From assembly GCA_028285525.1 (NCBI GenBank), contig JANQOZ010000004.1:3329-67328 (forward strand): 64,000 nucleotides of DNA, read 5' to 3'. Each line of letters opens with the position of its first letter. The stretch's first letter is position 1. Shown piece after piece: positions 1-64,000 of this stretch. This stretch comes from Lysobacterales bacterium (lineage in GTDB: Bacteria; Pseudomonadota; Gammaproteobacteria; Xanthomonadales; SZUA-38). The notes beneath the pieces were generated by a model. That model worked only from the letters and a program-made list of their open reading frames with translations. It was not told where the DNA came from and made no database searches. The translations under genes were made by a program, and so were the position numbers.

Positions 1-358
1 GGTGCAGGCGCCCCGGGAAATTCTGTTCAGCGCGATCGAGCAGGTCGATCCAGTGCTGACGATCGCGGTTGTAGCTCTCGAAGCTCTTGTCCCACGTCAT
101 GCGCTGCTGGCTGCGCATCACCCGTTTCCAGCTGTTGGCGGCGGGCATGGCGTCCACAACCGGCGCAAGCTCGGCGTAGTCACAGGAGGCACCGGCGTCC
201 GGCAGGCCGGCGGCGCTGGCATCGGCGACCAGCTGGCCGGCGATCTGGGGAAACCAGTCGCGTATCGCGAAATTTCGGACCTGGGTGAGATAGTCGGCGT
301 AGCTGTCGTCTTCCAGCCGCGGCTGGCGCGGCGCTTTACCCACGCTATTGCGTTCCAT
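1..358 (-). CDS. hypothetical protein (N-terminal part only; gene runs off the window start)
   Basis: ATG at 358-356 (complement), open to position 1 in a frame absent from the ORF track because no stop lies in the window. Translation MERNSVGKAPRQPRLEDDSYADYLTQVRNFAIRDWFPQIAG... shows strong GC3 bias. It is divergent from the LysR gene. The listed ORFs 2..496(+) and 118..615(-) are judged shadows. Confidence 0.6.
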   Translation of the reverse strand, partial: MERNSVGKAPRQPRLEDDSYADYLTQVRNFAIRDWFPQIAGQLVADASAAGLPDAGASCDYAELAPVVDAMPAANSWKRVMRSQQRMTWDKSFESYNRDRQHWIDLLDRAEQNFPGRLH

Positions 359-508
359 GGTAGGCTTTCCCGTAGATTTTTTGCAGTCCGACAGACTACT
401 AAAAGCGCCATAAGCCAGCCAATTGATGGGCTGTATGAAACCATACCCGGCGTCGATGGAGTGATCGCTGCAGGCCTGTTGAACCGCCTAAACTGAGGTA
501 AGGCCACT

Positions 509-1435
509 ATGGATATTCGCCAGCTGAAGCATTTTGTTGCGGTCTTTGAGCAGCGCAACCTGTCGAAAGCGGCTGAGGCGATCCCCCTGAGCCAGCCGGC
601 TCTGACCCGCAGCATGAAAACATTGGAAGATCAGCTCGGCGTCGAGCTGTTTGAACGTCATGCGCGGGGGGCGACGCCCACCGCAGCCGGGGAACGGCTC
701 TACCACCACGCCAAATCGATCCTGGCCGAATGCGCGCGGGCACGCCGCGATGCGCAGCAGCCGGTGGGTGAACTGGCCGGCTCCGTGGCCCTGGGCGTGG
801 GCGCACTTTTTGCGACCCGCATCATCGACGACATGATCGGGCGTTTCTGCAGCCGCCACCCGAAGGTGCGGGTGCATCTTCAGCAAGGCTACTTTGAAGA
901 TCTGATCAACGCCCTTGATCTCGGTCAGATCGAGGTGGCGTTCAGCAACTTTCCTCTCCTCGCTTTACCCGACTCGATGGAGTTTGAGCCGCTGGTGCAG
1001 GTCTATACGAGCGTGTTTGCGGCCAGCTCTCATCCGCTTGCGGAGCATGAAGAGCCACCGCTGGAGAAGCTACGGGATGCACGCTGGGCGTCGGTCGACC
1101 AGCCTCACGCGCTGGAGGTGCTGGACTCGCTGTTCATCTCAGCCGGCATAGCGGCTCCGCGTCCGGCGCTGCAGGCCAACTCACTGACGTTGATCAAGTC
1201 GCTGGTGATGTCCGGCGGTTTTGTCGGGCTGATCCCCGATCATCTGGTGCGCCAGGAGCTGGCTGAAGGCACCGTCACCCGGCTGAACGTGCCGGGCGTT
1301 CCGCTGATCCGCAGCGCGGGCCTGATCACTCGGAAGGAGGCATTTCAGCGGCCTGTGGCCAACGCGCTGGCGGAGGAAATCCGCCAGTCGATCGCGCTTG
1401 AGGTGGATGAGGTAAAGGCCGCCGGTAACGCCTGA
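509..1435 (+). CDS. LysR-family transcriptional regulator
   Basis: N-terminal HTH MDIRQLKHFVAVFEQRNLSKAAEAIPLSQPALTRSMKTLEDQLGVELFER is typical of LysR regulators. Length is 308 aa. SD-like gaggtaagg lies upstream. Confidence 0.93.
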   Translation: MDIRQLKHFVAVFEQRNLSKAAEAIPLSQPALTRSMKTLEDQLGVELFERHARGATPTAAGERLYHHAKSILAECARARRDAQQPVGELAGSVALGVGALFATRIIDDMIGRFCSRHPKVRVHLQQGYFEDLINALDLGQIEVAFSNFPLLALPDSMEFEPLVQVYTSVFAASSHPLAEHEEPPLEKLRDARWASVDQPHALEVLDSLFISAGIAAPRPALQANSLTLIKSLVMSGGFVGLIPDHLVRQELAEGTVTRLNVPGVPLIRSAGLITRKEAFQRPVANALAEEIRQSIALEVDEVKAAGNA

Positions 1436-1463
1436 TGGGAGTTGCCTGCCGCCGGGGTCCCGG

Positions 1464-1793
1464 TCAGGCTGAGGTCGCGCCGATTTTCTTCAGCGATTCG
1501 AACACCCGCTTTGTCATCTCCGCGAGCGCCTCGTCCCGGCTTGCCCGCTGTTCAGCGCTCAGCTGATAGCTTTCTATCTCGTCGGCCGAAACCAGCCCCT
1601 TATCCTGCAGCAGCGCTTCCAGAGTCCGGCGCCGATCGCGTTCAATCCAGAGCTCCCCGCCCAGCGCCAACACCGATTCCATCAGCGCGTCCATCAGCGG
1701 GTGGGGCAGGAACGACGGTTCCTGGCCGGCCTCGGGCATTCCGATCGCGGCAACCTGCTCGGCCGCGGCGCGAGCTTTCTCCTCTGGCGTCAC
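1464..1793 (-). CDS. conserved small protein of unknown function (109 aa), paralogue of 8556..8885
   Basis: I chose the GTG at 1793-1791, which overlaps the TGA stop (1792-1790) of the upstream dioxygenase as GTGA. This gives exactly the same length as the paralogue. Shared core: ELWIERDRRRTLEALLQDKGLV versus ELWILRDRVTVLEHLLTEAGVL. The longer track ORF (to 1940) has an Arg-rich, implausible N-terminus. Confidence 0.65.
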   Translation of the reverse strand: MTPEEKARAAAEQVAAIGMPEAGQEPSFLPHPLMDALMESVLALGGELWIERDRRRTLEALLQDKGLVSADEIESYQLSAEQRASRDEALAEMTKRVFESLKKIGATSA

Positions 1794-2731
1794 CCTGCAA
1801 CCGCCTCGTTTTTGTGCTTCGCCTGCAGCCGCTTGAACTCTTCGAATTCGTTCACGTCGTCGCGGCGGGTCTTGGACCAGCTTGTCGCAAAGCCGCGCGG
1901 AAAATCGGCGTCGCCGTCGCGCTGGCCGTCTTCGGACCACAGCATCGGAATGCAGGGGCCGGCCGGAACCTCTCCGACAATCATCTCGTCCACGCTGACG
2001 CCGGCCAGGCTGAGGCAGTCAGGCCGTGGCTTCCAGCGGATGTCGTCCCCGAAAACCCGCACGGAAACGGCGATTCGCCAATCATCAGCGGTGTTGCCGT
2101 GAGAGTAGTGCAGCGTCCAGGGGTGGACGATCAAGATGTCGCCCGGCTCCATATCCCACTGTTTGAAGGTGAAGTTCGGGTCGCCGCGGCGCGCTTCACC
2201 GTCGGGGTGAAGCGGCCGATCCTCCGGTCGGATCATCTGCCGACCGTTGGGAGAAAACAGCCAGTACGGGACGTCCTCGTGCTGGGTGCCGAGGATGCAC
2301 TCGAGGCAGTTCTCCTTCGCCACCGGCGTCAGCGGGATCCAGATCGATGGCACCATGACGCCGCTGGTCGGCCAGCCCATCCGGTCGTTGTGCCAGATCG
2401 TGGCTTCGTTTGACTGCGGGCCTTTGGCGAAAATCTCGTCGAAAAAGAACTTCGCGTAGCTGGAACGCATCACCCTGGCGGCCGCCTCGGCGACGGGCGA
2501 ATTGAATACGAAGTCGCGAAACTCAGGCACGGTGCGCGACATGTAGCGGCCTGGGTAGCTGGGCAGCAGGCCGAAATCCTCTTTGTCGATCGTGATGCGG
2601 CGGGCAACCGGAAGGAGTCGCTCGACCCAGGCGCTGTCGAACACCTGGCGCAGACAGACAACGCCGTCGCGCTCGTAAGTTGTGATCTCTTCTTCCGTGA
2701 TCGGCCGGCAGGCCTGAGGAGCGGTGTTCAT
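1790..2731 (-). CDS. phytanoyl-CoA dioxygenase (PhyH) family Fe(II)/2-oxoglutarate oxygenase
   Basis: 313 aa. H-x-D (WHND) and distal His (HYSHGN) motifs. The N-terminal ITEEEITTYERDGVVCLRQVF is typical of the PhyH family. Confidence 0.9.
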   Translation of the reverse strand: MNTAPQACRPITEEEITTYERDGVVCLRQVFDSAWVERLLPVARRITIDKEDFGLLPSYPGRYMSRTVPEFRDFVFNSPVAEAAARVMRSSYAKFFFDEIFAKGPQSNEATIWHNDRMGWPTSGVMVPSIWIPLTPVAKENCLECILGTQHEDVPYWLFSPNGRQMIRPEDRPLHPDGEARRGDPNFTFKQWDMEPGDILIVHPWTLHYSHGNTADDWRIAVSVRVFGDDIRWKPRPDCLSLAGVSVDEMIVGEVPAGPCIPMLWSEDGQRDGDADFPRGFATSWSKTRRDDVNEFEEFKRLQAKHKNEAVAG

Positions 2732-3020
2732 AGTTTCACCTGTGTCCAGAATTTTTTTCGGACGTTAATTTAGCCAGCGCGGCGGCCGATCACAAATTCA
2801 TATGTCGGGCCGTGCCATACGGGGCGTGCATGGATTGCCTGATCCCAAGGTGTTGGACTGGGTCCCTTTATCCATGCACTCAAAGTATGGCGGGGCAGGT
2901 AATTTTGATTGGTTCAATCGTCTGACGCACGTCAACCTGCGTTTTCATCCTCTCAACAGGACACACGGTGAACGACGCAGCCAGCCGCAAGAACAAAGCC
3001 TTCCCGATGGCGGTGGACCG

Positions 3021-3830
3021 ATGACCGATCGCGCCAAAATGGTTGATGTGGGTGAGGCCGAGATTTACACCGAAACTCACGGCGAAGGCGAACCGATGCT
3101 CCTCATTGCCGGCCTCGGTGGCAAGGGTTCTTTCTGGCACAAGCAGGTGCCCATGCTGGCGGAGCGCTACAAGCTGATCCTTCACGATCACCGTGGTGTT
3201 GGCAACAGCTCACCCGCGCCTGTGGTCACCAGCTCGCAGGAGATGGCTCAGGACGTTCTCGCCCTGATGGACGCGATGGGCCTTGAATCCGCGCACGTTG
3301 TCGGGCATTCGACCGGCGGCGCCATCGGGCAGCATATGGCGTTGATGCAGCCCAATAAGGTTAAGTCGCTGGTGCTGAGCGCGAGCTGGCCGGGCCCCAC
3401 CCAGCTGTTTGTCGACACCTTCCGCACCCGTCGAGACATCTTGATCAACTGCGGTGTGCGTCAGTACATGATGGTGGGCAGCCTGCTGGCGTCCCCGGCT
3501 TGGTCGATCTCTCCGACCTATCCGGGCATGGACGAATACCTCAAGCAGCGGATCGAGACCTTCCCGGGGCTCGAAATTGAGCTCGCCCGGCTGAACGCGG
3601 TGATGACGCACGACCTTCGTTATCGTCTTAAAGACATCAACGTTCCCACCGGCGTCATCTCGGCCCGGGACGACTCCCTGACGTCAGCAGACATGTCGGA
3701 CGAGCTGGCCAAGCTCATCCCCGACGCCAAGCAGGTGATGCTGCCGGAAGGCGGCCACTTCTGCCCGATGACAGTGACCGAGCGGTACAACCAGGAGCTG
3801 CTGGATCTGATCGACGCCATCAACGGCTAG
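3021..3830 (+). CDS. alpha/beta-fold hydrolase (RutD / enol-lactonase-like)
   Basis: Start moved to the ATG at 3021 (MTDRAKMVDVGEAEIYTETHGEGEPMLLIAGLGG). Nucleophile elbow GHSTG, HDHRGVGNS motif, 269 aa. The upstream part of track ORF 2802.. has poor coding character. Confidence 0.88.
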   Translation: MTDRAKMVDVGEAEIYTETHGEGEPMLLIAGLGGKGSFWHKQVPMLAERYKLILHDHRGVGNSSPAPVVTSSQEMAQDVLALMDAMGLESAHVVGHSTGGAIGQHMALMQPNKVKSLVLSASWPGPTQLFVDTFRTRRDILINCGVRQYMMVGSLLASPAWSISPTYPGMDEYLKQRIETFPGLEIELARLNAVMTHDLRYRLKDINVPTGVISARDDSLTSADMSDELAKLIPDAKQVMLPEGGHFCPMTVTERYNQELLDLIDAING

Positions 3831-4113
3831 TATCCGAGGCTTGAGCGAGCGTATCAGGCGCCAAGCCAAGGCGATATCGATCGCCAACAGCGCCGACAAT
3901 CGACGCCAACCTTTCCAATTGGCAGCACGAAGTCTGACGTTAAACCCTTGCTGCGGCAGAGTTGCGATTTAGCGAGCGGGACACCCCAAGGCTGTTGAGG
4001 CTCAGCAGCTTTCCCGATCCCACTTTGCCAGCCGATGGCGGGATTTACGCGTTTTCTTCGCCCTACCTACTGAAGGCATTTTCTTTAGCGAAAAGCGATC
4101 AGGAGGAACAACC

Positions 4114-6954
4114 ATGCGACCCACCATCCGCTTAGATCTTGCGTCGAGCAAAATTCCGCGCGGCGGCTACTGGCTTGGCGGAGCGAGGAGCGCCAACATT
4201 GATGCAGCAGGGCCTAGGTGGCTTCGACTCATGGCTTGTGGGTTGTTGATGATTGCGGGTCCGGCAGCCGCGCAGCTGATCGTCGATGACACTAGCACCC
4301 TGTTCGACTTTGATCTCGACGATGGCGTTTGCCAGGTCTGCTACCTGACCGACGTCACCGATCAGTGCGTACAGCCTGGAGGTTGCAGTCTCAACGCAGC
4401 GATACAGCTCGCTAACCAATCGCCCGATCTGGATATCATTCAGTTCGCCGTGCCCAGTATCACCAGCAGCAACCTAGGTTTTCCGGCCATCGAGACTCAG
4501 ATCATCCTCGACGGATCTGTCGGTGGTGGTCGCGTTCGGCTCCTGTCCGGCGGTGCTAATGTTCCAGGGCTGCGCTTCGAGGGCCCGGGGTCAGCCGACA
4601 GCGAAGTGCTCGGAGTGGAGGTCTCTGGTTTTCCCACCGGCATCGAGTTTCGCTTCAGTCTCGGCGGCACCGTTCAAAACTGTGTGGTGCGGAACACCGA
4701 GCCGACAAGCGTCGGAATCTCTGCCATCAGCTCGGAGGCGACGCTCATCGGTGGCAGGACCGATCAGAACCAAGGCAATACGATTGTCGGTAACGGCCGA
4801 GGTGTCTTTCTCAGCGGCACCGGTGATCATAAGGTTTTTGGCAATCTAATAGGCATTGAGGCTGACGGGCAGGCCAACGGCAACGAGGTCGGCATTCTCG
4901 TTGAGGCTGGGGCGGGCGAGGGGACCATGATCGGCGATGGTAATCCGCGCCACCGCAACGTCATTGGCAACAACACCACCGCCGGCATTGTTGCGTCCGG
5001 AACCGCGGCGATCGGCAGCAGCCAGGATGTGCGACTGCTGGAGATCTACGGCAACTACATCGGTACCAATGCGCTTGGGACGGAGGCGGCTCCCAATGGA
5101 CGAGGTATCGAGCTCATCCGCAGTGACGGCGTACGGATCGGTCGCGGCTCCTGGCCAGACCCGCGGGGAAATCTGATTTCCGGAAACGGGATCGAGGGAG
5201 ACAGTTTTCCCTGGGCGGGTGCCGGCGTGTACCTCAACAACCGCAACGTCAACACCTTTGTTGAAGCGAACACCGTCGGCATCAGCTTGCCGTTTGGGAG
5301 GCTCCCCAATGAGGAGGGTGTGGTGGTTCGGGGGCAGGCGCGGGATGTTGAGGTAGCAAACAATTGGATCTCTGGAAACGAGGGCAACGGCGTCGTCCTG
5401 ACCCGAATCAACAACTTCATTCCCGAAGAAAACCGAATCTTGTTTAACAATATCGGCGTTGAGCCTTCCGAAGTGGGTTCTTTCAGCAACGAGACCCTGC
5501 GTAATGGTGCCAACGGCGTTCTGCTGGAAAATGCCGAATTTAATCGGGTTGCCCACAACAGGATCGGCAACAGCGTTGGTGATGGCGTGCGGCTTACAGG
5601 AGGGCAATCAACGGAAAACTTCATCGAACGCAACGAAATTGGAGGCATCATTGATGTCGACCGTAGCATCCCCGGTCCTGGGCTTGTGGAAGCCTTACTC
5701 AGGCCGAATCAAGGAGACGGTGTCGCCATCGTTGACGGCACAAACAACCTGATCGACCGTAATTCAATCCTGTTCAGCTCGAATGGTGTTCGCTTGAGCA
5801 ACGCCGATCAAAACACAGTTAGTAGAAATGACCTTGGAGCGATACCGGAGATCGGTGTGGTTACCAATTCGGGCGGAAACCGCATTAGCGGTGCCCGCAT
5901 GGAAGACGGGTCAGACGAAAACGAGTTGTCCGAGAATACCTGCAGCTCAAACCCGAAGTGCATAGTGGTTAGCGAAGGAACGGGAAATACAATTCAGGGC
6001 AACTTGATTGCCAACTCTAAGCTGGAGCCAATAGATTTGGGCGACGACGGCTCTGATGTGAACGACCTGCTGGACGGGGATGTTGGTCCCAACGGAAGGC
6101 AAAACGCACCCTCGGTTGGTGAAATTGAAATCGCAAACGACGGAATCATGATGTCTGTTCAAGGCTCCCTCTCAGCCAAGCCGTCTACGACCTATGATAT
6201 CGAGGCGTTTTTGGCACTACCGGTTGCGTCGAGTTACTTCCTAATCGGCGTGGATCGGCCGATACCCTCTCTGCCGAGGGCCGATGCGCGTCTTGGCTCG
6301 GAAAGCGTCACTACCGACGCTTTCGGCTTTGCCGCTTTCACCATTCAGGGATCAGTTCAGCTCTTCGGCCTTACTGGGCCCAGAAACATCTCCGGGTCGA
6401 GCGCGACATTAACCGCAACAGATCCGGCCGGGAACACGTCCGAACTGTCGATTGTCCCGGACGAAGCTGGCCCTCCGTTGTTGGTTCAGGCGGTTTTGCC
6501 GCAGGGAATTGTCCTCATCGGACGTGATGGAGAGACGGAAGTCCGTGTCCCAATCGACATTTCAAACCTGGGCATTGATCAGGCCATTGACGTTCAGCTG
6601 GGTTTTGAGTTCCGTCTCCCCTTTGAGAGCTCTCTAGAACTGGATCGCTTGGTCAAACAGGAGTTCGATGGCGATGCGATTGTCGAAGATGTCATACCCT
6701 GCGACCTGGACGGTGGGGGTGAGACCCCTATCTCTTGTAATCTCGGTGATCTAGATGGTCGCAGTTGGCAAAGCCTTGAGATCATTGGTCGGGTTGTTGC
6801 AACGGCAGCACTGAAAGGTGCTTCGGCCATCGAGATGCGAGCTCGGGCCTCTGCGACGATTGCTGGTGAACTTGTTGAGACAAGCGAGATTGTTCTTTTG
6901 GCTGTTGAGCCGCCAGCCGAACTGCCAATCTTCGCTTCCGGATTCGAATCCTGA
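4114..6954 (+). CDS. large exported right-handed parallel beta-helix repeat protein (CSLREA-like N-terminal motif)
   Basis: Strong SD aggagg 7 nt upstream and a signal-like LRLMACGLLMIAGPAAAQ. GGCSLNAAIQLANQSPDLDIIQFAV resembles the CSLREA motif. Many N-x-I-x-G-N-x-x-x-G-[IV] beta-helix turns. IDLGDDGSDVNDLLDGDVGPNGRQNAP motif. Ends ...PIFASGFES. Confidence 0.85.
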   Translation: MRPTIRLDLASSKIPRGGYWLGGARSANIDAAGPRWLRLMACGLLMIAGPAAAQLIVDDTSTLFDFDLDDGVCQVCYLTDVTDQCVQPGGCSLNAAIQLANQSPDLDIIQFAVPSITSSNLGFPAIETQIILDGSVGGGRVRLLSGGANVPGLRFEGPGSADSEVLGVEVSGFPTGIEFRFSLGGTVQNCVVRNTEPTSVGISAISSEATLIGGRTDQNQGNTIVGNGRGVFLSGTGDHKVFGNLIGIEADGQANGNEVGILVEAGAGEGTMIGDGNPRHRNVIGNNTTAGIVASGTAAIGSSQDVRLLEIYGNYIGTNALGTEAAPNGRGIELIRSDGVRIGRGSWPDPRGNLISGNGIEGDSFPWAGAGVYLNNRNVNTFVEANTVGISLPFGRLPNEEGVVVRGQARDVEVANNWISGNEGNGVVLTRINNFIPEENRILFNNIGVEPSEVGSFSNETLRNGANGVLLENAEFNRVAHNRIGNSVGDGVRLTGGQSTENFIERNEIGGIIDVDRSIPGPGLVEALLRPNQGDGVAIVDGTNNLIDRNSILFSSNGVRLSNADQNTVSRNDLGAIPEIGVVTNSGGNRISGARMEDGSDENELSENTCSSNPKCIVVSEGTGNTIQGNLIANSKLEPIDLGDDGSDVNDLLDGDVGPNGRQNAPSVGEIEIANDGIMMSVQGSLSAKPSTTYDIEAFLALPVASSYFLIGVDRPIPSLPRADARLGSESVTTDAFGFAAFTIQGSVQLFGLTGPRNISGSSATLTATDPAGNTSELSIVPDEAGPPLLVQAVLPQGIVLIGRDGETEVRVPIDISNLGIDQAIDVQLGFEFRLPFESSLELDRLVKQEFDGDAIVEDVIPCDLDGGGETPISCNLGDLDGRSWQSLEIIGRVVATAALKGASAIEMRARASATIAGELVETSEIVLLAVEPPAELPIFASGFES

Positions 6955-6977
6955 GATGTCGCGGAGTTTGCTCGGCG

Positions 6978-8552
6978 TTAAAGACCCAGCGAGCCTGGAT
7001 TGATCAGGCCCAGCGGATCGACCCGTCGCTTCAGGTCCTGCAGCAGGCTGAGCCCAACCGGATTCCGGTCACGCAGCACCGGATAGACCCGGCCGATCTG
7101 CAGATGCACGCCGCCGTGCTCGAATGCCTTTTCGATCATCACCTGGCGGATGGCGTCGGCCAGCTGTCTCGCTTCCACGTCGGGCTTTCGGTTGGCTGCA
7201 GCCTCCAATGCTGCCTCGGACGTATGGCGACGATGGAATTCATCGACGGCGTCGTCCCAGGCGACCACCGGCTCGTAGAGAAAGCCGGTGGTTCCGACCG
7301 TAGCCAAGGCGGCAGTCACGGCCATGTTGCTGGCCTCCATGTCCGGCCTAAGCGGCTCGATGGCTTCAAAAAATGCTTTGTGAAACGGGATGGCGCCGTC
7401 CAGCGGCAGGATGGTGCTGGGCGGGAGCTGACGTTGACCGGTGGGCGACAGCATGTCGTACTTCAGAAAGGGATCAGCTCGGAGCGCTATCGGTACGGTG
7501 TTGGCGATTTCCACACCCTGGCCGCCGACCGCCTGGCGCACCGCCTGGGCGTAGCCGTTGAGCTGAGTCTGATTGGCGCCCTCTAGAACGTAGTGAAAGC
7601 TGAACTCGACGTCCTTCAAAAAGCGCCGGCCGGCCGCCGCCACTTTGGCCATGCGCAGCATGCCGTCCACCACTCCCGAGCCGGTGCGCCCGATCTTCCA
7701 CAGCGTCTTGAGATCCTGTCCGAGAGACACCTGGCTGGCCGCGGCAATCGCTTTGGACTCCGGCATGCCGAAGTTGTCGGCAGCGATACCCAGCCGCGCC
7801 ACCTCAGCGGCCGCCTGCGCTGCTTTTTCAAAAGACGTAAAACCGAATGACAGCCCGATCATGCGCTCGGGCCGCCGGATGAGTCGCAGGGTAATCGCGC
7901 TCTTGATACCCAGCGCGCCGCAGTCGCTCAGGAAAAGGCCTGTCAGGTCCGGACCATAGTTGCGGAAGAACGGATGATGATTGGGCTGTCCCGACGCTCC
8001 GGTTCGGACGATCTGCCCATCGGCCAGCACCACCTCGAGGTCCAGGACCGATTCGCTCGACACGCCGTACTTACCCGAACCCCAGCTCAAGGTGCCCTGG
8101 GAAACCGATCCGCCGACCGTTGCGTTGAGTCCCGAGAAGGGACCCCAAAACGGCGTACGGAGCTTGAGTGGCGCCAGCGCCTTATCGAGCTCAGCCCAGG
8201 TGCAGCCCGGCTCGACGGTCACGTACATCTTTTGCTCGTCGATCTTCAGCACGCGGTTCATCGATCGAAGATCAAGCGTGATGCCGGTTTGACTGGGCGT
8301 GTAGCCGTCGGTGTAGGAGTAGCCGCCGCCGCGAGGAAAGACGGCCAGACCGCCGGCTGTTGCGGTTGCGACTACGCGCGACAGTTCGTCCGCATTTCGT
8401 GGCGCCACTACGGCAAGCGCGTCGACACCCTTTCGAAAGTAGTCTTGGGAAAAGTAGTCGAGCTCGCTGGCATCGGTCGTGACGCCGTCGGCCCCGACGA
8501 TGGCGGTAAAGTCTGAGGCGTCAAAGCCGGTGATGGGTGCGGTAGCGGCCAT
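6978..8552 (-). CDS. FAD-linked oxidase (FAD_binding_4 / GlcD-like dehydrogenase)
   Basis: 524 aa. N-terminal FAD-binding PCMH-type region (VVAPRNADELSRVVATATAGGLAVFPRGGGYSYTDG). Last gene of a minus-strand operon. Confidence 0.9.
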   Translation of the reverse strand: MAATAPITGFDASDFTAIVGADGVTTDASELDYFSQDYFRKGVDALAVVAPRNADELSRVVATATAGGLAVFPRGGGYSYTDGYTPSQTGITLDLRSMNRVLKIDEQKMYVTVEPGCTWAELDKALAPLKLRTPFWGPFSGLNATVGGSVSQGTLSWGSGKYGVSSESVLDLEVVLADGQIVRTGASGQPNHHPFFRNYGPDLTGLFLSDCGALGIKSAITLRLIRRPERMIGLSFGFTSFEKAAQAAAEVARLGIAADNFGMPESKAIAAASQVSLGQDLKTLWKIGRTGSGVVDGMLRMAKVAAAGRRFLKDVEFSFHYVLEGANQTQLNGYAQAVRQAVGGQGVEIANTVPIALRADPFLKYDMLSPTGQRQLPPSTILPLDGAIPFHKAFFEAIEPLRPDMEASNMAVTAALATVGTTGFLYEPVVAWDDAVDEFHRRHTSEAALEAAANRKPDVEARQLADAIRQVMIEKAFEHGGVHLQIGRVYPVLRDRNPVGLSLLQDLKRRVDPLGLINPGSLGL

Positions 8553-8555
8553 AGG

Positions 8556-8885
8556 TCAGGGTTGTTCCTTCAGTGTGTCCAGGTCGAGCTTCTTCCGGTG
8601 GCCGGCGCCGACGATGCGAGCGACCAGCTGATCACGTTCGCGATCGAGCCGTTCAGCCAGATCTGTCGGGAGCTCAAAATTGTCGACGGCGTCGGGCTTC
8701 AGAACGCCGGCCTCCGTCAGAAGGTGCTCGAGTACGGTCACCCTGTCGCGCAGAATCCAAAGCTCTGAAAGGAGTTCGGTTTGACTCAGGGCAAGCGCAT
8801 CGAGTTCCGGCGTCGACAGGTAGGGTTTGTCCGGTCGCTGCGCGTGTTGCGACGTCTCGCTGCTTTTGGTGCTGTCTTCCGTCAC
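8556..8885 (-). CDS. conserved small protein of unknown function (109 aa), paralogue of 1464..1793
   Basis: The ATG at 8885 overlaps the upstream methyltransferase stop (ATGA). Good codon bias. Alignable over about 70 aa with 1464..1793. Confidence 0.7.
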   Translation of the reverse strand: MTEDSTKSSETSQHAQRPDKPYLSTPELDALALSQTELLSELWILRDRVTVLEHLLTEAGVLKPDAVDNFELPTDLAERLDRERDQLVARIVGAGHRKKLDLDTLKEQP

Positions 8886-9964
8886 GGCTTGCGGCCCCGT
8901 GTGACCCAGGGATAGCAGGTTTCCTGAAGCGGATACTCTTCGACGTCCACAAAGCCAATCTCCGACATAGCCTGCGCCAGGTTGAAGATGCCGGCTTCAG
9001 TGAAGTAAGGCTCGGAGCGGTTTTCGGTTTCCCAGTCGAGCATCACCGCCTGAAACGGCCCGACGGCGCGAAACGGCGGTGGATCCGAAATCACCATTTC
9101 TCCGCCCGGCTCAAGAATGCGGAACATCTCTTTGAGCACGTCGAAGCTGACCTCGGGCGGCAACTCGTGGTGAAGTGCGTAGGAGATGACGCCGTCGACG
9201 CTGCCGTCAGCCTGCGCCGTATGTCGGGCGTCCTCCTGCCACAGCTCCACCGGAATGCCGGTTTTGTCGCTGAACTTCAGGCCGTTGATCAGCACCTGGG
9301 CTGACAGGTCGCCGCCGATCAGCTCAGCCTCAGGAAAGCGCTCCCGGCAGAGCCCCAGCGTTCCGGAGCCACCGCAGCCCGGGTCGTAGATACGCTTTAA
9401 GCTATCGCTGCGAAACTGCTGGATCACGTCCCGACGCTGTTGCAGCAGGTTGTCGCCCACCGCTACCGCGGCAAAGCCGCCGCGAGCGAAGACGTAAGGG
9501 ATAAAACCCGAGAACGCCATGGCGGCGGAGAGGTCGTACCCGTCAAGGCCGCCGGGCTGCAGGTGCCACTCGACGCCCTGGTAATACTCGGGCATCTCCA
9601 GGTCCGGATTCAGATGCAGGCGCGGATCGCCTTTGGGCGGTGGGGTGGGCGCCACCTTGGCGAACATCTCCCGCCGACGCTCCACGCCCGTGATCGCCCG
9701 CACCCAGTTTTCTTCCGCGACGTAGCGCTGGTAGAGCCGATTGAAGCGAAAAGCCGGCGAGCGCTCGACAACCTCCCGGGCTTGAGCCAGTCGCTCGAGC
9801 CAGGCGTCGCGGTCTGCGTCGGTTTGGAACTCCTGCGTTAGCCCAGGCGCTTCGTCTGACTCGGCGAAATCTTCTTCTGCCTGCTGCTGCAGCTCGGTGG
9901 AAGAAAACACCTGGAGAGAGCCAAGAAACTGCAGGCCGGCCCTGGCGCGCTGATCAACGTTCAT
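8882..9964 (-). CDS. class I SAM-dependent methyltransferase
   Basis: 360 aa. Motif I IYDPGCGGSGTLG and post-I/II region LEPGGEMVISD. Long N-terminal extension of unknown role. Confidence 0.85.
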   Translation of the reverse strand: MNVDQRARAGLQFLGSLQVFSSTELQQQAEEDFAESDEAPGLTQEFQTDADRDAWLERLAQAREVVERSPAFRFNRLYQRYVAEENWVRAITGVERRREMFAKVAPTPPPKGDPRLHLNPDLEMPEYYQGVEWHLQPGGLDGYDLSAAMAFSGFIPYVFARGGFAAVAVGDNLLQQRRDVIQQFRSDSLKRIYDPGCGGSGTLGLCRERFPEAELIGGDLSAQVLINGLKFSDKTGIPVELWQEDARHTAQADGSVDGVISYALHHELPPEVSFDVLKEMFRILEPGGEMVISDPPPFRAVGPFQAVMLDWETENRSEPYFTEAGIFNLAQAMSEIGFVDVEEYPLQETCYPWVTRGRKP

Positions 9965-11328
9965 GAACTTACCTTCTCGGACTGTCGCGGGTTATCGGGC
10001 AAGGTATAACGACTCAAAAAGAAAAACGCCAGCACATAGACCGCTGCCGGCAGCCAGATCATCCCGATGCTCACCGCCAGCGCGGCGCTATCGGGCTGCT
10101 GGTCCAGCGGCAGGGTTTTGTCGAAACCCATGTTGCTCAGCAGGAATCCGAGCGCCAGCGGGCCCACCGAGTAGCCGAGGCGCTCGACAAAGACGTAGAC
10201 CGACGTGTAGAGCCCCTCGCGGTTGCGACCGGTGATCCGACGATCGTAGTCGATGGTGTCCAGCCACATGGTCTGACTGTTCAGCAGGATCGCCGAGGAA
10301 AACACGCCCACCAGAATCCCTCGGAGGATCACGATCGGATAGGCGTTCTCCGGCGTTGCGACCAGCCACAGCAGCGTGGCAAAAATATCGCCGATCAGAC
10401 CGATCATGAAGCCGGTCTTTTTCGAGATTCTGCCGCTCATCCAGCGCCAGAACGGTACAAAAGTGAGAATCGACGCGGTCGTGACTAAACCAAAAACCGA
10501 CAACAGGTTGAACGTCTGCTTGAGCACCACGGTGACAAAAAAGGCGAATGTGCTGGCGGAGGCGGCGATGGCGATGAACTGCAGCACCTTGACCGCCACC
10601 AGCGTCATAAACGGCTTGTTGCTCAGCAGCGACAGAACCTCCTCGCGAAACGGCGTCTCGGTGGGCGTATGTTCTGTGCTGTTGGCCGACCGGGTTCCCA
10701 GAAAGGTCCACATCATGGCGACGAAGATCACCGCGCCGGCAATGAAGCCCAGCTGCTGGTAGGCATCAGCGCCACCGCCCAGCCAGGTAATCAGCGCCGG
10801 AGCGCCGGCGTTTCCCAGCAGCCCCCCCAGCATCATGAACACCACGCGAAAGCTCATGATCTGAATGCGGCGAGCCCGATCGCTGGTCATCTCGACCGGC
10901 ATCGCCAGGTAAGGCACGTTAAAGATGGAAAAGCCGAGCGAGTACAGTACGAGGACGCCTGCCGCAACGGCCACCGGCGGCAGGTTGGCCGTCAGCAAGT
11001 GTGTTGAATACACCAGCGGCAGCGAGATGCCGCACACGATAGCGCCCAGCAAAAGGTAGGGTCGACGTCGACCAATACGGGTCTTGGTTCGGTCTGTCAC
11101 CCAGCCGATCAGCGGATCGCTGAATGCGTCGATAATCCGAGCGCCCGCGACAATGGTTCCCGCCACGGCGGCATCGAGGCCGACGATCGTCGTCAGGTAA
11201 ACCAGGATCAGCGCCGTTACCGTATTGAGATAGCCGATAGTCCCAAGCGATCCGATACCCCAGGACATGCGCGTGGAAAATCCGAGCGCGTTTTCGCTCG
11301 AGGGAGTTCGGCTGGCGGTTGCTTCCAC
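9961..11328 (-). CDS. MFS transporter, glycoside-pentoside-hexuronide (GPH) cation symporter-like
   Basis: 455 aa with about 12 hydrophobic segments. GPH signature DPLIGWVTDRTKTRIGRRRPY. ATGA overlap with the downstream methyltransferase. Confidence 0.9.
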   Translation of the reverse strand: MEATASRTPSSENALGFSTRMSWGIGSLGTIGYLNTVTALILVYLTTIVGLDAAVAGTIVAGARIIDAFSDPLIGWVTDRTKTRIGRRRPYLLLGAIVCGISLPLVYSTHLLTANLPPVAVAAGVLVLYSLGFSIFNVPYLAMPVEMTSDRARRIQIMSFRVVFMMLGGLLGNAGAPALITWLGGGADAYQQLGFIAGAVIFVAMMWTFLGTRSANSTEHTPTETPFREEVLSLLSNKPFMTLVAVKVLQFIAIAASASTFAFFVTVVLKQTFNLLSVFGLVTTASILTFVPFWRWMSGRISKKTGFMIGLIGDIFATLLWLVATPENAYPIVILRGILVGVFSSAILLNSQTMWLDTIDYDRRITGRNREGLYTSVYVFVERLGYSVGPLALGFLLSNMGFDKTLPLDQQPDSAALAVSIGMIWLPAAVYVLAFFFLSRYTLPDNPRQSEKVSS

Positions 11329-11354
11329 GGTCAGTCTGCGCAGCCGAGGGGAGC

Positions 11355-11846
11355 TTAAGCGGCAGGCGGTTTAGTGCGGCCGAGGGCCCCCACCAGTCGC
11401 CATTCCCCTTCCTCGCGAGTCCACACGTGAATGATCTCGAACCGCTGATCCACCGCTTCGCCCGTCGGCAGGCGGGTGCGGTGGGTGCTGTAGTAGATGA
11501 CGGCGGTATCACCAGAGAAGGTGATGTCCCCGAAGGTCATCGTCAGCTCTTCTTCCTTGTACTGGGTGAATCCTTTTGCGCCTTCGCGCAGCTTCTCCAG
11601 CCCGCTGGGCTGATCCCAGCCCGGTGGCCAGCCCATGTAATGTTCGGAAGTGTTGTTGATGTAGGTCTGCAGGTCACCATCACCGCGGGCCGCGTAGATC
11701 GCCTGCTCTTTGCCCCAGATTTCTTCCCGGGCCTCATCCACATCATAGCTGTCGGTTTCCCCGCCTGGCTGGCCGGCGCAGCCGAGCAAGAAAGTCGGCA
11801 GCAGTGCCAGGACGAGAGCCACCGCTCTACGGGACCGAGTATTCAT
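11355..11846 (-). CDS. lipoprotein, NTF2/SnoaL-like (DUF4440-like) fold
   Basis: Start moved to the ATG at 11846 (MNTRSRRAVALVLALLPTFLLGCAG; lipobox LLGC). The C-terminal pattern FEIIHVWTREEGEWRLV is typical of NTF2-like domains. Confidence 0.7.
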   Translation of the reverse strand: MNTRSRRAVALVLALLPTFLLGCAGQPGGETDSYDVDEAREEIWGKEQAIYAARGDGDLQTYINNTSEHYMGWPPGWDQPSGLEKLREGAKGFTQYKEEELTMTFGDITFSGDTAVIYYSTHRTRLPTGEAVDQRFEIIHVWTREEGEWRLVGALGRTKPPAA

Positions 11847-12133
11847 TTCGAGGACCATGGAGCACCTTCGGGAAAACGCAGCGCCACACCATAACGCAGC
11901 GACCGTGAGGCGCCCCATGCAATTTAGCTATGGCGTCGAGAGCATCGCGAATAGTGTGGTTTGAACATCGCCTCAGCCTGCAGTAACGCACCAGGTTCCT
12001 GCGTTCACATGCGTGCTGCTTATCCTGGCTTCCACCCTTTGCATTGGTATTTGCCAAAGCTTTCCGCCTGAATACCCCCTTCGCAAAAGCCGGCCGGCGC
12101 CGCTTTGCCGTCCGTCGTCAACGAGGTGCAACA

Positions 12134-14572
12134 ATGAAAATCATACGCCTGAACAGATCATCCGCCCGTGGACAGGGCGAGGGGAACGCGACTCATCGGC
12201 CTGCACTGCTGGCCAGCGCCATCGGCGCCGCACTTTGCGGAGTCACCATGATGCCGGCAACATCCATTGCCCAGGAAGGAACCGAGGTGGCAACCGAGGG
12301 TACGCTGGAGACCGTGCTTGTCACCGCGCGCCGTCGATCTGAGAGCCTGCAGGACGTGCCGCTCGGCATTACGGCTTTCGACGCAGACGCGATCAAGCGT
12401 CGTAACATTACCGAACTGGATGACGTCGCCCGTTTCACTGCGGGTTTTGCGTTCGAGGACTTCGACGGCGGCAACGGCGGTCCGGTGATCCGCAGCCAGC
12501 CAACGATCAACGTCACCTCGCGCGAGCAGACCACCGCGACTTTCCTGGACGGGATTTATCTGCCTCGCTCGTGGCTGGTCGATCTCGGGGTAAGCAATCT
12601 TCAGCGGATTGAAATCGTCAAAGGCCCGCAAAGCGCCCGCTACGGGCGAAATGCCTTTGCCGGCGCGATCAACTACATCCCGCAGAAAGCCGGTGGAGAC
12701 CTGGACGGCGAGCTCACCCTGACCGGCGGTTCGGATGAGCGTTTCGACTACGGTGGTGCCATTTCCATCCCGTTGATCGAGGACAAGCTCTACGTTCGGG
12801 CCAGCTTCGATCACACGGAGTTTGACGGGAGCTGGAGAAATGACCACCCGGACGCCAATCGCGGGATCAGCCCCGGTACCGAAGGTAACGTTGGCGGCTG
12901 GGACACGGATACCTACAGCCTCAACGTGCTGTTTAACGCCACCGAAGACCTCACGCTCGACCTGTCGTACTACGGCTTCGATCGCGAGGAAGAAGCGCGC
13001 GCGTCTCAATGGCGAAGCACCGGCCTCGGCCAGGGGAACTGCGGGTCGTTTCTTAACGGCGGATTCCGGCTGTTCTGCGGTCAGCCGCCGGCACCTGCAG
13101 ACTCGGTGCTGGTTCAGCCGCGAGGGTTCAGCCGGCAGTCAGGCGGAGACATCATTCGCTTTGAGGCCGACTATCAGATCAACGAAACATTCTCTTTCAA
13201 CTTCCTGTTCGGCAACGTCGATGCCGATACGCTGTCCGCGGTATCTGCCGAATCTGACCCGATCAATTGCGGAACAATCCTGTCGCCATTCATCATTGCG
13301 GGCGGCGTCAGCCTTTGTAACTTCCAGGCCAGCCCGCTGGGTGAGGTCGACTACGACTCGTATGAGCTTCGACTCGATATCGACAACGGCGGCCCCTGGA
13401 CCGGATCGGTGGGTGCTTTCATCGGCGACGGTACGGACAACAACTTTTTTGTGAGCGTGAGCCAGCCCGCCGACTCTATTTCACCGCTGAACATCACCCG
13501 TGACTCCACCGGTTTTCTCCTCGGTGGGTTTCCCTTCAACCCCGACGCTTTCGGCAACCTGGTAGTACGTGACGACGAAACCGTCACCGAGGTGGCCTCG
13601 ATTTTTGGTGAGGTGAACTACGCGTTTGCCAACGGTAAGACCCGGCTGGGGCTCGAAGCTCGATTCACCAACGAGGAAATCACCACCACGGGCCTGAGCA
13701 ACGGTCTGGTTCTGTCCCGGGATGATGACTTCATCACGCCTCGGATTACGCTGGAACATGACCTGAGCGACGACACGCTGCTTTACGGCACGATTGCACG
13801 CGGCGCCAAAGCTGGGGGCTTTAACTCCGGCGCGATTGAAGAGCCGGAGCGGACCTTCGACTCCGAGTTCAACACCACGTTCGAGGTGGGTGCCAAGAAC
13901 ACGCTGCTCGGCGGCGCGGCCGTGCTGAACGCGGCGCTCTACTACACCGACTGGAGCGACATGCAGGTCACGGCGGCAGACCCGAATGGCAGTATCTTGA
14001 ACACGGCCATCACCCTCAACTTTGGTGACGCGTCCATCTGGGGTCTGGAGCTGGAAGGTTCCTGGCTGGTCAACGATAACCTGAGTCTGGATGCTTCGTT
14101 CGCGTACAGCGAAGCGGAATATGACAACGCTACCGATACGGTATTTGCCCGGATCGCCGGCCCCTTCACCGCGCCGCCCTGCGACGACATCGTCTGCTCC
14201 TCAGACGGTGACGTGAGCGGGAACCGCCTGCCGCGTACGCCGACTACCCAGATTGCACTAGGCGGTCAGTGGCGTTCGACGCTGGATGCCTGGGGCGCTG
14301 ACTATTTTGTACGCGCTGACGTGGCTTATCAGTCGTCTTTCTTCGGAGATACGATCAACGCAGCTCAGTTCCCCAGCCGAACGGTCGCAAACCTTCGCAC
14401 GGGACTTGAGTTCGGCAACATCGATGTCGCTCTCTGGGCCCGCAACCTCACCGATGAGAAGTACGCGTCGAACGCGTTGACCATCATCCAGGCTGCTGGC
14501 TCAAACCTTCAGGGAGCGTACTACGGCGAACGCCGCACCTACGGCATCACCGCTACCTATCGGTTCCGCTAA
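12134..14572 (+). CDS. TonB-dependent receptor
   Basis: Start at the ATG at 12134 after gagg. TonB-box/plug region TLETVLVTARRRSESLQDVPLGITAF and IEIVKGPQSARYGRNAFAGAINY. C-terminal barrel ends ...YGITATYRFR. Confidence 0.93.
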   Translation: MKIIRLNRSSARGQGEGNATHRPALLASAIGAALCGVTMMPATSIAQEGTEVATEGTLETVLVTARRRSESLQDVPLGITAFDADAIKRRNITELDDVARFTAGFAFEDFDGGNGGPVIRSQPTINVTSREQTTATFLDGIYLPRSWLVDLGVSNLQRIEIVKGPQSARYGRNAFAGAINYIPQKAGGDLDGELTLTGGSDERFDYGGAISIPLIEDKLYVRASFDHTEFDGSWRNDHPDANRGISPGTEGNVGGWDTDTYSLNVLFNATEDLTLDLSYYGFDREEEARASQWRSTGLGQGNCGSFLNGGFRLFCGQPPAPADSVLVQPRGFSRQSGGDIIRFEADYQINETFSFNFLFGNVDADTLSAVSAESDPINCGTILSPFIIAGGVSLCNFQASPLGEVDYDSYELRLDIDNGGPWTGSVGAFIGDGTDNNFFVSVSQPADSISPLNITRDSTGFLLGGFPFNPDAFGNLVVRDDETVTEVASIFGEVNYAFANGKTRLGLEARFTNEEITTTGLSNGLVLSRDDDFITPRITLEHDLSDDTLLYGTIARGAKAGGFNSGAIEEPERTFDSEFNTTFEVGAKNTLLGGAAVLNAALYYTDWSDMQVTAADPNGSILNTAITLNFGDASIWGLELEGSWLVNDNLSLDASFAYSEAEYDNATDTVFARIAGPFTAPPCDDIVCSSDGDVSGNRLPRTPTTQIALGGQWRSTLDAWGADYFVRADVAYQSSFFGDTINAAQFPSRTVANLRTGLEFGNIDVALWARNLTDEKYASNALTIIQAAGSNLQGAYYGERRTYGITATYRFR

Positions 14573-14598
14573 AGACACTTAAACGTTTCGCCCTGGTT

Positions 14599-14632
14599 CG
14601 CGCCCTGGTTATCGTTTCGATGCCAGGGCGCG
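14599..14632. terminator. possible bidirectional hairpin between convergent genes
   Basis: Perfect 10-bp inverted repeat cgcgccctgg (14599-14608) / ccagggcgcg (14623-14632) with a 14-nt loop. There is no U-tract, and the 3' arm overlaps the end of the minus-strand hydrolase gene. Confidence 0.3.
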
Positions 14633-15805
14633 GACGACCCGGTTCGGCAGCTGGGCGTCATCCCAGTCCATTCGCATCTCGCCCACCCGCACGATTACCA
14701 GTTGCTCCCCACGGCTCACGTACACCCGTTGCCCGCCGATACCGTCCATAAAAAACCAGTCGTCTTTTAGGAACGGCTCACTCTGGGCGACGTTTAGACC
14801 CTGTTGTTCTTCATTGTAGTAGCGCGTTGGCATTCGATTACGGCCTAGCCAGATCTGCCAGCCGTAGCCGTCCTGTGCGGCGGAAGGTGACAGCAGCTCA
14901 GCGATTGCGGTCTCGCTGATGAGCTGCTCATCAAACAACCGACCCCGATCTCTCAGCAGCAGCCCGAGCCGCAGCCAGTCTCGCGGCCTGGCCAGGAGCG
15001 CCGTGTAGGTTCGAGGGAACCCGTCCGCCTCGTTGTACCAGACGAACGCGTCCGCAGCGCCGATGCGACGCCACAGATACTCCGACAGAAACTCGTTGTA
15101 ATTCAGGCCGCTTGCCCGCTCCAGGATAAGCCCCAAAGTCTGGCTGTCGGCGTTGGAGTAGGAGAAGTGTTTGCCGGGTTCGCGGGTTAGCGGTCGGCCG
15201 AGCACGGTGGCCCGCGCTTTCTCGCCGTCTGTGAAAAACTTAAAGCGTGGCGACTCGGCTCCGCCCTCGATCGAAAGAGGCTCCAGACCGCTGCTCATGG
15301 TCAGCAGGTGTCGAAGGGTCACGGCCCGGCGCGGATCATTCTGCCATTCAGTCAGGTAAGTGGCTGCCGGTACGTCGGCGTCCTCGATCACGCCTTTGTC
15401 GATGGCTGCCGCCAGCGCCAGCGCCATCACCGATTTGTGCATCGACGCCGACTCGGAGCGAAGCTCAGCATCGAAGCCGGGGAAGTAGTGTTCGAGCAGC
15501 AGCGCGTCGCGGTGCCAGATGAGCAGCGCATAGCTCTGCATGTCTCTTGCGTAGGTCAGCGCGTCCTCTAACAGGGATTCCGCTGCCTCACCGCTGGCGT
15601 TCGGCAGTTGCCGAAGCGCCCCGGTCACCGTGCCCTGGGGCTTCTGGACCCAGCGGGCGTTGGCAAACGAAGAAGGATCTGTTCGGTCTTTGGTCTCAGG
15701 CTCTGCGGCCTGTCGCTCGATAGGGCTGCAGCCCACCGCCAACGCAGCCGCCGCCACGAGCGGTGTGAGCCAGGCGCTACGTCCAGTCAGTTGCCAAAGC
15801 CTCAC
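14609..15805 (-). CDS. serine hydrolase, beta-lactamase (class C-like) family lipoprotein
   Basis: GTG start with GTGA overlap on the upstream MFS stop. Lipobox LAVGC. S-x-x-K (SMHK) and Y-S-N motifs. Confidence 0.88.
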   Translation of the reverse strand: MRLWQLTGRSAWLTPLVAAAALAVGCSPIERQAAEPETKDRTDPSSFANARWVQKPQGTVTGALRQLPNASGEAAESLLEDALTYARDMQSYALLIWHRDALLLEHYFPGFDAELRSESASMHKSVMALALAAAIDKGVIEDADVPAATYLTEWQNDPRRAVTLRHLLTMSSGLEPLSIEGGAESPRFKFFTDGEKARATVLGRPLTREPGKHFSYSNADSQTLGLILERASGLNYNEFLSEYLWRRIGAADAFVWYNEADGFPRTYTALLARPRDWLRLGLLLRDRGRLFDEQLISETAIAELLSPSAAQDGYGWQIWLGRNRMPTRYYNEEQQGLNVAQSEPFLKDDWFFMDGIGGQRVYVSRGEQLVIVRVGEMRMDWDDAQLPNRVVRALASKR

Positions 15806-17133
15806 CGCTGGTCTTCTGCCAACCGTTCCCGCAGCGGCTTCCAGCCGAATGCCGCCAGCCCGGCACCAAGGAGCAGGAGCAGCGGTACGGTGACCGCCAG
15901 CGAGTAGTTGATCGCGTCCGGTCGCTTGAACAGGTTGTCAGTGAGCATCGCGACCACCCATGGGCCGCCTGATTGGCCCACAAGGTTTGCGACCAGCAGG
16001 TACAGCGCTACGAGCTGTGCCCGGAAGTAGGGCGGCGCGATGATGGGGATTGTCGCCGGTCCGGGGCCGAAGGGCATCGTGCCAAAGAACATCGCTGGCG
16101 CCAGGAGCCAGATTGCCAGCGTGCCGTCAGTGACCAGCATGGCAGCCAGCGCAAAGGGAATACAGCACAGGGCGGCGATGGCCGCAGTCCGAAGGTTGGC
16201 GTCGTGGTAGCCGCGCTTGAAGAGAAAATCGGTGACCCAGCCACCGGCCACGACGCCGGCCGTTCCGCCGATCATGAACAGCAATCCCTGGGCCGCACCG
16301 ATCTCGGCCGCCGTCCATTCGTGAACGCGGATAAAGTAAGCGGGCACCCACGCGCCGAGCGCAAACTGGGCCGCAGCCATCATGGAGATACCTACGAAAA
16401 CCGCCAGAAACAGTCGCCCGTTGTCCAGGCAAAAACGGATGGCGTGACTGAAGCCCTGACGATATTGCTCGGCGTCGATCCGGGCCTTGGCTGTTGCGCG
16501 CCGCGGCGGCTCCTTTACCGACAGGAAAAACCAGAGCGCCACGGGCAGGCCGGGCAGGGCGCCCAGGATAAAGGCCGACTGCCAGGGCTCTCGATCGCCA
16601 AGGAAGGCGAGCATGCTGTCATCGACCGGGTTGTTGAGCGCGCTGATGATGATGCCGCCGACCATGAGCGCAATCCCACCGCCCAGAAAGCTCGAAGCGG
16701 TGTACACGCTTAAGGGCCGGGCCAATCGACGAGGCTTGAACATGTCCGCCAGCAGCGAAAAGCCGGCCGGGGTCAGCACGGCTTCACCGACACCCACCGC
16801 CATGCGTGCGGCAAACAGCTGGCCATAGGTCTCGGCGAGGCCACAGGCGATGGCCGCCAGCGTCCAGGCAACGATTCCGATCGCAATCAGGTTACGGCGA
16901 TTCTTGCTGTCAGCCAGCCGCCCGAGCGGGATCGCAACAATCGCGTAGAACATCGCGAAGGCGAATCCCTGCAGGAGACTGATCTGCGTATCGCTGACCG
17001 CCAGGTCGGCGCGGATATCCTCGACCAGAAGGTTGATGATCTGGCGATCGATATTAGCGACTACGCCGCAGACGCAGAGCACAAACACGACGTACCAGCC
17101 GAAACGTTCGGCTGGGTAGTTGGGTTCATCCAT
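15802..17133 (-). CDS. MFS transporter
   Basis: 443 aa with about 12 TM segments. MFS loop motif GRLADSKNRRNL. Confidence 0.9.
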   Translation of the reverse strand: MDEPNYPAERFGWYVVFVLCVCGVVANIDRQIINLLVEDIRADLAVSDTQISLLQGFAFAMFYAIVAIPLGRLADSKNRRNLIAIGIVAWTLAAIACGLAETYGQLFAARMAVGVGEAVLTPAGFSLLADMFKPRRLARPLSVYTASSFLGGGIALMVGGIIISALNNPVDDSMLAFLGDREPWQSAFILGALPGLPVALWFFLSVKEPPRRATAKARIDAEQYRQGFSHAIRFCLDNGRLFLAVFVGISMMAAAQFALGAWVPAYFIRVHEWTAAEIGAAQGLLFMIGGTAGVVAGGWVTDFLFKRGYHDANLRTAAIAALCCIPFALAAMLVTDGTLAIWLLAPAMFFGTMPFGPGPATIPIIAPPYFRAQLVALYLLVANLVGQSGGPWVVAMLTDNLFKRPDAINYSLAVTVPLLLLLGAGLAAFGWKPLRERLAEDQR

Positions 17134-19057
17134 CGTTAGTGTTACCGGGATGACCCAGCTGCGTGCTGATCTCGTTCAGGATCTCGGGATCGTCGATGGT
17201 GGCCGGCACGCTGTAAGGCTCACCGTCGGCAATTTTGGCCAGCGTGCCGCGGAGTATCTTGCCCGAGCGGGTTTTCGGCAGGCGCTTGACGACCACCGCG
17301 CGTTTGAAGGCGGCGACGGCACCTACATGCTGACGCACCAGCGCCACGCATTCGTCGATCAAGGTTTGCGGATTGGCGCTGCTGTCCGCCTGCGTGCAGA
17401 TGAATCCCATCGGGAGCTGACCCTTGAGCTTGTCTTTGATGCCCGTAACCGCACACTCGGCGACCGCCGGATGCAGCGCGATGACCTCTTCGATGGCTCC
17501 CGTGGAGAGGCGGTGACCGGCGACGTTGATGATGTCGTCGGTGCGCGTCATGACATAGAGATAACCGTCTTCATCGAGGTATCCCGCGTCGCCCGTTTCG
17601 TAGTAGCCCGGGAAAGTCGTCAGGTAGGCCTGCTGGAAGCGCTCCTCGGCCTGCCACAGGCCGGCCAGCGCTCCAGGACCCAGCGGCAGGCGGACCACAA
17701 TCGCGCCGGTATCGCCGGCGGGAACGGGCTGCCCTTCCGGGTCAACTACCTGAACGTCCCAGCCCGGCATCGGCTTGCCGGCTGAGCCGGGACGGATGTC
17801 GACCAGCCCCGCGCCGAGCGTGTTGCCCGCCACGGACCAGCCGGTTTCGGTTTGCCACCAGTGATCGATGACCGGCACGCCTAGCTGCTCGCCCGCCCAT
17901 TTTAGGGTCGGGGGATCGCAGCGCTCGCCCGCGACAAACAGACCGGTGAAGTGGCTCAGGTCGCTCGCTTTAACGAATTCCCCGTCCGGGTCCTCGCGGC
18001 GGATCGCCCGAATAGCGGTGGGTGCGGTGAACAGGGCCTTAACCCGATGGCGTTCGATGATCCGCCAGAAGACGCCGGCGTCCGGCGTGCCGACCGGCTT
18101 TCCTTCGAACATGACGGTTGTCGCGCCCCGCAGCAGCGGCGCATAGATAATGTAGGAGTGGCCCACGACCCAGCCGATGTCGGACGCCGCCCAGAACGTG
18201 TCGCCGGCATCGATGTCGTAGATCGCTTTCATCGACCAGTGCAGCGCGACGGCGTGACCGCCGTTGTCTCGAACGATGCCTTTGGGCTGGCCGGTGGTGC
18301 CTGAGGTGTAGAGCAGGTAGAGCGGATCGGTTGCCGCCACCGGGACACAGTCTGCCGGTTCAGCACCATCCTGGAACTCATGCCATTCCAGATCGATATC
18401 GCGGTTCAGCTCGGCGGCCTGCTCCTCACGTTGCAGCACCACGTGCCGCTCCGGCGTGTGGCTTGCGAGGTCGATCGCGTCATCCAGCAGCGGCTTGTAA
18501 AAGACCTTTCGGCCCGGCTCCAGGCCGCAGCTGGCGCTGATAATGAGTTTTGGGGTCGCGTCGTCGATGCGGGTCGCCACCTCGCGTGCGGCAAAGCCGC
18601 CGAACACCACCGAGTGTACCGCCCCGATTCTCGCGCAGGCGAGTATGGCAAAAGCCGCTTCCGGCACCATCGGCATATAGATGAGTACGCGGTCGCCCGG
18701 CTCAACGCCGCTGCGCTGCATAGCGCCGGCCAGGCGCGCCACGGTGGTCCTTAGCTCGCTGTAGGTGTAGCTCTCCTGCCGACCGGTCATGGTGGACTCG
18801 AACAGGAGTGCGGGCTGGTCGCCGCGCCCGCCGTCGGCGTGCCGGTCGATCGCGTTGTAGCAGGTGTTGAGTCGCGCGCCCGGAAACCAGCGCCCGGCGC
18901 CCTGCGTGGCGTCGAGGACCGAAGTCCAGGGTTCAACCCAGTCGATGCCGGCGGCCGCCTCGGCCCAGAAAGCCTCGGGGTCCTGGCGCCAGCGCTGGCG
19001 GACGTCTGCGTAAGTCAATGGCCTGACCCCTCGTTGAACAGTCGGGAAAAGTATCAT
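17126..19057 (-). CDS. acyl-CoA synthetase, acetate/propionate--CoA ligase family (PrpE-like)
   Basis: 643 aa. AMP-binding motif YTSGTTGQPKG, WWQTETG, NTCYNAIDRH. The exact start is uncertain (ATG at 19057 or a downstream alternative). Confidence 0.93.
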   Translation of the reverse strand: MILFPTVQRGVRPLTYADVRQRWRQDPEAFWAEAAAGIDWVEPWTSVLDATQGAGRWFPGARLNTCYNAIDRHADGGRGDQPALLFESTMTGRQESYTYSELRTTVARLAGAMQRSGVEPGDRVLIYMPMVPEAAFAILACARIGAVHSVVFGGFAAREVATRIDDATPKLIISASCGLEPGRKVFYKPLLDDAIDLASHTPERHVVLQREEQAAELNRDIDLEWHEFQDGAEPADCVPVAATDPLYLLYTSGTTGQPKGIVRDNGGHAVALHWSMKAIYDIDAGDTFWAASDIGWVVGHSYIIYAPLLRGATTVMFEGKPVGTPDAGVFWRIIERHRVKALFTAPTAIRAIRREDPDGEFVKASDLSHFTGLFVAGERCDPPTLKWAGEQLGVPVIDHWWQTETGWSVAGNTLGAGLVDIRPGSAGKPMPGWDVQVVDPEGQPVPAGDTGAIVVRLPLGPGALAGLWQAEERFQQAYLTTFPGYYETGDAGYLDEDGYLYVMTRTDDIINVAGHRLSTGAIEEVIALHPAVAECAVTGIKDKLKGQLPMGFICTQADSSANPQTLIDECVALVRQHVGAVAAFKRAVVVKRLPKTRSGKILRGTLAKIADGEPYSVPATIDDPEILNEISTQLGHPGNTNDG

Positions 19058-19169
19058 GATACTTATGGGTCAGCGTATGCGCCTGGTGTATGGCGCCATT
19101 CTCGAAAATGAGTAGCTCACCGATGTGGGAACGATCAGTATGGTCGGCCATCGATAACGGAATCGCGCC

Positions 19170-19673
19170 ATGGCGAAAGACCCCAATGAGCCCTGGTGGG
19201 CGGTGATCGGCCCGGACGAGGGCGAATCCTGGTGGCAGCCCATGCCCTCCAGCGGCTACGTCACCCTGAAACTCACCCCGGAAACCATGCCCTACGACGG
19301 TTTCACCAGCGGCATCCAGGTGCTGCCGCCAGGCCACCGCGTGCGTGAACATGGACATCGGGTGAACCACGAGCTGGTGTTCATCTACGAAGGTTCCGGG
19401 CGCGTTGAGATCGAGGGCAATAACTACTCGGTGGAAAAGGGTGCCACCGTGCTTTTCGGGCGGTACGCCTGTCACGTTATTGAAAACACCGGCGACGTGG
19501 ATATGAAGATGTTCTGGGTATTTATGCCGCCCGGCCTTGAGCACTGGTTCCGCGGCATCGGCAAACCTCGGGAGGCCGGCGATCCGATGCCTGATCCGTT
19601 CCCCAGGCCTGACGGCGTGGAGAACATCATGGAGATGCTGCGGTTTGTGCCGCCGCCACCCGACGCCAAGTAA
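19170..19673 (+). CDS. cupin domain protein
   Basis: 167 aa. Cupin motifs GHRVREHGHRVNHELVFIYEG and GRYACHVIEN. First gene of a 5-gene plus-strand operon. Confidence 0.75.
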   Translation: MAKDPNEPWWAVIGPDEGESWWQPMPSSGYVTLKLTPETMPYDGFTSGIQVLPPGHRVREHGHRVNHELVFIYEGSGRVEIEGNNYSVEKGATVLFGRYACHVIENTGDVDMKMFWVFMPPGLEHWFRGIGKPREAGDPMPDPFPRPDGVENIMEMLRFVPPPPDAK

Positions 19674-20657
19674 ATGCGCATCATCAACCGTGAGGCGCTG
19701 GCCGGCTGCCTGAGCCACAGCGATTGTGTGGCTGCGCTCGCGCCGGCGATGCAAATGGTGTCGGCCGGCCGAGTCGATATGCCGCTGCGACAGTACATGC
19801 AGATTCCGGATACAGATGGTGGCAAGTTCACCCTGATGCCCGGCTACCTGGACGACCCTCGTGGCTTCGGCGTCAAGATCGTCTGCAAATATCCTCGCGA
19901 GCCAGACTCGCCCTACGGATCGCACGTCGGCGCGGTGATGCTGTTCGACGCGGAGCATGGCATTGCGCTGGCGTTGATCGACGGCTCGGAGCTGACGGCC
20001 ATCCGCACGGCGGCCGCCAGCGCGCTGGCCACCCGGGAGCTGGCGCGGGACGACAGCCGCGTGCTGGCCATTCTCGGCACCGGGCTGCAGGCGCTGCATC
20101 ATGTTCACGCCATTCGCGCCGTTCGGCCAATTGACGAGGTTCGCATCTGGGGGCGGAGCCTGGCGAACGCTGAGGCGCTGGCCCAAAGTCTTGAGCTGCC
20201 GGCTGAGGTTTCGGTGGCAGCCACGGACAGCGTCGACGCCGCGCTCGATGGTGCGGACGTTATCTGCACCACCACGTCGGCCAAAACGCCGATACTGCCG
20301 GGCGCTCGGCTCAGTGCCGGTCAGCACGTCAACCTGGTCGGGGCGGCCATCATGGAAGCCGCGGAAGCCGACGCAGAGGTCGTTCGCCGTAGCCGCTTTG
20401 TGATCGACTACTGGCCCTCCGCGCGAGACCAAGCCGGCGAACTGGCTGCTGCGCTGGCGGATGGGCTGACCGAGGAAGAGGCGGTCGCAGGCGAAATCGG
20501 GCAGATCCTGGCGGGCAGCGTGCCCGGTCGGCAGGACGACGCGCAAATCACGGTGTACAAATCGCTTGGGGTAGCGGCGCAGGATCTGGCGGCGGCCCAC
20601 ATGGCTTATCAGCGCGCCCATGAACAGGACCTGGGCGTCGTCGTAGACTGGACCTGA
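19674..20657 (+). CDS. ornithine cyclodeaminase / mu-crystallin family protein
   Basis: 327 aa. Family-typical TAIRTAAASALA and Rossmann ILGTGLQALHHV. Starts directly after the cupin stop. Confidence 0.9.
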   Translation: MRIINREALAGCLSHSDCVAALAPAMQMVSAGRVDMPLRQYMQIPDTDGGKFTLMPGYLDDPRGFGVKIVCKYPREPDSPYGSHVGAVMLFDAEHGIALALIDGSELTAIRTAAASALATRELARDDSRVLAILGTGLQALHHVHAIRAVRPIDEVRIWGRSLANAEALAQSLELPAEVSVAATDSVDAALDGADVICTTTSAKTPILPGARLSAGQHVNLVGAAIMEAAEADAEVVRRSRFVIDYWPSARDQAGELAAALADGLTEEEAVAGEIGQILAGSVPGRQDDAQITVYKSLGVAAQDLAAAHMAYQRAHEQDLGVVVDWT

Positions 20658-20659
20658 CG

Positions 20660-21535
20660 ATGGTCGCCCGCCTTCAAACCCTGCTCGATCACCCGGCGCC
20701 GGTCGTTGCACCGGGGGTCGCGGACACGCTGGCTGCGCTGGCGGCTGAGCGGGCAGGCTTCCAGGCGTTGTTTGTATCCGGCTCGGCCGTGGCGCAGGCG
20801 CACCTCGGTCGCCCGGACATCGGGGTTACCGATGCCAATCTGCTGACCGACGTTACTCGCCGAATCGTCGAGCGCGTGGGGATCCCGGTCTGCGCGGATA
20901 TTGATACCGGCTTTGGCAACGCCTTCAACGTTTATCAAACGGTTCGGGCCATGACGCTGGTAGGCGCCGCCTGCGTCCAGATGGAAGATCAGCAGACCGT
21001 TAAGCGTACGAGCCAGGCGGTCGAGCGACCGCTCATCCCCCTGCCCGACATGCTGACCAAGCTCCGAGCCGCGCAGGATGCTCGCGGCGATTCTGAGCTG
21101 CTCATCAGCGCTCGCACGGACGCCCGCTATACCGAAGGCGTAGGCAGCGCCATCGAGCGCGCGGCAGCCTTCGCAGAAGCGGGCGCCGACCTGGTGTTTG
21201 TTGAAGGCCTGCAGAATGCGCAAGAGCGCGAGGCGCTCAAACGGACACTCCCGGCCGACGTGCCGAGAGTGTTCAACACGGCGATCCTAGAAACGCCCGA
21301 CGCCGAATCTGTCTCGGTCGCGGCGAGCGAGGGATACCGCCTGATTCTGACGCCAACGCTGACAACCCGCGCTGCGGTGGCCTCGATGACCCAGTCGCTG
21401 GCGGAGCTTGCCGGTCGCTGCCCCGAAGGCAGCGTCAAGGCGGGCGCCGCGGAACCGACCTCCGACGTCTCAATCGTGATCGGCGCCGCCGATCATCTCC
21501 AACGTGCAAAACAATGGGAGTTGACCCATGAATGA
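20660..21535 (+). CDS. isocitrate lyase / PEP mutase family enzyme
   Basis: 291 aa. Motifs DIDTGFGN and VQMEDQ. Resembles 2-methylisocitrate lyase / carboxyvinyl-carboxyphosphonate phosphorylmutase-like proteins. Confidence 0.88.
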   Translation: MVARLQTLLDHPAPVVAPGVADTLAALAAERAGFQALFVSGSAVAQAHLGRPDIGVTDANLLTDVTRRIVERVGIPVCADIDTGFGNAFNVYQTVRAMTLVGAACVQMEDQQTVKRTSQAVERPLIPLPDMLTKLRAAQDARGDSELLISARTDARYTEGVGSAIERAAAFAEAGADLVFVEGLQNAQEREALKRTLPADVPRVFNTAILETPDAESVSVAASEGYRLILTPTLTTRAAVASMTQSLAELAGRCPEGSVKAGAAEPTSDVSIVIGAADHLQRAKQWELTHE

Positions 21536-23045
21536 CCTGACGGCTGCAGCCAGTTTTGATCTCAAGCCGGGTACCACGGCTTTCCTCAGCAAGCGGCGAC
21601 ACCAGCTGCTGATCAACAACGAGTGGATCGATCCGCCTAATTTGGATCGCATCGACACGCTCGATCCCGCCACCGGAGAGGTGCTCGGCGATATCCCCGA
21701 GGCGGGCAAAGCGGAGATAGAGCAGGCCGTCAGCGCCGCTCGGGCTGCCCTGACGTCGGATGCCTGGCACGGACTGACGGGCTCAGCGCGGTCGCGCCTC
21801 CTGTGGCGCATGGCCGATCTGATGGAGGAGAACATCGACGAGCTGTCTGAGCTGGAAACGCTCGACCAGGGCAAACCTCTGGGCGTCGGTCGCTGGGCAG
21901 AGATCCCGGGCTCCGTCGAGCAGTTCCGCTTTTTTGCCGGCCAGTGCAACCGGCTGGAGGGCACGCAGATTCCGACGTCGATCGCCTACCAGCCGCCGGG
22001 TAAGCGTATCCATGCCTATACCCGTAAGGAACCGGTAGGCGTGGTCGCAGCGATTGTGCCTTGGAACTCACCGATCATCATGGCGGCCATGAAGCTCGCA
22101 CCGGCGCTGGCGGCAGGCTGCACCGTGATCCTGAAGCCCGCCGAAGACACCTCGCTGACGGCCCTGAGGCTAGGTGAACTGGCCATCGAAGCCGGCTTTC
22201 CGCCGGGGGTCATCAACATCCTCACTGGCCGCGGCGAGAAGACCGGCAAGGCGCTGGCAAAACACCCCGGCATCGACAAGGTGGCCTTCACCGGCTCCAC
22301 GGGGGTCGGCAAGCAAATCCTGAAGTACGCCCGGCACAACCTGAAGCGCGTGACCCTGGAGCTGGGCGGCAAATCACCGGTGATTGTCATGGGTGATGCC
22401 GACATGGAGGCGGCGATCGGCGGCGCCGCCAACTCGATCTTCTTCAACGCCGGCCAGGTCTGCGTCGCCGGCTCGCGGATCTACGCGCATCGATCGGTCT
22501 ACGATCAGCTGGTGGAAGGTGTCAGCGCCTACGCAGACGGTCTCAAGCTCGGTCACGGCCTTGATCAGACGACACAGTGCGGGCCGCTGGTCAGCAAGAA
22601 GCAGCAGGCCCGGGTGCTGGGTTACATCAATCAGGGCAAAGAAGACGGGGCTGAAGTGGTGACCGGCGGAGCGGCGCTCGACGATCCGGGCAGCTTTGTT
22701 CAGCCCACGGTGGTGGCCAACGTTGCGCCCGAGATGTCGATCGTCCGCGAGGAGATTTTTGGTCCGGTTTGTGTGGTCACGCCGTTTGACGAAAACGATG
22801 AGGTGCTGGCTCTGGCGAACGACTCCGACTACGGCCTGGCCGCCAGCATCTGGACCGAGTCACTCAGCACCGCGCACCACATGGCCGAAGATCTGCAGGC
22901 GGGCACGGTGTGGATCAACAGCCACTCCATGTACGACGCAACCCTGCCGATCGGTGGGCTTAAGCAATCCGGCTGGGGTCGGGAAAGCGGTCAGCAGGCC
23001 GTCGAGAACTACCTGGAAACCAAGACGGTCTGCGCTGTCCTGTGA
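21528..23045 (+). CDS. NAD(P)-dependent aldehyde dehydrogenase
   Basis: 505 aa. ELGGKSP and catalytic Cys context FFNAGQVCVAGSR. 8-nt overlap with the upstream gene. Confidence 0.95.
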   Translation: MNDLTAAASFDLKPGTTAFLSKRRHQLLINNEWIDPPNLDRIDTLDPATGEVLGDIPEAGKAEIEQAVSAARAALTSDAWHGLTGSARSRLLWRMADLMEENIDELSELETLDQGKPLGVGRWAEIPGSVEQFRFFAGQCNRLEGTQIPTSIAYQPPGKRIHAYTRKEPVGVVAAIVPWNSPIIMAAMKLAPALAAGCTVILKPAEDTSLTALRLGELAIEAGFPPGVINILTGRGEKTGKALAKHPGIDKVAFTGSTGVGKQILKYARHNLKRVTLELGGKSPVIVMGDADMEAAIGGAANSIFFNAGQVCVAGSRIYAHRSVYDQLVEGVSAYADGLKLGHGLDQTTQCGPLVSKKQQARVLGYINQGKEDGAEVVTGGAALDDPGSFVQPTVVANVAPEMSIVREEIFGPVCVVTPFDENDEVLALANDSDYGLAASIWTESLSTAHHMAEDLQAGTVWINSHSMYDATLPIGGLKQSGWGRESGQQAVENYLETKTVCAVL

Positions 23046-23797
23046 CCGATCTGAGCGGCAAGGTCTGCCTCATCGCCGGCGCCAGTTCCGGCATGGGGCG
23101 GCGAACCGCGATCCACGCCGGCGCGTGCGGGGCAATCGTGATCTGTGCCGCCCGTCGGGTTGATCTGTGTGAGGCGGTTGCCGCAGATATTGAAGCGGCC
23201 GGCGGCACCGCCGCCGCGCTGCCGTTTGACGGTACTGCCCCCGCCTCTGTCGACAAGCTGCTGGCCGACGTCAAAGCAAAATACGGCCGGCTGGACGGTC
23301 TGTTCAACAACCTCGGCGACACGCTGGGGGCATCCACCATTGACGAAACGCCGCTGGAGCGCTGGGAGAAAACGCTGGCGGTGAACCTCACCTCGGTGTT
23401 TTATCTGCTGCGTGCTGCCATTCCGCTGATGCGGGCGAGCGGCGGGGGGGCGATCGTCAACAACAGCTCCACGGCAGGCGTTCAAGGTATCGCCACCATG
23501 GCTGACTACAGTGCGGCCAAGTGGGGGCTGATCGGGCTCTCGCGGTCGGCGGCGCTGGAGCTAGGCGCCGACAACATCCGGGTGAACGTGATCGCGCCCG
23601 GGATTATCCAGACCGAAAAAATGGAGGTCTTTCGGGAGCAGTCGCCGGCGATCTTCGACAAGCTTCTGGCGGACGTGCCGATCGGACGTTTCGGGGATAT
23701 GCAGCACGTCGCTGAACTGGTGACCTGGCTGCTGTCGGACGCTTCGGGCTACGTCAACGGCGTCACTCTTCCCATCGACGGCGGCCGCACTGCCTAG
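23042..23797 (+). CDS. short-chain dehydrogenase/reductase (SDR)
   Basis: 251 aa. GASSGMGR cofactor motif and YSAAK catalytic motif. GTGA overlap with the ALDH stop. Confidence 0.92.
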   Translation: MTDLSGKVCLIAGASSGMGRRTAIHAGACGAIVICAARRVDLCEAVAADIEAAGGTAAALPFDGTAPASVDKLLADVKAKYGRLDGLFNNLGDTLGASTIDETPLERWEKTLAVNLTSVFYLLRAAIPLMRASGGGAIVNNSSTAGVQGIATMADYSAAKWGLIGLSRSAALELGADNIRVNVIAPGIIQTEKMEVFREQSPAIFDKLLADVPIGRFGDMQHVAELVTWLLSDASGYVNGVTLPIDGGRTA

Positions 23798-25227
23798 AGG
23801 TCGATCCCTTTGCCGAGCTTTTTGCGACAGCGGTCGAAGGCCAGGCTGATACGGGTCGTGTTGCGGATACGCTCGATCTCCGGCCACACGGCCCGCCGCC
23901 CTGACAGCACCAGCCGCTGAAACAGCCGCGGATTTGGGTTGGCGAAAGTCCGCACGTAGTCGCGCCACTGTGCTTTTGGATGGATCGTCACGTCCCCCCT
24001 GTAGGTCTGAGAGGAGATGGCGTGGGCGTGGTTGATCAGCGACTGCAGTCCGGGCACCTCCAGGTTCTGCTGAGCCGCCTCCAGGATGTGGGTGATCTGG
24101 TGGATAGGTCCGGAAATCAAAAGCTGCTTCAGGAACGGGATCACCCCACGCTCTTTGTCCTCATCTCCCATAAACGGCACGACGTGCGGGTTCGCCTGGC
24201 TGACGATGTAGTGATTGACGTTGTGCATCCGGTTGATGTGGGTCTTGGGCACGTCGCTGTGCACCGACCCGTCGATCCAGGTGCTCTGGGGCATGTAGCG
24301 TACCGTTCGGCCGCTGAAGTTTCGGGCCGTTAGCACCACCGGGGGAAACAGGCCAGGAATCGCGCTGGAGGCCAGCGCGGCACGCCGGACAAACACATGG
24401 GGCGCGGTCAGATAGTTGAGCAGCCGTGGAAACTGATGCGGGTCCGAGGGCGACACCGAGATGTTCAGCTTGCGACCGGTACGTGCGTAGGCTTCTTCAA
24501 ACGTGAGCTTGGGGATGTTGCGGTCGATCGATCGCTGCAGCACCGCCGGATCCAGCACCCCATGGCCTTTCATGATGTTCTGGAGCTTCATGATGCGCGA
24601 CCACTCGAGATCGAGGTAGGCCGGGTCGAACAGGTCGCTCAGCTCATCGTCCGTATGGCAGCCCACCACGCCGGCGATGATGCTTCCGACGCTCGACCCC
24701 GACAGGACTCGCGGCAGCAGGCCCTGCAGCCACAGCTCCTGGATGACGCCCAGATGAAACAGGCCGAGGGTCGCGCCGCCGCTGAGGAGCAGCGCTGAGC
24801 GGCCAAAGCTTTGCGCGGCTCGTTTGAAGAACACCCGCTTGCTGTCTTCGCTCAAGCCCTCGAAGCGACCTTCGCATAGGTGATCGAGCGCAGAGACCAC
24901 CTCGTCCAGGTAGTCGGTGATCGCCTTCTTGGTGCCGACCCGCGCCACCTGATAAAGCGCCGGGTTGGCGATGTTGCCCAGGTTTCCGTGCAGCTCTTCC
25001 CGGAGATAAAAGGTCAGACGGTCGACCTTGTTTTCGCGCCGCAGACGGCGCAGCAGCGTGGTTCGGGCGGCGATCAGCCGGTGGTCGTAGAGAACACACT
25101 CTTTCTCCCGTTTCCACTCGTCGTGACCGGCCAGCTGGTCGAACTCGCTGGCCGCCTGCAGCCACTCCTCATAGGTGAGCGCCCGATCCATGGCGGTTTG
25201 ACAGCGGGCCAGATCCTTCTGGGTCAT
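23794..25227 (-). CDS. patatin-like phospholipase with N-terminal DUF3336-like region
   Basis: 477 aa. Oxyanion SGGATLG, lipase GSSVG, catalytic Asp in IDGS. Its stop overlaps the SDR stop by 4 nt (convergent). Confidence 0.88.
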   Translation of the reverse strand: MTQKDLARCQTAMDRALTYEEWLQAASEFDQLAGHDEWKREKECVLYDHRLIAARTTLLRRLRRENKVDRLTFYLREELHGNLGNIANPALYQVARVGTKKAITDYLDEVVSALDHLCEGRFEGLSEDSKRVFFKRAAQSFGRSALLLSGGATLGLFHLGVIQELWLQGLLPRVLSGSSVGSIIAGVVGCHTDDELSDLFDPAYLDLEWSRIMKLQNIMKGHGVLDPAVLQRSIDRNIPKLTFEEAYARTGRKLNISVSPSDPHQFPRLLNYLTAPHVFVRRAALASSAIPGLFPPVVLTARNFSGRTVRYMPQSTWIDGSVHSDVPKTHINRMHNVNHYIVSQANPHVVPFMGDEDKERGVIPFLKQLLISGPIHQITHILEAAQQNLEVPGLQSLINHAHAISSQTYRGDVTIHPKAQWRDYVRTFANPNPRLFQRLVLSGRRAVWPEIERIRNTTRISLAFDRCRKKLGKGIDL

Positions 25228-25248
25228 GGTCTTAGGAACCTGCGATGG

Positions 25249-25710
25249 TTACTGGATGAGCCCTTCGGTTCTTAGGCGGTCCTGCAGCTCTGTCAGGCGT
25301 TTCCGGTTGGCGCCCATGTCCGAGTGGCCGACCCGGGAAGCTGAGCGCAGCGCCAGCTTGCCGCTGCGATGGTGCACTTCCAGGTCGTCGACATAACCGA
25401 ACAGCGGCGTGCGGGCCTCCGCGCGGAGGTAGTCCGCGGACTCTTCGGTGACGGTGACGCCGTCCGTTTGCTTCACCTGAGCGACGATGGCGCTCCACTC
25501 AGCGTCGGCGGTTAGATCCAGGGTGGGAAAGCCGTGGTCGGGCCCTTCCGCATCGCTGGATACGCAGTTGGGGCTATCAGGGCAGGCCACAAACTGATTG
25601 TTGGTCACGCCGAGGGCCGGTGGATTGCTGCGCGAGCTGATCGCCATATAAACCGACGAGCCGAGCATAAGCGCCACCAGAATAATGATGATGTAGAACA
25701 GAATTTTCAT
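25249..25710 (-). CDS. DUF1499-like membrane-anchored protein
   Basis: Start moved to the ATG at 25710, preceded by aggagg (MKILFYIIIILVALML...). The motif CPDSPNCVSS is typical of DUF1499. Confidence 0.75.
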   Translation of the reverse strand: MKILFYIIIILVALMLGSSVYMAISSRSNPPALGVTNNQFVACPDSPNCVSSDAEGPDHGFPTLDLTADAEWSAIVAQVKQTDGVTVTEESADYLRAEARTPLFGYVDDLEVHHRSGKLALRSASRVGHSDMGANRKRLTELQDRLRTEGLIQ

Positions 25711-25808
25711 GATTTCCTCCTGACCTGCCCAACTTTGGGTGCACAAGCATAGTCGACCCGGGCGATCGGTTCCTCAAAAACTTCTTCAATCCAAGTCTGG
25801 AACCCGAT

Positions 25809-26666
25809 TCAGGTCACGAGATGCTGGTCGATCAGGGGCGAGAGCTGTTCCGCAGCCTTTTCTGCGTGGGTAAACGTCGTGGCAACGGCAGTAATGAGGG
25901 CCTCACAAACGGCCATAGCGGAGATCCCGGAACCGGAATGGAGTTCCCGCCGATTTGGTGCGCAGAGAATCAGGTCGCTAGCCTCGGCTAACGGACCGGA
26001 TAGGGAGTTTGAGATCGTAAAGACTCGACTGTTGGTGCGCGCTGCAGCCTGCGCCACTTCAACCGTCAATCGCGAGTAGCGCGGAAAAGCGATCGCGATC
26101 AGCACGTCTTCAGACGTCATCTGCAGACACTTGCGGGCTATTCCCTCTATACCGCTGTCCGCGCCCAGCTGGGTTGTATCCAGGCCCGTCCCCTGCAGGT
26201 TAAAGGCGAGGTAGCCACTCAGAAACTGGCTGCTGCCCTGCCCAATAAGGAAGACCCGCCGTGCAGATACCAGACTTTCGACGACGGTAGCGAACGCCGC
26301 TGGATCCAGGCTGTCGTTGAGGTGCTGAAGCTGGCTCGCGTCCTCTGCCAGCGAAAGCGCCAGCAGGTCGGCCGGACTCCCCGAACGAACGGTCTCCTGA
26401 AACTGATCGAGGGAGGTTTTTGAGGTCAGCTCGCGGCGGAGTACGTCGAGATAGTCCTGATAGCCCGCAAATCCCAGGCTCCGCGAGTACCGGGTTACGG
26501 TGGCGTTCGAGGTGCCACATTCCTTTGCCAGCTCCTGCAGCCCCAACATACCGCAGTCGCGGTAATGCCGAATCGTGTATTCCGCGACCCGCTTTTCTGT
26601 CGGAGAAAGGTCGGCCAGATGTTCCGAGATGGCCTGACGAATGCTGCTGGCTGGGCTGTCTTTCAT
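25809..26666 (-). CDS. MurR/RpiR-family transcriptional regulator (HTH + SIS domain)
   Basis: Start moved to the ATG at 26666 after gaggag. HTH_6-type LGLQELAKECGTSNATVTRYSRSLGFAGYQDY. SIS-like C-terminal half. Confidence 0.9.
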   Translation of the reverse strand: MKDSPASSIRQAISEHLADLSPTEKRVAEYTIRHYRDCGMLGLQELAKECGTSNATVTRYSRSLGFAGYQDYLDVLRRELTSKTSLDQFQETVRSGSPADLLALSLAEDASQLQHLNDSLDPAAFATVVESLVSARRVFLIGQGSSQFLSGYLAFNLQGTGLDTTQLGADSGIEGIARKCLQMTSEDVLIAIAFPRYSRLTVEVAQAAARTNSRVFTISNSLSGPLAEASDLILCAPNRRELHSGSGISAMAVCEALITAVATTFTHAEKAAEQLSPLIDQHLVT

Positions 26667-26919
26667 GTTCGAACTCCTCGGTACGACATCATATAGGCGA
26701 ATCGCCCAAAGACCCAATCTCAAATCAAAGAAAAAATATTTTCATGCTTTTTGTTGGTTATAGGCTCAGAAAAAACCCTATAAAATATTGAAAATAATCT
26801 ATATTTTCTCTTTACATTAGAAAATTGCAGAATTCTCCCGTTGAATTTTTGTGATTTTTTGGGATTGACGTAAATAAATTATCAGGCATAACATGGCGCA
26901 AAAGGACAGGGGAAAGCCC
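26667..26919. promoter_or_regulatory. AT-rich divergent control region (RpiR regulator / TonB receptor)
   Basis: About 23% GC in 26761-26820 by hand count, in a window that is otherwise about 65% GC. Contains TTGACG-N17-ATAACA just upstream of the receptor gene. Confidence 0.45.
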
Positions 26920-29868
26920 ATGAACCGCAAGCGCACGCTGAGTTTGTTGATTCCTGCACTGCTGGGTGGCGCCGCCGCGCATGCTCAACAGGTACAGTCA
27001 GCCACCGACAACACGGCAACGCTGGAAGAATTCACCGTAACGGGGTCGCGGCTGGAAACCGCGGAAACGGACTCGCCGGCCCCCGTCGCCACCTTTGATG
27101 TGGGATTCCTGCTGGACAACTCGGGCAGTATCTCGTTGGGAGATCAGTTGGCTGAGCTTCCACAGTTCAGTCCGCTGTCGACCCGGGCGGCATCCGTGTC
27201 ACCGACCGGCGGCACAACGACAACCGGTCTTAACCTGCTCGACCTCCGGGGCATCGGTGCCTCCCGGACCCTTGTTCTCGTTAACGGCCGACGGCACGTG
27301 AGCAGTTCGCAAGAAACCGCCCAGCCCGATATCAATACGATACCCAGCGCGTTGGTTGAGCGAGTCGAGGTGCTCACAGGCGGCGCATCCTCGGTCTACG
27401 GCGCCGACGCTATCGCGGGTGTTGTGAACCTGGTGCTGAGGAAGAACTATGAAGGCCTGGAGGCCAGCATTCGCACCGGTGTCAGTGATGAGGGAGATGG
27501 CGAAAATAGTACCGTCACCTTAACCGGCGGATTCAACTTCGCAGAAGGCAGGGGAAACCTGGCGGCCAGCCTCGAATACGCTGAGGGAGAAATTCTGCGG
27601 TACGCTGATCGCGACTTCTCCGCCGTCGAATCGACGATCCAGATCCCGAACCCCGCTGACACAGACGTGCCCGGTGCGCCGCCAGACGGAATTCCTGACT
27701 TCATTACGGTTCGAGATCTTCGACGCGCCAACATTTCCAACGGCGGCACGGTAAACACCGCGGCCGGATTTTTTCAGTTCGACAGCGCAGGAAACCTTGT
27801 GCCGGTGGATCTCGGCACAGGCGCCGTGTTTCCCGGCGGCGTCACGGACGGTGGCAGCGGCCTCAACGGACTCCAGGATGAAACCCTGATCCCCAGTCAG
27901 GACCGGATGAGTCTGAACCTGCTCGGACATTATGATGTTTCGGATCAACACAGCCTGTTTTTTGAAGGCAAGTACGTAGAGATCGACAGCGATGTGTTCT
28001 CCGGCGCACCGTTTGCCCCTTTCATCGTCCAGGCAGACAATCCGTTCCTCACGTCTCAGGCGCGGTCTGTACTCGACTCGACGACTCCATCACCCTTCGG
28101 ACCGCCGTTCTACGTGTCCAACCGAAATCACCGGGACATCGGCCCTCGCGGCATCGAGAACGAGCGCAAGACATTCCGAACGGTGTTGGGGCTTCAGGGT
28201 GACCTTACCGAGCGAACCAGTTACGAAGTTTCTTACACCTATGGCAGCACGGATACCCGATCGAGGTTCTTGAATAACGCCATCATCCCACGAATCTCTC
28301 TTTCCGCTGACGCGGTCGTGGACGTGGACGGCGTGCTGGGAAGCCCAGGTGCCACCGTTTGTCGAGCGCAGCTACTGGCGGTGTCAACGAGCACCGGCAA
28401 TCCTGATATCGATGACTGTGTAGCAGGAAATTATCTCGGTGACGGGACTGTTGATCAGGCCACGCGCGACTACGTCAACGTCGCTACTCAGGCACGTGGC
28501 GACCTGGATCAGCACGTATTCGGCGGATTCATAACCACCGACTCCAGCGATTACTTTAATCTGCCTGGCGGGCCACTCTCGTTTGTGCTCGGTGGCGAAT
28601 ACCGGAAGGAAGAGACCCGTTTCAACCCTGACCCGAGAGATACGGTTGGGGATACGGTTAACTCTGGTGTTCAGGCGGTGGACGGTGAACTGAGCGTGAC
28701 GGAGTGGTATACCGAAGTTGTTGCGCCTGTTCTGGCTGGCGAACCCTACGCTGAGCTGCTTGAGTTTCGCGGATCCGCCCGGATCGCCGACTATGATCTT
28801 GAAGGAGTCGGGACCAATACTTCCTGGGGCGTCGGTGGCGTTTATGCCCCGAACCAAAACATTCGCTTTCGCGCCTCGTACCAGGAGGCAGTTCGTGCAC
28901 CCAACATCAGCGAACTGTTCTCGCCTCAGACGCTGAGTTTGACCACGGTGCTCGACCCTTGCTCAGCCTTCGGTTTGTCCCTGGGCGGCGAGCAGCGAGC
29001 CGCCAACTGTGCGTCGATTATTCCGCCCGGAACGCCGATTCCGATCCCGACGTTTAACCTGCCGGTCACCGTCGGCGGAAATCCACAGCTGGACGTTGAA
29101 GAGGGCGAAACCACAACGTTTGGGCTTGTGATCACGCCCACCGCGTTGCCGGAATTCACGCTTTCGGTAGACTACTATGATATCGAGCTTAGCCAGGCGA
29201 TCTTCCAGGCCAACCCGTTTACCAATCTGACGCTCTGCTACGACGCCAGCAGCTTGGACAACCCCTTCTGCGATCTGATCCAGCGCGATCCGGTCACCTT
29301 CCAGCTCGCCTCGCAGTCCATCACTCCGATCAACGCAACAGGGTTTGAGGCAAGCGGGATCGACCTCGACGCATCCTATCGTTTCGACCTCGGCGCGAGC
29401 GGCTCGCTGGCTCTGAGGCTGGTCGCCAACAAGGTGCTGGATCGAAACGACTTTCTCGACCCACTGGACTCTGGTCTGGCGACCGAGGTCATCGACACGG
29501 TCGGTAATCCGGACTGGCGCTTCACATTCAACGCCAATTACCAGGTCAAATCCTTCGACTTTGGATACAACGTCCGCTACTTCTCCAGCCAGCTGCGAAC
29601 CGACCCCGCCAACGTGCGAAGCGTCAACGGCCAGCCGCCGCTGAACCCGGATATTTTTGGCCCGGAAGTTCTACGTACCGGCGGAGACGCGATTCACAAC
29701 CTAAGTGCCCGCTATTTCTTCAGCGACCGCGGCAACCTGTATGTCGGCATCGACAACGTTACGGAGCCGGACCTGCCGCCGGGCATCTACGGCGCCGGCT
29801 TCGGCGGCGCGAACTATGATGCCGTGGGGCGCTATTTTTATGCGGGTCTGAACTGGACGTTCCGCTAA
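26920..29868 (+). CDS. TonB-dependent receptor (large, about 980 aa)
   Basis: Start at the ATG at 26920 (MNRKRTLSLLIPALLGGAAAHAQ); 26893 is also possible. Plug motifs LEEFTVTGSR, VEVLTGGASSVYGADAIAGVVN. Ends ...GLNWTFR. Confidence 0.93.
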   Translation: MNRKRTLSLLIPALLGGAAAHAQQVQSATDNTATLEEFTVTGSRLETAETDSPAPVATFDVGFLLDNSGSISLGDQLAELPQFSPLSTRAASVSPTGGTTTTGLNLLDLRGIGASRTLVLVNGRRHVSSSQETAQPDINTIPSALVERVEVLTGGASSVYGADAIAGVVNLVLRKNYEGLEASIRTGVSDEGDGENSTVTLTGGFNFAEGRGNLAASLEYAEGEILRYADRDFSAVESTIQIPNPADTDVPGAPPDGIPDFITVRDLRRANISNGGTVNTAAGFFQFDSAGNLVPVDLGTGAVFPGGVTDGGSGLNGLQDETLIPSQDRMSLNLLGHYDVSDQHSLFFEGKYVEIDSDVFSGAPFAPFIVQADNPFLTSQARSVLDSTTPSPFGPPFYVSNRNHRDIGPRGIENERKTFRTVLGLQGDLTERTSYEVSYTYGSTDTRSRFLNNAIIPRISLSADAVVDVDGVLGSPGATVCRAQLLAVSTSTGNPDIDDCVAGNYLGDGTVDQATRDYVNVATQARGDLDQHVFGGFITTDSSDYFNLPGGPLSFVLGGEYRKEETRFNPDPRDTVGDTVNSGVQAVDGELSVTEWYTEVVAPVLAGEPYAELLEFRGSARIADYDLEGVGTNTSWGVGGVYAPNQNIRFRASYQEAVRAPNISELFSPQTLSLTTVLDPCSAFGLSLGGEQRAANCASIIPPGTPIPIPTFNLPVTVGGNPQLDVEEGETTTFGLVITPTALPEFTLSVDYYDIELSQAIFQANPFTNLTLCYDASSLDNPFCDLIQRDPVTFQLASQSITPINATGFEASGIDLDASYRFDLGASGSLALRLVANKVLDRNDFLDPLDSGLATEVIDTVGNPDWRFTFNANYQVKSFDFGYNVRYFSSQLRTDPANVRSVNGQPPLNPDIFGPEVLRTGGDAIHNLSARYFFSDRGNLYVGIDNVTEPDLPPGIYGAGFGGANYDAVGRYFYAGLNWTFR

Positions 29869-30407
29869 TGGCCACAACGGTCGCCCGCTCAATCACCGGT
29901 TTGCTGATCCTGTTGGTGCTCACCTCCCAAGCCGGCGCCAGCGATCTCGATAAAGCGGGTGATCAGCACATTCTTCCCGCATGGCACGGTACGTGGAGAG
30001 GGTTGCTTTCGAACCTGCCGATACGCGAAAACGCTCGAAAGATTGAGGTGGAGCTGACCATTTCTGCGGGAGAACAGGACGAGGACGGATGCCTTGACTG
30101 GATTACCAGCTACATTGAGGCGGGAAACGTCGTACAGACCAAGGACTACCAGATGTGTCGTCGGCAAAACGGCGAGTATTTCCTCGACGAGGGTGACGGC
30201 CTGGTGCTTGAGACGTCGCTCTTCGGCGATGTGATGTACTCGGGTTTTAAGGCCAACGAACGATTCCTGGTTGACCGACATGAGCTGGACGGTGACGAGA
30301 TGCTGCAGGAGATTTTCTTTGCCGAGCCGGGTCCGGAGCCGATGGGAATTATCCAGGCATTGATGGGGAAAGGACTGCAGAAGATCGAGTACAGTCGAGT
30401 TGAGTGA
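29868..30407 (+). CDS. exported hypothetical protein
   Basis: 179 aa. Signal peptide MATTVARSITGLLILLVLTSQAGA. The ATG overlaps the receptor stop by 1 nt. I recognised no motif. Confidence 0.6.
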   Translation: MATTVARSITGLLILLVLTSQAGASDLDKAGDQHILPAWHGTWRGLLSNLPIRENARKIEVELTISAGEQDEDGCLDWITSYIEAGNVVQTKDYQMCRRQNGEYFLDEGDGLVLETSLFGDVMYSGFKANERFLVDRHELDGDEMLQEIFFAEPGPEPMGIIQALMGKGLQKIEYSRVE

Positions 30408-30429
30408 AATTGGTGGTGGCTTAATCAAC

Positions 30430-32127
30430 GTGAAGACCGATCGTCGATCCTTTCTTGGCGTCGCGGCGGGGGCGCTGGCAGGTGGGGGCTGTGCTGTCGG
30501 CGGCGACAAAGCACCGCTTGACTCAGACGGCGAGAGCCTGCCGAGTGAACCCTTCACGGTATCCACGGACGCACAAATTGTCCCGACCCAGGGTGGGCGG
30601 GTGCAGGGTTATGTGCGGGGTGGTATCCACATCTATAAGGGTGTTCCCTATGGTGGAGCCACCGGCGGTTCGTTTCGTTTTCTGCCGGTAGGGCCGGTGT
30701 CGCCCTGGGACGGCGTCCGGCGCGCCATGACATTTGGTCCGGTTTGTCCGGCAGGTGAACCGCCGACAGTCGACCTGTCTGCAAATGAGTGGCCTTTCCT
30801 GCTTCCAAACGGCCCTGTCACGAGCGCCATGGAGGACTGCCTGCGAATCAACATCTGGTCGCCCGATCCCGACCCCGAGGCCCGGTTGCCGGTGATGCTC
30901 TGGCTCCACGCCGACGGCTTTGGTGGTGGCTCCAGTCAGGACTTTCTCAGCACCGACGGAGAGGCTCTGGCCCGACAGGAAAACGTTGTCGTTGCGAGCA
31001 TCAACCATCGCGTAGGGCCGCTCGGTTTCACCAACCTCGCCAGCGTTGATGAAAAGCTCGCTGACTCCGGCAACGTCGGCATGCTGGATATTGTGACCGC
31101 GCTCAACTGGGTGCAGCAACACATCGCGGGCTTTGGCGGAGACCCGGGCAACGTCACAGTATTCGGCCAGTCAGGCGGTGGATTCAAGATCTCTGTGCTG
31201 CTCGCGATGCCTGCCGCACGCGGGCTTTTCCACCGGGCCATCATTCAAAGTGGTGCTCGGATCCGGGTCCATGATGAGACCACTTCGGCGGCACTGGGTG
31301 ATGCGCTGGTGAGTTCACTCAAGCTGAAGGAAGACGCCGACCCGCTGGCGGCGCTGCAGAGCCTGAGCCTCGAAGCGTTTTTTGAGGCCGCGCAGGCGGC
31401 CAGCGCCCAGATCCAGGCTGCCGGCGAAAAGCCCAAACGTTGGCAGTCACCTCCCTGGTGGTATGAGCCAACTGCAGGCTTGCCCAGCCTTCCGATCCAG
31501 CCTTTTGATCCACAGGCGCCACAGGTATCGGCGCAGGTGCCCGTGATCTGTGGCAGCACGCTCAACGAACTGCCGCCGAGCATGAATGCGCCGGAAGTCG
31601 AAGACATCACCTGGGATGACCTTCAAGCGCGGCTCGCTCCACAGCTCGCCGATCAAACCGAAGCGGCCATCTCGGCCGCGCGGGCCATCGATGTTCGATG
31701 GACGCCGGCGGACGTGCTGTCCGTCTTGTCCAGTCGCCGGTTTCGAGTACCGGCCGTCACGTTAGCCGATCGGCTGGCGGAGCGGCCTGGCGCGTCGGTT
31801 TGGCAATACCTGTTTTCATGGCAGACGCCGCTTTATAACGGGCGCCCGCGAGCGTTCCACACCAGCGACGTGGCCTTCGTCTTCGCCAACACCGACCTGG
31901 TGGACAGCCAGACCGGTGGCGGTGATCGCCCCCGGCGCCTTGCGAATACGGTCAGTCGAGCCTGGGCTAACTTTGCCCGAACCGGAAACCCCAACGGACC
32001 GGGCGTCCCCTACTGGCCTGCCTATGACAGTGAGGACAGGAACACCATGATCTTTGACGACGAGAGCGTCGCGCGGCCAGCCCAGGACGCCGATCTCCTG
32101 GAAATATTCAGGCGGTTAGATTCGTGA
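30430..32127 (+). CDS. Tat-exported carboxylesterase type B family
   Basis: I prefer the GTG at 30430, giving MKTDRRSFLGVAAGALAGGG (twin-arginine signal). HADGFGGGSS oxyanion region and nucleophile FGQSGGG. Confidence 0.9.
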   Translation: MKTDRRSFLGVAAGALAGGGCAVGGDKAPLDSDGESLPSEPFTVSTDAQIVPTQGGRVQGYVRGGIHIYKGVPYGGATGGSFRFLPVGPVSPWDGVRRAMTFGPVCPAGEPPTVDLSANEWPFLLPNGPVTSAMEDCLRINIWSPDPDPEARLPVMLWLHADGFGGGSSQDFLSTDGEALARQENVVVASINHRVGPLGFTNLASVDEKLADSGNVGMLDIVTALNWVQQHIAGFGGDPGNVTVFGQSGGGFKISVLLAMPAARGLFHRAIIQSGARIRVHDETTSAALGDALVSSLKLKEDADPLAALQSLSLEAFFEAAQAASAQIQAAGEKPKRWQSPPWWYEPTAGLPSLPIQPFDPQAPQVSAQVPVICGSTLNELPPSMNAPEVEDITWDDLQARLAPQLADQTEAAISAARAIDVRWTPADVLSVLSSRRFRVPAVTLADRLAERPGASVWQYLFSWQTPLYNGRPRAFHTSDVAFVFANTDLVDSQTGGGDRPRRLANTVSRAWANFARTGNPNGPGVPYWPAYDSEDRNTMIFDDESVARPAQDADLLEIFRRLDS

Positions 32128-34094
32128 TCAGGCAGATTTCCTTCATCACGCTGCTTTTGGGGGCGAATCTGCTGTTCGACGCCGGGAGTGCTGCGGCAAC
32201 GGAAAGCAACCTGATCAGAGAGTTTATCCCCGCTGCGCCGCCCGCTCTCACGGAGCGGATACGTCAATATCAAAACACGCGGTCAGCGTTGCTGGCCGGC
32301 TACGCGGCTGACGGCCATGGGATGTATGTCATCACGAGGTTCGGCGCGACGCCCCAGCTTCATCATATTCAGTATCCGCAGGGAGCACGAAGACAGCTGA
32401 CCTTTTTTGAAGAACCGGTTGGCGCAGCCGTTCCGTCTCCGTCGGATCCGAATTTGGTTGCGCTCCTGAAGGATCAGGGTGGCGACGAGCGGTTCCAGGT
32501 TTACCTGTACGACCGCCGCACCGGCAAGTCGCGCATGATCTCGAACGGCGAAGGGCGCAAGGCATGGCCTAAATGGTCCAACGCTGGCGATCAGATCGCG
32601 TGGATGACCACCCTGGAGGGCGCTAAACGGGGAATTGTTGTCGCTCACGGAGAAGGTCTTGCGCAGCGCCGCGTTGCCTTTTCCGCAGAGGGGTCGTGGT
32701 TTCCGCTCGCGTGGTCGCCCAACGATGAGCAAATTGCGCTCTATCGCTTTATGTCGCTCGACCGCAGTGAACTGCACCTGCTCGATCCGTTGAGTGGCAA
32801 GGTGAATCAGATCAACGCGGCAGCGGGCCCCATCGGCTATGGGCGTGTCAGTTTCGCCGGAAATTCTGAACACATGTACATCGCCATGGATGAGGGTCGC
32901 GAGTCGCTGGGGCTGTTTAGCTACGAAATCTCGACCGGCAGAAAAACGCTGCTTACTCCGGACGTTGCTTATGACGTTGAGCTCGTCGCAGCGTCGGCCG
33001 ACGGCAGCAGCTTTGCCTTCACCGTCAACCAGGAGGGCCAGTCGGATCTCCGGGTGATCGATGCTCAAAGCATGAATCCCGTTGAAATTCCGGCGTTGCC
33101 TCCCGGGGTCATCAGCAGCCTGGAGTTCGAAAGTGATGGTTCATCACTGGCGGTGACCCTGAACTCCTCCAGCTCTCCCGGCGACGTGCTAGAACTCAAG
33201 CTCGACGAGATTAACGCCCAGTGGCGTTGGTGGACGCAGAGTGAGACTGGAGGCATTCCCAGCAGCACGTTTGTTGCGCCGGAACGACTCCGCTATCCAA
33301 CCTTCGACAAGGTGGACGGAAAAACGCGAACCATACCGGCATTTATCTATCGCCCCGCTTCAACGGGTCCACATCCAGTGGTGGTGTCGATTCACGGCGG
33401 CCCGTCCTTTCAGGCGCGCATGGACTTTTCCTCCCGCCATCAATTGTTGGCCGCGGAATTGGGGATTGCCGTAATCGTTCCGAACGTTCGCGGTTCGACC
33501 GGGTTTGGGAAGTCCTATCAGATGCTCGACGATGGCAGGAAGCGGGAAGACTCAGTCAAGGACATCGGCGCGCTGCTCGACTGGATCTCGACCCAGCCTG
33601 ATCTTGATCAGAACAGGGTGGCAGTGATGGGCACCTCCTACGGTGGCTATATGGTCCTCGCCTCGCTGGTGCACTACAGCGATCGCCTGGCCGGAGGCAT
33701 TGATATTGTCGGCATTTCCAACTTCGTCACCTTTTTGGAGAACACCGCTGAGTATCGCCGCGCCCTGCGTCGGCCTGAATACGGCGACGAGCGTGATCCG
33801 GAGATGCGGTCGTTTTTGCAGCAGATATCGCCGCTAACTAACGCCAACAAGATACGGTCGCCCCTGCTCGTTATTCAGGGGATGAACGACCCCAGAGTGC
33901 CCGCTTCGGAGGCTGAGCAGATTGTCGCCGCCGTTCGAGCCAACGGTCAGCACGCGTGGTATCTCGCGGCCAGGGACGAAGGCCATGGTTTTCAGAAAAA
34001 GGCTAATGTGGACGCCATGATGGAGGCGATTGTGCTGTTCCTCGACGCCGCACTTTTCGCCAAAACACCGAATAGTTCCACGGCCACGCGATAG
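32124..34094 (+). CDS. S9-family serine peptidase (prolyl oligopeptidase / DPP-like) with N-terminal beta-propeller
   Basis: 656 aa with a signal peptide. Nucleophile GTSYGGYM, QGMNDPRVP, EGHGF. GTGA overlap with the upstream gene. Confidence 0.9.
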   Translation: MIRQISFITLLLGANLLFDAGSAAATESNLIREFIPAAPPALTERIRQYQNTRSALLAGYAADGHGMYVITRFGATPQLHHIQYPQGARRQLTFFEEPVGAAVPSPSDPNLVALLKDQGGDERFQVYLYDRRTGKSRMISNGEGRKAWPKWSNAGDQIAWMTTLEGAKRGIVVAHGEGLAQRRVAFSAEGSWFPLAWSPNDEQIALYRFMSLDRSELHLLDPLSGKVNQINAAAGPIGYGRVSFAGNSEHMYIAMDEGRESLGLFSYEISTGRKTLLTPDVAYDVELVAASADGSSFAFTVNQEGQSDLRVIDAQSMNPVEIPALPPGVISSLEFESDGSSLAVTLNSSSSPGDVLELKLDEINAQWRWWTQSETGGIPSSTFVAPERLRYPTFDKVDGKTRTIPAFIYRPASTGPHPVVVSIHGGPSFQARMDFSSRHQLLAAELGIAVIVPNVRGSTGFGKSYQMLDDGRKREDSVKDIGALLDWISTQPDLDQNRVAVMGTSYGGYMVLASLVHYSDRLAGGIDIVGISNFVTFLENTAEYRRALRRPEYGDERDPEMRSFLQQISPLTNANKIRSPLLVIQGMNDPRVPASEAEQIVAAVRANGQHAWYLAARDEGHGFQKKANVDAMMEAIVLFLDAALFAKTPNSSTATR

Positions 34095-34192
34095 CGCCGC
34101 ACTACCCCGCTACCATCTTCGCAAAAACGGCGCTTCGGCTTTGCCCCCTTGGCAGCGTACACTCTTAGATCCTGCGAAGCTGAGATCTGACA

Positions 34193-34567
34193 ATGATCGG
34201 CAAAGCCACAACCTTCGATCCAGCCACCGAAGTGGTGGGCCTGACGCACGGTATGGAGGCCCAAATCCACCCGGCGCGGCATGATCCGGGGATCCCGGTA
34301 GACGGCCTGACCATCGGCATTGCCCGCATGTCGGAAAACTCGCCGCACGCTGGCGAGATGCATCCTGACGGAGACGAAACGCTCTACCTGATTTCCGGCC
34401 GCGTGCGGGTTGTGCTGCTCGACACCGATCAACCTGATATCGAGATGACTCCGGGAAGCGGGCTGATTGTGCCCAAGGGCACCTGGCACCGCGTGGATAT
34501 CCTTGAGCCCAGCGAGATCATGTACGCCACACCCGGGCCAAATAATCAGTATCGACCCCTGCCTTAG
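34193..34567 (+). CDS. cupin domain protein
   Basis: 124 aa. GEMHPDGDETLYLISG and VPKGTWHR cupin motifs. Confidence 0.7.
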   Translation: MIGKATTFDPATEVVGLTHGMEAQIHPARHDPGIPVDGLTIGIARMSENSPHAGEMHPDGDETLYLISGRVRVVLLDTDQPDIEMTPGSGLIVPKGTWHRVDILEPSEIMYATPGPNNQYRPLP

Positions 34568-34614
34568 TCACGGGTCCAAGAACACCGACCCTCAAACTGA
34601 CGGAAACAACACTT

Positions 34615-35760
34615 ATGACGCCTTCAACTTCGCCCCTGAGCGCCCCTCGCGCTTTTGCCCTCGCCGCAGGGCTGTCACTGAGTCTTTTTGCGGCCGTCGT
34701 CACGGCTCAAGACTCTTCCGTTCCAACGCTGGTCAACAAAGACGGCAGCTATCCGACGGTACCGCTGGAGAAAGACACGGTGGTGGTGAAGGTGATTCAG
34801 CACGGCGTGCAGAACCTCCAGGAGGCTGAAACCGTGGCCAAGGGGCTGGAGACCAACCTGGCCCGCATGGTGGAGCTGTCGGAAAAGGCCTGCAGCACCG
34901 GGATGAAGCCCGATTTTCTGCTGTTCAATGAGTTTCCGCTGACGGGCTATTCGACCGGCACTCGTGAGGAGAAGCTCAAGTTCACGATCAAGATCCCGGG
35001 TCCGGAGACCGACGCGCTCGGCGAGGTCGCCAAGGACTGCGATACGTACATTATCTTCGGCAGCTACGCCAACGATGACGACTGGCCCGGGCATATCCTG
35101 AGCATCAACGCGGTCATCGGCCGCGACGGCAAGGTCGCCGAGCGCTATTGGAAAACCCGCAACGTCAAGCGCCTCGGCAACGACGGGGAGATTCCGACGA
35201 CCACCATCGAAAACGTCCACGACCGTTATCGGGAGATGTACGGCGTGGAGGCCATGTTTCCGGTGCTGCGCACCGAATACGGCAACATCGCGGTCAGCAC
35301 GGTGCAGCTCGATCCGTTTGTCTTTGCCGCCTACGCGATGCGCGGCGTAGAGATCATGTTCCGCACCTCAACCCTGTTCTCCAAAGAAGACGTCAGGGCG
35401 ACGGCGTTTTTCAATCGCTTCTACTCCGCGATGTCCAACATCACCTTCCCGCCGGACGGCCCCTATGCCAAGTATGGTGGCGGGTCGCTGATTGTCGGTC
35501 CGGACGGCAAGGTGCTGGCGGAGGATCCGACCAACAACGAAACCATCATCCAGGCGGAGATTCCCATCGCCGAGTTTCGCGAGGGCCGCTTCATCCCTCG
35601 CTACCCGCTGGAGGTAGTGGCGCCGGTCTTCGAGCAATACCAGCAGGAACTGCCGCTCAACCACCTCGATATTCCGGCCAAGGATTTACCCAAGACCCGG
35701 GCGGATATGAAAGAACTGATGGATGAGCAAAGCCGCTGGCTCAACTCTGAGCCCAAGTAG
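34615..35760 (+). CDS. exported carbon-nitrogen hydrolase (nitrilase superfamily) homologue lacking the canonical Cys
   Basis: 381 aa. Signal peptide ending VVTAQD. Catalytic-Glu context LLFNEFPLTGY and Lys context RYWKTRN. No Cys occurs anywhere after that Lys. Confidence 0.8.
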   Translation: MTPSTSPLSAPRAFALAAGLSLSLFAAVVTAQDSSVPTLVNKDGSYPTVPLEKDTVVVKVIQHGVQNLQEAETVAKGLETNLARMVELSEKACSTGMKPDFLLFNEFPLTGYSTGTREEKLKFTIKIPGPETDALGEVAKDCDTYIIFGSYANDDDWPGHILSINAVIGRDGKVAERYWKTRNVKRLGNDGEIPTTTIENVHDRYREMYGVEAMFPVLRTEYGNIAVSTVQLDPFVFAAYAMRGVEIMFRTSTLFSKEDVRATAFFNRFYSAMSNITFPPDGPYAKYGGGSLIVGPDGKVLAEDPTNNETIIQAEIPIAEFREGRFIPRYPLEVVAPVFEQYQQELPLNHLDIPAKDLPKTRADMKELMDEQSRWLNSEPK

Positions 35761-35882
35761 CTTCGGCGGAAACGCCTCGAGGTCTGGCGTCACTGAAAAA
35801 AAAGAAATTTCCGGCAGGCCTTGTCGGATTATTGACCTGCGATCCGTACCCTGTGTAGACGAGCAACATTCTGAGGTACAGC

Positions 35883-37193
35883 ATGAAATTCGCAGTTAAG
35901 CCCTGGCTAGGGGTGGGTCTTCTTTGCGGCACGTTATGTGGCCAGCTATCGGCGCAGGACCTGCTTCCCACGGATGAAATATTCCGCAGCGACATCGACC
36001 TTGTTCCGGGAACTGATCAGGGTTTCGGTAACGCGCTCGCTATCAGCGGCGACTTTGCCATGGTTGGCGCCTCGCTCAACCTCGGCCAGGACGGACAGGT
36101 CTACCTGCTTCGATACGAAGAAGGCCCGGCACCCAACTGGAGTCTGGTGAAGACACTCGAGCGCGCGGCCGAGCCCAATCTGATCCGGCGGCTGGGAGCG
36201 CGGCTCGCGCTCGACGGAGAGTGGCTAGCCGCGACCAGCAGCAACGCCGGCACCTTCCTCTATCGACGGAACGCAGGAGGTAGCAACAACTGGGGTTTCA
36301 GCCAACGATTGGCGCTGGAGGATAGCGATGACCGTCGTGACCGGGAGCTGGATAACGACGTTTCGATTTCCGGCGACTGGATGGCCGTTGGCGCGGGCCG
36401 CGTTGATTGGCTCGATTTAGGCCCCACTGACGGTAATGATGTAGGTCAGGTGCTTCTTTACCAGCTGGAGGGGGCAACCTGGACTCTAAGACAGGTGTTG
36501 GAAATGCCGCCTTCGGACGTTCAGCGTCTGGCAGGTTTTGGCGAGCGGGTATCGATCAGCGGTGATGTGCTGGCGGTAGGGCTACCGAGCTACAACGTCG
36601 AAGGAGTAAACGAGGTCGGTCAGGCCTACATCTATCAGAACGGTCCCGGCGGCTGGACACTTCGCCGAACGTTGGCTCGGAGTGATTCCTTAAGTAACGC
36701 CCGCTTTGGTGCCGCGGTAGCGGCCACAACCAGCTATGTGGCGGTGGGTGACCTGCAGGGAGGCGGCGACGAAACGCCGTTGGTCAGCAACGACGGATCG
36801 ATCCTCATCTTTGAGCGCAATCTGGGCGGCGTGGATAACTGGGGCCAATCGATCAATCTGCTGCCAAGCCAGCCGGAGTTTATCGGCTCCTTCGGACTTT
36901 CGGTCGGGGTTGTGGGTAACCTGCTCTGGGCCGGCGCTCAGGATGCGGGCTATCTGTTTTCCCGCCGCAACGGCGGTTGGGAAGAGGTGGATCGAAACCC
37001 GGCTCCGATTTTCCCAGACCCGAGTAACACCCGTGAGTACGGTGTGAGCGCAGCCCTGGCGGTTCGCCAGGGGGGACGGCAAATCCTGGCGGTAGCCGGC
37101 GACCCAACCGCGGAAGACAGCACCGATACGCGAACGGGCGCGGCATTTTTCTACGGCTACGACGATCTGCTCTTCGCGGACAGTTTCGAGTAG
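35883..37193 (+). CDS. exported FG-GAP-like repeat beta-propeller protein, C-terminal FADSFE tag
   Basis: 436 aa with a signal peptide. Repeated FG-x-x-[LV]-[AS]-[IV]-S-G-D-x-x-x-V-G blocks (FGNALAISGDFAMVGA, FGERVSISGDVLAVGL, FGAAVAATTSYVAVGD). Ends LLFADSFE. Confidence 0.75.
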   Translation: MKFAVKPWLGVGLLCGTLCGQLSAQDLLPTDEIFRSDIDLVPGTDQGFGNALAISGDFAMVGASLNLGQDGQVYLLRYEEGPAPNWSLVKTLERAAEPNLIRRLGARLALDGEWLAATSSNAGTFLYRRNAGGSNNWGFSQRLALEDSDDRRDRELDNDVSISGDWMAVGAGRVDWLDLGPTDGNDVGQVLLYQLEGATWTLRQVLEMPPSDVQRLAGFGERVSISGDVLAVGLPSYNVEGVNEVGQAYIYQNGPGGWTLRRTLARSDSLSNARFGAAVAATTSYVAVGDLQGGGDETPLVSNDGSILIFERNLGGVDNWGQSINLLPSQPEFIGSFGLSVGVVGNLLWAGAQDAGYLFSRRNGGWEEVDRNPAPIFPDPSNTREYGVSAALAVRQGGRQILAVAGDPTAEDSTDTRTGAAFFYGYDDLLFADSFE

Positions 37194-37294
37194 TCAAAGA
37201 ACCGACAATCCGAAGCTCGCCCAGTTTCTGGTCGTCGATTGAAACCCCGTGGATGGTCACGTTTCCTGCCGGCTGCTGGTGGTAAGATCCATCG

Positions 37295-37921
37295 ATGGAT
37301 CGCACACCGCCGGGCGCTGGCCGCCCTGGCGCGGCCGAGGGGAAAGACGAGGACGTCGACCCGGCCGCGGACAACGCAAGCAACCTGGCTTCGGGGCTGC
37401 CGGCCGATTTGTCGCTGGACGATCTGCTGCCCGTCGCCTATGCGCGGCTGCACCAGCTGGCGGCCTCTGCCCGACGTTCTGTTGGACCTTCGCCCACGCT
37501 CAACACCACCGCGCTGGTCAATGAGCTTTTTCTCAAGCTGGTGGCCAGCCGCTCGCTCGATACGTCCGATGAAAACCGCTTCTACGCCCTGTGTGCCCGC
37601 ACCATGCGCAACATCCTGATCGACCGGATTCGAGCCCGCAAAGCGGGCAAGCGGACGCCGCCGGAGCCAGCCACGGCTGACGGACTCGTATCCGATCAGG
37701 TGGAGTCGCTGCTGGCCGTGGACGATACCCTGAAGCGTCTGGCCGGGCACTCCGAGCGGCTGGTGGAGCTGGTGGAATGTCGGGTATTTGGCGGCTATAC
37801 GCTCGCGGAATGCGCCGACATCTTCGGGGTGACGGAACGCACGGCCCAGCGCGACTGGCAAAAGGCCAAAGCACTGCTCGCCATGGGCATGGAAGGGGCA
37901 CAGCCTGAGTTCCTGGGCTGA
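37295..37921 (+). CDS. ECF sigma-70 factor of the kinase-associated type (TIGR02999 / ECF43-like, from memory)
   Basis: 208 aa. LLPVAYARLHQLAA..., TLNTTALVNELFLKL, MRNILIDRIRARKAGKR and the C-terminal HTH YTLAECADIFGVTERTAQRDWQKAKALL match that subfamily. No anti-sigma gene follows. Confidence 0.88.
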   Translation: MDRTPPGAGRPGAAEGKDEDVDPAADNASNLASGLPADLSLDDLLPVAYARLHQLAASARRSVGPSPTLNTTALVNELFLKLVASRSLDTSDENRFYALCARTMRNILIDRIRARKAGKRTPPEPATADGLVSDQVESLLAVDDTLKRLAGHSERLVELVECRVFGGYTLAECADIFGVTERTAQRDWQKAKALLAMGMEGAQPEFLG

Positions 37922-38012
37922 AATCGAGGCGCTGCTGGACCAGGCGCTCGATCTTCCCGAGGCAGAACGCGCAGACTGGCTGCGTTCGATCACGGGGCAG
38001 CACGATAGCGAA

Positions 38013-40397
38013 GTGGTGGGCCAGGTCGAGGCGCTGCTGGGTGCGCTTGCGCGGCAGGGCGGCGCCCTTGATTCCTTGACGCCAGGCGGCGTACTCGCAG
38101 ACCTGGACGACGCTGAGGCGCTCGATGAGCATCAGCAGATCGGTGCCTGGCGGGTTGGCAAGCCGCTCGGCAGCGGCGGCCAGGGAACCGTCTACGCCGT
38201 TACGCGCAGCGGGGAGGGCTTTGAGCAAAGCGGTGCCCTGAAACTGCTCAACAGCCGATTGGCCAACCCCAGCGCCCTGCGTCGCTTCGAGCGCGAGCGG
38301 CGTCTGCTGGCGAGCCTCGATCATCCGGGCATTCCGACGCTCCTGGACGGCGGCGTTCTGGAGGACGGCTCCCCTTGGCTGGTGGTGGAGCTGGTCCAGG
38401 GCGAAACGCTGTCCAGCCGCCTCAGGCAGGCCCCGCTGCCGCAGGATGAGGCTGTCGATCTCGGGATCAGCCTTTGCGATACGCTGTCCCATGCGCATCA
38501 GAAGCTGATCGCGCATTCGGATCTCAAGCCGGGCAACGTCATGCTGGATCAGGGCGGCCGGGTTCGGCTCCTCGATTTTGGGATTGCCCGGCTGGTCGAC
38601 GACGCATCGCACGCGATCGCCCAAACCGGCCCTGCGTACACCCCCGCCTTTGCCGCGCCGGAACAGATCAATCAGCAGCCGGCCACCACGGCCACGGACA
38701 TTTATGGCGCCGGGGCGGTACTACTCGCTGCGTTGACCGGTCACCCGCCGTTTACCGCTGACAACGTCTCGGCTCAGCTGAATCAGATCCTGCGGGAAGA
38801 GCCACAGTTGCCGGCCCGTCTCCCGACCGATCTCGCCGCCATTATCCTGTGCTGCCTGCGAAAGGAACCGTCGCAACGTTACGCCAGCATCGACGCTCTG
38901 CAGGCGGACCTTCGGGCCTTTCGCGAAGGTCAGGCCGTTTCCGCGCGAGCGGGCGGCTGGCGTTATCGATTCGGCAAGCTTGTCGCTCGACACCGGGCCG
39001 CGAGCGCGGCGCTTGGGCTCCTGCTGATGGGGGGGCTGGCCAGCGCCGGCGTTTACGTAAGCCAGCAAAGCGCAATACGCGAACAGCGCGACCTCGCGCA
39101 GCTTGAAGCAGAGCGCGCGAACAGCATGCTCGATTTTGTGGAAAAAGCGCTGGCCGGGCTGGATTCGAATTTGAACTCGTCGCCGACGGTCGGCCAGTTT
39201 CTGCGGCAGGCGGTCGATCAGTCGGAGGAAATCAGTGATCCCGTGGCCCGGGCCCGTCTCCTGAATCTTCTGGGCCTGGCCCTGCATGGCCAGGGCGAAA
39301 CGGCCGCGGCCACTCAGGCCATGGCCCTGGCGCTGCCTTTGTTGGAGAGTACCGAACTGAGGGGTGGGGATCTCCACGTCAACGCACTCCTGGCGCTGTC
39401 GGACGAGGCGATTGCCAACGGACGGACCGCGGAAGCCATCCGACTGTCTGAGGAAGCTTTGGATCTGGCCCGAAAGGAAAACAGTCCGGTAACGCTCGAG
39501 TACGAGCTTTCGGCGGTCGGACAGCTCTCCTGGGCCCTGGCCGAAAACGGGGAGAACGATCGGGTAAGAGAACTCACTGCCCCTTACCTGGACGCCATGC
39601 AGGAGATCGCCAACGATGAGGAGTTCAACGCCTACGGCATGATTTCAATCATGGCGGGGCGGGTGGCGGAGAGCGACGAGCGTCGCTACGAGCTCGCCAG
39701 CCAGATGCATGATGCGGTGCTCGAAGCTTTCCCCGATCGACCCGCTGTCCACGTGAGGGAAAAGGTGGTGTTGGGTCGAAGGGCGCTGGCGCTCGGCAGT
39801 GCTGCAGAAGCGCTGAGGCTGTTCGAGGAAGCGGAGGCGGCCGCTCGGGCCGCCACGGACGGGGAGCCTTTTGTGGCCTCCTACGCCATCATGCAGCAGG
39901 CGGCCATTCACCGAACCCAGGGTGACTTTGCCCGTTCCTCGGAGCGGCTGGCGGTGGCTACGCCGCTGGTCGCCAGTCAGGGTCAGCGGATGGAGCAGCT
40001 CCTGGCAGCAGAGCAGATTCTGCTGGCCGTCGACGCCAACCAACTCGATAAAGCCTCAAAGCTGCTGGCCGAGCAGAATCAGTCGCCGCCCAACCCCGGG
40101 ACCAGCGCCGCGCAGGCGCTGGGTGAGGCAAAGGCACGACTGTTGTTGGCTCAGGGTGCGGCGGCTGAAGCCGTAAAGGCGGCAGCGCCCGGTTCACTGC
40201 ACGCCCGTATTGCGGGGTTGAGAGAGTCCTGCAGTTTTGTCGATGAGCCGGAGCCGCAGGAGTCTGATATGCCGAGCCTCAGCTACCGGCTGTGGAAAAT
40301 GGCCAGCGCGCGTTGCGCGGGTGAGCCTGCTGAGGCAGGCCAGCTACGTGACGAATTAGTCAGGCAACTGGGCGCTACGCACTGGATGGTTCAATAG
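38013..40397 (+). CDS. membrane Ser/Thr protein kinase (non-RD) with large extracytoplasmic TPR-like domain, paralogue 1
   Basis: Gly loop LGSGGQGTVY, Lys in GALKLL, catalytic loop HSDLKPGN, DFG, APE. Single TM at about residues 331-349, then about 445 aa of helical TPR-like sequence. The conservative start is the GTG at 38013. Conserved N-terminal sequence continues upstream to a CTG at 37905 (see findings). Confidence 0.9.
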   Translation: MVGQVEALLGALARQGGALDSLTPGGVLADLDDAEALDEHQQIGAWRVGKPLGSGGQGTVYAVTRSGEGFEQSGALKLLNSRLANPSALRRFERERRLLASLDHPGIPTLLDGGVLEDGSPWLVVELVQGETLSSRLRQAPLPQDEAVDLGISLCDTLSHAHQKLIAHSDLKPGNVMLDQGGRVRLLDFGIARLVDDASHAIAQTGPAYTPAFAAPEQINQQPATTATDIYGAGAVLLAALTGHPPFTADNVSAQLNQILREEPQLPARLPTDLAAIILCCLRKEPSQRYASIDALQADLRAFREGQAVSARAGGWRYRFGKLVARHRAASAALGLLLMGGLASAGVYVSQQSAIREQRDLAQLEAERANSMLDFVEKALAGLDSNLNSSPTVGQFLRQAVDQSEEISDPVARARLLNLLGLALHGQGETAAATQAMALALPLLESTELRGGDLHVNALLALSDEAIANGRTAEAIRLSEEALDLARKENSPVTLEYELSAVGQLSWALAENGENDRVRELTAPYLDAMQEIANDEEFNAYGMISIMAGRVAESDERRYELASQMHDAVLEAFPDRPAVHVREKVVLGRRALALGSAAEALRLFEEAEAAARAATDGEPFVASYAIMQQAAIHRTQGDFARSSERLAVATPLVASQGQRMEQLLAAEQILLAVDANQLDKASKLLAEQNQSPPNPGTSAAQALGEAKARLLLAQGAAAEAVKAAAPGSLHARIAGLRESCSFVDEPEPQESDMPSLSYRLWKMASARCAGEPAEAGQLRDELVRQLGATHWMVQ

Positions 40398-40430
40398 GTG
40401 GGCCCGCTTAACAAGCTAGACGCCAGGTAA

Positions 40431-42725
40431 GTGTCTTTGATCGGCGCCCTCGCTAGCCTGGATCAAATTGGCGCTTGGCGCATCGGCGACCGGCTGGGCA
40501 GCGGTGGCCAGGGGATGGTCTTTCAGGCTACCCGCCGCGGCGAGGGCTTCCAGCAGCATGGCGCACTCAAGGTGCTGGTCGGCCGGCTGGCCAACGACAG
40601 CGCGCTGCGTCGCTTCAAGCGCGAGCGCCGACTGCTCGCCAGCCTGGATCATCCCGGCATTCCTACGTTGCTCGACGGCGGAGTCCTCGACGATGGCTCG
40701 CCCTGGCTGGTGGTCGAGCTGGTCGATGGTGAAACCCTGTCTAATCGACTGAAGCGCGGGACGCTGTCGCCGACCGATGCCGTTGATCTGGTGATCAGCC
40801 TTTGTCGCACTTTGTCGCACGCCCATCAGCGGCTGATCGCCCATTTAGATCTCAAACCCGGCAACGTCATGCTCGAGCATGGTGGCGGTATCCGACTGTT
40901 GGATTTTGGGGTTGCGCGGTTGCTGGACGACACCTCAGATCACACCCAACAGACCAACTCGGCGTACACGCCTGCGTTCGCGGCGCCAGAGCAAATCGAT
41001 CAGGGGCCTACCGGCACGGCAACCGATATCTATGGGGCTGGCGCGTTGCTCTTCGCCGTGACCGTCGGCCGCCCGCCGGTCAGTGCGGACAATGTCTCGG
41101 CACAGTTTGAGCAGGTGTTGTGGGCAGAGCCCAAGATCCCGACGAGTATCCCGACCGACCTCGCTGCCATCATCCAGAGGTGTCTGCGAAAGGAGCCTGC
41201 CGAACGCTACGCCAGCATCGACTCCCTCGAAGCAGACCTGCATGCCTTCCGCAGGGGACAGCCGGTCAAGGCTCGGGCCGGCGGCTGGCGATACCGCCTC
41301 GCGAGACTTGTTACGCGGCACCGGGCTGCAAGCGCCGTGCTCGGGGTTCTGTTGCTGGGGATGCTGGGCACTGCCGTTGTTTACGTCGGTCAGCAAAGCG
41401 AGATCCGCGAGCAGCGTGACCTGGCGGAACTCGAGGCAGCTCGTGCAAACCGAATGCTGAGCTTTCTAGAGCGGTCTTTAACCAGCCTCAATTCCGATTA
41501 CAGCACCTCGCCTACTGTCGGCCAGTTCTTGCAGAAGGCGGTCGATGAGGTTGGGGAAATCGGCGATCCGGTCGCCCAGGTTCGGATCTTGAGATTGCTC
41601 AGTTCGGCGCTTGACTACCGAGGCGAAACGACGCGCTCTGTGGATGCAATGGCCATGGCTCTACCGCTGATAGAACAAAGCGAACTGCGGGGCGGCGCAG
41701 AGCATGTCAATGCACTGCTGGCAATATCGGACGGGGCGATAGACAACGGTCGCCTCGAGGAAGGTGCGCGGCTGGTAAGCGAGGCCCTAGAACTGGCTAA
41801 CCGGTCGGCAGGCAGCGTTCCGTTCGAGTTAGAGCTTGAGGCCGTGGGGAGGCTGGCGTGGGTGCTCGCCGAGCAAGGAGAAGACGAGAGGGTCAGAGAG
41901 CTCACCAACCCCTATGTGGACGCTATCAAAGACATCTCGAATGAAACTGAACTGAACAGCTACGGCATGATTGCTGCCATTGCCGGCCGCGTGGCGGAGA
42001 GCGATCAACGCGGCTATGAGCTGGCAAGCCGGATGCATGATGCGGTGATGCAGGCCTTCCCGGATCGGCCGGCGGTTCAAGTGCGTGAAAAGGCCATACT
42101 TGCCACCCGCGCGCTGGATCTGGGTCGACTCCACGAGGCGCTGGTGCGGTACGGTGAGGCAGAGGCGGCAGTTCGTGCCAGCACGGACGGCGAACCCTAC
42201 CTGGCGTCGTTCGCCATCATGCAGCAGGCGATCTTCTATCGGATGCAGGGAGATTTTGCCCTTGCCGGTGAAAAGCTGGCTGAAGCTGCGCCGCTGGTCG
42301 CTCCCCAGGGACAGAGGATGAAACACCTGCTGGCAGCCGAGCAGATTCTCCTCGCCGTGGATACCGGCAGGCTGGACGAAGCGGCGGGTCTGCTGGCTAC
42401 ACATGACCGGTCGCCGCCGCCGCCCGGTACCGCCGCCGCAGGGGCGCTCGGCCAGGCCAGGGCGCGCTGGCTGTTGGCCACCGGCGCCACAGCCGAAGAG
42501 GTGAGTGCAGCGGCACCCGCTTCGATGGAGGCCCGTATCGCGCGAGTGCGGGAGTCGTGCAGGGTCAACGAAGCTTCTGACGTTCTGCGCCCAGAGCCTC
42601 CCAGCTTAAGCTACCGGCTTTGGGAGATGGTCAAAGCTCGTTGCGCAGGTGAAAGTGACCTGGCAGACCAGCTGCGCGATGAGCTGGTCGCGGACCTGGG
42701 GTCATCTCATTGGATGACGCGCTAG
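40431..42725 (+). CDS. membrane Ser/Thr protein kinase (non-RD) with extracytoplasmic TPR-like domain, paralogue 2
   Basis: 764 aa with a GTG start. Collinear with paralogue 1 along its full length (LGSGGQGMVF, HLDLKPGN, DFGVA, the same TM and TPR-like tail), but lacks the N-terminal helical extension. Confidence 0.9.
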   Translation: MSLIGALASLDQIGAWRIGDRLGSGGQGMVFQATRRGEGFQQHGALKVLVGRLANDSALRRFKRERRLLASLDHPGIPTLLDGGVLDDGSPWLVVELVDGETLSNRLKRGTLSPTDAVDLVISLCRTLSHAHQRLIAHLDLKPGNVMLEHGGGIRLLDFGVARLLDDTSDHTQQTNSAYTPAFAAPEQIDQGPTGTATDIYGAGALLFAVTVGRPPVSADNVSAQFEQVLWAEPKIPTSIPTDLAAIIQRCLRKEPAERYASIDSLEADLHAFRRGQPVKARAGGWRYRLARLVTRHRAASAVLGVLLLGMLGTAVVYVGQQSEIREQRDLAELEAARANRMLSFLERSLTSLNSDYSTSPTVGQFLQKAVDEVGEIGDPVAQVRILRLLSSALDYRGETTRSVDAMAMALPLIEQSELRGGAEHVNALLAISDGAIDNGRLEEGARLVSEALELANRSAGSVPFELELEAVGRLAWVLAEQGEDERVRELTNPYVDAIKDISNETELNSYGMIAAIAGRVAESDQRGYELASRMHDAVMQAFPDRPAVQVREKAILATRALDLGRLHEALVRYGEAEAAVRASTDGEPYLASFAIMQQAIFYRMQGDFALAGEKLAEAAPLVAPQGQRMKHLLAAEQILLAVDTGRLDEAAGLLATHDRSPPPPGTAAAGALGQARARWLLATGATAEEVSAAAPASMEARIARVRESCRVNEASDVLRPEPPSLSYRLWEMVKARCAGESDLADQLRDELVADLGSSHWMTR

Positions 42726-42737
42726 CGCTCCGACGAA

Positions 42738-44150
42738 TTACGGCTCAATGTAGGTGACCCTGGCTGATCGGATCTGTAGGTTAACGTCGCTGGCGGTGAA
42801 AACCGTTCCAGCGAGATACAGCGTCCCCGCCTGGTTATTCACAACAATGTTCTGATCTAGAAACGCCAGCGTCCTAACGTTTGCTGACGCACTGGATGTT
42901 TGCCCGCTCAGAATTGGCGCCGAGCTATCGGTTGTATGTTCATTTCGTCGTAGCTGTAGGGTGAGTTGGCCGGCGGAATTGTCGACGTAGAAGAATTCGA
43001 GCGCCGTAATCACCGCGCCGTCAGGCAGTTCCAGCGGCGCAAAAAGATCGGCGAAGGAACCGCTCGATTTTTCCAGGTAAACGCCCCTGAAGTCCTGAAC
43101 CCGCACCGCGCTGGCGGTCGGGTCTGCGAGGTCGAAGGCGGTGTGCGAAATGGCTTTGACTCGAGTGGTTGCCTGGTCAGGTCCTAGAACCAGATCGCCA
43201 TTCGCTTCAACCAGCACCACCCGGTTCCCTGCGCTTGCATGGCTGAGGCCTTCGATTCTCGCATCGCCCTGTACGTGCAGCGTCTGTTCAGGAACAGCGC
43301 CACCCACACCCAACCTAGCCTCCCGATCCAGGATCAGCGAGTAGGAACCATTCCAGACCCGAAACTGGTCGGTCTGCTCATCGAATTCCGTAAACGCTCG
43401 CGGCTGTCCCGCTACGGCGTAGCCGTAAAAAGGTTTTTCCTCCGCCAGCTTGTCGACATCCACATACATACCGCCGAACGGCTCCAGGCTGAACTCGTCA
43501 TAGTCCTGAACCACAAATCTTCCCGCGCCCACCGGGCCCGTTGCTCCGCCCACGCCGGCCCCGCCATCGGTGGTGATGAAGTTCTGGCCGACCGACCAGT
43601 CGCCATCGCCAACCGGCTGGCAGGTCACCTGGCCGCTTTCGCTGATGGCGGTCACCGCCGTGCCCGCGCTGCAGGTGCCCTGAATCCGCTGCTGCACCTG
43701 AGATTCGTCGATCTGCGCACTCCCTACCGCGCCGCTGGCAATTTCGCCCGAGCCCACCGAACCCATGGCGACAAACTCCGCGTGCAGTGCATAAGGTACG
43801 GCGCTGACGGGTTGGCGCGGCAGCAAAGGTTCCAGCGGTTGAGTAGCCACATCCGGACCTACCTCGATCTCCAGCCACAGCTGATCGCCGGCAAAGGGTG
43901 AGATGCCGAAGTCGAGCTGCACGGTGAAGATGCCGTTGACCACCCTAACGTCCTGTAGCTCAATCGCTGAGCCGAGCGGCGAGCCGCCGGTATCTACGTC
44001 GAACAAAGCAAACGAGAAGTCGAACTGGCCGTTCGCCGGTTGCCCTCCCTGCTGCAGCTCACCCTGGTAGCTAAAGGCACTTTCCAGCGGTGCTGCGCCC
44101 GCAATCCTCTGGAAAACCAGCAAAAAAATCAGCAACGTTCCGTGTTTCAT
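42738..44150 (-). CDS. exported fibre/adhesin-like protein with N-terminal YQG module (paralogous module in 46078..47400)
   Basis: Start moved to the ATG at 44150 (MKHGTLLIFLLVFQRIAGAAPLE), preceded by aagggga. The N-terminal about 110 aa aligns with 46078..47400. The C-terminal part looks like a jelly-roll (LELPDGAVITALEFFYVDNS). Confidence 0.75.
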   Translation of the reverse strand: MKHGTLLIFLLVFQRIAGAAPLESAFSYQGELQQGGQPANGQFDFSFALFDVDTGGSPLGSAIELQDVRVVNGIFTVQLDFGISPFAGDQLWLEIEVGPDVATQPLEPLLPRQPVSAVPYALHAEFVAMGSVGSGEIASGAVGSAQIDESQVQQRIQGTCSAGTAVTAISESGQVTCQPVGDGDWSVGQNFITTDGGAGVGGATGPVGAGRFVVQDYDEFSLEPFGGMYVDVDKLAEEKPFYGYAVAGQPRAFTEFDEQTDQFRVWNGSYSLILDREARLGVGGAVPEQTLHVQGDARIEGLSHASAGNRVVLVEANGDLVLGPDQATTRVKAISHTAFDLADPTASAVRVQDFRGVYLEKSSGSFADLFAPLELPDGAVITALEFFYVDNSAGQLTLQLRRNEHTTDSSAPILSGQTSSASANVRTLAFLDQNIVVNNQAGTLYLAGTVFTASDVNLQIRSARVTYIEP

Positions 44151-44153
44151 GGT

Positions 44154-44185
44154 GTATCCCCTTACTTGGTTCATACAGGGGATAC
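44154..44185 (-). promoter_or_regulatory. hairpin sequestering the Shine-Dalgarno of 42738..44150
   Basis: Perfect 9-bp inverted repeat gtatcccct (44154-44162) / aggggatac (44177-44185) with a 14-nt loop. On the minus-strand mRNA the 3' arm AGGGGAUAC is the SD, 3 nt before the AUG. Confidence 0.5.
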
Positions 44186-44276
44186 GCGGTGGCTCAGCGG
44201 AACCCGACACCGCCATCTGGCCGCCAGGCGGGTATACTGCGCGCCCCTTATGCCCGGTCTGACGCCGGAACTGCTC

Positions 44277-46031
44277 ATGAACGATTCCCCAAAAGCGCCG
44301 CTAACCTTCGCTGAGCTCGAGCTGCCAGGCAGTCTCCTGAAGGCGCTTGACGCCGTCGGCTACGAAAACCCCACCCCGATTCAGGCGCAATCGATCCCGG
44401 TGCTGCTGGAAGGGCGCGACCTGCTGGGTCACGCGCCTACCGGCACCGGCAAGACCGCGGCCTTTACGCTGCCTTTGCTGGCCCGGCTGGATCTGAAGTC
44501 CAAGGCGGTACAGCTGCTGGTGCTTGCGCCGACGCGCGAGCTGGCGATCCAGGTCGCAGAGGCGTGCCAGCGCTACGCCAGCAAAATGCCCGGCTTTCAC
44601 GTGCTGCCGATCTACGGCGGTCAGGAGTACGGCCAGCAGCTTCGCCAGCTGCGTCGAGGGGTACAGGTGGTGGTCGGCACGCCGGGGCGGGTCATGGACC
44701 ACATGCGGCGCGGCTCGCTCAAGCTGGAAAACCTCAAGGCGCTGGTGCTCGACGAGGCGGACGAGATGCTCCGCATGGGTTTCATCGATGACGTCGAGTG
44801 GATCCTGGAACAGGCTCCGGAGGAGCGGCAGATGGCCCTGTTCTCCGCGACCATGCCAAAAGAAGTTGAACGGATCGCCCGGCGCCATCTGAAAGACCCG
44901 GCGACGATCGAAATCGCGGCGAAAACCGCCACGGCTGACACGATCAACCAGCGATACTGGGTGGTAAGCGGCCTCCACAAGCTGGACGCTCTGACTCGGG
45001 TGCTCGAGGTTGAGCCGTTCGACGCCACGCTCATTTTTGTGCGCACCAAGATTGCGACTACCGAGCTAGCGGAGAGGCTGGAGGCTCGAGGCCACGCCGC
45101 GGCGGCGATCAACGGCGACATGGTCCAGAAAAACCGCGAACAGGTGATCGATCGGCTGAAGCGCGGTTCGCTGGATATTCTGGTGGCCACGGACGTCGCG
45201 GCGCGGGGGCTCGATGTCGACCGAATCACGCATGTCGTTAACTACGACATCCCCTACGACGCGGAAGCCTACATCCACCGCATCGGCCGCACGGGCCGCG
45301 CCGGCCGCCAGGGGGAGGCGATCCTGTTTGTTGCCCCGCGCGAGCGGCGCATGCTCAAAACGATCGAGCGCGCGACTCGCCAGCCCATCGCCCGGCTCGA
45401 GCTGCCAACCACCGAGATGGTGAACAACAAGCGGCTGGCCGACTACAAGCAGAGCATTACGGACACCCTGGCGGCCGGCGAGCTGGAGTTTCTGCGCTCT
45501 TTGCTCGAGCAGTACCAGCAGGAGCATAACGTGCCCGCCCTCGACATCGCGGCGGCGGTTGCCAGGCTGGCGCTTGGGGATCAGCCGCTGCTGCTGAAGG
45601 ACGAGCCCAATCCGCCCGCCTTCAAGGAGCGGGATCAGCGCAGCCGGCATAAGGGAGACAAAGCGCGGGGGCAAAAAGGGAACGACAAAGGGCGAGGGCC
45701 TCGAGACGATTCTCGTCGTACGGTTGGCAAAGGCCGGCGAGACGGCGACAGGCCCGAAAAGGGCATGGACCGCTACCGGATCGACGTTGGGCACCAGCAC
45801 GGCGTTAAGCCGGGCAACATCGTCGGTGCTATCGCCAGCGAGGCGGGGCTGGATTCACGCTACATCGGACGCATCAATATCGAGCAGGATCACTCGACCG
45901 TCGACCTGCCATCCGGCATGCCCGGCGAGGTGTTTCGATCGCTCAAGAAAACCTGGGTGTGCGGACAGCGGCTGAATCTGAGCCGGGTGAATCCGCCGCC
46001 GGCCAGGGACCGTCATCGAAAGAAAAAGTGA
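44277..46031 (+). CDS. deaD: DEAD-box ATP-dependent RNA helicase DeaD/CsdA-like
   Basis: Start at the ATG at 44277 (44250 is also in frame). Q-motif GYENPTPIQ, AxTGTGKT, DEAD, SAT, HRIGRTGRAG. Arg/Lys-rich linker and C-terminal DbpA-type RNA-binding domain. Confidence 0.93.
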   Translation: MNDSPKAPLTFAELELPGSLLKALDAVGYENPTPIQAQSIPVLLEGRDLLGHAPTGTGKTAAFTLPLLARLDLKSKAVQLLVLAPTRELAIQVAEACQRYASKMPGFHVLPIYGGQEYGQQLRQLRRGVQVVVGTPGRVMDHMRRGSLKLENLKALVLDEADEMLRMGFIDDVEWILEQAPEERQMALFSATMPKEVERIARRHLKDPATIEIAAKTATADTINQRYWVVSGLHKLDALTRVLEVEPFDATLIFVRTKIATTELAERLEARGHAAAAINGDMVQKNREQVIDRLKRGSLDILVATDVAARGLDVDRITHVVNYDIPYDAEAYIHRIGRTGRAGRQGEAILFVAPRERRMLKTIERATRQPIARLELPTTEMVNNKRLADYKQSITDTLAAGELEFLRSLLEQYQQEHNVPALDIAAAVARLALGDQPLLLKDEPNPPAFKERDQRSRHKGDKARGQKGNDKGRGPRDDSRRTVGKGRRDGDRPEKGMDRYRIDVGHQHGVKPGNIVGAIASEAGLDSRYIGRINIEQDHSTVDLPSGMPGEVFRSLKKTWVCGQRLNLSRVNPPPARDRHRKKK

Positions 46032-46077
46032 GGCGCCGCCAGCCGGGAGGGCTGTGACCGGCGACACCCCAAAAACG

Positions 46078-47400
46078 CTACTGGTCGCAGGCTGTGGCCG
46101 TCAGGAACCCATCTTGCAGCGGCCTGAAATTGAGGTCGTAGTTGTTTCTGCAGATCAGTGAGTCTGGAGTGCCGGTTAACTTGTCGCTGTTGTCGAAGAA
46201 CACCAGTTGGGAGCCGGCAGTGCCAATAGCCCCGAGACCAGTTACCTCGAAGAGTACCGAGTTGAAGCCGAAAGCCGTAGCGAGGCGCGACCGCTGAAAC
46301 CGGGGACTACCATTGATGGCCAGCTGCACGGAGCGCTGTCCACCGCAGATGATACTGTCGTAAACCTCGGGTGATGACTCCGAAAGGAACATGCCGATTC
46401 CCGTACTCGAGCTGCCGGAGCAGGAGAGCTCCGAGCCTCCCCCACCTAGGAAAGTCGAGTCGTAGATGAGCGCCTGCGGAAATCCGGCGGCCGCATTGAC
46501 GCTGGCCAGCCCGGCATTGACGTTAGTAGCTCCCTCCGCTTGCGCTCGGACCCGGCGGATCGTCGGCGCAGCGTCCAGCAGATAAATTGCGGTGTGGCCA
46601 ACTCCACCGACATCGTCAAGGATCACGTTGACGTCTTCAAGCACCGTGCTGAGCGTGACGTCGACTGACATGAATACGCCGATGGAAATAGCCGAGTTCC
46701 CGCGGTTTCTGACGGTCAAGCCGCTGACTTGCGCAGCATCAAGAAGCCGCACGGTCGCCGCATCGGCGGTTTGCGTCCCAGCAGTCCGTTCGCTGACGAT
46801 GGTAGTTGCCTGAATACCGCTGCCTCGCAGTTGCACGTTTCCCGGCACCTCCACCAGGTCAGTCTCCGTAAACTCGCCAGGACCTACCTGCACCAGGTAG
46901 GAGTTTTCCGGGCTGGCGTCGGAGATGCTGTTCAGCGCCGCGGCGACGGATGAGAAATCTCCGCCGACCGTTGCCACCGTGATGAGATTGCCGATAGCCA
47001 GCGTTTCGGCCACGCCAGCGCTCAGTGCGTAGAGGCTGGCGGGAGAAGGTGCGAGCTTGGTCCTAGGCGTGAGTGGCGTAAAAAGCGCGATCTGCCTGCC
47101 GTCGCGAACGCCGACCTCCAGCCAAAGCTGTTCGTCGCTGATACCCGTGAGCCCAAAGTCCAGCTCGATGGAAAAAATACCGTCAACAACGTCTACATCC
47201 TCGACCACCACGGCGGGCGCCAGGGCTGAACCGTTTTCGGCAACGTCAAACAGGGACACCTCAAAATCGAAGGTACCGTTGGCCGGGCGCCCCAGCTGAT
47301 TGAGCTGGCCCTGATAGGTGAAAGCGGTCTCCAGGGGTGCTGCGGAAGCTAAACTCATCACGCACAGCCCGGCGATGAGACAAAGGTAAGTCCGTTTCAT
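46078..47400 (-). CDS. exported fibre/adhesin-like protein: N-terminal YQG module + beta-helix-like C-terminal region
   Basis: 440 aa. Signal peptide MKRTYLCLIAGLCVMSLASA and SD aaggaggg. N-terminus AAPLETAFTYQGQLNQLGRPANGTFDFEVSLFDV... is paralogous to 42738..44150. Confidence 0.75.
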   Translation of the reverse strand: MKRTYLCLIAGLCVMSLASAAPLETAFTYQGQLNQLGRPANGTFDFEVSLFDVAENGSALAPAVVVEDVDVVDGIFSIELDFGLTGISDEQLWLEVGVRDGRQIALFTPLTPRTKLAPSPASLYALSAGVAETLAIGNLITVATVGGDFSSVAAALNSISDASPENSYLVQVGPGEFTETDLVEVPGNVQLRGSGIQATTIVSERTAGTQTADAATVRLLDAAQVSGLTVRNRGNSAISIGVFMSVDVTLSTVLEDVNVILDDVGGVGHTAIYLLDAAPTIRRVRAQAEGATNVNAGLASVNAAAGFPQALIYDSTFLGGGGSELSCSGSSSTGIGMFLSESSPEVYDSIICGGQRSVQLAINGSPRFQRSRLATAFGFNSVLFEVTGLGAIGTAGSQLVFFDNSDKLTGTPDSLICRNNYDLNFRPLQDGFLTATACDQ

Positions 47401-47412
47401 AGTAAGCCCTCC

Positions 47413-47700
47413 TTACTCAAATCCATTCGCGAAAATCAGCTCCGGGCGCACAACGTTTTCCTGAGCCCAGAATCCGGCGCGCACCGTAAAGTCGCCGCCG
47501 GCGGACTCCTGCGTTGCTGGCTGCCCGGCCGTGCCGGTCAGCACAAAGTCTCCCCCCGCGGCCTGTCCGCCGCCGCCGGCGATTACGCTGCGCCGAATGT
47601 CAAAGCCACCACCGCTTTGGGCAAAGGCTCCGGCAGTAAGAACCGTTCCGCCCGCCAGAAGCAGGGCAGACAGATGGTGGAGCGCACTCTGCTTGTTCAT
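47413..47700 (-). CDS. small exported Gly-rich repeat protein with C-terminal FANGFE tag
   Basis: 95 aa. SD gggaga and signal peptide ending AFA-Q. Three GG[GD]F-x-[ILV] repeats. Ends ELIFANGFE. Lies 12 nt upstream of, and is co-oriented with, 46078..47400. Confidence 0.65.
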   Translation of the reverse strand: MNKQSALHHLSALLLAGGTVLTAGAFAQSGGGFDIRRSVIAGGGGQAAGGDFVLTGTAGQPATQESAGGDFTVRAGFWAQENVVRPELIFANGFE

Positions 47701-47873
47701 GGTTTTCTCCCTGTCTATGTGTCAGCTTCGATCATGTCGCATAGCCGCCAGAAAGCTTGAACATTTCCTAACGAAGTCATGACGGGACAGCGAATTCGCG
47801 ATAAATCAGTGCCTTGGCACGATTCCGGCTATACTCGACGGGTCGAATCTCAGGAACTAAAAGGGGCTGTTTC

Positions 47874-49199
47874 GTGCGGATCGGGAATAGGAAAAAGCTG
47901 CCTTGGAAGGCCGCGTTGCTGGCGCTGGCCGTGTCGGCCGGCGCGGCTCACGGCGGAGAATCGGCGGGATTCTGCGATGGGGTCACGCCTCCGGCGCCGG
48001 ATGCGTTCGAGCCTAATAACACCTTCGAAACGGCTTTTCCGATTGCGCCATACACTGAGTTTTCGCAGGTACAAAACTTCAGTGACGATACCGACGTGGA
48101 CTGGTTTTTCTTTCGAGCCTTCGACTTTGCCAGCACTGGCAACGTGTACCCCATAAGTTTCAGGAGCCCGCCTTTTGGCTCGGGTATTTCGATGACCACG
48201 ACCGAGCCTTTTCAAGGTGCCGGTGTATTTATTCGAATTTTCCAGGTCGACGGCAGCAACCTAACCGAAATTGTCCCGCCGGTCGGAGATCCGGGGACGC
48301 TCGAGCTCATCGACCAGGGCTGCATCTTCGAGCCATTTGATATTGAATTCCGTTTCGACACGACGAGCGACTACGCCATCTCGCTCAGCCAGTGTCGAAA
48401 CGAGGGTCTGGACGTGAACGGAAACATGATTGCCGACAACGAGGAATACTGTATCCCGGATGATCCGAGTTTCGGCTTGCATCTGATTCGCCCTGAGATT
48501 TTTATATCGGGTGAGCTTACCGGGACTGTTACTGACGCTATCACTATGCAGCCAATTCCGTTGGCGGCGGTTATTGGCGGAAATGTTGGCTTAACCGCCT
48601 ACAGCAATCCAGCTAATGGCGTTTATTCGGGTATTGCATCGCAAGTCACGGGAGCGACTGCGACCGTGTTTCGACAGGGTTATGTGTCTAGAAACATTCA
48701 GTTTGATTTGGTCCAGGATCAAATAACCCCCTGCGACATCCCACTGATGCCCGAAGGGGTTAGCATGGATTCAGACCTGACGATTAGTAGCCTCAACACA
48801 AGCTCCAACGAGATGTTCTTTGGTGAGTCGTTTAGCGTTAGCACCCAAATCAGTAACAGCGGTGCCGGTGCCTCACCAGCAACCGCGCTGCGCTTCTACC
48901 TCTCGAACGATGCCACGATCGATACCAGCGACACCGAGATCGGCAGCAGCATGATCGCGGGCATCATGGCGGGGCAGATTTCGCCCAACACGTCTTCCGT
49001 CCAGGCCCCGGAGAGCGAAGGCAGCTTCTTCTTTGGTGCGTGCGTGGACACGGTCGATGGTGAAAGCAACGCCACCAATAACTGCTCTGCCTCGGTGCCG
49101 CTCACCATCAACTACCGCTTCCGCGACGGTTTCGAAACGCCGACGGCTCAGCCTGCAGCGCTTCCCAAAGGCGACCCGGCAGCCTGTACACTGCTGTAG
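47874..49199 (+). CDS. exported multidomain protein (PPC-like, carboxypeptidase-regulatory-like and CARDB-like domains)
   Basis: I prefer the GTG at 47874 after aagggg (VRIGNRKKLPWKAALLALAVSAGAAHG). PDAFEPNNTFETAFPI...DDTDVDWFFF is a pre-peptidase C-terminal-like motif. CARDB-like DLTISSLNTSSNEMFFGESFSVSTQISNSG. FRDGFE lies 20 aa before the stop. Confidence 0.75.
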   Translation: MRIGNRKKLPWKAALLALAVSAGAAHGGESAGFCDGVTPPAPDAFEPNNTFETAFPIAPYTEFSQVQNFSDDTDVDWFFFRAFDFASTGNVYPISFRSPPFGSGISMTTTEPFQGAGVFIRIFQVDGSNLTEIVPPVGDPGTLELIDQGCIFEPFDIEFRFDTTSDYAISLSQCRNEGLDVNGNMIADNEEYCIPDDPSFGLHLIRPEIFISGELTGTVTDAITMQPIPLAAVIGGNVGLTAYSNPANGVYSGIASQVTGATATVFRQGYVSRNIQFDLVQDQITPCDIPLMPEGVSMDSDLTISSLNTSSNEMFFGESFSVSTQISNSGAGASPATALRFYLSNDATIDTSDTEIGSSMIAGIMAGQISPNTSSVQAPESEGSFFFGACVDTVDGESNATNNCSASVPLTINYRFRDGFETPTAQPAALPKGDPAACTLL

Positions 49200-49557
49200 A
49201 AGTGACTGGCCTAGTGACTGACTTGGAGATCGGCATTACTCAGATGCTGAAAGGGAGCGCCAACAAAGACCTCGGGTCGCTGCTGTCTATGAACAAGTGC
49301 GTCTACATAGAAACAACGGATCGCATGATCGGTTGAATCAAGTATGAAAGGGCGTTAGGGCGCAATGCGGTCTCATCGATGGAGATTAAACCTTGCGTAT
49401 TTGCTTCCTAAAGGTGACCGAATTGTTCGGTGCGCGGGATCTGACGCTAACTAAGGTCGGTTGTTTCTCAGCGCAATCCGTTCACAAATATCCTAACGAC
49501 AGATGCTCGTGAGAATCAAAGCCGAGTAGAGTTACTTCAACGCTTCGTGTCACTTTT

Positions 49558-50364
49558 TCAGAACCCGGTGATAACGTAATTGGCCCATGAGAAGTCTTGG
49601 GCCTCTCCAGATGTACCGTTTGCGTTCGCATCAATTAACGGCGTCTGTATAGGAATGCCTACTTGTGTTAACCCAGCCGCTACGGTGAAGGCATCTGATA
49701 CGGTTCGCCGCGCAAGCAATCCTTCAAGGAAGCGCATTTCAAAAGAAACAGAGCCGCGAGCAATGTAGTAGGAAGGATTATCTTCACCTGCTGCAGTCAT
49801 GATGGTTGGAGAGACCCATGTGCCGGAGGACCATGTCGGGAATATCCCAGCTGATCTCGCTTGGAACGTTGAGAGTAAACCCCCTCCAAAACAGGAGCCT
49901 ACAAGCATCGTCACTTTGCCCGTTACCCGTTGTTGCAAGTCAATTACTAGGTCGCTCAGATCCGTGAACAAAAGACTTTCCGACGAGTTTAGGCGGATTG
50001 AGGTGCTGCCTCCATGAGCGACGATAAACACAAAAACGTCTTTTGTTGTCGGTGGAACACCTGCGAACGCCGAAAAAACACTGGCGAGGTTCGCCAACCC
50101 GTCCGCGTTGGCAATCGAACTATCGTTTACCAAATAAATTATGTCTGAGGAAGAAAAGCCTAAGTCACGGAATGTTTGGAAACCGAAAGTCGCAATACGC
50201 CTTCGAGTATCAATTAGCGAGTCAGAACCGGGAGGGCCCGAACCTTCCACCCCGCTGTCGATAATCAAGACCTGTGACTGAGCAGAAGCGACGTTTAGCA
50301 CGCTTGTCGCAATTCCCAAAATCATACATAACGCGCAAAGGTATAGTTGTGTTTTGGTGTTCAT
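49558..50364 (-). CDS. exported legumain-like cysteine peptidase (family C13, clan CD)
   Basis: The ATG at 50364 overlaps the upstream stop (ATGA). Signal peptide present. VFIVAHGG and MLVGSCFGG are 41 residues apart, matching the His/Cys dyad spacing of legumain as I recall it. The gene is about 50% GC. Confidence 0.7.
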   Translation of the reverse strand: MNTKTQLYLCALCMILGIATSVLNVASAQSQVLIIDSGVEGSGPPGSDSLIDTRRRIATFGFQTFRDLGFSSSDIIYLVNDSSIANADGLANLASVFSAFAGVPPTTKDVFVFIVAHGGSTSIRLNSSESLLFTDLSDLVIDLQQRVTGKVTMLVGSCFGGGLLSTFQARSAGIFPTWSSGTWVSPTIMTAAGEDNPSYYIARGSVSFEMRFLEGLLARRTVSDAFTVAAGLTQVGIPIQTPLIDANANGTSGEAQDFSWANYVITGF

Positions 50365-51074
50365 AGACTTAGTTGGAAACACGTGTTACCGAATCCGTCA
50401 AAAAGCTCGTTGAACAAGCCATTACCATTCGCATCTATGACCAGTCCCGACGAGTTGTAGATAAACAGTTGGGCATTGCGCGCAGAGAGAGCCGCTTCCT
50501 TCACACAATCACCTGCCAAGATTCCTGTGAAGAGTAGGTGAGCTACTGTATCAAGTCCAAGAAAACCAGCTCGGTAACCTTGCTGGTTAGCGACTAAGTA
50601 AGGGGCATCGCTTGGCCCAGTTCCGAAGGCGAGTTGTTCGACAAATCTGTGCGTGTTTGGCCCGTCGTGTATCACCGTTAAACTGTTCGAGATCCGGGTT
50701 TTCGCGACAATTAGTCTCGACCGCATCAACGATGCCGTATACGTCTGTGGGTTCAAGAATAGTAGGTCGCCGTTATTTGCCGTCGGCGCCAATATCAACA
50801 GCACTGCGTTGTCAGCGTTGATGAATTGTGTCATCAGGCTGTAATCCAAGGACCTGAAAGATGGCCGAACTAGAGTTCGGACGCTCGAAAAACCGTTCCG
50901 CTTCAGAACCTTGGAAGCGTGGTTTGCGACATGCAGATAAACGTCTTCTCCGCCAAAAGTATTACCACCGACGACGATCAAGGCCTTATTGTTTGCGCCA
51001 GTAGCTGCGACGCTTACCGAAAAAAGCAGTGTCGCTAACAAAATGGTTTTTTGCATTGCTTTCCTTATGAACAT
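50361..51074 (-). CDS. exported C13-peptidase-like paralogue lacking the His/Cys dyad (probable pseudo-peptidase)
   Basis: 237 aa with a signal peptide. Collinear with 49558..50364, but has LLILAPTANNG in place of VFIVAHGG and LTVIHDGPN in place of MLVGSCFGG. Shares the C-terminal IDANGNG loop. Confidence 0.6.
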   Translation of the reverse strand: MFIRKAMQKTILLATLLFSVSVAATGANNKALIVVGGNTFGGEDVYLHVANHASKVLKRNGFSSVRTLVRPSFRSLDYSLMTQFINADNAVLLILAPTANNGDLLFLNPQTYTASLMRSRLIVAKTRISNSLTVIHDGPNTHRFVEQLAFGTGPSDAPYLVANQQGYRAGFLGLDTVAHLLFTGILAGDCVKEAALSARNAQLFIYNSSGLVIDANGNGLFNELFDGFGNTCFQLSL

Positions 51075-51392
51075 GTTTCGGGCGAAGGTTTCATTCGCGA
51101 GCTTTCGCGTGCAACTGCCGATTTCGCGAAGGGTAGCAGTAAAAACAAAAACCTAGCAATATTTAAGCCCGATAAAGTTGGGTGTCGGTACCGACGGGGT
51201 GCCCCACCAGATGCTAGAGCGATCGTTCATCGACCACCACGGTTACGGAGCGAATTCAAAGCGTTGGTGCGGCTATCTGCCAAAACAACAGACTTGCTCG
51301 CTGGGCAGAGGCTTTTGCTTTCCCTAAGCTAGTGTTCAAGTTGCGAAGTCTCGTGAAGAACCCAGCCAACTCCCTGAACTAGTTATCCGTCA

Positions 51393-52898
51393 GTGAAACC
51401 GTTGGTCCTACAGTTTTGTGCGGTCCTTTTGCTTGCCGGGTGCGCCGGCCTCGAGCCGGTTTCGCTGGCGCCGGAGTTTACGCCGTCCCCGGCCGAGGCT
51501 CCGGTTTGGAACGAGGTAGCGTCGGCGAGAGACGGAAGCTGGTATCAGCTGCTCAACACCGGCCCGGCAGCCCTCGACTGGCGGCTGCATGCTATCGACT
51601 CGGCCACTGAAAGTCTGAGCTTTCAAACTTTTCTCTGGCATTTCGACACCGCGGGTTCGCTCATGCTGGATCGCCTGCTGGCAGCCGCGGACCGCGGCGT
51701 GCGGGTTCGGGTGCTGGTCGACGATACGTTCCTGGTACACCAGGATCGGCTGCTGCTGGCGCTGGCCGAACATCCAAACCTTGAGTACCGGGTGTACAAC
51801 CCGTTCAAGCGGCGGGGCGGAGGGCTGGCGACGCGTCAGCTGCTGAACCTGGCTGAGTTTCGCCGGCTCGACCATCGCATGCACAACAAGGTGATGGTGG
51901 TAGACAACCGAATCGCCATTGTCGGCGGTCGGAACATTGCTGACGAGTACTTTGGCCTCGACAACGAAGCAAACTTTCGCGATCTCGAGCTCATTGCCGG
52001 CGGTAACGTGGTGCAGGAGATCAGCGAGGCGTTCGACGACTACTGGAACGATCGCTGGTCGTTTCCCATCGATCGGCTATCACACGAGCAGGCCTCGCCG
52101 GAGGCGCTTGAGGCAGCAAGGTCAGAGGGAGTAAACGCGAACGATCTCCACCAGGAGGACGCTCCCGAGATACAGCGTGAGCGCTGGCTTTCGCTGGCGC
52201 GGTCGGCACATGAAGGCATGGCCGAGCTCATTGTCGATGCACCCGCCCACGACAACCCCGCCAGCGCCGCGGACGCCCCGGTGGCTGTGGCCGATCGCTT
52301 GATCGAACTGTTCGACAGCGCCCAGCAAGAGATCGTGATGGTCTCAGCTTATCTGATCCCGACGCCCGAGCTGGAGGGAGCCATCGCCCGCGCCGTGGAA
52401 CGCGGTGTTGCCGTGCGAATGCTGACCAACTCGATCCGTTCGAATAATCACCTCGCGGCACACAGCGCTTACCGTAATCATCTGAAGGGCTTGCTGGGTA
52501 TGGGTGCAGCGCTCCACGAAGTTCGGATTGACGCTGAGGATCGGCCGAAATACATGCTCAAACCGGTCGGCGCGAAACAGCTTGCCCTGCATGCAAAGGC
52601 CCTGCTGTTCGATTCCGATAAGGTGTTTATCGGCAGCGCTAATCTCGATCCGCGCTCGTTGCGGATCAACACCGAGATGGGGCTGCTGATCACCAGCGAA
52701 TCGCTAAACCAGCAGCTCCGCCAGGATCTGGAAGTCGACTTTTCACTGGCCAACGCCTGGCGGCTGACCCTGCAGGACAACGGCCGGGTCAGTTGGACCT
52801 CAAGCGACAGGACGCTCCAGTCTCAGCCGGCCGGTTCTTTTATGCAGCGGCTGGAAGACTGGATGCTTTCGCACCTGCCGCTGGAAAACGAAATGTAG
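51393..52898 (+). CDS. phospholipase D / cardiolipin synthase-family lipoprotein (two HKD motifs)
   Basis: GTG start and lipobox LLLAGCAG. HKD1 HNKVMVVDNRIAIVGGRNIADEY and HKD2 HAKALLFDSDKVFIGSANLDPRS. Confidence 0.9.
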   Translation: MKPLVLQFCAVLLLAGCAGLEPVSLAPEFTPSPAEAPVWNEVASARDGSWYQLLNTGPAALDWRLHAIDSATESLSFQTFLWHFDTAGSLMLDRLLAAADRGVRVRVLVDDTFLVHQDRLLLALAEHPNLEYRVYNPFKRRGGGLATRQLLNLAEFRRLDHRMHNKVMVVDNRIAIVGGRNIADEYFGLDNEANFRDLELIAGGNVVQEISEAFDDYWNDRWSFPIDRLSHEQASPEALEAARSEGVNANDLHQEDAPEIQRERWLSLARSAHEGMAELIVDAPAHDNPASAADAPVAVADRLIELFDSAQQEIVMVSAYLIPTPELEGAIARAVERGVAVRMLTNSIRSNNHLAAHSAYRNHLKGLLGMGAALHEVRIDAEDRPKYMLKPVGAKQLALHAKALLFDSDKVFIGSANLDPRSLRINTEMGLLITSESLNQQLRQDLEVDFSLANAWRLTLQDNGRVSWTSSDRTLQSQPAGSFMQRLEDWMLSHLPLENEM

Positions 52899-52916
52899 CT
52901 CAACGCCACGCGCCGC

Positions 52917-54440
52917 TCACTGCTGCTCAAAGCTGTCGGAAAACAGCAGGTCTGGGAGTAGAAACTGCCCGAAGACCTCGATCTCGCGGAAGGCGAGATC
53001 TTCTCGGCTATCGTTGCCGTCCCAAACGGTCAAGAACTGACGGGTCTGGGAGTTGTACGCCATGTCTCCCCGGCCCGCGCCATACTGAGAATTGCCGTCC
53101 GGCCCCATTTGGCTAAGCCTTTCCCGCTCCAGGATGGGGAAACCGTTGGTGTTCAGCCGCTGGCCGTAGACTTCAAATTCGTTGTTGACCAGCAGGCCTT
53201 CGTTGTTCTCTCCGCGAAATACCAGCAGGTAAGCCCCGTCGACCGGATCGACCCGAAGGATTGGGTTTAGAGCCCAGTAGGTGTCACTGCCATCCGGGCC
53301 CATCGCCGTTACTCGGCGAGAAACATCCAGGAGTGATCCGTCCGGGCCGATTCGTTTGACCCAGATTTCCATGTCGTTCCGCACCGAACCACCGAAATCA
53401 TCGCTGCCGTTCCATGCCACCAGATACTCATTGGTGACGGGATTGTAGGCCGGGGATGCGTTGGTGCTGTCATAGCGCGTGTCGCCTGCAGGCCCAAGCG
53501 CGCTGATACGGATATCGTTGGGCCCCACCTCGTCACCGGTTGCCATGTCGATGAGCTGACCGTAAACCTCTACATCGCCATTCACCCCAGTGGCGGAGTC
53601 ATCGTCGCCCTCCCAGGTCACAAAGTAGTTGCCGTTTACCTCGTCAACCGCAATGGCGCAGTCGGCGGCGGTAAAGCTTGGGTTACCGTCGACGGCCCCC
53701 ATGTCACTGATGCGGATGACCCGCTCCAGCAGCAGGTTGCTGTCGCCGGCGATCCGCTGACCCCAGATCTCCGTCTCCTGATCCATCGTCACGCCGACAA
53801 TGTTGTCGCCGCTCCAGGTGACAAAAAACTCGTTCTGGCTGGCGCTGTAGGCCACCGCAGGCGTCTTGCCCTCGGCTTCCGTGTCGCCCTCCAGACCCAT
53901 GAAGCTGATCCGGAACTGTTCGTCCAGCGGGCTGGCGTCCGCGCCGAGCCGGCGCCCGAACACTTCGCGCTTGTCGTCCACCAGGGGCCCCGTGTTGTCG
54001 TCACCCCACCAGACAACCAGATACGTGTTGTTCTGAGAATTCCAGGCCACCTCCGGATTGAGCGCCTCAAAAAACCCGAGGCCTTTTGCTTCGTTGTTGT
54101 GCACAAGTTTGCCGGCCGAAAAATTGAGCACGTCCGGACCCATGCGGGAGACCCGTACCGGCGAGCCGATATTCCTTCCGGTGGTGCCGTCGATCCGCTG
54201 AGCGTAAATCTCGTCTTCGAGTACGGGTGCATTCACCGGCGAGTCACCCGACCAAACCACCAGAAACTCATTGTCGGAAGCGTTGTAGGCAATGCCGGGG
54301 TTGACCGCAACGTAACCCTCATCCAGCGCCGGCCCGGCGTCGGTGATACGAAAATCGTTGGGCCTCAGTTCGAGCCCAAGCGCCTGATGGCCCAAGGTCA
54401 GCACCAGCCAAAAACATCCCAGTTTTGCTACAGACATCAT
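52917..54440 (-). CDS. exported protein built of seven ~65-aa tandem repeats (propeller-like), C-terminal FSDSFE tag
   Basis: 507 aa. SD gggaga and a signal peptide. The repeat core is [FI]R[IV]S..G..G......P.VAYN...N.[YF]LV.W.G.........E[IV][YFW]GQR. Ends LLFSDSFEQQ. Confidence 0.75.
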   Translation of the reverse strand: MMSVAKLGCFWLVLTLGHQALGLELRPNDFRITDAGPALDEGYVAVNPGIAYNASDNEFLVVWSGDSPVNAPVLEDEIYAQRIDGTTGRNIGSPVRVSRMGPDVLNFSAGKLVHNNEAKGLGFFEALNPEVAWNSQNNTYLVVWWGDDNTGPLVDDKREVFGRRLGADASPLDEQFRISFMGLEGDTEAEGKTPAVAYSASQNEFFVTWSGDNIVGVTMDQETEIWGQRIAGDSNLLLERVIRISDMGAVDGNPSFTAADCAIAVDEVNGNYFVTWEGDDDSATGVNGDVEVYGQLIDMATGDEVGPNDIRISALGPAGDTRYDSTNASPAYNPVTNEYLVAWNGSDDFGGSVRNDMEIWVKRIGPDGSLLDVSRRVTAMGPDGSDTYWALNPILRVDPVDGAYLLVFRGENNEGLLVNNEFEVYGQRLNTNGFPILERERLSQMGPDGNSQYGAGRGDMAYNSQTRQFLTVWDGNDSREDLAFREIEVFGQFLLPDLLFSDSFEQQ

Positions 54441-54619
54441 GTTTCTCCCGACTAACCGGTCTTATTCGAGCTTACGTAACCGAGCCCGGCGAACGACAGG
54501 TCGAATCAGGTTTTTTCCGGATATTTCCGATTTTTTGAATCCGAATGGCCCGTTGCTGCGAATAACCATCTGTGCACACCCAAACTTTCCCTACAAACGC
54601 TGTCAGGAGACACAAAAAG

Positions 54620-55405
54620 ATGACATTGATGAGATTTGCACTAGCCTCGCTGCTGCTGGGCCTGAGCCTGGGCGGCCCGGCCGCGATTGCGGGCCACAAG
54701 ACCACCGGAAACATTGTTGAGGTTGCCCAGGAGGCCGGCCAGTTCAACACGCTGATCGCCGCCGCCAAGGCTGCTGGACTGGCCGGTGCGCTCACCGGCG
54801 AAGGCCCGCTCACGGTTTTTGCACCCACCGATGAGGCGTTTGCCGCGCTGCCCGAAGGCACCGTGGAAAGCCTGCTCGAGCCTGAGAACAAGGAACAGCT
54901 GGTGGCGATCCTGACCTATCACGTGGCTCCCGCTCGCCTGAAGGCCAGCGACGTTGTCGCCAGCGACACGATCGAGACGCTGAACGGCAAGCAGCCGGCA
55001 ATTTCGGTGAACGGCAGTCAGGTCAAAATCGACGGTGCCAACATCGTCAAGGTGGACGTTGCGGCCAGCAACGGCGTGATCCACGTGATCGACAAGGTGC
55101 TGCTGCCGCCGGCCGACCAGCCGCTCAGCAGCCGGTCGCGCGAGCTGTTTCAGATGGCCATCAGCCGCGGCGCTCCGCTGTTCAACCACGGCAACGCCCA
55201 GGCGTGCTCCGATGTCTATGAGATGACGGTTGCCAGCGTGCTGGCGCTGGACGAGTCGCTGAGCGACGACCATCGCCGCACTCTGAGCCGTGCCATGGCC
55301 CGTGCTGAGCGCACCCACAGCGCCCGCAGCCGAGCGTGGATCATGCGCGACGCGATTGACGCTGTGTATGATGACAACATGCCGATGCAGCTGTCCGCCA
55401 ACTGA
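54620..55405 (+). CDS. exported fasciclin (FAS1) domain protein with extra C-terminal helical domain
   Basis: Start at the ATG at 54620 after aggaga (MTLMRFALASLLLGLSLGGPAAIA). FAS1 motifs TVFAPTDEAFAALP and NGVIHVIDKVLLPP. Confidence 0.88.
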   Translation: MTLMRFALASLLLGLSLGGPAAIAGHKTTGNIVEVAQEAGQFNTLIAAAKAAGLAGALTGEGPLTVFAPTDEAFAALPEGTVESLLEPENKEQLVAILTYHVAPARLKASDVVASDTIETLNGKQPAISVNGSQVKIDGANIVKVDVAASNGVIHVIDKVLLPPADQPLSSRSRELFQMAISRGAPLFNHGNAQACSDVYEMTVASVLALDESLSDDHRRTLSRAMARAERTHSARSRAWIMRDAIDAVYDDNMPMQLSAN

Positions 55406-55430
55406 TTTTGCGCATGACGCTTCAAGAACT

Positions 55431-55455
55431 GTGGCCCGCAGCCTTTGCGGGCCAC
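55431..55455 (+). terminator. GC-rich hairpin after the fasciclin gene
   Basis: Perfect 10-bp stem gtggcccgca / tgcgggccac with a 5-nt loop, 26 nt after the stop. No clear U-tract. Confidence 0.55.
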
Positions 55456-55462
55456 AACCTCT

Positions 55463-55495
55463 CACCCTCTCGGCACTACGGGCCACCCTCTCGGC
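55463..55495 (+). promoter_or_regulatory. 12-bp direct repeat pair upstream of the ECF sigma gene
   Basis: caccctctcggc occurs at 55463-55474 and 55484-55495, starts 21 bp apart. Each copy is preceded by a cgggccac element (directly abutting the second copy, about 6 nt upstream of the first). The pair lies 50-85 bp upstream of the ATG at 55547. Confidence 0.35.
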
Positions 55496-55546
55496 GGTTA
55501 TCGATGCCGTTGCTGCTTTGCGCGGCGGGCAGTCGGGAGGCGCGAG

Positions 55547-56095
55547 ATGGATAGCAGCATTCTGCAGCGCATCGGCGCGGGCGATACAAGCGCCGTGCGC
55601 GAATGTGTCCTCGTCTACGGGGCCCGCGTCTGGTCAATCGCTCGCCGCTTCAGCGCCACGCCCGCCGACGCGGAAGACGCCGCGCAGGAGATTTTTGTAG
55701 CGCTTTGGAAGTCAGCGCATCGTTTCGATCCTTCGAAAGCTGAAGAGGGCACGTTTGTGACGATGATCGCCCGCCGGCGGATGATCGACGGCCTGCGACG
55801 TGCGCCGGCACCGGTCGACTCGATCGAGGACATGCCGAACCTGGAGCAGGTTTCGGCGGGCGGCGGCTTTGCCAGCGCCGAAGATTCTGCTGAAGCCGCC
55901 AGCATCAGCGAAGTATTGAAGACCTTCGACAGCCCCCAGCGCGAGGTGATTGTGATGGCGGTTTACGGCGGCTTTTCACATTCGGCAATCGCCGAGCGGC
56001 TCAAACTGCCGCTAGGCACGGCAAAAACCCTGCTGCGGCGGGGCATGGATGAAGTTAGGCGGGTCTTGAACCTGGCCAGGGAGGAGGCGCTATGA
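55547..56095 (+). CDS. ECF sigma-70 factor (SigK-like)
   Basis: Start at the ATG at 55547 after gggagg. Region 2 EDAAQEIFVALWKSAHRFDP...FVTMIARRRMIDGLRR. Region 4 FSHSAIAERLKLPLGTAKTLLRRGMDEVRR. Confidence 0.88.
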   Translation: MDSSILQRIGAGDTSAVRECVLVYGARVWSIARRFSATPADAEDAAQEIFVALWKSAHRFDPSKAEEGTFVTMIARRRMIDGLRRAPAPVDSIEDMPNLEQVSAGGGFASAEDSAEAASISEVLKTFDSPQREVIVMAVYGGFSHSAIAERLKLPLGTAKTLLRRGMDEVRRVLNLAREEAL

Positions 56096-56793
56096 GCCAA
56101 CCCAAGGACACACCGAGAAACGATACACCCAAGATGAATGAAGTTGATGAATACACCGCGGCAGCGCTCGACCGTCTGATGGAGGACGCAGCGCCCCTGC
56201 CGCCGCTGCCGCCTGAGCTGGCGGCAAAGGTAATTGCCGACGGCGAGGCGATGGTCAGTGGTTTTGCCGCGCCGGAGCCGACCGCACGTCGGCCGGATCG
56301 CCAAAGACCGCTGCGCTGGTGGCAGAATCCGCTGCCCGCCTGGGGCGCGGCGTTTGCCTGTCTGCTCCTGGCGCTGAGCATCATGCTTGCACCCGCTCGA
56401 TTTGAGCGGTCGTCGCCGGCTGAACTGGACGCGGCGCTGGCGGAGAACGCTGACGCGGTGGAGCTGAACTGGCAGGGCATGGGCGATCCGGATTTCGACG
56501 GCGTCACGGGCTACGTTCGCTGGGACAACTCGACGCAGCAGGGCGTGATGCGTCTGACGGGTCTGCCGGTCAACAATCCGACCGAGCAGCAGTATCAGCT
56601 TTGGATTGTTGATCCGCTGCGTGACAGCAACCCGATTGATGGCGGCGTCTTCAACATCACAGAAGGTGAGAACCTCGTGGCGATCGACGCCAAGCTAGAA
56701 GTCATCCGTCCGAAGGCGTTCGCCCTGACCCTGGAGCAGCCGGGTGGGGTGGTCGTCTCAGCGGGACCGCTGCTCGTGATCGCGAGCAGCTGA
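56092..56793 (+). CDS. anti-sigma factor, RskA (anti-sigma-K)-like
   Basis: ATGA overlap with the sigma gene. Single TM WGAAFACLLLALSIMLAP. The C-terminal YQLWIVDP...IDGGVF...AFALTLEQPGGVVVSAGPLL is typical of the RskA domain. Confidence 0.8.
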   Translation: MSQPKDTPRNDTPKMNEVDEYTAAALDRLMEDAAPLPPLPPELAAKVIADGEAMVSGFAAPEPTARRPDRQRPLRWWQNPLPAWGAAFACLLLALSIMLAPARFERSSPAELDAALAENADAVELNWQGMGDPDFDGVTGYVRWDNSTQQGVMRLTGLPVNNPTEQQYQLWIVDPLRDSNPIDGGVFNITEGENLVAIDAKLEVIRPKAFALTLEQPGGVVVSAGPLLVIASS

Positions 56794-56798
56794 CGGGC

Positions 56799-57461
<663 letters not shown>

Positions 57462-57540
57462 CTTGGCTATGGTGCTATTCAATATGCCTATTAGGTCGCG
57501 CGATGGATAGTCGCTATTCTCCCGGCTGGCCAAGGAGAGC

Positions 57541-58983
57541 GTGATGACCGACAACCTGTCGTGCAAAGTTCTGATCTGCGGTGGCGGCCCCAGCGGTCTG
57601 GCCGCGGCGCTGATGTTTCAGGCGAGGGGCTGGCGAGACATCGTGGTGGTCGAGCGGCGGCCTACCCCCGATCAGTTCGAGCGCAGCAAGGCCTTCAACT
57701 ACCAGCTTGATGGTCGCGGGCAGCGGCTGCTCAATGAGCTGGGTATCGGGCCCGAAACGCTGGAGCAATTCGGCCTGCCGAACGATCACTTTACGCTGAC
57801 CAATTTCCTGGCGGACGGGAAGGTCAAGGTGGTGCAGCCGCCGATCCTCGTGCCCGACCGGAAAACGCCGTACTGGATGACCCGCAACCGGCTGCTGGCC
57901 ATGCTTCATCAGTACATCGAAACAACGAACACCGAAGGAGCGATCCGGCTGCTGTACGGCCACAGCTTCGAGGGGCTTGAGCAGGCCGATGATGGACGCC
58001 TGGTGGCGCAGATCCGAAGTGAGGATGATGCCGTGCTCCGTTACGAGCCGGAGCTGCTCCTGGGCTGCGACGGCCTGCGCTCGCGAGTGCGTGAGGCGCT
58101 GGCCAGGCTGGCCGACGACCCGGATGCCTTCGACATGCTGCAGTTTCCGTCACCCAGCACGGGCCTCACCTATAAGGTGCTCAACCTTCCGCCGCAGTTT
58201 CCTGTTCGTACCGATCCGAAGGGCGTCCACGATCACGCCATGGCGTATGCGTTTATCTCGAACTACAGCGCGCCCGACGAGAAGCTCGCGCTATTTGCGC
58301 TGCCTGTGGCCAGTGCCGAGGACCCGCGCACCATCAACATCATCCTGAAGCCGGAGCACAAGTTCTGGCAGCTTGGGAGCGCGGAAGAGGTCACGGCGTA
58401 TCTCAAGGAAGGATTCCCGCAGCTGGCGATCGACGAACTCGTGCCGGAGGAGGAAATGGCGGATTTCGCCGCGCTCAAGCCCGGCCGGTTTCCGGCGCCA
58501 CAATACACCCGCCGGATTCACAGCGAGTTCGACCAGGGCAGGCAGCAGGCGCTGCTGATCGGCGACGCGGCACATGCGTTTCCGCCGGACCTCGGGCTCG
58601 GCGTCAACTCGGCGCTGGAGGACCTGTTCGAACTGAATCAGGCTTTGAACGCCGCCAGCGACAACGTGGCCGAAGCCAGCGCGGACTACGCCAAGGCGCG
58701 CGTACCGGAGAGTGAGGCGCTGGTGCAGCTCGTCCGACGGGTGCACCCGTATCAGTACAACCAGGACCCGTTACGCCTGAAGCTGTGGATGATGCGGTTT
58801 GTGTTCCAGCTCGGGCTGCACAAGCTATCCCGCGGCCTGGTGGAAATGCCTGGATTTATGCTGTCCCAAAAGCACCTGATGCCGTTCACGGAGATGTGGC
58901 GCCGCTTCCAGCGCGGTAACTACACGGTGATGGGGCTGGGGGTCGCCTCTGGATTGCTCCTTGGCCGGTTGCTGCTTGGGTAA
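57541..58983 (+). CDS. FAD-dependent monooxygenase (kynurenine 3-monooxygenase-like)
   Basis: 480 aa. Dinucleotide fold VLICGGGPSGLAAAL. GDAAHAFPPDLGLGVNSALED motif. Hydrophobic C-terminal tail. Confidence 0.88.
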   Translation: MMTDNLSCKVLICGGGPSGLAAALMFQARGWRDIVVVERRPTPDQFERSKAFNYQLDGRGQRLLNELGIGPETLEQFGLPNDHFTLTNFLADGKVKVVQPPILVPDRKTPYWMTRNRLLAMLHQYIETTNTEGAIRLLYGHSFEGLEQADDGRLVAQIRSEDDAVLRYEPELLLGCDGLRSRVREALARLADDPDAFDMLQFPSPSTGLTYKVLNLPPQFPVRTDPKGVHDHAMAYAFISNYSAPDEKLALFALPVASAEDPRTINIILKPEHKFWQLGSAEEVTAYLKEGFPQLAIDELVPEEEMADFAALKPGRFPAPQYTRRIHSEFDQGRQQALLIGDAAHAFPPDLGLGVNSALEDLFELNQALNAASDNVAEASADYAKARVPESEALVQLVRRVHPYQYNQDPLRLKLWMMRFVFQLGLHKLSRGLVEMPGFMLSQKHLMPFTEMWRRFQRGNYTVMGLGVASGLLLGRLLLG

Positions 58984-59015
58984 ATAAGACCTGAAAGCCG
59001 GCGCGCCCTTCGAGT

Positions 59016-59567
59016 TCAGGCCGGCACCCGATGCGTGGCCGCTACGCAGGAGGCCTGGTCGTAAACACCCGCCATCAGGTTCAGGGTCTTGGCGGCGCTT
59101 TCCAGGCTGGTGTTGGCAAAGACGCCTGTTGTAAGCGACGTCAGCAGCTCCTGCCGGAACTCAGCGTAGCGATCGGTCACCTTCTGGCCCAGGTCCGACA
59201 TCTGGTAGGTCACGCCCTTTTTTCCCGTCTCGGTCGTTTTCTCAATGAGTCCCGCTTTCAGCAGCTTGCGCACGCTGTACTGAAGGTTGGCCTGATCATC
59301 CCGATTCAGGAGGCGGCCGATCTCGGAAATGCTCTTCGGTCGCTCGTGCATGCGAATGACGTGCATCACGGCGGTATCGGAGCCTGAGAAGGCGCTGCCG
59401 TGGCAGCAGGCGAGGCAGTCGGACTGCCACCGTTCGAAGGCAGCGGACACCCGGATGAGCGAAAACTCAAGCTCCGTCAGCGCCACCTCCGCGTCATCGG
59501 TGGCCAGATGCCAGTGTTTGTCGAGTCGGCGCAGCTGGTCCCCAGCCTGGTTTTTCTTGGCGTTCAT
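59016..59567 (-). CDS. MarR-like winged-helix transcriptional regulator
   Basis: 183 aa. wHTH region SISEIGRLLNRDDQANLQYSVRKLLKAGLIEK. Divergent from a TonB receptor gene. Confidence 0.75.
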   Translation of the reverse strand: MNAKKNQAGDQLRRLDKHWHLATDDAEVALTELEFSLIRVSAAFERWQSDCLACCHGSAFSGSDTAVMHVIRMHERPKSISEIGRLLNRDDQANLQYSVRKLLKAGLIEKTTETGKKGVTYQMSDLGQKVTDRYAEFRQELLTSLTTGVFANTSLESAAKTLNLMAGVYDQASCVAATHRVPA

Positions 59568-59594
59568 TGCGCGACCTTTTTTGTTTGCTTGTAG

Positions 59595-59631
59595 AAATTT
59601 ACCGTTAACATTATGCTTAAATTTACGTTAA
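59595..59631. promoter_or_regulatory. candidate operator: two AAATTTAC(C)GTTAA repeats in the divergent intergenic region
   Basis: aaatttaccgttaa (59595-59608) and aaatttacgttaa (59619-59631), 24 bp apart, in an AT-rich 107-bp spacer between the MarR-like gene and the receptor gene. Confidence 0.4.
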
Positions 59632-59674
59632 AAACCGAATCACCCACTAACTGACCAATCTGAGGGGACATCAA

Positions 59675-62116
59675 ATGGGCCAGTGGAACGTTCGCAAATG
59701 CGGTATTGCTTTGCTTGTCGGTCTGACTGCGGCGGGAGCCGCGCAGGCGCAGGTTTTAGAGGAGGTTGTCGTAACAGCCCAGAAGCGGGAGCAAAGCCTG
59801 CAGGATGTCGGTATCGCCATTACCGCGTTCAGCGGAGCCCAGCTCGAAGCGCTGGGCGTCGAGGAGAGCTTCGACGTCGCGCTCTTCTCTCCCGGTGTTC
59901 ACATCTCCGGGAACCTGGCCGGCCAGAACACGCAGTTCACCATTCGAGGCGTGACCCAGAATGACTTCAACGACATCGTTGAAGCGCCTAACGCCGTTTA
60001 TCTCGACGACGGCTACATCGCGGTCGCTCAGGCCCAGACCTTTGCCGTCTTTGACGTTGACCGTGTCGAAATCCTCAAAGGCCCCCAGGGCACGCTGTTT
60101 GGACGAAACGCCACCGGCGGCCTCGTGCACTACCTGTCGCGGAAGCCGAGCTTCGATGAAAACTCTGGTTTTCTGGACGTGACCTATGGCCAGTTCGACA
60201 GTAACGCTGATGCCGACCAGATCCGCGTTGAGGGTGCGATCGGCGGACCGCTGTCCGATCGCGTCGCGGGTCGCGCCGCGTTCCTCTATAACGATATCGG
60301 GGGTTACCTCAATAACCTGTACCCATTCGCCGCGCCTCCGGGCGGCCCGGGTGCAGCGTCACCAGGACCTGGCTCTGGCGCCGACATGGGTGACAACGAA
60401 ACGATCGCCATCCGCGGCACGCTCGATTTTCAGATCAGCGACAAGCTGCTGTTCCGGGTTTCTGCCAACTACGCTGACAGCGACGTCGCGACCGGGCCCT
60501 ATCAGTCCAAGTCTACGATTGGCGTTCTTGACGCCAACGGTGAGCTGGTCAACGTCATCGACACGCCACCCAACGAAACGCGACTGACCATCTTCGGCGA
60601 CCAGGACGGCGGTGCTGACGCCATCGATGGCGACCAGTTCCTGCCGGGTGGCGGCATCGGCCTGCCTGGGCGACCGGTACCGGGCGGCGACTTCTTTGGC
60701 TACCTGGATCCGGACGGTGACGACTTCGACACCAGCAGCGACTTTGCCTTCCAGGACCAGGGCTTCACCGAAACCTGGGGCATTAACGCTCGGTTCGAGT
60801 ACGAGATGGATAACGGCATGCTGCTCACCTCCATCACCGACTACAAAGACTACGAAAAGCTGTTGTTTATCGACGTGGATTCAGCGCCGGTGAACCAGCT
60901 GGCCAACTACGCGGGCGTGGACTCCAGCAGCTTCACCCAGGAAATCCGGCTGAACTGGGAAACCGACCGCACGCGCTGGGTCGCGGGCTTCTATTACCTC
61001 AACATCGATTCCATGTCCGACAACGGTCTGAAGGCGCCGGCCAACAGTATCGCCGGCAGCCCGCCTTTTGCGCCGGTCGACATCGGCGTCGTCGCTGATC
61101 TGGAAACCGATTCATACAGCCTGTTTGGTCAGGTGGAATACGACTTTACCGATCGCCTCACGGGTATCTTCGGCCTGCGCGCCATCCGCGAAGAGAAAGA
61201 CTTCAGCACCGGCATCGGCGTCTTCCTCTCGCAGGGCAACTTCACGGTCAACCAAGGTGACTTCCTGCCGAACGCCTTCGGCGCCGGTTCACCCTATTTC
61301 TTTGACGACTCACTGTCCGACACGCTTTGGGCCGGCAAGGCGCAGCTCGACTTCCGGGTGAATGACGACCTGCTGCTCTACGGCGGCATCAACCGCGGCG
61401 TCAAAGCCGCCAGCTACAACGCGCCGCTGCTGGGTGCATTCCTGGGCTCGGGCGGCAACGAAGCGCTGCCCTACGCTGAGGAAGAGCTGACCGCCTACGA
61501 GGCCGGCTTCAAGGCTACCTTCGGCGACGGCCGCAGCCGCTTGAACGGTACCGTCTTCTACTACGACTACACCGACTACCAGGCATTCCTGTTTGTCGGC
61601 GTCGGCGGCGTGGTGATCAACGCAGACGCTGACAACATCGGCGCAGAGCTGGAGTTTGTCACCTCACCGGCTGAGGGCTGGGATCTGCTGCTGAGCGTTT
61701 CGGCCTTCGACGCCACGGTTGAAGACGTGCTGCTGCGCAACGGTTCACCGCTGCCGCCGCGTGACGTCGATCCGACCTACGCGCCGGAATTTCAGGCGAC
61801 TGCGCTGGCACGCTACGAGTGGGAGGCGCTGGGCGGCATGATGCACGTGCGCGGAGACGTCAGCTACTCTGACGAGTTCTTCTACAACCTGCGCAACTTC
61901 GACGCCGACAAGTTTGACTCTTACACGCTGGTGAACGCGGCGCTGGGTTGGACCAACGCTGAGGAAAGCCTGAGCGTCACCCTGGACATCAACAACCTGA
62001 CCGATGAGCGTATCGGCATCCAGGGCTTTGACCTGGCCACGCTTTGCGGCTGCAACGAGGTGGCCTATCAGCCGCCGCGATTTGTCGGCCTCAGCGCCCG
62101 CTGGTCTTTCTTCTGA
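59675..62116 (+). CDS. TonB-dependent receptor
   Basis: 813 aa with a signal peptide. TonB box/plug LEEVVVTAQKREQSLQDVGIAITAF and VEILKGPQGTLFGRNATGGLVHY. Ends ...SARWSFF. Confidence 0.93.
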   Translation: MGQWNVRKCGIALLVGLTAAGAAQAQVLEEVVVTAQKREQSLQDVGIAITAFSGAQLEALGVEESFDVALFSPGVHISGNLAGQNTQFTIRGVTQNDFNDIVEAPNAVYLDDGYIAVAQAQTFAVFDVDRVEILKGPQGTLFGRNATGGLVHYLSRKPSFDENSGFLDVTYGQFDSNADADQIRVEGAIGGPLSDRVAGRAAFLYNDIGGYLNNLYPFAAPPGGPGAASPGPGSGADMGDNETIAIRGTLDFQISDKLLFRVSANYADSDVATGPYQSKSTIGVLDANGELVNVIDTPPNETRLTIFGDQDGGADAIDGDQFLPGGGIGLPGRPVPGGDFFGYLDPDGDDFDTSSDFAFQDQGFTETWGINARFEYEMDNGMLLTSITDYKDYEKLLFIDVDSAPVNQLANYAGVDSSSFTQEIRLNWETDRTRWVAGFYYLNIDSMSDNGLKAPANSIAGSPPFAPVDIGVVADLETDSYSLFGQVEYDFTDRLTGIFGLRAIREEKDFSTGIGVFLSQGNFTVNQGDFLPNAFGAGSPYFFDDSLSDTLWAGKAQLDFRVNDDLLLYGGINRGVKAASYNAPLLGAFLGSGGNEALPYAEEELTAYEAGFKATFGDGRSRLNGTVFYYDYTDYQAFLFVGVGGVVINADADNIGAELEFVTSPAEGWDLLLSVSAFDATVEDVLLRNGSPLPPRDVDPTYAPEFQATALARYEWEALGGMMHVRGDVSYSDEFFYNLRNFDADKFDSYTLVNAALGWTNAEESLSVTLDINNLTDERIGIQGFDLATLCGCNEVAYQPPRFVGLSARWSFF

Positions 62117-62140
62117 TACGGCTGATCAGGAGACGACACA

Positions 62141-63262
62141 GTGGGACATCAACAGTCGCCCATTGTGGGCGAAAACAAGCTGAAGCTGGGGTTCTTCTCA
62201 CCGAACTGCTCCAGCGGCATGGCCGTGACGAAGGTCGAAGAGCGCTGGGTCAACAGCTGGGAGAACAACATCCGGCTGGCCCAGCTGGGTGACGAGGCCG
62301 GGATCGAATTTGTCCTGCCCATCGCCCGCTGGATTGGCTATGGCGGTGAGACCGACTTTCACGGCAGCGTGCTGGAGACCATCACCTGGGCTACGGGGCT
62401 GCTCGCCCACACGAAGCGGATTAACGTGTTCGCCACCGTGCACACCGCGTTTATCCATCCGGTGGTGGCGGCCAAGCAGCTGGCCACCGCAGATCAGCTC
62501 AGCAGCGGGCGCCTTGGCCTGAACGTTGTCGCCGGCTGGAACAAGCCGGAGTACGACGCTTTCGGGGTCGACCTGCCGGAAGCCCACGAGGACCGTTACG
62601 CGCTGGCGCAGGAGTGGTTTGACGTCGTCAACGCGATCTGGGGCCACGAGGGCCCCTTCGACTGGAATGGCAAGTTTTTCAATTTGAAGGGCATCTACGG
62701 CTACCCGCGACCGTTCGACGGCAAGCCGCCGATCATGAACGCCGCCGGCTCCAAGCAGGGGCGCGAGTTTGCCACCCGCAACGCTGATTTTCTGTTCTGT
62801 ATCTCGGTTGATCCCGACGAATCGCGCCAGGAAGTGATCGACATTCAGGACGGCGGCAAGGCTCACGGCCGCAACACAGGCGTATTTACCCTGGCGCACG
62901 TCGTGTGTCGGCCTACCCAGGCCGAGGCTGAGGAGTACCTTCGCTACTACGCCGACGAAAACGCCGACTGGGACGCGGTCGACAACCTGATGAGGCTACA
63001 GGGAATGCACGCGCAGTCGTTCCCGGCTGAAGCGCTGCAGATGCTGCGTGGTCGCTTTGCGGCTGGCCACGGCACGCTTCCGCTGGTCGGTGATCCCGAC
63101 ACGGTCGCGGCAGAGCTCAAGCGGATCAGCGACGCCGGCTTTGCCGGCTGCACTCTGTCTTTTGTGGACTACGCCAAGGAGTTTCCCTACTTCCGCGACG
63201 AGGTGATGCCCCGCCTCGAAGCCATGGGCCTGCGCAACCCTATGCCCACCGTGGCCGCCTGA
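62141..63262 (+). CDS. LLM-class (luciferase-like) flavin-dependent oxidoreductase
   Basis: 373 aa. GTG start after caggaga. LLM-typical GRLGLNVVAGW and the overall pattern. Confidence 0.88.
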   Translation: MGHQQSPIVGENKLKLGFFSPNCSSGMAVTKVEERWVNSWENNIRLAQLGDEAGIEFVLPIARWIGYGGETDFHGSVLETITWATGLLAHTKRINVFATVHTAFIHPVVAAKQLATADQLSSGRLGLNVVAGWNKPEYDAFGVDLPEAHEDRYALAQEWFDVVNAIWGHEGPFDWNGKFFNLKGIYGYPRPFDGKPPIMNAAGSKQGREFATRNADFLFCISVDPDESRQEVIDIQDGGKAHGRNTGVFTLAHVVCRPTQAEAEEYLRYYADENADWDAVDNLMRLQGMHAQSFPAEALQMLRGRFAAGHGTLPLVGDPDTVAAELKRISDAGFAGCTLSFVDYAKEFPYFRDEVMPRLEAMGLRNPMPTVAA

Positions 63263-63825
63263 TGGGCAGCAGCCGACGTCGCTTTGTCGGCGCGAGCGGT
63301 GCTGGCCTGCTGACGTTTGTCGTCGCCGGGTGCCAGCGGGAGCTGACTCCTGCGCAGGCGCGAGAAGCGGGTGCCGAGCTCCAGACGCTGTCCGCTCAGC
63401 AGGCTGCTTTGGTCGACGCGCTCGGTAACCAGCTGGTGCCGGGCGCCGCAGAAGCCGGGCTCTCTCATTTCATTGACCAGCAGCTGGCGGCAGCACCCGA
63501 TGAACAGCTGCTCATGGTGAAGTATCTCGGCGTGCCGGCACCGTGGGACGGGCTGTACCGCGATGGTTTGGCGGGCGTGAACGCAGCGGCACAGGCGATT
63601 CATGGTCAGGATTTTGTGGACCTGTCCTCTGAGCAGGCGGGCGAGCTGGCGGCGGCTCTCGCAGGAGGGAGCATCGAGCCCTGGCAGGGGCCGCCCGCAG
63701 GGCTGTTTTATTTTGTGCTGCGTAGCGACGCCATCGATGTGGTCTACGGCACGCAGGCAGGCTTTGAGCGCTTGGGGCTGTCTTATGCCGCCCACATCAC
63801 GCCCCCCGACGGATGGGCATCGTGA
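63262..63825 (+). CDS. Tat-exported gluconate 2-dehydrogenase subunit 3-like small subunit
   Basis: 187 aa. Twin-arginine SRRRFVGASGAGLL with the VAGC lipobox. Immediately precedes a GMC flavoprotein gene. Confidence 0.75.
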   Translation: MGSSRRRFVGASGAGLLTFVVAGCQRELTPAQAREAGAELQTLSAQQAALVDALGNQLVPGAAEAGLSHFIDQQLAAAPDEQLLMVKYLGVPAPWDGLYRDGLAGVNAAAQAIHGQDFVDLSSEQAGELAAALAGGSIEPWQGPPAGLFYFVLRSDAIDVVYGTQAGFERLGLSYAAHITPPDGWAS

Positions 63826-64000
63826 GTTTACCTTCGCGCGCTGACGTGATTGTCGTGGGTTCCGGCGCGGCCGGCAGCACTATCGCAGCCAAACTCGCCG
63901 AAGGCGGGGCTGATGTGCTGATTCTGGAAGCTGGACCCAAACGATCGCCGGCCGACATGGTGAGTTCCGGCATCTGGGCCCGGCGCCTGAAGTGGAACGG
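63822..64000 (+). CDS. GMC-family FAD-dependent oxidoreductase (N-terminal part; runs off the window end)
   Basis: The GTG at 63822 overlaps the upstream stop (GTGA). MSLPSRADVIVVGSGAAGSTIAAKLAEGGADVLILEAGP is a classic FAD dinucleotide-binding fold. Absent from the ORF track because there is no stop in the window. Confidence 0.75.
   Translation, partial: MSLPSRADVIVVGSGAAGSTIAAKLAEGGADVLILEAGPKRSPADMVSSGIWARRLKWN

Follow-up and report, generated by a model that had tools for sequence, protein, structure and literature searches.

A probable ECF43-type sigma factor module with a tandemly doubled non-RD receptor kinase gene in a Lysobacterales bacterium

Introduction

Activation of a sigma factor by direct Ser/Thr phosphorylation has been shown experimentally in few systems, namely EcfP/PknT, one Hyphomonas pair and EcfK/PknS. 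The genome considered here belongs to the order Lysobacterales, which includes Xanthomonas. ECF43 sigma factors have the consensus QTTA or STTA in region 2.2, with a conserved phospho-acceptor Thr and without the acidic DAED. EcfK/PknS of Xanthomonas citri comprises an ECF43 sigma factor, phosphorylated at T51 and T106, and its cognate Hanks-type receptor kinase, which together control a T6SS (PMC13147305). In EcfP of Vibrio parahaemolyticus, the partner of PknT, region 2.2 is reported to be STTA, with the second Thr phosphorylated (Iyer et al. 2020, cited in PMC8999054 and PMC13147305). In the PknB-SigH/RshA system of Mycobacterium tuberculosis a receptor kinase likewise phosphorylates a sigma factor, but SigH is not an ECF43 member, has an anti-sigma factor, and its phosphorylation is without known effect on activity (PMC13147305).

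Here we describe a locus which, by homology to EcfK/PknS and EcfP/PknT, is probably an ECF43-type signaling module with a sigma factor activated by phosphorylation. It is not a new kind of system; what is new is the doubling of the kinase gene within a known kinase-to-sigma switch. Such a locus is of interest on several counts. Paralogous kinases with and without an N-terminal extension beside a single sigma factor make the role of that extension testable, a clade that can do without the HRD arginine bears on how receptor kinases switch on, and the predicted promoter motif with a very small predicted regulon (an FG-GAP propeller and a fiber-like protein) offers simple read-outs.

Gene content and comparison with the closest systems

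Within the window (the whole 64 kb stretch of DNA that was analyzed), the module consists of three genuine open reading frames, all on the plus strand and at the coordinates first given for them in the initial annotation:

37295-37921, + strand: sigma factor gene, 208 aa
38013-40397, + strand: kinase gene K1 as called, 794 aa from GTG
40431-42725, + strand: kinase gene K2, 764 aa from GTG (762 aa in the public annotation)

The sigma factor belongs to the same family as EcfK and shares with it a phospho-acceptor Thr in region 2.2, while Thr127 in the linker is a candidate for the equivalent of T106. K1 likewise resembles PknS in its kinase domain, one TM segment and periplasmic TPR-like domain, and in a probable N-terminal helical extension, encoded in frame but only from a CTG codon. 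However, PknS is specified by a single gene with a canonical HRD motif, whereas here there are two tandem paralogs, both non-RD, and K1, unlike PknS, probably lacks a canonical start codon. Region 2.2 of EcfK reads QATE, with one acidic residue, and the T51A change is tolerated; here the motif is NTTA, with none, as in EcfP. The output of EcfK/PknS is a T6SS cluster, as against a predicted exported FG-GAP propeller and a fiber-like protein at this locus. EcfP is similar in its region 2.2 (STTA against NTTA, neither with acidic residues, the second Thr being the EcfP phosphosite), in an intrinsic inactivity until phosphorylation that is predicted here, and in having an adjacent kinase gene and no anti-sigma gene; it has one kinase rather than two, and its regulon confers polymyxin resistance, to which nothing seen here is comparable. 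The Hanks fold is shared with the M. tuberculosis kinases, PknB and PknA being the best sequence and fold matches, but the sensors there are PASTA or other domains, in contrast to the alpha-repeat solenoid found here.

The useful relatives recovered by a genome scan were L001 and L002, the latter locus being labeled Lysobacterales, and the other contexts were obtained through exact-protein look-ups; in metagenomes, the kinase alignment picked up five loci, none above 38% identity, and no close relatives. In every related locus sampled, the sigma and kinase genes adjoin or overlap without an intervening anti-sigma gene, and this arrangement is kept in L002, L011-L014 and L016-L021. A Pfam scan likewise found no anti-sigma domain among the products of the genes neighboring the sigma gene. 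The initial annotation was thus right that no anti-sigma gene lies beside the sigma gene, and the linkage to a kinase gene on which its reading depended is conserved, including in distant relatives. Pfam scans of nearly all large open reading frames in the 64 kb window found no gene for a PP2C-type Ser/Thr phosphatase that could return the switch to its resting state, which counts against the reading adopted here, and Rfam and tRNA scans were both empty.

The sigma factor

The relevant features of the sigma gene are as follows:

37280..37288, + strand: candidate extended -10 element TGGTAAGAT, ending 6 nt before the sigma ATG
37502-37513, + strand: region 2.2 NTTA (residues 70-73), replacing the acidic DAED
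37508-37510, + strand: predicted phospho-acceptor Thr72
37673-37675, + strand: linker Thr127, candidate equivalent of EcfK T106

The product has the two-domain ECF architecture of sigma-2 and sigma-4, matches PF07638 (Sigma70_ECF) over residues 42-196 with an E-value of 2e-28, and scores 147.6 bits against TIGR02999 (Sig-70_X6), for which the cutoff is 126.15. Thr72 is invariant (120 of 120 homologs) and Thr71 nearly so (114/120). With the TIGR02999 cutoff passed, NTTA in place of DAED and the Thr invariant, the earlier suggestion of a kinase-linked ECF type holds up, and the protein bears the signature of a kinase-activated ECF43 factor, the class being assigned by proxies rather than by a group HMM. 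T51 of EcfK corresponds to Thr72, 21 residues further on in the numbering, and by the same offset T106 falls at Thr127, where 84 of the 120 homologs have E, D or T in the alignment. Omega for the sigma gene against L001 is 0.014.

The candidate -10 element is conserved in relatives at an equal distance from the ATG, reading TGGTAATAT in both L001 and L015 and TGCTAAACT in L002. It was missed by the sigma-70 scan, and no Shine-Dalgarno sequence is found ahead of the sigma ATG; speculatively, the element might act as a basal promoter from which a leaderless sigma mRNA is made.

A canonical ECF sigma factor is also encoded in the window (55445-56095), with ADAED in region 2.2 and an RskA-type anti-sigma partner.

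Architecture and catalytic features of the kinases

The two kinases share a common layout:

about 38148-38924, + strand: K1 kinase domain
38514-38522, + strand: HSD of K1
38997-39059, + strand: K1 TM, one hydrophobic segment
39063-40394, + strand: K1 periplasmic alpha-repeat sensor
40842-40850, + strand: HLD of K2
41325-41387, + strand: K2 TM, one hydrophobic segment
41391-42722, + strand: K2 sensor

Both match the Pkinase profile (E 5e-41 for K1, 7e-40 for K2) and retain the Gly-loop, the Lys of GALK, the catalytic Asp and Asn, DFG and APE, so that every essential residue save the HRD arginine is present in each. The catalytic loop is IAHSDLKPGN in K1 and IAHLDLKPGN in K2, in agreement with the non-RD H-S-D and H-L-D loops reported at the outset, and neither protein has the RD-type loop (H/Y-R-D) expected of PknS/PknT-type kinases. 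Among the 120 nearest kinase homologs, 111 have HRD, and in one homolog alignment Arg makes up at least 90% of this column. HLD occurs in the K1 orthologs of L001 and L015 and in the single-copy ortholog of L002, and the non-RD loop therefore predates the duplication; by these alignments it is a peculiarity of a small clade and not a property of the family. Since both kinases are non-RD, they are probably independent of the activation-loop phosphorylation that is read by the HRD arginine. Non-RD bacterial Hanks kinases such as PknG work without activation-loop phosphorylation.

About 445 aa follow the TM segment in each kinase. The single TM and this ectodomain had been described from the outset, and the layout stands; in the AlphaFold2 model the K1 ectodomain consists entirely of alpha-hairpin repeats, with pLDDT mostly above 90, but its likeness to TPRs is weak at the sequence level (TPR_12, E 3e-4, below cutoff). 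The K1 model as a whole has a mean pLDDT of 87.7 and aligns to PknA and PknB with TM(target) of 0.87-0.88. In a Foldseek search with full-length K1 the kinase domain dominated the matches, with nothing on the sensor. The alignment with PDB entry 9eed_A, a 364-residue "kinase domain protein" that we regard as PknS 1-364, begins at K1 residue 2. Omega for K1 against L001 is 0.096, indicating purifying selection.

The N-terminal module and the start of K1

The called start of K1 cuts into a conserved N-terminal three-helix module, and the frame is open upstream of it, encoding LSSWAEIEALLDQALDLPEAERADWL from a CTG at 37905:

37891..37907, + strand: Shine-Dalgarno-like GGAAGGGG (37891-37898) and CTG 37905, within the last codons of the sigma gene
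37905-38084, + strand: N-terminal three-helix module of K1
37905..40397, + strand: K1 with extended start, 830 aa if begun at CTG 37905

K2 has stop codons just upstream and lacks the module; the earlier statement that the first copy alone has an N-terminal extension is right about K2, but the start used for K1 truncates the very element in question. The module occurs on more than 67,000 representative proteins, the long ones sampled being all kinases, and always lies directly N-terminal to the kinase domain, irrespective of the sensor domain that follows. Among the 120 nearest homologs, those seen without it are all K2-type proteins or truncated K1-type calls. No Pfam or NCBIfam family matched the module, and a fold search with it yielded nothing informative.

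We consider that K1 is probably an 830-aa protein begun at CTG 37905, judging from the sequences compared, and that its translation is probably coupled to that of the sigma factor through the overlapping CTG start; automatic annotation would then cut 36 residues off K1 because the start codon is non-canonical. The rival reading, that K1 truly begins at GTG 38013, its ancestral ATG or GTG having decayed to CTG, with the module dispensable in the clade and non-functional in both kinases, gains from the stretch that runs from the upstream stop to 38013, which contains no ATG, GTG or TTG, from the 794-aa length in all public annotations, and from K2, whose existence shows that a kinase without the module is tolerated in the clade. 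In the bacteria where initiation at CTG has been studied, it is very weak. Against a GTG start, however, the frame is unbroken through the 36 upstream codons in the window as well as in L001 and L015, with the same stretch retained by a partial gene in a further MAG, and these codons match homolog N-termini residue for residue. Codon-position GC over 37923-38012 is of the coding type, and AlphaFold2 gives two well-packed helices of the three-helix bundle with pLDDT of 82-94. The homologs have ATG or GTG exactly where K1 has CTG, two or three codons before a conserved Trp. The Shine-Dalgarno-like sequence ends 6 nt upstream of the CTG, and both are kept in L001 (GGAAGGAG) and L015, whereas GTG 38013 has no comparable sequence ahead of it. 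We hence regard the GTG start as unlikely. A sigma-kinase fusion made by programmed frameshifting late in the sigma gene would account for a K1 frame without a canonical start that stays open over the 29 codons preceding the sigma stop. It would need a +1 (or -2) shift, however, no slippery site is recognizable in 37833-37921, and the homologs use an ordinary overlap of the kinase start with the sigma stop codon (ATGA or GTGA); we reject this fusion as hardly credible.

The duplication and the roles of the two kinases

Alignment confirmed K1 and K2 as collinear tandem paralogs with 66% identity overall. The contrast drawn in the initial annotation between similar kinase domains and diverged sensors is borne out in direction (72% against 62% identity; dN 0.19 against 0.29), but the sensor is just moderately more diverged, and omega is about 0.17-0.18 in both. 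Four assemblies from the window's lineage have the tandem duplication, and elsewhere nearly every sampled locus has a single adjacent kinase; by this comparison the duplication is lineage-specific. K2 is present in L001, L010 and L015, and on sequence criteria it is an old tandem copy under selection which kept the core, anchor and sensor and lost the module. Recent gene conversion between K1 and K2 was rejected on account of their dS of 1.2-1.6.

In the mechanism we propose, the sigma factor would be made in an inactive form, as its region 2.2 lacks the DAED acids that normally bind the beta-prime clamp helices of RNA polymerase. A transmembrane Hanks-type kinase would sense a periplasmic cue via its large alpha-helical repeat domain and phosphorylate Thr72, and possibly Thr127 of the linker, thereby supplying the missing negative charge. 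K1 would represent the ancestral architecture with its three-helix module, and our best guess is that it is the primary sigma kinase, with K2 adding a second, related periplasmic input either on the sigma factor or via K1. That the two differ in role is a conjecture.

The earlier proposal of two inputs converging on one sigma factor is not established by the present data and becomes one of several readings. In its full form, K1 and K2 would be equivalent, independent sensors, each answering to its own periplasmic ligand and directly phosphorylating the one sigma factor. The complete catalytic core, TM and sensor of both, the purifying selection on the kinase and sensor domains of both, the greater divergence of the sensors and the single sigma gene in the operon make this quite possible; yet K2 lacks a module that almost every homolog has, and collinear sensors with 62% identity need not bind different ligands, and we lean away from it. 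Alternatively, K2 might be a modulatory partner that tunes K1 by hetero-oligomerizing with it via the sensor, TM or kinase domains, or that phosphorylates it, K1 alone engaging the sigma factor via the module. The specific loss of the module from K2 and its constant place next to kinase domains, which fits a substrate-side or regulatory role, favor such a partnership, as does the dimeric action of the studied receptor kinases of this class (PMC13147305); but the fold search with the module is uninformative, and the retained catalytic residues of K2 would be needless in a scaffold, though compatible with trans-phosphorylation, which leaves it rather doubtful. A more specific version, in which the module is the ECF43 sigma recognition element, K1 (from its coupled CTG start) the sole direct sigma kinase and K2 a co-receptor acting through K1 in a heteromeric non-RD pair, strikes us as quite unlikely, but if true the locus would be a natural dissection of the role of the module, by K1 with it and K2 without it. 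The kinases could instead act on other substrates, as Hanks kinases often have many (PMC13147305), leaving the sigma factor to an anti-sigma factor encoded elsewhere or to transcriptional control alone; the absence of acidic residues from region 2.2, the invariant Thr, the overlap of sigma and kinase genes in homologs and the synteny across distant relatives make this very unlikely. Nor does K2 look like a decaying duplicate or pseudokinase: its N-terminal truncation and loss of the HRD arginine might suggest as much, but its omega of 0.165 against L001 (0.13 in the kinase domain), the retention of all catalytic residues, a full-length frame in at least three genomes, and a non-RD loop older than the duplication already largely refute this highly improbable reading.

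Promoters and predicted targets

Upstream of the module and convergent with it lie the following features:

35822..35850, + strand: predicted ECF-type promoter P1 TGTCGGATTATTGACCTGCGATCCGTACC (-35 TGTCGG, -10 CGTACC), ending 33 nt upstream of the FG-GAP ATG
35883..37193, + strand: exported FG-GAP beta-propeller protein, 436 aa, with a signal peptide and C-terminal LLFADSFE; first gene of the putative operon
42738..44150, - strand: fib1, fiber-like exported protein, 470 aa from ATG 44150, convergent with K2; predicted sigma target
44181..44209, - strand: predicted ECF-type promoter P2 TGTCGGGTTCCGCTGAGCCACCGCGTATC, ending 31 nt upstream of the fib1 ATG
46078-47400, - strand: fib2, second fiber-like gene

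The motif TGTCSG-N17-CGWWYC has two exact matches in the 64 kb against 0.24 expected, a comparison that is partly circular as the motif was derived from the loci counted. The P1 motif recurs at the corresponding position in L001, L015, L002 and L010, and in L013, L014 and L016 it stands ahead of the exported-protein genes found before the sigma gene; that of P2 is kept upstream of the fib1 orthologs of L015 and L002. Conservation of the two extends to orthologous loci with kinase identity as low as 52%, and a similar sequence adjoins the 41%-identical sigma gene of L017. We found no published ECF43 promoter consensus in the literature for comparison.

The flanking exported genes had been put forward as plausible members of the regulon. 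A shared -35/-10 motif of the ECF type does precede the FG-GAP gene and fib1, and its phylogenetic conservation makes these two plausible members, but a PWM scan of the whole window found no sites beyond P1 and P2, and the second fiber-like gene and the CARDB gene are therefore unsupported as targets. We predict that the phosphorylated holoenzyme would read TGTCGG-N17-CGTAyC promoters, with P1 driving an operon of the FG-GAP, sigma, K1 and K2 genes in positive feedback and P2 driving the convergent fib1; an autoregulated operon with one further target is thus the likely output. No terminator-like site was found by a scan of the gaps between FG-GAP, sigma, K1 and K2. A weak sigma-70-type promoter directly before the sigma gene may, speculatively, give basal expression.

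The LLFADSFE tag ascribed to the flanking exported proteins is present on the FG-GAP and CARDB proteins and on a 507-aa open reading frame, but not on the fiber-like proteins. The fib1 product has a signal peptide, is likewise 470 aa in public gene calls, shows 47% identity to fib2 over its N-terminal 125 aa and 45% to its L002 ortholog, and has no Pfam or NCBIfam match. The FG-GAP protein belongs to PF14312 (FG-GAP_2, E 3e-20), and its orthologs lie directly upstream of the sigma gene in L001, L015, L002 and L011. The dS of the FG-GAP gene against L001 is 1.66, far above that of the adjacent genes.

Evidence for a kinase-linked ECF sigma factor

The best-supported reading of this locus is an ECF43-type phospho-switch, which we propose with the sigma factor classified by its PF07638 and TIGR02999 matches together with its region 2.2 motif. 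The genes concerned are:

35883-37193, +, exported FG-GAP protein
37295-37921, +, ECF sigma factor, 208 aa
38013-40397 (as called), +, first Ser/Thr kinase (K1), 794 aa
40431-42725, +, second Ser/Thr kinase (K2), 764 aa
42738-44150, -, fibre-like exported protein (fib1)
46078-47400, -, fibre-like exported protein (fib2)

The sigma factor and the two kinase frames lie on the same strand, just where the initial annotation placed them, and its assignment of the sigma factor to a kinase-linked ECF subfamily is borne out by the NCBIfam model TIGR02999 (147.6 bits; cutoff 126.15), alongside a match to the Pfam Sigma70_ECF family (PF07638, E 2e-28). Region 2.2 of this protein reads L-N-T-T-A-L-V-N-E; in canonical ECFs it is D-A-E-D-L-V-Q-E. 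Every one of the 120 best homologues has Thr72, and 114 have Thr71. Such a region 2.2, according to PMC13147305 and PMC8999054, marks ECF43, in which the kinase phosphorylates a threonine there and the phosphate contributes the charge required for binding the β' subunit; EcfP of Vibrio parahaemolyticus, with STTA, is phosphorylated by PknT at the second Thr. In EcfK of Xanthomonas citri, PknS phosphorylates T51 plus linker residues including T106 (PMC13147305). By the offset between T51 and Thr72, the equivalent of T106 would be Thr127 of the window sigma factor, and at the corresponding alignment position 84 of the 120 homologues have E, D or T, in agreement with the published pattern.

The claimed lack of an anti-sigma gene at the locus also stood, as no anti-sigma domain was matched among the neighbors. 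In contrast, the window also encodes a conventional ECF (55445-56095), which has ADAEDAAQE and is followed by an RskA-type anti-sigma gene. The latter pair belongs to a stretch (54572-56793) in which a fasciclin-domain gene precedes the canonical sigma factor, with its DAED motif, and the anti-sigma factor.

The order FG-GAP, sigma, K1, K2 recurs in three further assemblies of the window's lineage: L010, with identical sigma and K1 proteins; L001, with a K1 91% identical to that of the window; and L015, where K1 and K2 are equal in length to the window's genes and fib1, DeaD and fib2 lie downstream. Among the more distant loci, a single kinase follows FG-GAP and sigma both in L002, a Lysobacterales MAG with 52% kinase identity, and in L011, whose sigma factor is 55% identical; L002 also has a fib1 orthologue and DeaD. 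Sigma-kinase synteny is conserved beyond these, with one adjoining kinase in L012-L014, L016, L017, L020 and L021; in L018 and L019 a second, unrelated kinase occurs two genes further along. The core of the original interpretation, namely a kinase-linked ECF sigma factor with adjoining kinases and no adjacent anti-sigma gene, is supported by family models, Thr72 and synteny.

Partners differ at the PF07638 sigma loci 4690-7696 (-) of L012 and 10352-14621 of L018 and L019. One of these sigma factors is followed by a 799-aa protein combining Trans_reg_C and TPR; elsewhere a sigma-kinase pair has an FHA/sigma-54 activator after it, along with a second kinase of 1038 aa.

Architecture and catalytic loops of the tandem kinases

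Both kinases match the Pkinase model (E 5e-41 and 7e-40) and are collinear paralogues, as annotated, with 66% identity over their whole length and gaps confined to the N-terminus. The kinase domains are indeed similar (72%); the sensors had been described as more diverged, and their 62% identity over the C-terminal 445 residues makes that difference a moderate one. Each protein has a single hydrophobic segment with basic residues clustered just ahead of it, consistent with the annotated single transmembrane helix. The AlphaFold2 model of K1 (mean pLDDT 87.7) shows a kinase fold superposing on PknA and PknB, one transmembrane helix and an ectodomain made solely of α-hairpin repeats; the description of the latter as TPR-like agrees with this model, and the sequence similarity to TPRs is weak.

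The catalytic loops are non-RD, with IAHSDLKPGN in K1 and IAHLDLKPGN in K2, and both kinases keep the glycine-rich loop, the lysine of GALK, the catalytic aspartate and asparagine, DFG and APE. Of the 120 closest homologous kinases, 111 have HRD, and arginine makes up at least 90% of this column in a kinase alignment (A3). HLD is shared by the L002 kinase, every K2 copy and the K1 orthologues of L001, L015 and one further MAG, so loss of the HRD arginine preceded the duplication, and this residue is now drifting; HSD is seen in K1 of the window strain only. Such a loop would fit enzymes that no longer read an activation-loop phosphate via the HRD arginine.

The start of K1 and its N-terminal module

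Nearly all homologues begin with M-x-x-(x)-W-x-x-I-E-x-L-L/F-D-x-x-L-D-L-P-x-x-E-R, within an extension of about 60-80 residues ahead of the kinase domain; PknS also carries an N-terminal extension (PMC13147305). The K1 frame stays open 5' of GTG 38013, encoding LSSWAEIEALLDQALDLPEAERADWLRSITGQHDSEV, with GC by codon position of the coding type, and AlphaFold2 folds this stretch as helices 1-2 of a three-helix bundle (pLDDT 82-96). A codon CTG at 37905 falls at the exact place of the ATG or GTG start of the homologues, a start that in them overlaps the sigma stop codon, and lies 6 nt after the Shine-Dalgarno-like GGAAGGGG (GGAAGGAG in L001); both codon and Shine-Dalgarno are kept in L001 and L015. 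K1 is thus probably a CTG-initiated protein of 830 aa, its translation probably coupled to that of the sigma factor. A start at the annotated GTG 38013, upstream of which the K1 frame offers no ATG, GTG or TTG, would leave the conserved stretch outside the protein and appears rather unlikely. The annotated absence of the extension from the second copy is confirmed: K2 has stop codons directly upstream and starts 13 residues ahead of strand β-1.

A profile of this module matched 67,522 representative proteins at E <= 0.001. Ten longer matches were scanned with Pfam. Nine were kinases, and in each of these the module immediately precedes the kinase domain, irrespective of the sensor downstream; the tenth, of 205 aa, matched nothing in Pfam. 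The module itself has no model in Pfam or NCBIfam, and a fold search yielded nothing informative. Two module copies are common among the matches, and one protein (P0241, 1156 aa) has a tandem array of ten matched stretches ahead of its kinase domain.

Duplication and comparison with characterized pairs

The duplication is younger than the split from L002, because K1 and K2 are more alike (66%) than either is to the L002 kinase (52% and 49%). It is nonetheless old, with a K1-K2 dS of 1.2-1.6 versus 0.25-0.5 between window and L001, and both copies are maintained, with omega values of 0.096 (K1) and 0.165 (K2) and constraint on either domain. K2 may be an independent second input, or a partner acting via K1, or it may act on other substrates. 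In Pfam scans covering nearly every large ORF of the window, no phosphatase gene was found.

Of the characterized systems, two are most closely related to the locus: EcfK/PknS, with which it shares its architecture, and EcfP/PknT, with which it shares a region 2.2 without any charged residue. It differs from both in having two tandem kinases with non-RD loops, of which the first probably has a non-canonical start and the second has lost the N-terminal module. The locus is chiefly of value as a natural test of this module and for the ECF43 promoter and mini-regulon predicted from it.

Predicted promoters and regulon

Alignment of the regions upstream of FG-GAP genes gave the motif TGTCSG-N17-CGWWCC, identically spaced in the window (35822-35850), L001, L002 and L010; it also precedes the two exported-protein genes ahead of sigma in L013, L014 and L016, and a similar motif adjoins the pair of L017, whose sigma is 41% identical. 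With the -10 relaxed to CGWWYC, this motif, itself derived at these loci, has 2 matches in the 64-kb window against 0.24 expected, and 2 of 100 shuffles reached two. The second (44209-44181, -) lies 31 nt upstream of the fib1 ATG, and the fib1 orthologues of L015 and L002 have the same motif with the same -10, CGTATC. A PWM scan of the window gave no additional sites, which leaves fib2 and the CARDB gene unsupported as targets; the annotated idea that flanking exported-protein genes are plausible regulon members is supported for FG-GAP and fib1.

In a scan, none of the intergenic gaps from FG-GAP through sigma and K1 to K2 contained a terminator-like site, and the simplest reading is therefore a predicted autoregulated four-gene operon. 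The stretch 37280-37294 holds an extended -10-like element, TGGTAAGAT (TGn-TAAnnT), whose end lies 6 nt from the sigma ATG. This element is kept in L001, L015 and L002, and no Shine-Dalgarno sequence precedes that ATG; more speculatively, this suggests a basal promoter yielding a leaderless sigma transcript.

The fib1 and fib2 proteins, without Pfam or NCBIfam matches, are 47% identical over a shared N-terminal domain of 125 aa, which begins APLE[ST]AF[ST]YQG; of the two genes, only fib1 has the ECF-type promoter.

Exported-protein motif and neighboring regions

Several exported proteins bear a motif, [L]LF-x-D-[SG]-F-E, at or near their C-termini, for which no Pfam or NCBIfam model was found:

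37173-37190, C-terminal motif of the FG-GAP protein
49119-49136, C-terminal motif of the CARDB protein
52943-52926, -, C-terminal motif of a 507-aa ORF (52917-54440)

It occurs also in L011 (1192-2463) and L013 (4472-5902). Its forms are LLFADSFE, LLFSDSFEQQ, LFKDGFED and LFSDGFEAVPIR, each running to the stop, and YRFRDGFE. Possibly the motif serves this lineage as a tag for sorting or anchoring.

Between the window and L001 (7860-9182) the FG-GAP gene has a dS of 1.66 and 77% amino acid identity, versus 0.25-0.5 and 91-99.5% for the adjacent sigma and kinase genes; this far higher divergence suggests allelic replacement or recombination.

What looks like an inserted cassette for nutrient uptake, of about 8.4 kb (25809-34094), lies between DUF1499 and cupin genes and is missing in L015 and L001, which are otherwise syntenic. 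Its genes are those of an RpiR regulator, a TonB-dependent receptor, a 179-aa ORF, a carboxylesterase and an S9 peptidase. Positions 48000-52000 have a GC content of 0.52-0.53 versus about 0.61, and hold the CARDB gene, two ORFs without a strong Pfam match, one of them with a weak Peptidase_C13 match, and the start of a PLD-like gene; at the matching place L015 has a 1293-aa NHL/Peptidase_C13 gene.

Follow-up and report, generated by a model that had tools for sequence, protein, structure and literature searches.

Legumain, the plant AEPs and GPI8 belong to MEROPS family C13 (PF01650) of clan CD. The same clan includes PorU, the C25-like signal peptidase of the T9SS, which cleaves the T9SS C-terminal domain off other proteins and itself bears one. 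Catalytically dead paralogues partner active enzymes in this clan, as described for caspase-8 with cFLIP and for the two subdomains of gingipain R. In a full-text literature search we found no published characterisation of any bacterial C13-like peptidase family. Here we describe two adjacent genes, A and B, located within a 64,000-nucleotide stretch of a Lysobacterales bacterium contig (hereafter, the window). A first-pass annotation of this DNA had viewed them as a legumain-like peptidase with an inactive partner and as the candidate processing enzyme for a short C-terminal tail, F-x-N/D-G/S-F-E (GFE tail), present in proteins encoded in the same window.

Organisation of the gene pair

Gene A (49558..50364, minus strand, from the list of open reading frames) encodes a secreted C13-like protein of 268 amino acid residues. 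Its N-terminus is, by eye, a plausible signal peptide (MNTKTQLYLCALCMILGIATSVLNVASA, followed by Q; 50281..50364, minus strand), as first annotated, and corresponds to a segment of low pLDDT in the structural model. The His-Gly and Ser-Cys blocks that had been recognized in its sequence are confirmed as His117 (VAHGG, within FIVAHGGS; codon 50014..50016, minus strand) and Cys158 (GSCFG, within LVGSCFGGG; codon 49891..49893, minus strand), 41 residues apart and aligned with His148 and Cys189 of legumain, respectively. Around Cys158 the family motif DACESG is replaced by GSCFGG. The protein terminates about 10 residues past the peptidase domain, and the LSAM prodomain and activation peptide are absent.

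Gene B, the dyad-less paralogue, is located upstream of A (50361..51074, minus strand). The open reading frame is present as annotated, with 237 amino acid residues from the ATG at 51074, but the ATG at 51056 is the more probable start; it is preceded by AAGGA 8 nt upstream and matches the start of the 231-residue protein on record. A plausible signal peptide, MQKTILLATLLFSVSVAATG, was again identified by eye. The junction reads ...AGT CTA TGA AAC..., the stop codon of B and the ATG of A overlapping in ATGA at 50361..50364 (minus strand), as had been noticed. There is no Shine-Dalgarno sequence before the ATG of A, which is compatible with translational coupling, and a promoter scan retrieved no sigma-70-like promoter for the pair.

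The C-terminal D-A-N-[AG]-N-G loops reported for both proteins were recovered as a family-conserved feature: LIDANANGTSGEAQD in A (residues 243-257; 49594..49638, minus strand) and the same DxNxNG-type loop, VIDANGNGLFNELFD, in B (residues 212-226; 50397..50441, minus strand). The loops are Ca-binding-like by motif only. At the DNA level the two loops are still 75% alike (repeat D2), the consensus across the family is P.LDdNGnGigNE.eD, and D245, G250 and D257 are retained by more than 80% of the domains of either type. We considered whether LFDGFG in B and the terminal ..ITGF in A could be degenerate GFE tails, and rejected it, as both coincide with columns conserved across the family (NE.eDg... 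and ...YIGN). We also rejected a caspase-like role in cytosolic defence, given the signal peptides of both proteins and the lack of a PADLOC match; NCBIfam searches with A and B likewise returned none.

B is a collinear paralogue of A, as had been proposed: it aligns with the family profile over 199 collinear columns (hhalign probability 97.5%, E 5e-12) and matches the family HMM with an E-value of 2.8e-11. The relationship is distant, the direct BLASTP comparison of A with B being not significant (E 0.14) and their identity being 15%, versus 36.5% for the two C13 domains, d1 and d2, inside one protein. B keeps 11 of the 56 columns conserved in d1 domains, and the Pfam C13 search gave no match for it. 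The loss of the dyad stands, whereas the register originally given for it has to be shifted by one or two residues. The annotation had placed Pro-Thr at the His-Gly position and His-Asp at the Ser-Cys position; the column of the catalytic His is occupied by Thr98 (codon 50781..50783, minus strand), preceded by Pro97, and that of the catalytic Cys by Pro139 (codon 50658..50660, minus strand), with His-Asp two or three residues upstream.

Fold and family assignment

By its own sequence A is only marginally recognizable as a C13 protein. The Pfam C13 model (PF01650) aligned with residues 109-168 only, with 19.6 bits (E 7e-4), below the 22.8-bit cut-off, and a phmmer search of the PDB with A alone retrieved GPI8 at a non-significant E-value of 0.6, ranked below an antibody chain. 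The Pfam model supports the assignment through the homologues of A, 13 of the 14 scanned being above the cut-off (24.8-70.6 bits) and the remaining one reaching 20.9 bits. Distant homologues amount to 645 cluster representatives at E <= 1e-3. Searched against the PDB, the family profile retrieved legumain, AEP and GPI8 chains at E-values of about 3e-8, with His148 of legumain falling within HG and Cys189 within DACESG; its other matches were weak and directed to an NHL stub left in the alignment.

The AlphaFold model of A, built with the alignment, has a pLDDT of 85.4 and a pTM of 0.85 (pLDDT 35.7 without alignment). In a Foldseek search of the PDB with this model, the best 50 matches were all legumain, plant AEP/PAL or GPI8 (probability 1.00, E 1e-10 to 7e-8, TM 0.54-0.61). 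In the sequence and profile alignments, His117 and Cys158 align to the GPI8/legumain dyad. The clan CD assignment of the first-pass annotation is thus borne out: judged from profile alignments and the predicted structure, A is a C13-like protein of legumain fold whose dyad occupies the catalytic columns.

The bacterial C13-like family to which A belongs is large, and A is very divergent within it. A matches the family HMM with an E-value of 3.7e-69 (A itself being included in the HMM), and its closest relatives, such as MEM9181718.1 and MEM9530026.1, have up to 30% overall identity, with E-values down to 1.5e-33. From the 56 columns conserved in at least 80% of d1 domains, A keeps 26 and has lost 30. 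Among the seven columns that discriminate active from dead domains it retains two, namely the His and the Cys, the others being substituted (G42 by Ser, N48 by Asp, T54 by Arg and E196 by Asn) or, for one Asp column, aligned to a gap; Asp48 of A occupies the column of a d1-specific Asn. Since most of the conserved d1 and active-specific columns are lost, A may be inactive or have an unusual specificity.

The Asn/Asp-specific zwitterionic S1 pocket of legumain is formed by Arg44, His45, Ser216 and Asp231 (PMC4357240). The positions of Arg44 and His45 are Ala/Thr in the family and Thr53/Arg54 in A, within the N-terminal part of the alignment, which is weak, while Ser216 is replaced by Ala in the family and corresponds to Ser198 in A; Asp231 falls outside the significant alignment. 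The legumain-type S1 pocket seems not to be conserved in A, and the P1 preference of A/B cannot be deduced from that of legumain.

Tandem C13 domains in bacteria

The bacterial family is mostly composed of giant secreted proteins with two tandem C13 domains and, in those scanned, NHL propellers. Their architecture comprises a signal peptide, the NHL propellers, the first C13 domain (d1), an Ig-like domain, the second C13 domain (d2) and a variable C-terminus. Two C13 domains are present in 136 out of 151 family proteins. The His and Cys residues occur in 131 of 149 first domains and in 11 of 142 second domains, and the active-then-dead order is observed in 122 of the 136 two-domain proteins. 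The family (645 representatives) almost always joins an active domain to a dead paralogous one, a pattern that is unstudied.

Nearest-neighbour typing assigned A to d1 (14 of 15 neighbours) and B to d2 (11 of 15), in agreement with the HMM scores: A has 124.5 bits on the d1 HMM, which was built without A, versus 113.4 on that of d2, and B has 34.0 bits on d1 versus 47.3 on d2. NHL and Ig-like domains are absent from both proteins, and the gene order is d2-like followed by d1-like. A and B represent a split, order-swapped and propeller-less version of the tandem C13 module. We did not observe other split pairs among the matches listed in the A1-alignment search, which returned at least five matches, all single-domain or fragmentary forms; beside these matches, the pair in the window is the only form divided between two genes. 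Should the dead domain be an obligatory partner, A and B would offer the simplest way to study this partnership, because the two small secreted proteins could be expressed separately.

A low-GC islet absent from the closest relative

Genes A and B, together with flanking non-coding DNA, are the only content of a 2.2-kb islet of low GC (49200..51392). This islet is absent from the closest species representative (L006), which has 86% nucleotide identity and is otherwise collinear with the window on both sides: positions 42666-49199 of the window align with 1-6531 of L006, and 51417-58983 with 6561-14125. At the site of the islet, L006 has 8 bp between the stop of the CARDB gene and the start of the PLD gene. 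The GC content of the islet is 0.494, versus 0.604 and 0.619 in the flanks, and the GC3 of A and B is 0.49 and 0.53, versus 0.65-0.74 in the neighbouring genes. The contig of a second close relative, L005, ends inside the PLD gene, short of the islet site. The run of the window was also assembled independently in Logan, and that assembly has an identical arrangement, with 100% identity over 9,819 bp.

The islet has no terminal repeats, tRNA or mobility genes that could explain the insertion. No orthologue of either gene came up among 5.8 billion protein clusters, 1.84 billion cluster representatives, the GTDB species genomes and the JGI metagenomes. In word-index searches A and B matched nothing but themselves, and there were no matches for A in genome contigs or for A and B in metagenome contigs. 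Base composition, the comparison with L006 and the lack of orthologues in these collections suggest that the islet was horizontally acquired and constitutes an accessory module of this strain; it offers a clean case of recent gene gain, the two sediment gammaproteobacterial genomes being collinear otherwise.

Role of the pair and its relation to the GFE tail

The role proposed in the first-pass annotation was that of a dedicated sortase- or PorU-like enzyme, which would cleave or transpeptidate the GFE tail of secreted proteins. Several observations made this attractive: the C13 fold of A, with transpeptidases (GPI8 and plant ligases) among its Foldseek matches; the secretion of A and B, which would place them in the same compartment as the tailed cargo; the presence of three tailed genes within 3 kb of the pair; and the precedent of PorU, likewise from clan CD. 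Nevertheless, the three tailed neighbours (..ELIFANGFE, ..FRDGFE.. and ..LLFSDSFEQQ) have identical tails in L006, which does not have the pair, and tailed proteins are encoded by at least four further genomes of the clade, with many of them in other MAGs, yet no orthologue of A or B was retrieved from the collections searched. Co-occurrence of the pair with the tails is therefore not observed, and tailed proteins in a genome without such a peptidase are what the first-pass annotation had itself named as speaking against its proposal. In addition, the pair has a foreign base composition, and a membrane anchor and an outer-membrane module are lacking in both proteins; the tailed proteins are scattered across the 64 kb of the window and are not grouped around the pair; and, besides the unconserved S1 residues, Ser occupies the putative P1 position in 4 of 14 tails, which weakens the idea, as already acknowledged when it was put forward. 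A and B are very unlikely to be the processing enzyme of the GFE tail, since they constitute a foreign insert missing in the nearest relative, where the tailed proteins are kept; a pair dedicated to this function is extremely improbable. As L006 is tailed and pairless, the adjacency of the pair and the tailed genes reflects merely the landing site of the islet. An attractive but wrong candidate is thus removed, and work on the tail should look elsewhere. A broader version, in which the C13-like domains of the clade, mainly those of the NHL-C13-C13 giants, act on the tail and A/B is an additional copy, is very improbable. A C13 protein was found in every genome of the clade where one could be sought (P0089 from the run of the window; P0068, P0111 and P0108 from two other MAGs; P0156 probably from the MAG holding L005), and five giant C13 proteins end in the tail, which would parallel PorU. 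However, this co-occurrence is biased, because most of the genomes came from the C13 search itself, and 145 of the 150 family members listed are tail-free, ending in dockerin-like or other modules, so that the general role of the family lies elsewhere. The tail is also limited to a narrow clade (two doubtful matches in 1.25 Mb from 79 other loci), and the tailed C13 proteins are most simply regarded as cargo, in common with the beta-helix, FG-GAP, CARDB and invasin-like proteins that bear the tail. A literature search for the DGFE motif gave nothing relevant. We give very little credence to the GFE tail being a clade-specific sorting or processing signal with the C13-like giants, and A/B as an extra copy, as its enzymes; if true, Gram-negative bacteria would have a 'sortase' system of legumain fold.

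It could also be argued that A and B are decaying or non-catalytic passengers, heading for loss or acting as mere binding proteins. The erosion of A at 30 of 56 conserved d1 columns and five of seven active-specific ones, the orphan status of both genes, the failure to find a promoter-like site and their accessory occurrence in the clade are in line with this possibility. We regard it as unlikely: both open reading frames are intact, with their own signal peptides and a preserved stop/start overlap, A keeps the His and Cys that most dead d2 domains have lost, and the confident model of A predicts a complete domain fold.

We therefore favour, as the probable explanation, a horizontally acquired operon that encodes an active and a dead C13-like pair as separate secreted polypeptides and that is accessory to this strain, not part of the GFE machinery. 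A would be the d1-type subunit (legumain fold, His117/Cys158, Asp48) and B a d2-type pseudo-peptidase. The ATGA overlap would favour co-translation of the two in similar amounts, and B may bind A as a structural or regulatory partner, by analogy with the dead partners of other clan CD enzymes. The resulting complex could act by cleaving substrates in the periplasm or outside the cell, and its DxNxNG loops may carry Ca2+. The dead-then-active gene order, the reverse of the usual domain order, argues against this explanation, as do the strong divergence of A, the low identity of A and B compared with d1 and d2 of one protein, and the negative sigma-70 promoter scan.

Comparison with known systems

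With legumain, AEP and GPI8, its best structural matches, A shares the predicted fold, the His-Gly followed by Cys with the same 41-residue spacing and in the same profile columns, and secretion. The identity is about 13%, however, and A alone is below the Pfam cut-off. Unlike legumain, A has no C-terminal LSAM prodomain, has GSCFGG in the place of EACESG, does not conserve S1 residues Arg44 and His45 (and probably Asp231), and has a dead paralogue as putative partner.

The combination of a catalytic caspase-fold unit and a homologous dyad-less unit is also found in caspase-8/cFLIP-L (C14) and in subdomains A and B of gingipain R (C25), which belong to other families; in our case an interaction between A and B is inferred. 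PorU has the clan CD fold in common with A and, had A and B acted on the tail, would share with them and with sortases the removal of a C-terminal sorting signal. In contrast to PorU and sortases, A and B show no co-occurrence with the tail across genomes and have no anchoring module, and the GFE tail has 6-10 residues and is neither a folded C-terminal domain nor an LPXTG motif with a transmembrane segment.

The closest counterparts are the tandem C13 giants. A and B differ from these in gene organisation, the two domains being encoded separately, in the opposite order and each behind a signal peptide, and in the absence of the NHL propeller, the Ig-like linker, the DLDxNGxxDDVDGDAT insert and the C-terminal module, but share with them the C13 domain, the DxNxNG loop and the pairing of an active with a dead unit.

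Gene layout and sequence features

The two overlapping genes lie on the minus strand: gene A (49558-50364(-), 268 aa), the legumain-like C13 candidate, and gene B (50361-51074(-), 237 aa, or, more likely, 231 aa if translation begins at the ATG at 51056, where AAGGA lies 8 nt upstream). The ATGA shared by the stop of B and the start of A, reported in the first-pass annotation, was confirmed in the sequence, and its account of A proved accurate against the ORF and the alignments, with a signal peptide (..NVASA/Q, by eye), His117 within FIVAHGGS and Cys158 within LVGSCFGGG, 41 residues apart. B has its own signal peptide, and the D-A-N-x-N-G loop noted near both C-termini is indeed present. The DNA coding for this loop (49616-49635 in A, IDANANG; 50419-50438 in B, IDANGNG; repeat D2) is still 75% identical and is the sole nucleotide-level trace of A-B paralogy. 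The described absence of the dyad in B also held, since profile alignments place Thr98, preceded by Pro97, in the catalytic His column and Pro139 in the Cys column; only the register was off by one or two residues, the His-Asp previously pointed out sitting two or three residues upstream of the Cys column.

Fold of A

Judged by its own sequence alone, the identity of A as a C13 peptidase is marginal: Pfam Peptidase_C13 matches residues 109-168 only, at 19.6 bits (cut-off 22.8 bits), an NCBIfam scan of A gave nothing, a PDB search with A as a single sequence yielded no significant match, and a word-index search of 5.8 billion protein clusters retrieved, for A and B, only themselves. A HMMER search of 1.84 billion cluster representatives with A recovered 645 relatives at E ≤ 1e-3, of which 224 reach E ≤ 1e-10; the closest one shares 30% identity. 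The Pfam assignment, which fails for A itself, stands for 13 of the 14 relatives scanned (24.8-70.6 bits; the remaining one 20.9), and several relatives carry the NCBI name 'C13 family peptidase'. A family profile (A plus 23 domains of relatives, an NHL stub remaining at the alignment start) matched legumain, plant asparaginyl endopeptidases/ligases and GPI8 in the PDB at E ~3e-8, its other matches being weak (E 4.5e-4 and weaker) and all to the NHL stub; family vdHGg aligns with legumain TDHGS (His148), and yDACeSGsF with IEACESGSM (Cys189). The AlphaFold model of A reached pLDDT 85.4 and pTM 0.85 with the alignment (pLDDT 35.7 without), and every one of its best 50 Foldseek matches in the PDB is a C13 enzyme (E 1e-10 to 7e-8, probability 1.00, TM 0.54-0.61). 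The legumain-like fold first proposed is borne out by profile, model and Foldseek matches, and is confirmed at the level of the predicted structure.

Pairing of active and dead domains

Our main new finding is that the pairing of a putatively active C13 domain with a dead paralogous one is the rule in this family. Most relatives are secreted giants, the median length being 1596 aa. In those scanned, two NHL beta-propellers are followed by a pair of C13-like domains, d1 and d2, with an Ig-like InlK_D3 domain between them; the C-terminus varies (dockerin-like, TSP3, CarboxypepD_reg and others). Exactly two C13-like domains were found in 136 of 151 proteins, 122 of these 136 having the active-then-dead order; among the 150 listed proteins of the HMMER search, His and Cys are retained in 131/149 d1 but only 11/142 d2 domains. 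Such an active-plus-dead pairing is therefore not a peculiarity of the window. Seven columns part active d1 from dead d2 (G42, N48, T54, the Asp in a DLDxNG insert, H117, C158 and E196, A numbering) and probably mark the active site.

Sequence comparison places B in one family with A (HMM E 2.8e-11; hhalign probability 97.5%, E 5e-12, 199 collinear columns), which supports its earlier description as a collinear paralogue. A is typed as d1-like (14 of the 15 nearest neighbours; d1 HMM 124.5 bits vs d2 HMM 113.4) and B as d2-like (11 of 15; d2 HMM 47.3 bits vs d1 HMM 34.0). Since A and B share 15% identity, against 36.5% between d1 and d2 within one protein, they do not derive from a recent duplication.

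Short single-domain forms exist elsewhere (e.g. P0161, 427 aa), and no second split two-gene pair occurs among the short-form family matches listed. In GCA_039195135.1 (locus L002), a 730-aa C13-C13 gene (3935-6127) has a 416-aa NHL-propeller gene (2234-3484) immediately upstream, which is another split of the giant architecture, or possibly a frameshift; when an ORF is read from a start farther upstream, at 3542, its N-terminus is NHL-like.

Catalytic competence of A

Of the 56 columns with at least 80% conservation in d1, A retains 26. Of the seven active-versus-dead columns it retains only His and Cys, having Ser42, Asp48, Arg54 and Asn196 in four of the others and being gapped at the Asp column; the family DACESG is GSCFGG in A. 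Given the loss of conserved columns and of this motif, catalytic activity of A is plausible, not assured. The main alternative, that A and B are a non-catalytic or decaying passenger, we consider unlikely, though well worth keeping in mind.

Arg44, His45, Ser216 and Asp231 make up the legumain S1 pocket (PMC4357240). The Arg44/His45 columns are Ala/Thr in the family and Thr53/Arg54 in A, and the Ser216 column is Ala in the family and Ser198 in A; from these alignments, legumain specificity cannot be transferred to A.

Probable acquisition of the islet

The nearest species representative (L006, JBCDKA010000084.1) has 86% nucleotide identity to the window and is collinear with 42666-49199 and 51417-58983. 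The CARDB stop and the PLD start are 8 bp apart in L006, and the window has there 2.2 kb with A and B, an accessory islet whose arrangement is reproduced by an independent assembly of the same run. Its GC content is 0.494 (flanks 0.604 and 0.619), and the GC3 of its genes 0.49 and 0.53 (neighbouring genes 0.65-0.74). From composition and synteny, the islet is best read as a recent acquisition of foreign composition, so the closeness of A and B to tailed genes would merely mark its landing site. No orthologues of A or B were found in the collections searched (protein clusters, cluster representatives, genome and metagenome contigs).

A second insertion/deletion interrupts the otherwise collinear sequences, ~2.7 kb of L006 (14125-16858) being absent from the window (58983-59016). 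The remaining window is ordinary chromosome (TonB-dependent receptors, MFS transporters, metabolic enzymes, DeaD, PLD), with an ECF sigma/anti-sigma pair and two adjacent large Ser/Thr protein kinase genes (38013-40397(+), 794 aa; 40431-42725(+), 764 aa); at locus L004 a similar kinase with TPR repeats adjoins an ECF sigma factor gene. Nothing resembling a sorting system was seen in the rest of the 64-kb window.

The GFE tail and its proposed processing

The GFE tail is genuine and restricted to a single narrow clade; its pattern is [hydrophobic]-F-x-[D/S/N]-[G/S]-F-E with 0-4 residues after it. It ends four ORFs of the window (4114-6954(+), 35883-37193(+), 47413-47700(-) and 52917-54440(-)) and is strongly enriched at C-termini, with 4 terminal vs 2 internal matches in the 41,640 translated ORF residues. 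In a fifth, the CARDB gene (47814-49199(+)), FRDGFE is followed by a 22-residue extension to ..ACTLL; as this extension is kept in L006 (..PPACTLL), it is a distinct conserved variant and not a truncation. Related metagenome-assembled genomes have 3 tails in 16 kb and 3 in 24 kb, and five related 'Pseudomonadota bacterium' genomes 12 terminal matches in ~150 kb (L002-L006 plus the window, some loci overlapping the window), against only 2 doubtful matches outside the clade in 79 loci (1.25 Mb) of other Gammaproteobacteria and Woeseiaceae. No transmembrane segment follows the tail, the tailed proteins scanned gave no NCBIfam match, and nothing was found on the DGFE motif in the literature. Five giant NHL-C13-C13 proteins of the clade also end in the tail (P0068, P0087, P0089, P0111 and P0108; L002 3935-6127, L003 10001-13840, L004 10001-13957). 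The C-termini found among them are ..FQFQSGFE, ..ILRDGFE, ..FFFFSGFE, ..FQFASGFE and ..LFSDSFESVF, whereas the tail is lacking in the other 145 of the 150 listed members of the family; P0089 and the window contig share one sequencing run (SRR20820731). D-C-x-D-F often precedes the tail of the giants (..DCSDFQFASGFE, ..DCIDFQFQSGFE, ..ACDDFFFFSGFE).

The first-pass readings of fold and dead paralogue are thus supported and extended, and its proposal that A and B process the GFE tail is not supported. The pair does not follow the tail across genomes: three tailed neighbour genes are kept in L006 with identical tails, A and B being absent, and tailed proteins also occur in several further genomes of the clade, yet no A/B orthologue was found in the collections searched. 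The foreign GC and GC3 of the islet leave adjacency as a landing site, and 4 of 14 tails have Ser at the proposed P1 position. Since the giant C13 proteins bear the tail on their own C-termini, they resemble cargo in the manner of the tailed beta-helix, FG-GAP and CARDB proteins. A weaker, family-level form of the proposal would have these giants process the tail, much as PorU has a C-terminal domain of its own; we regard this as highly improbable.

Proposed mechanism and comparison with known systems

We propose that A and B are exported separately and may associate as d1 and d2 presumably do within one chain, B acting as scaffold or regulator and A cleaving extracytoplasmic substrates. Ca2+, an activator of several clan CD enzymes (PMC4357240), may bind the conserved DxNxNG...D loops, judging by their motif. 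The pair is a split, order-swapped variant of the C13-like (clan CD) peptidases, an already known type of enzyme, and is of modest interest in itself. Compared with the tandem C13 giants, the module is divided in the window between two genes whose order is reversed, with a signal peptide on each and without propeller, Ig-like linker or C-terminal module.
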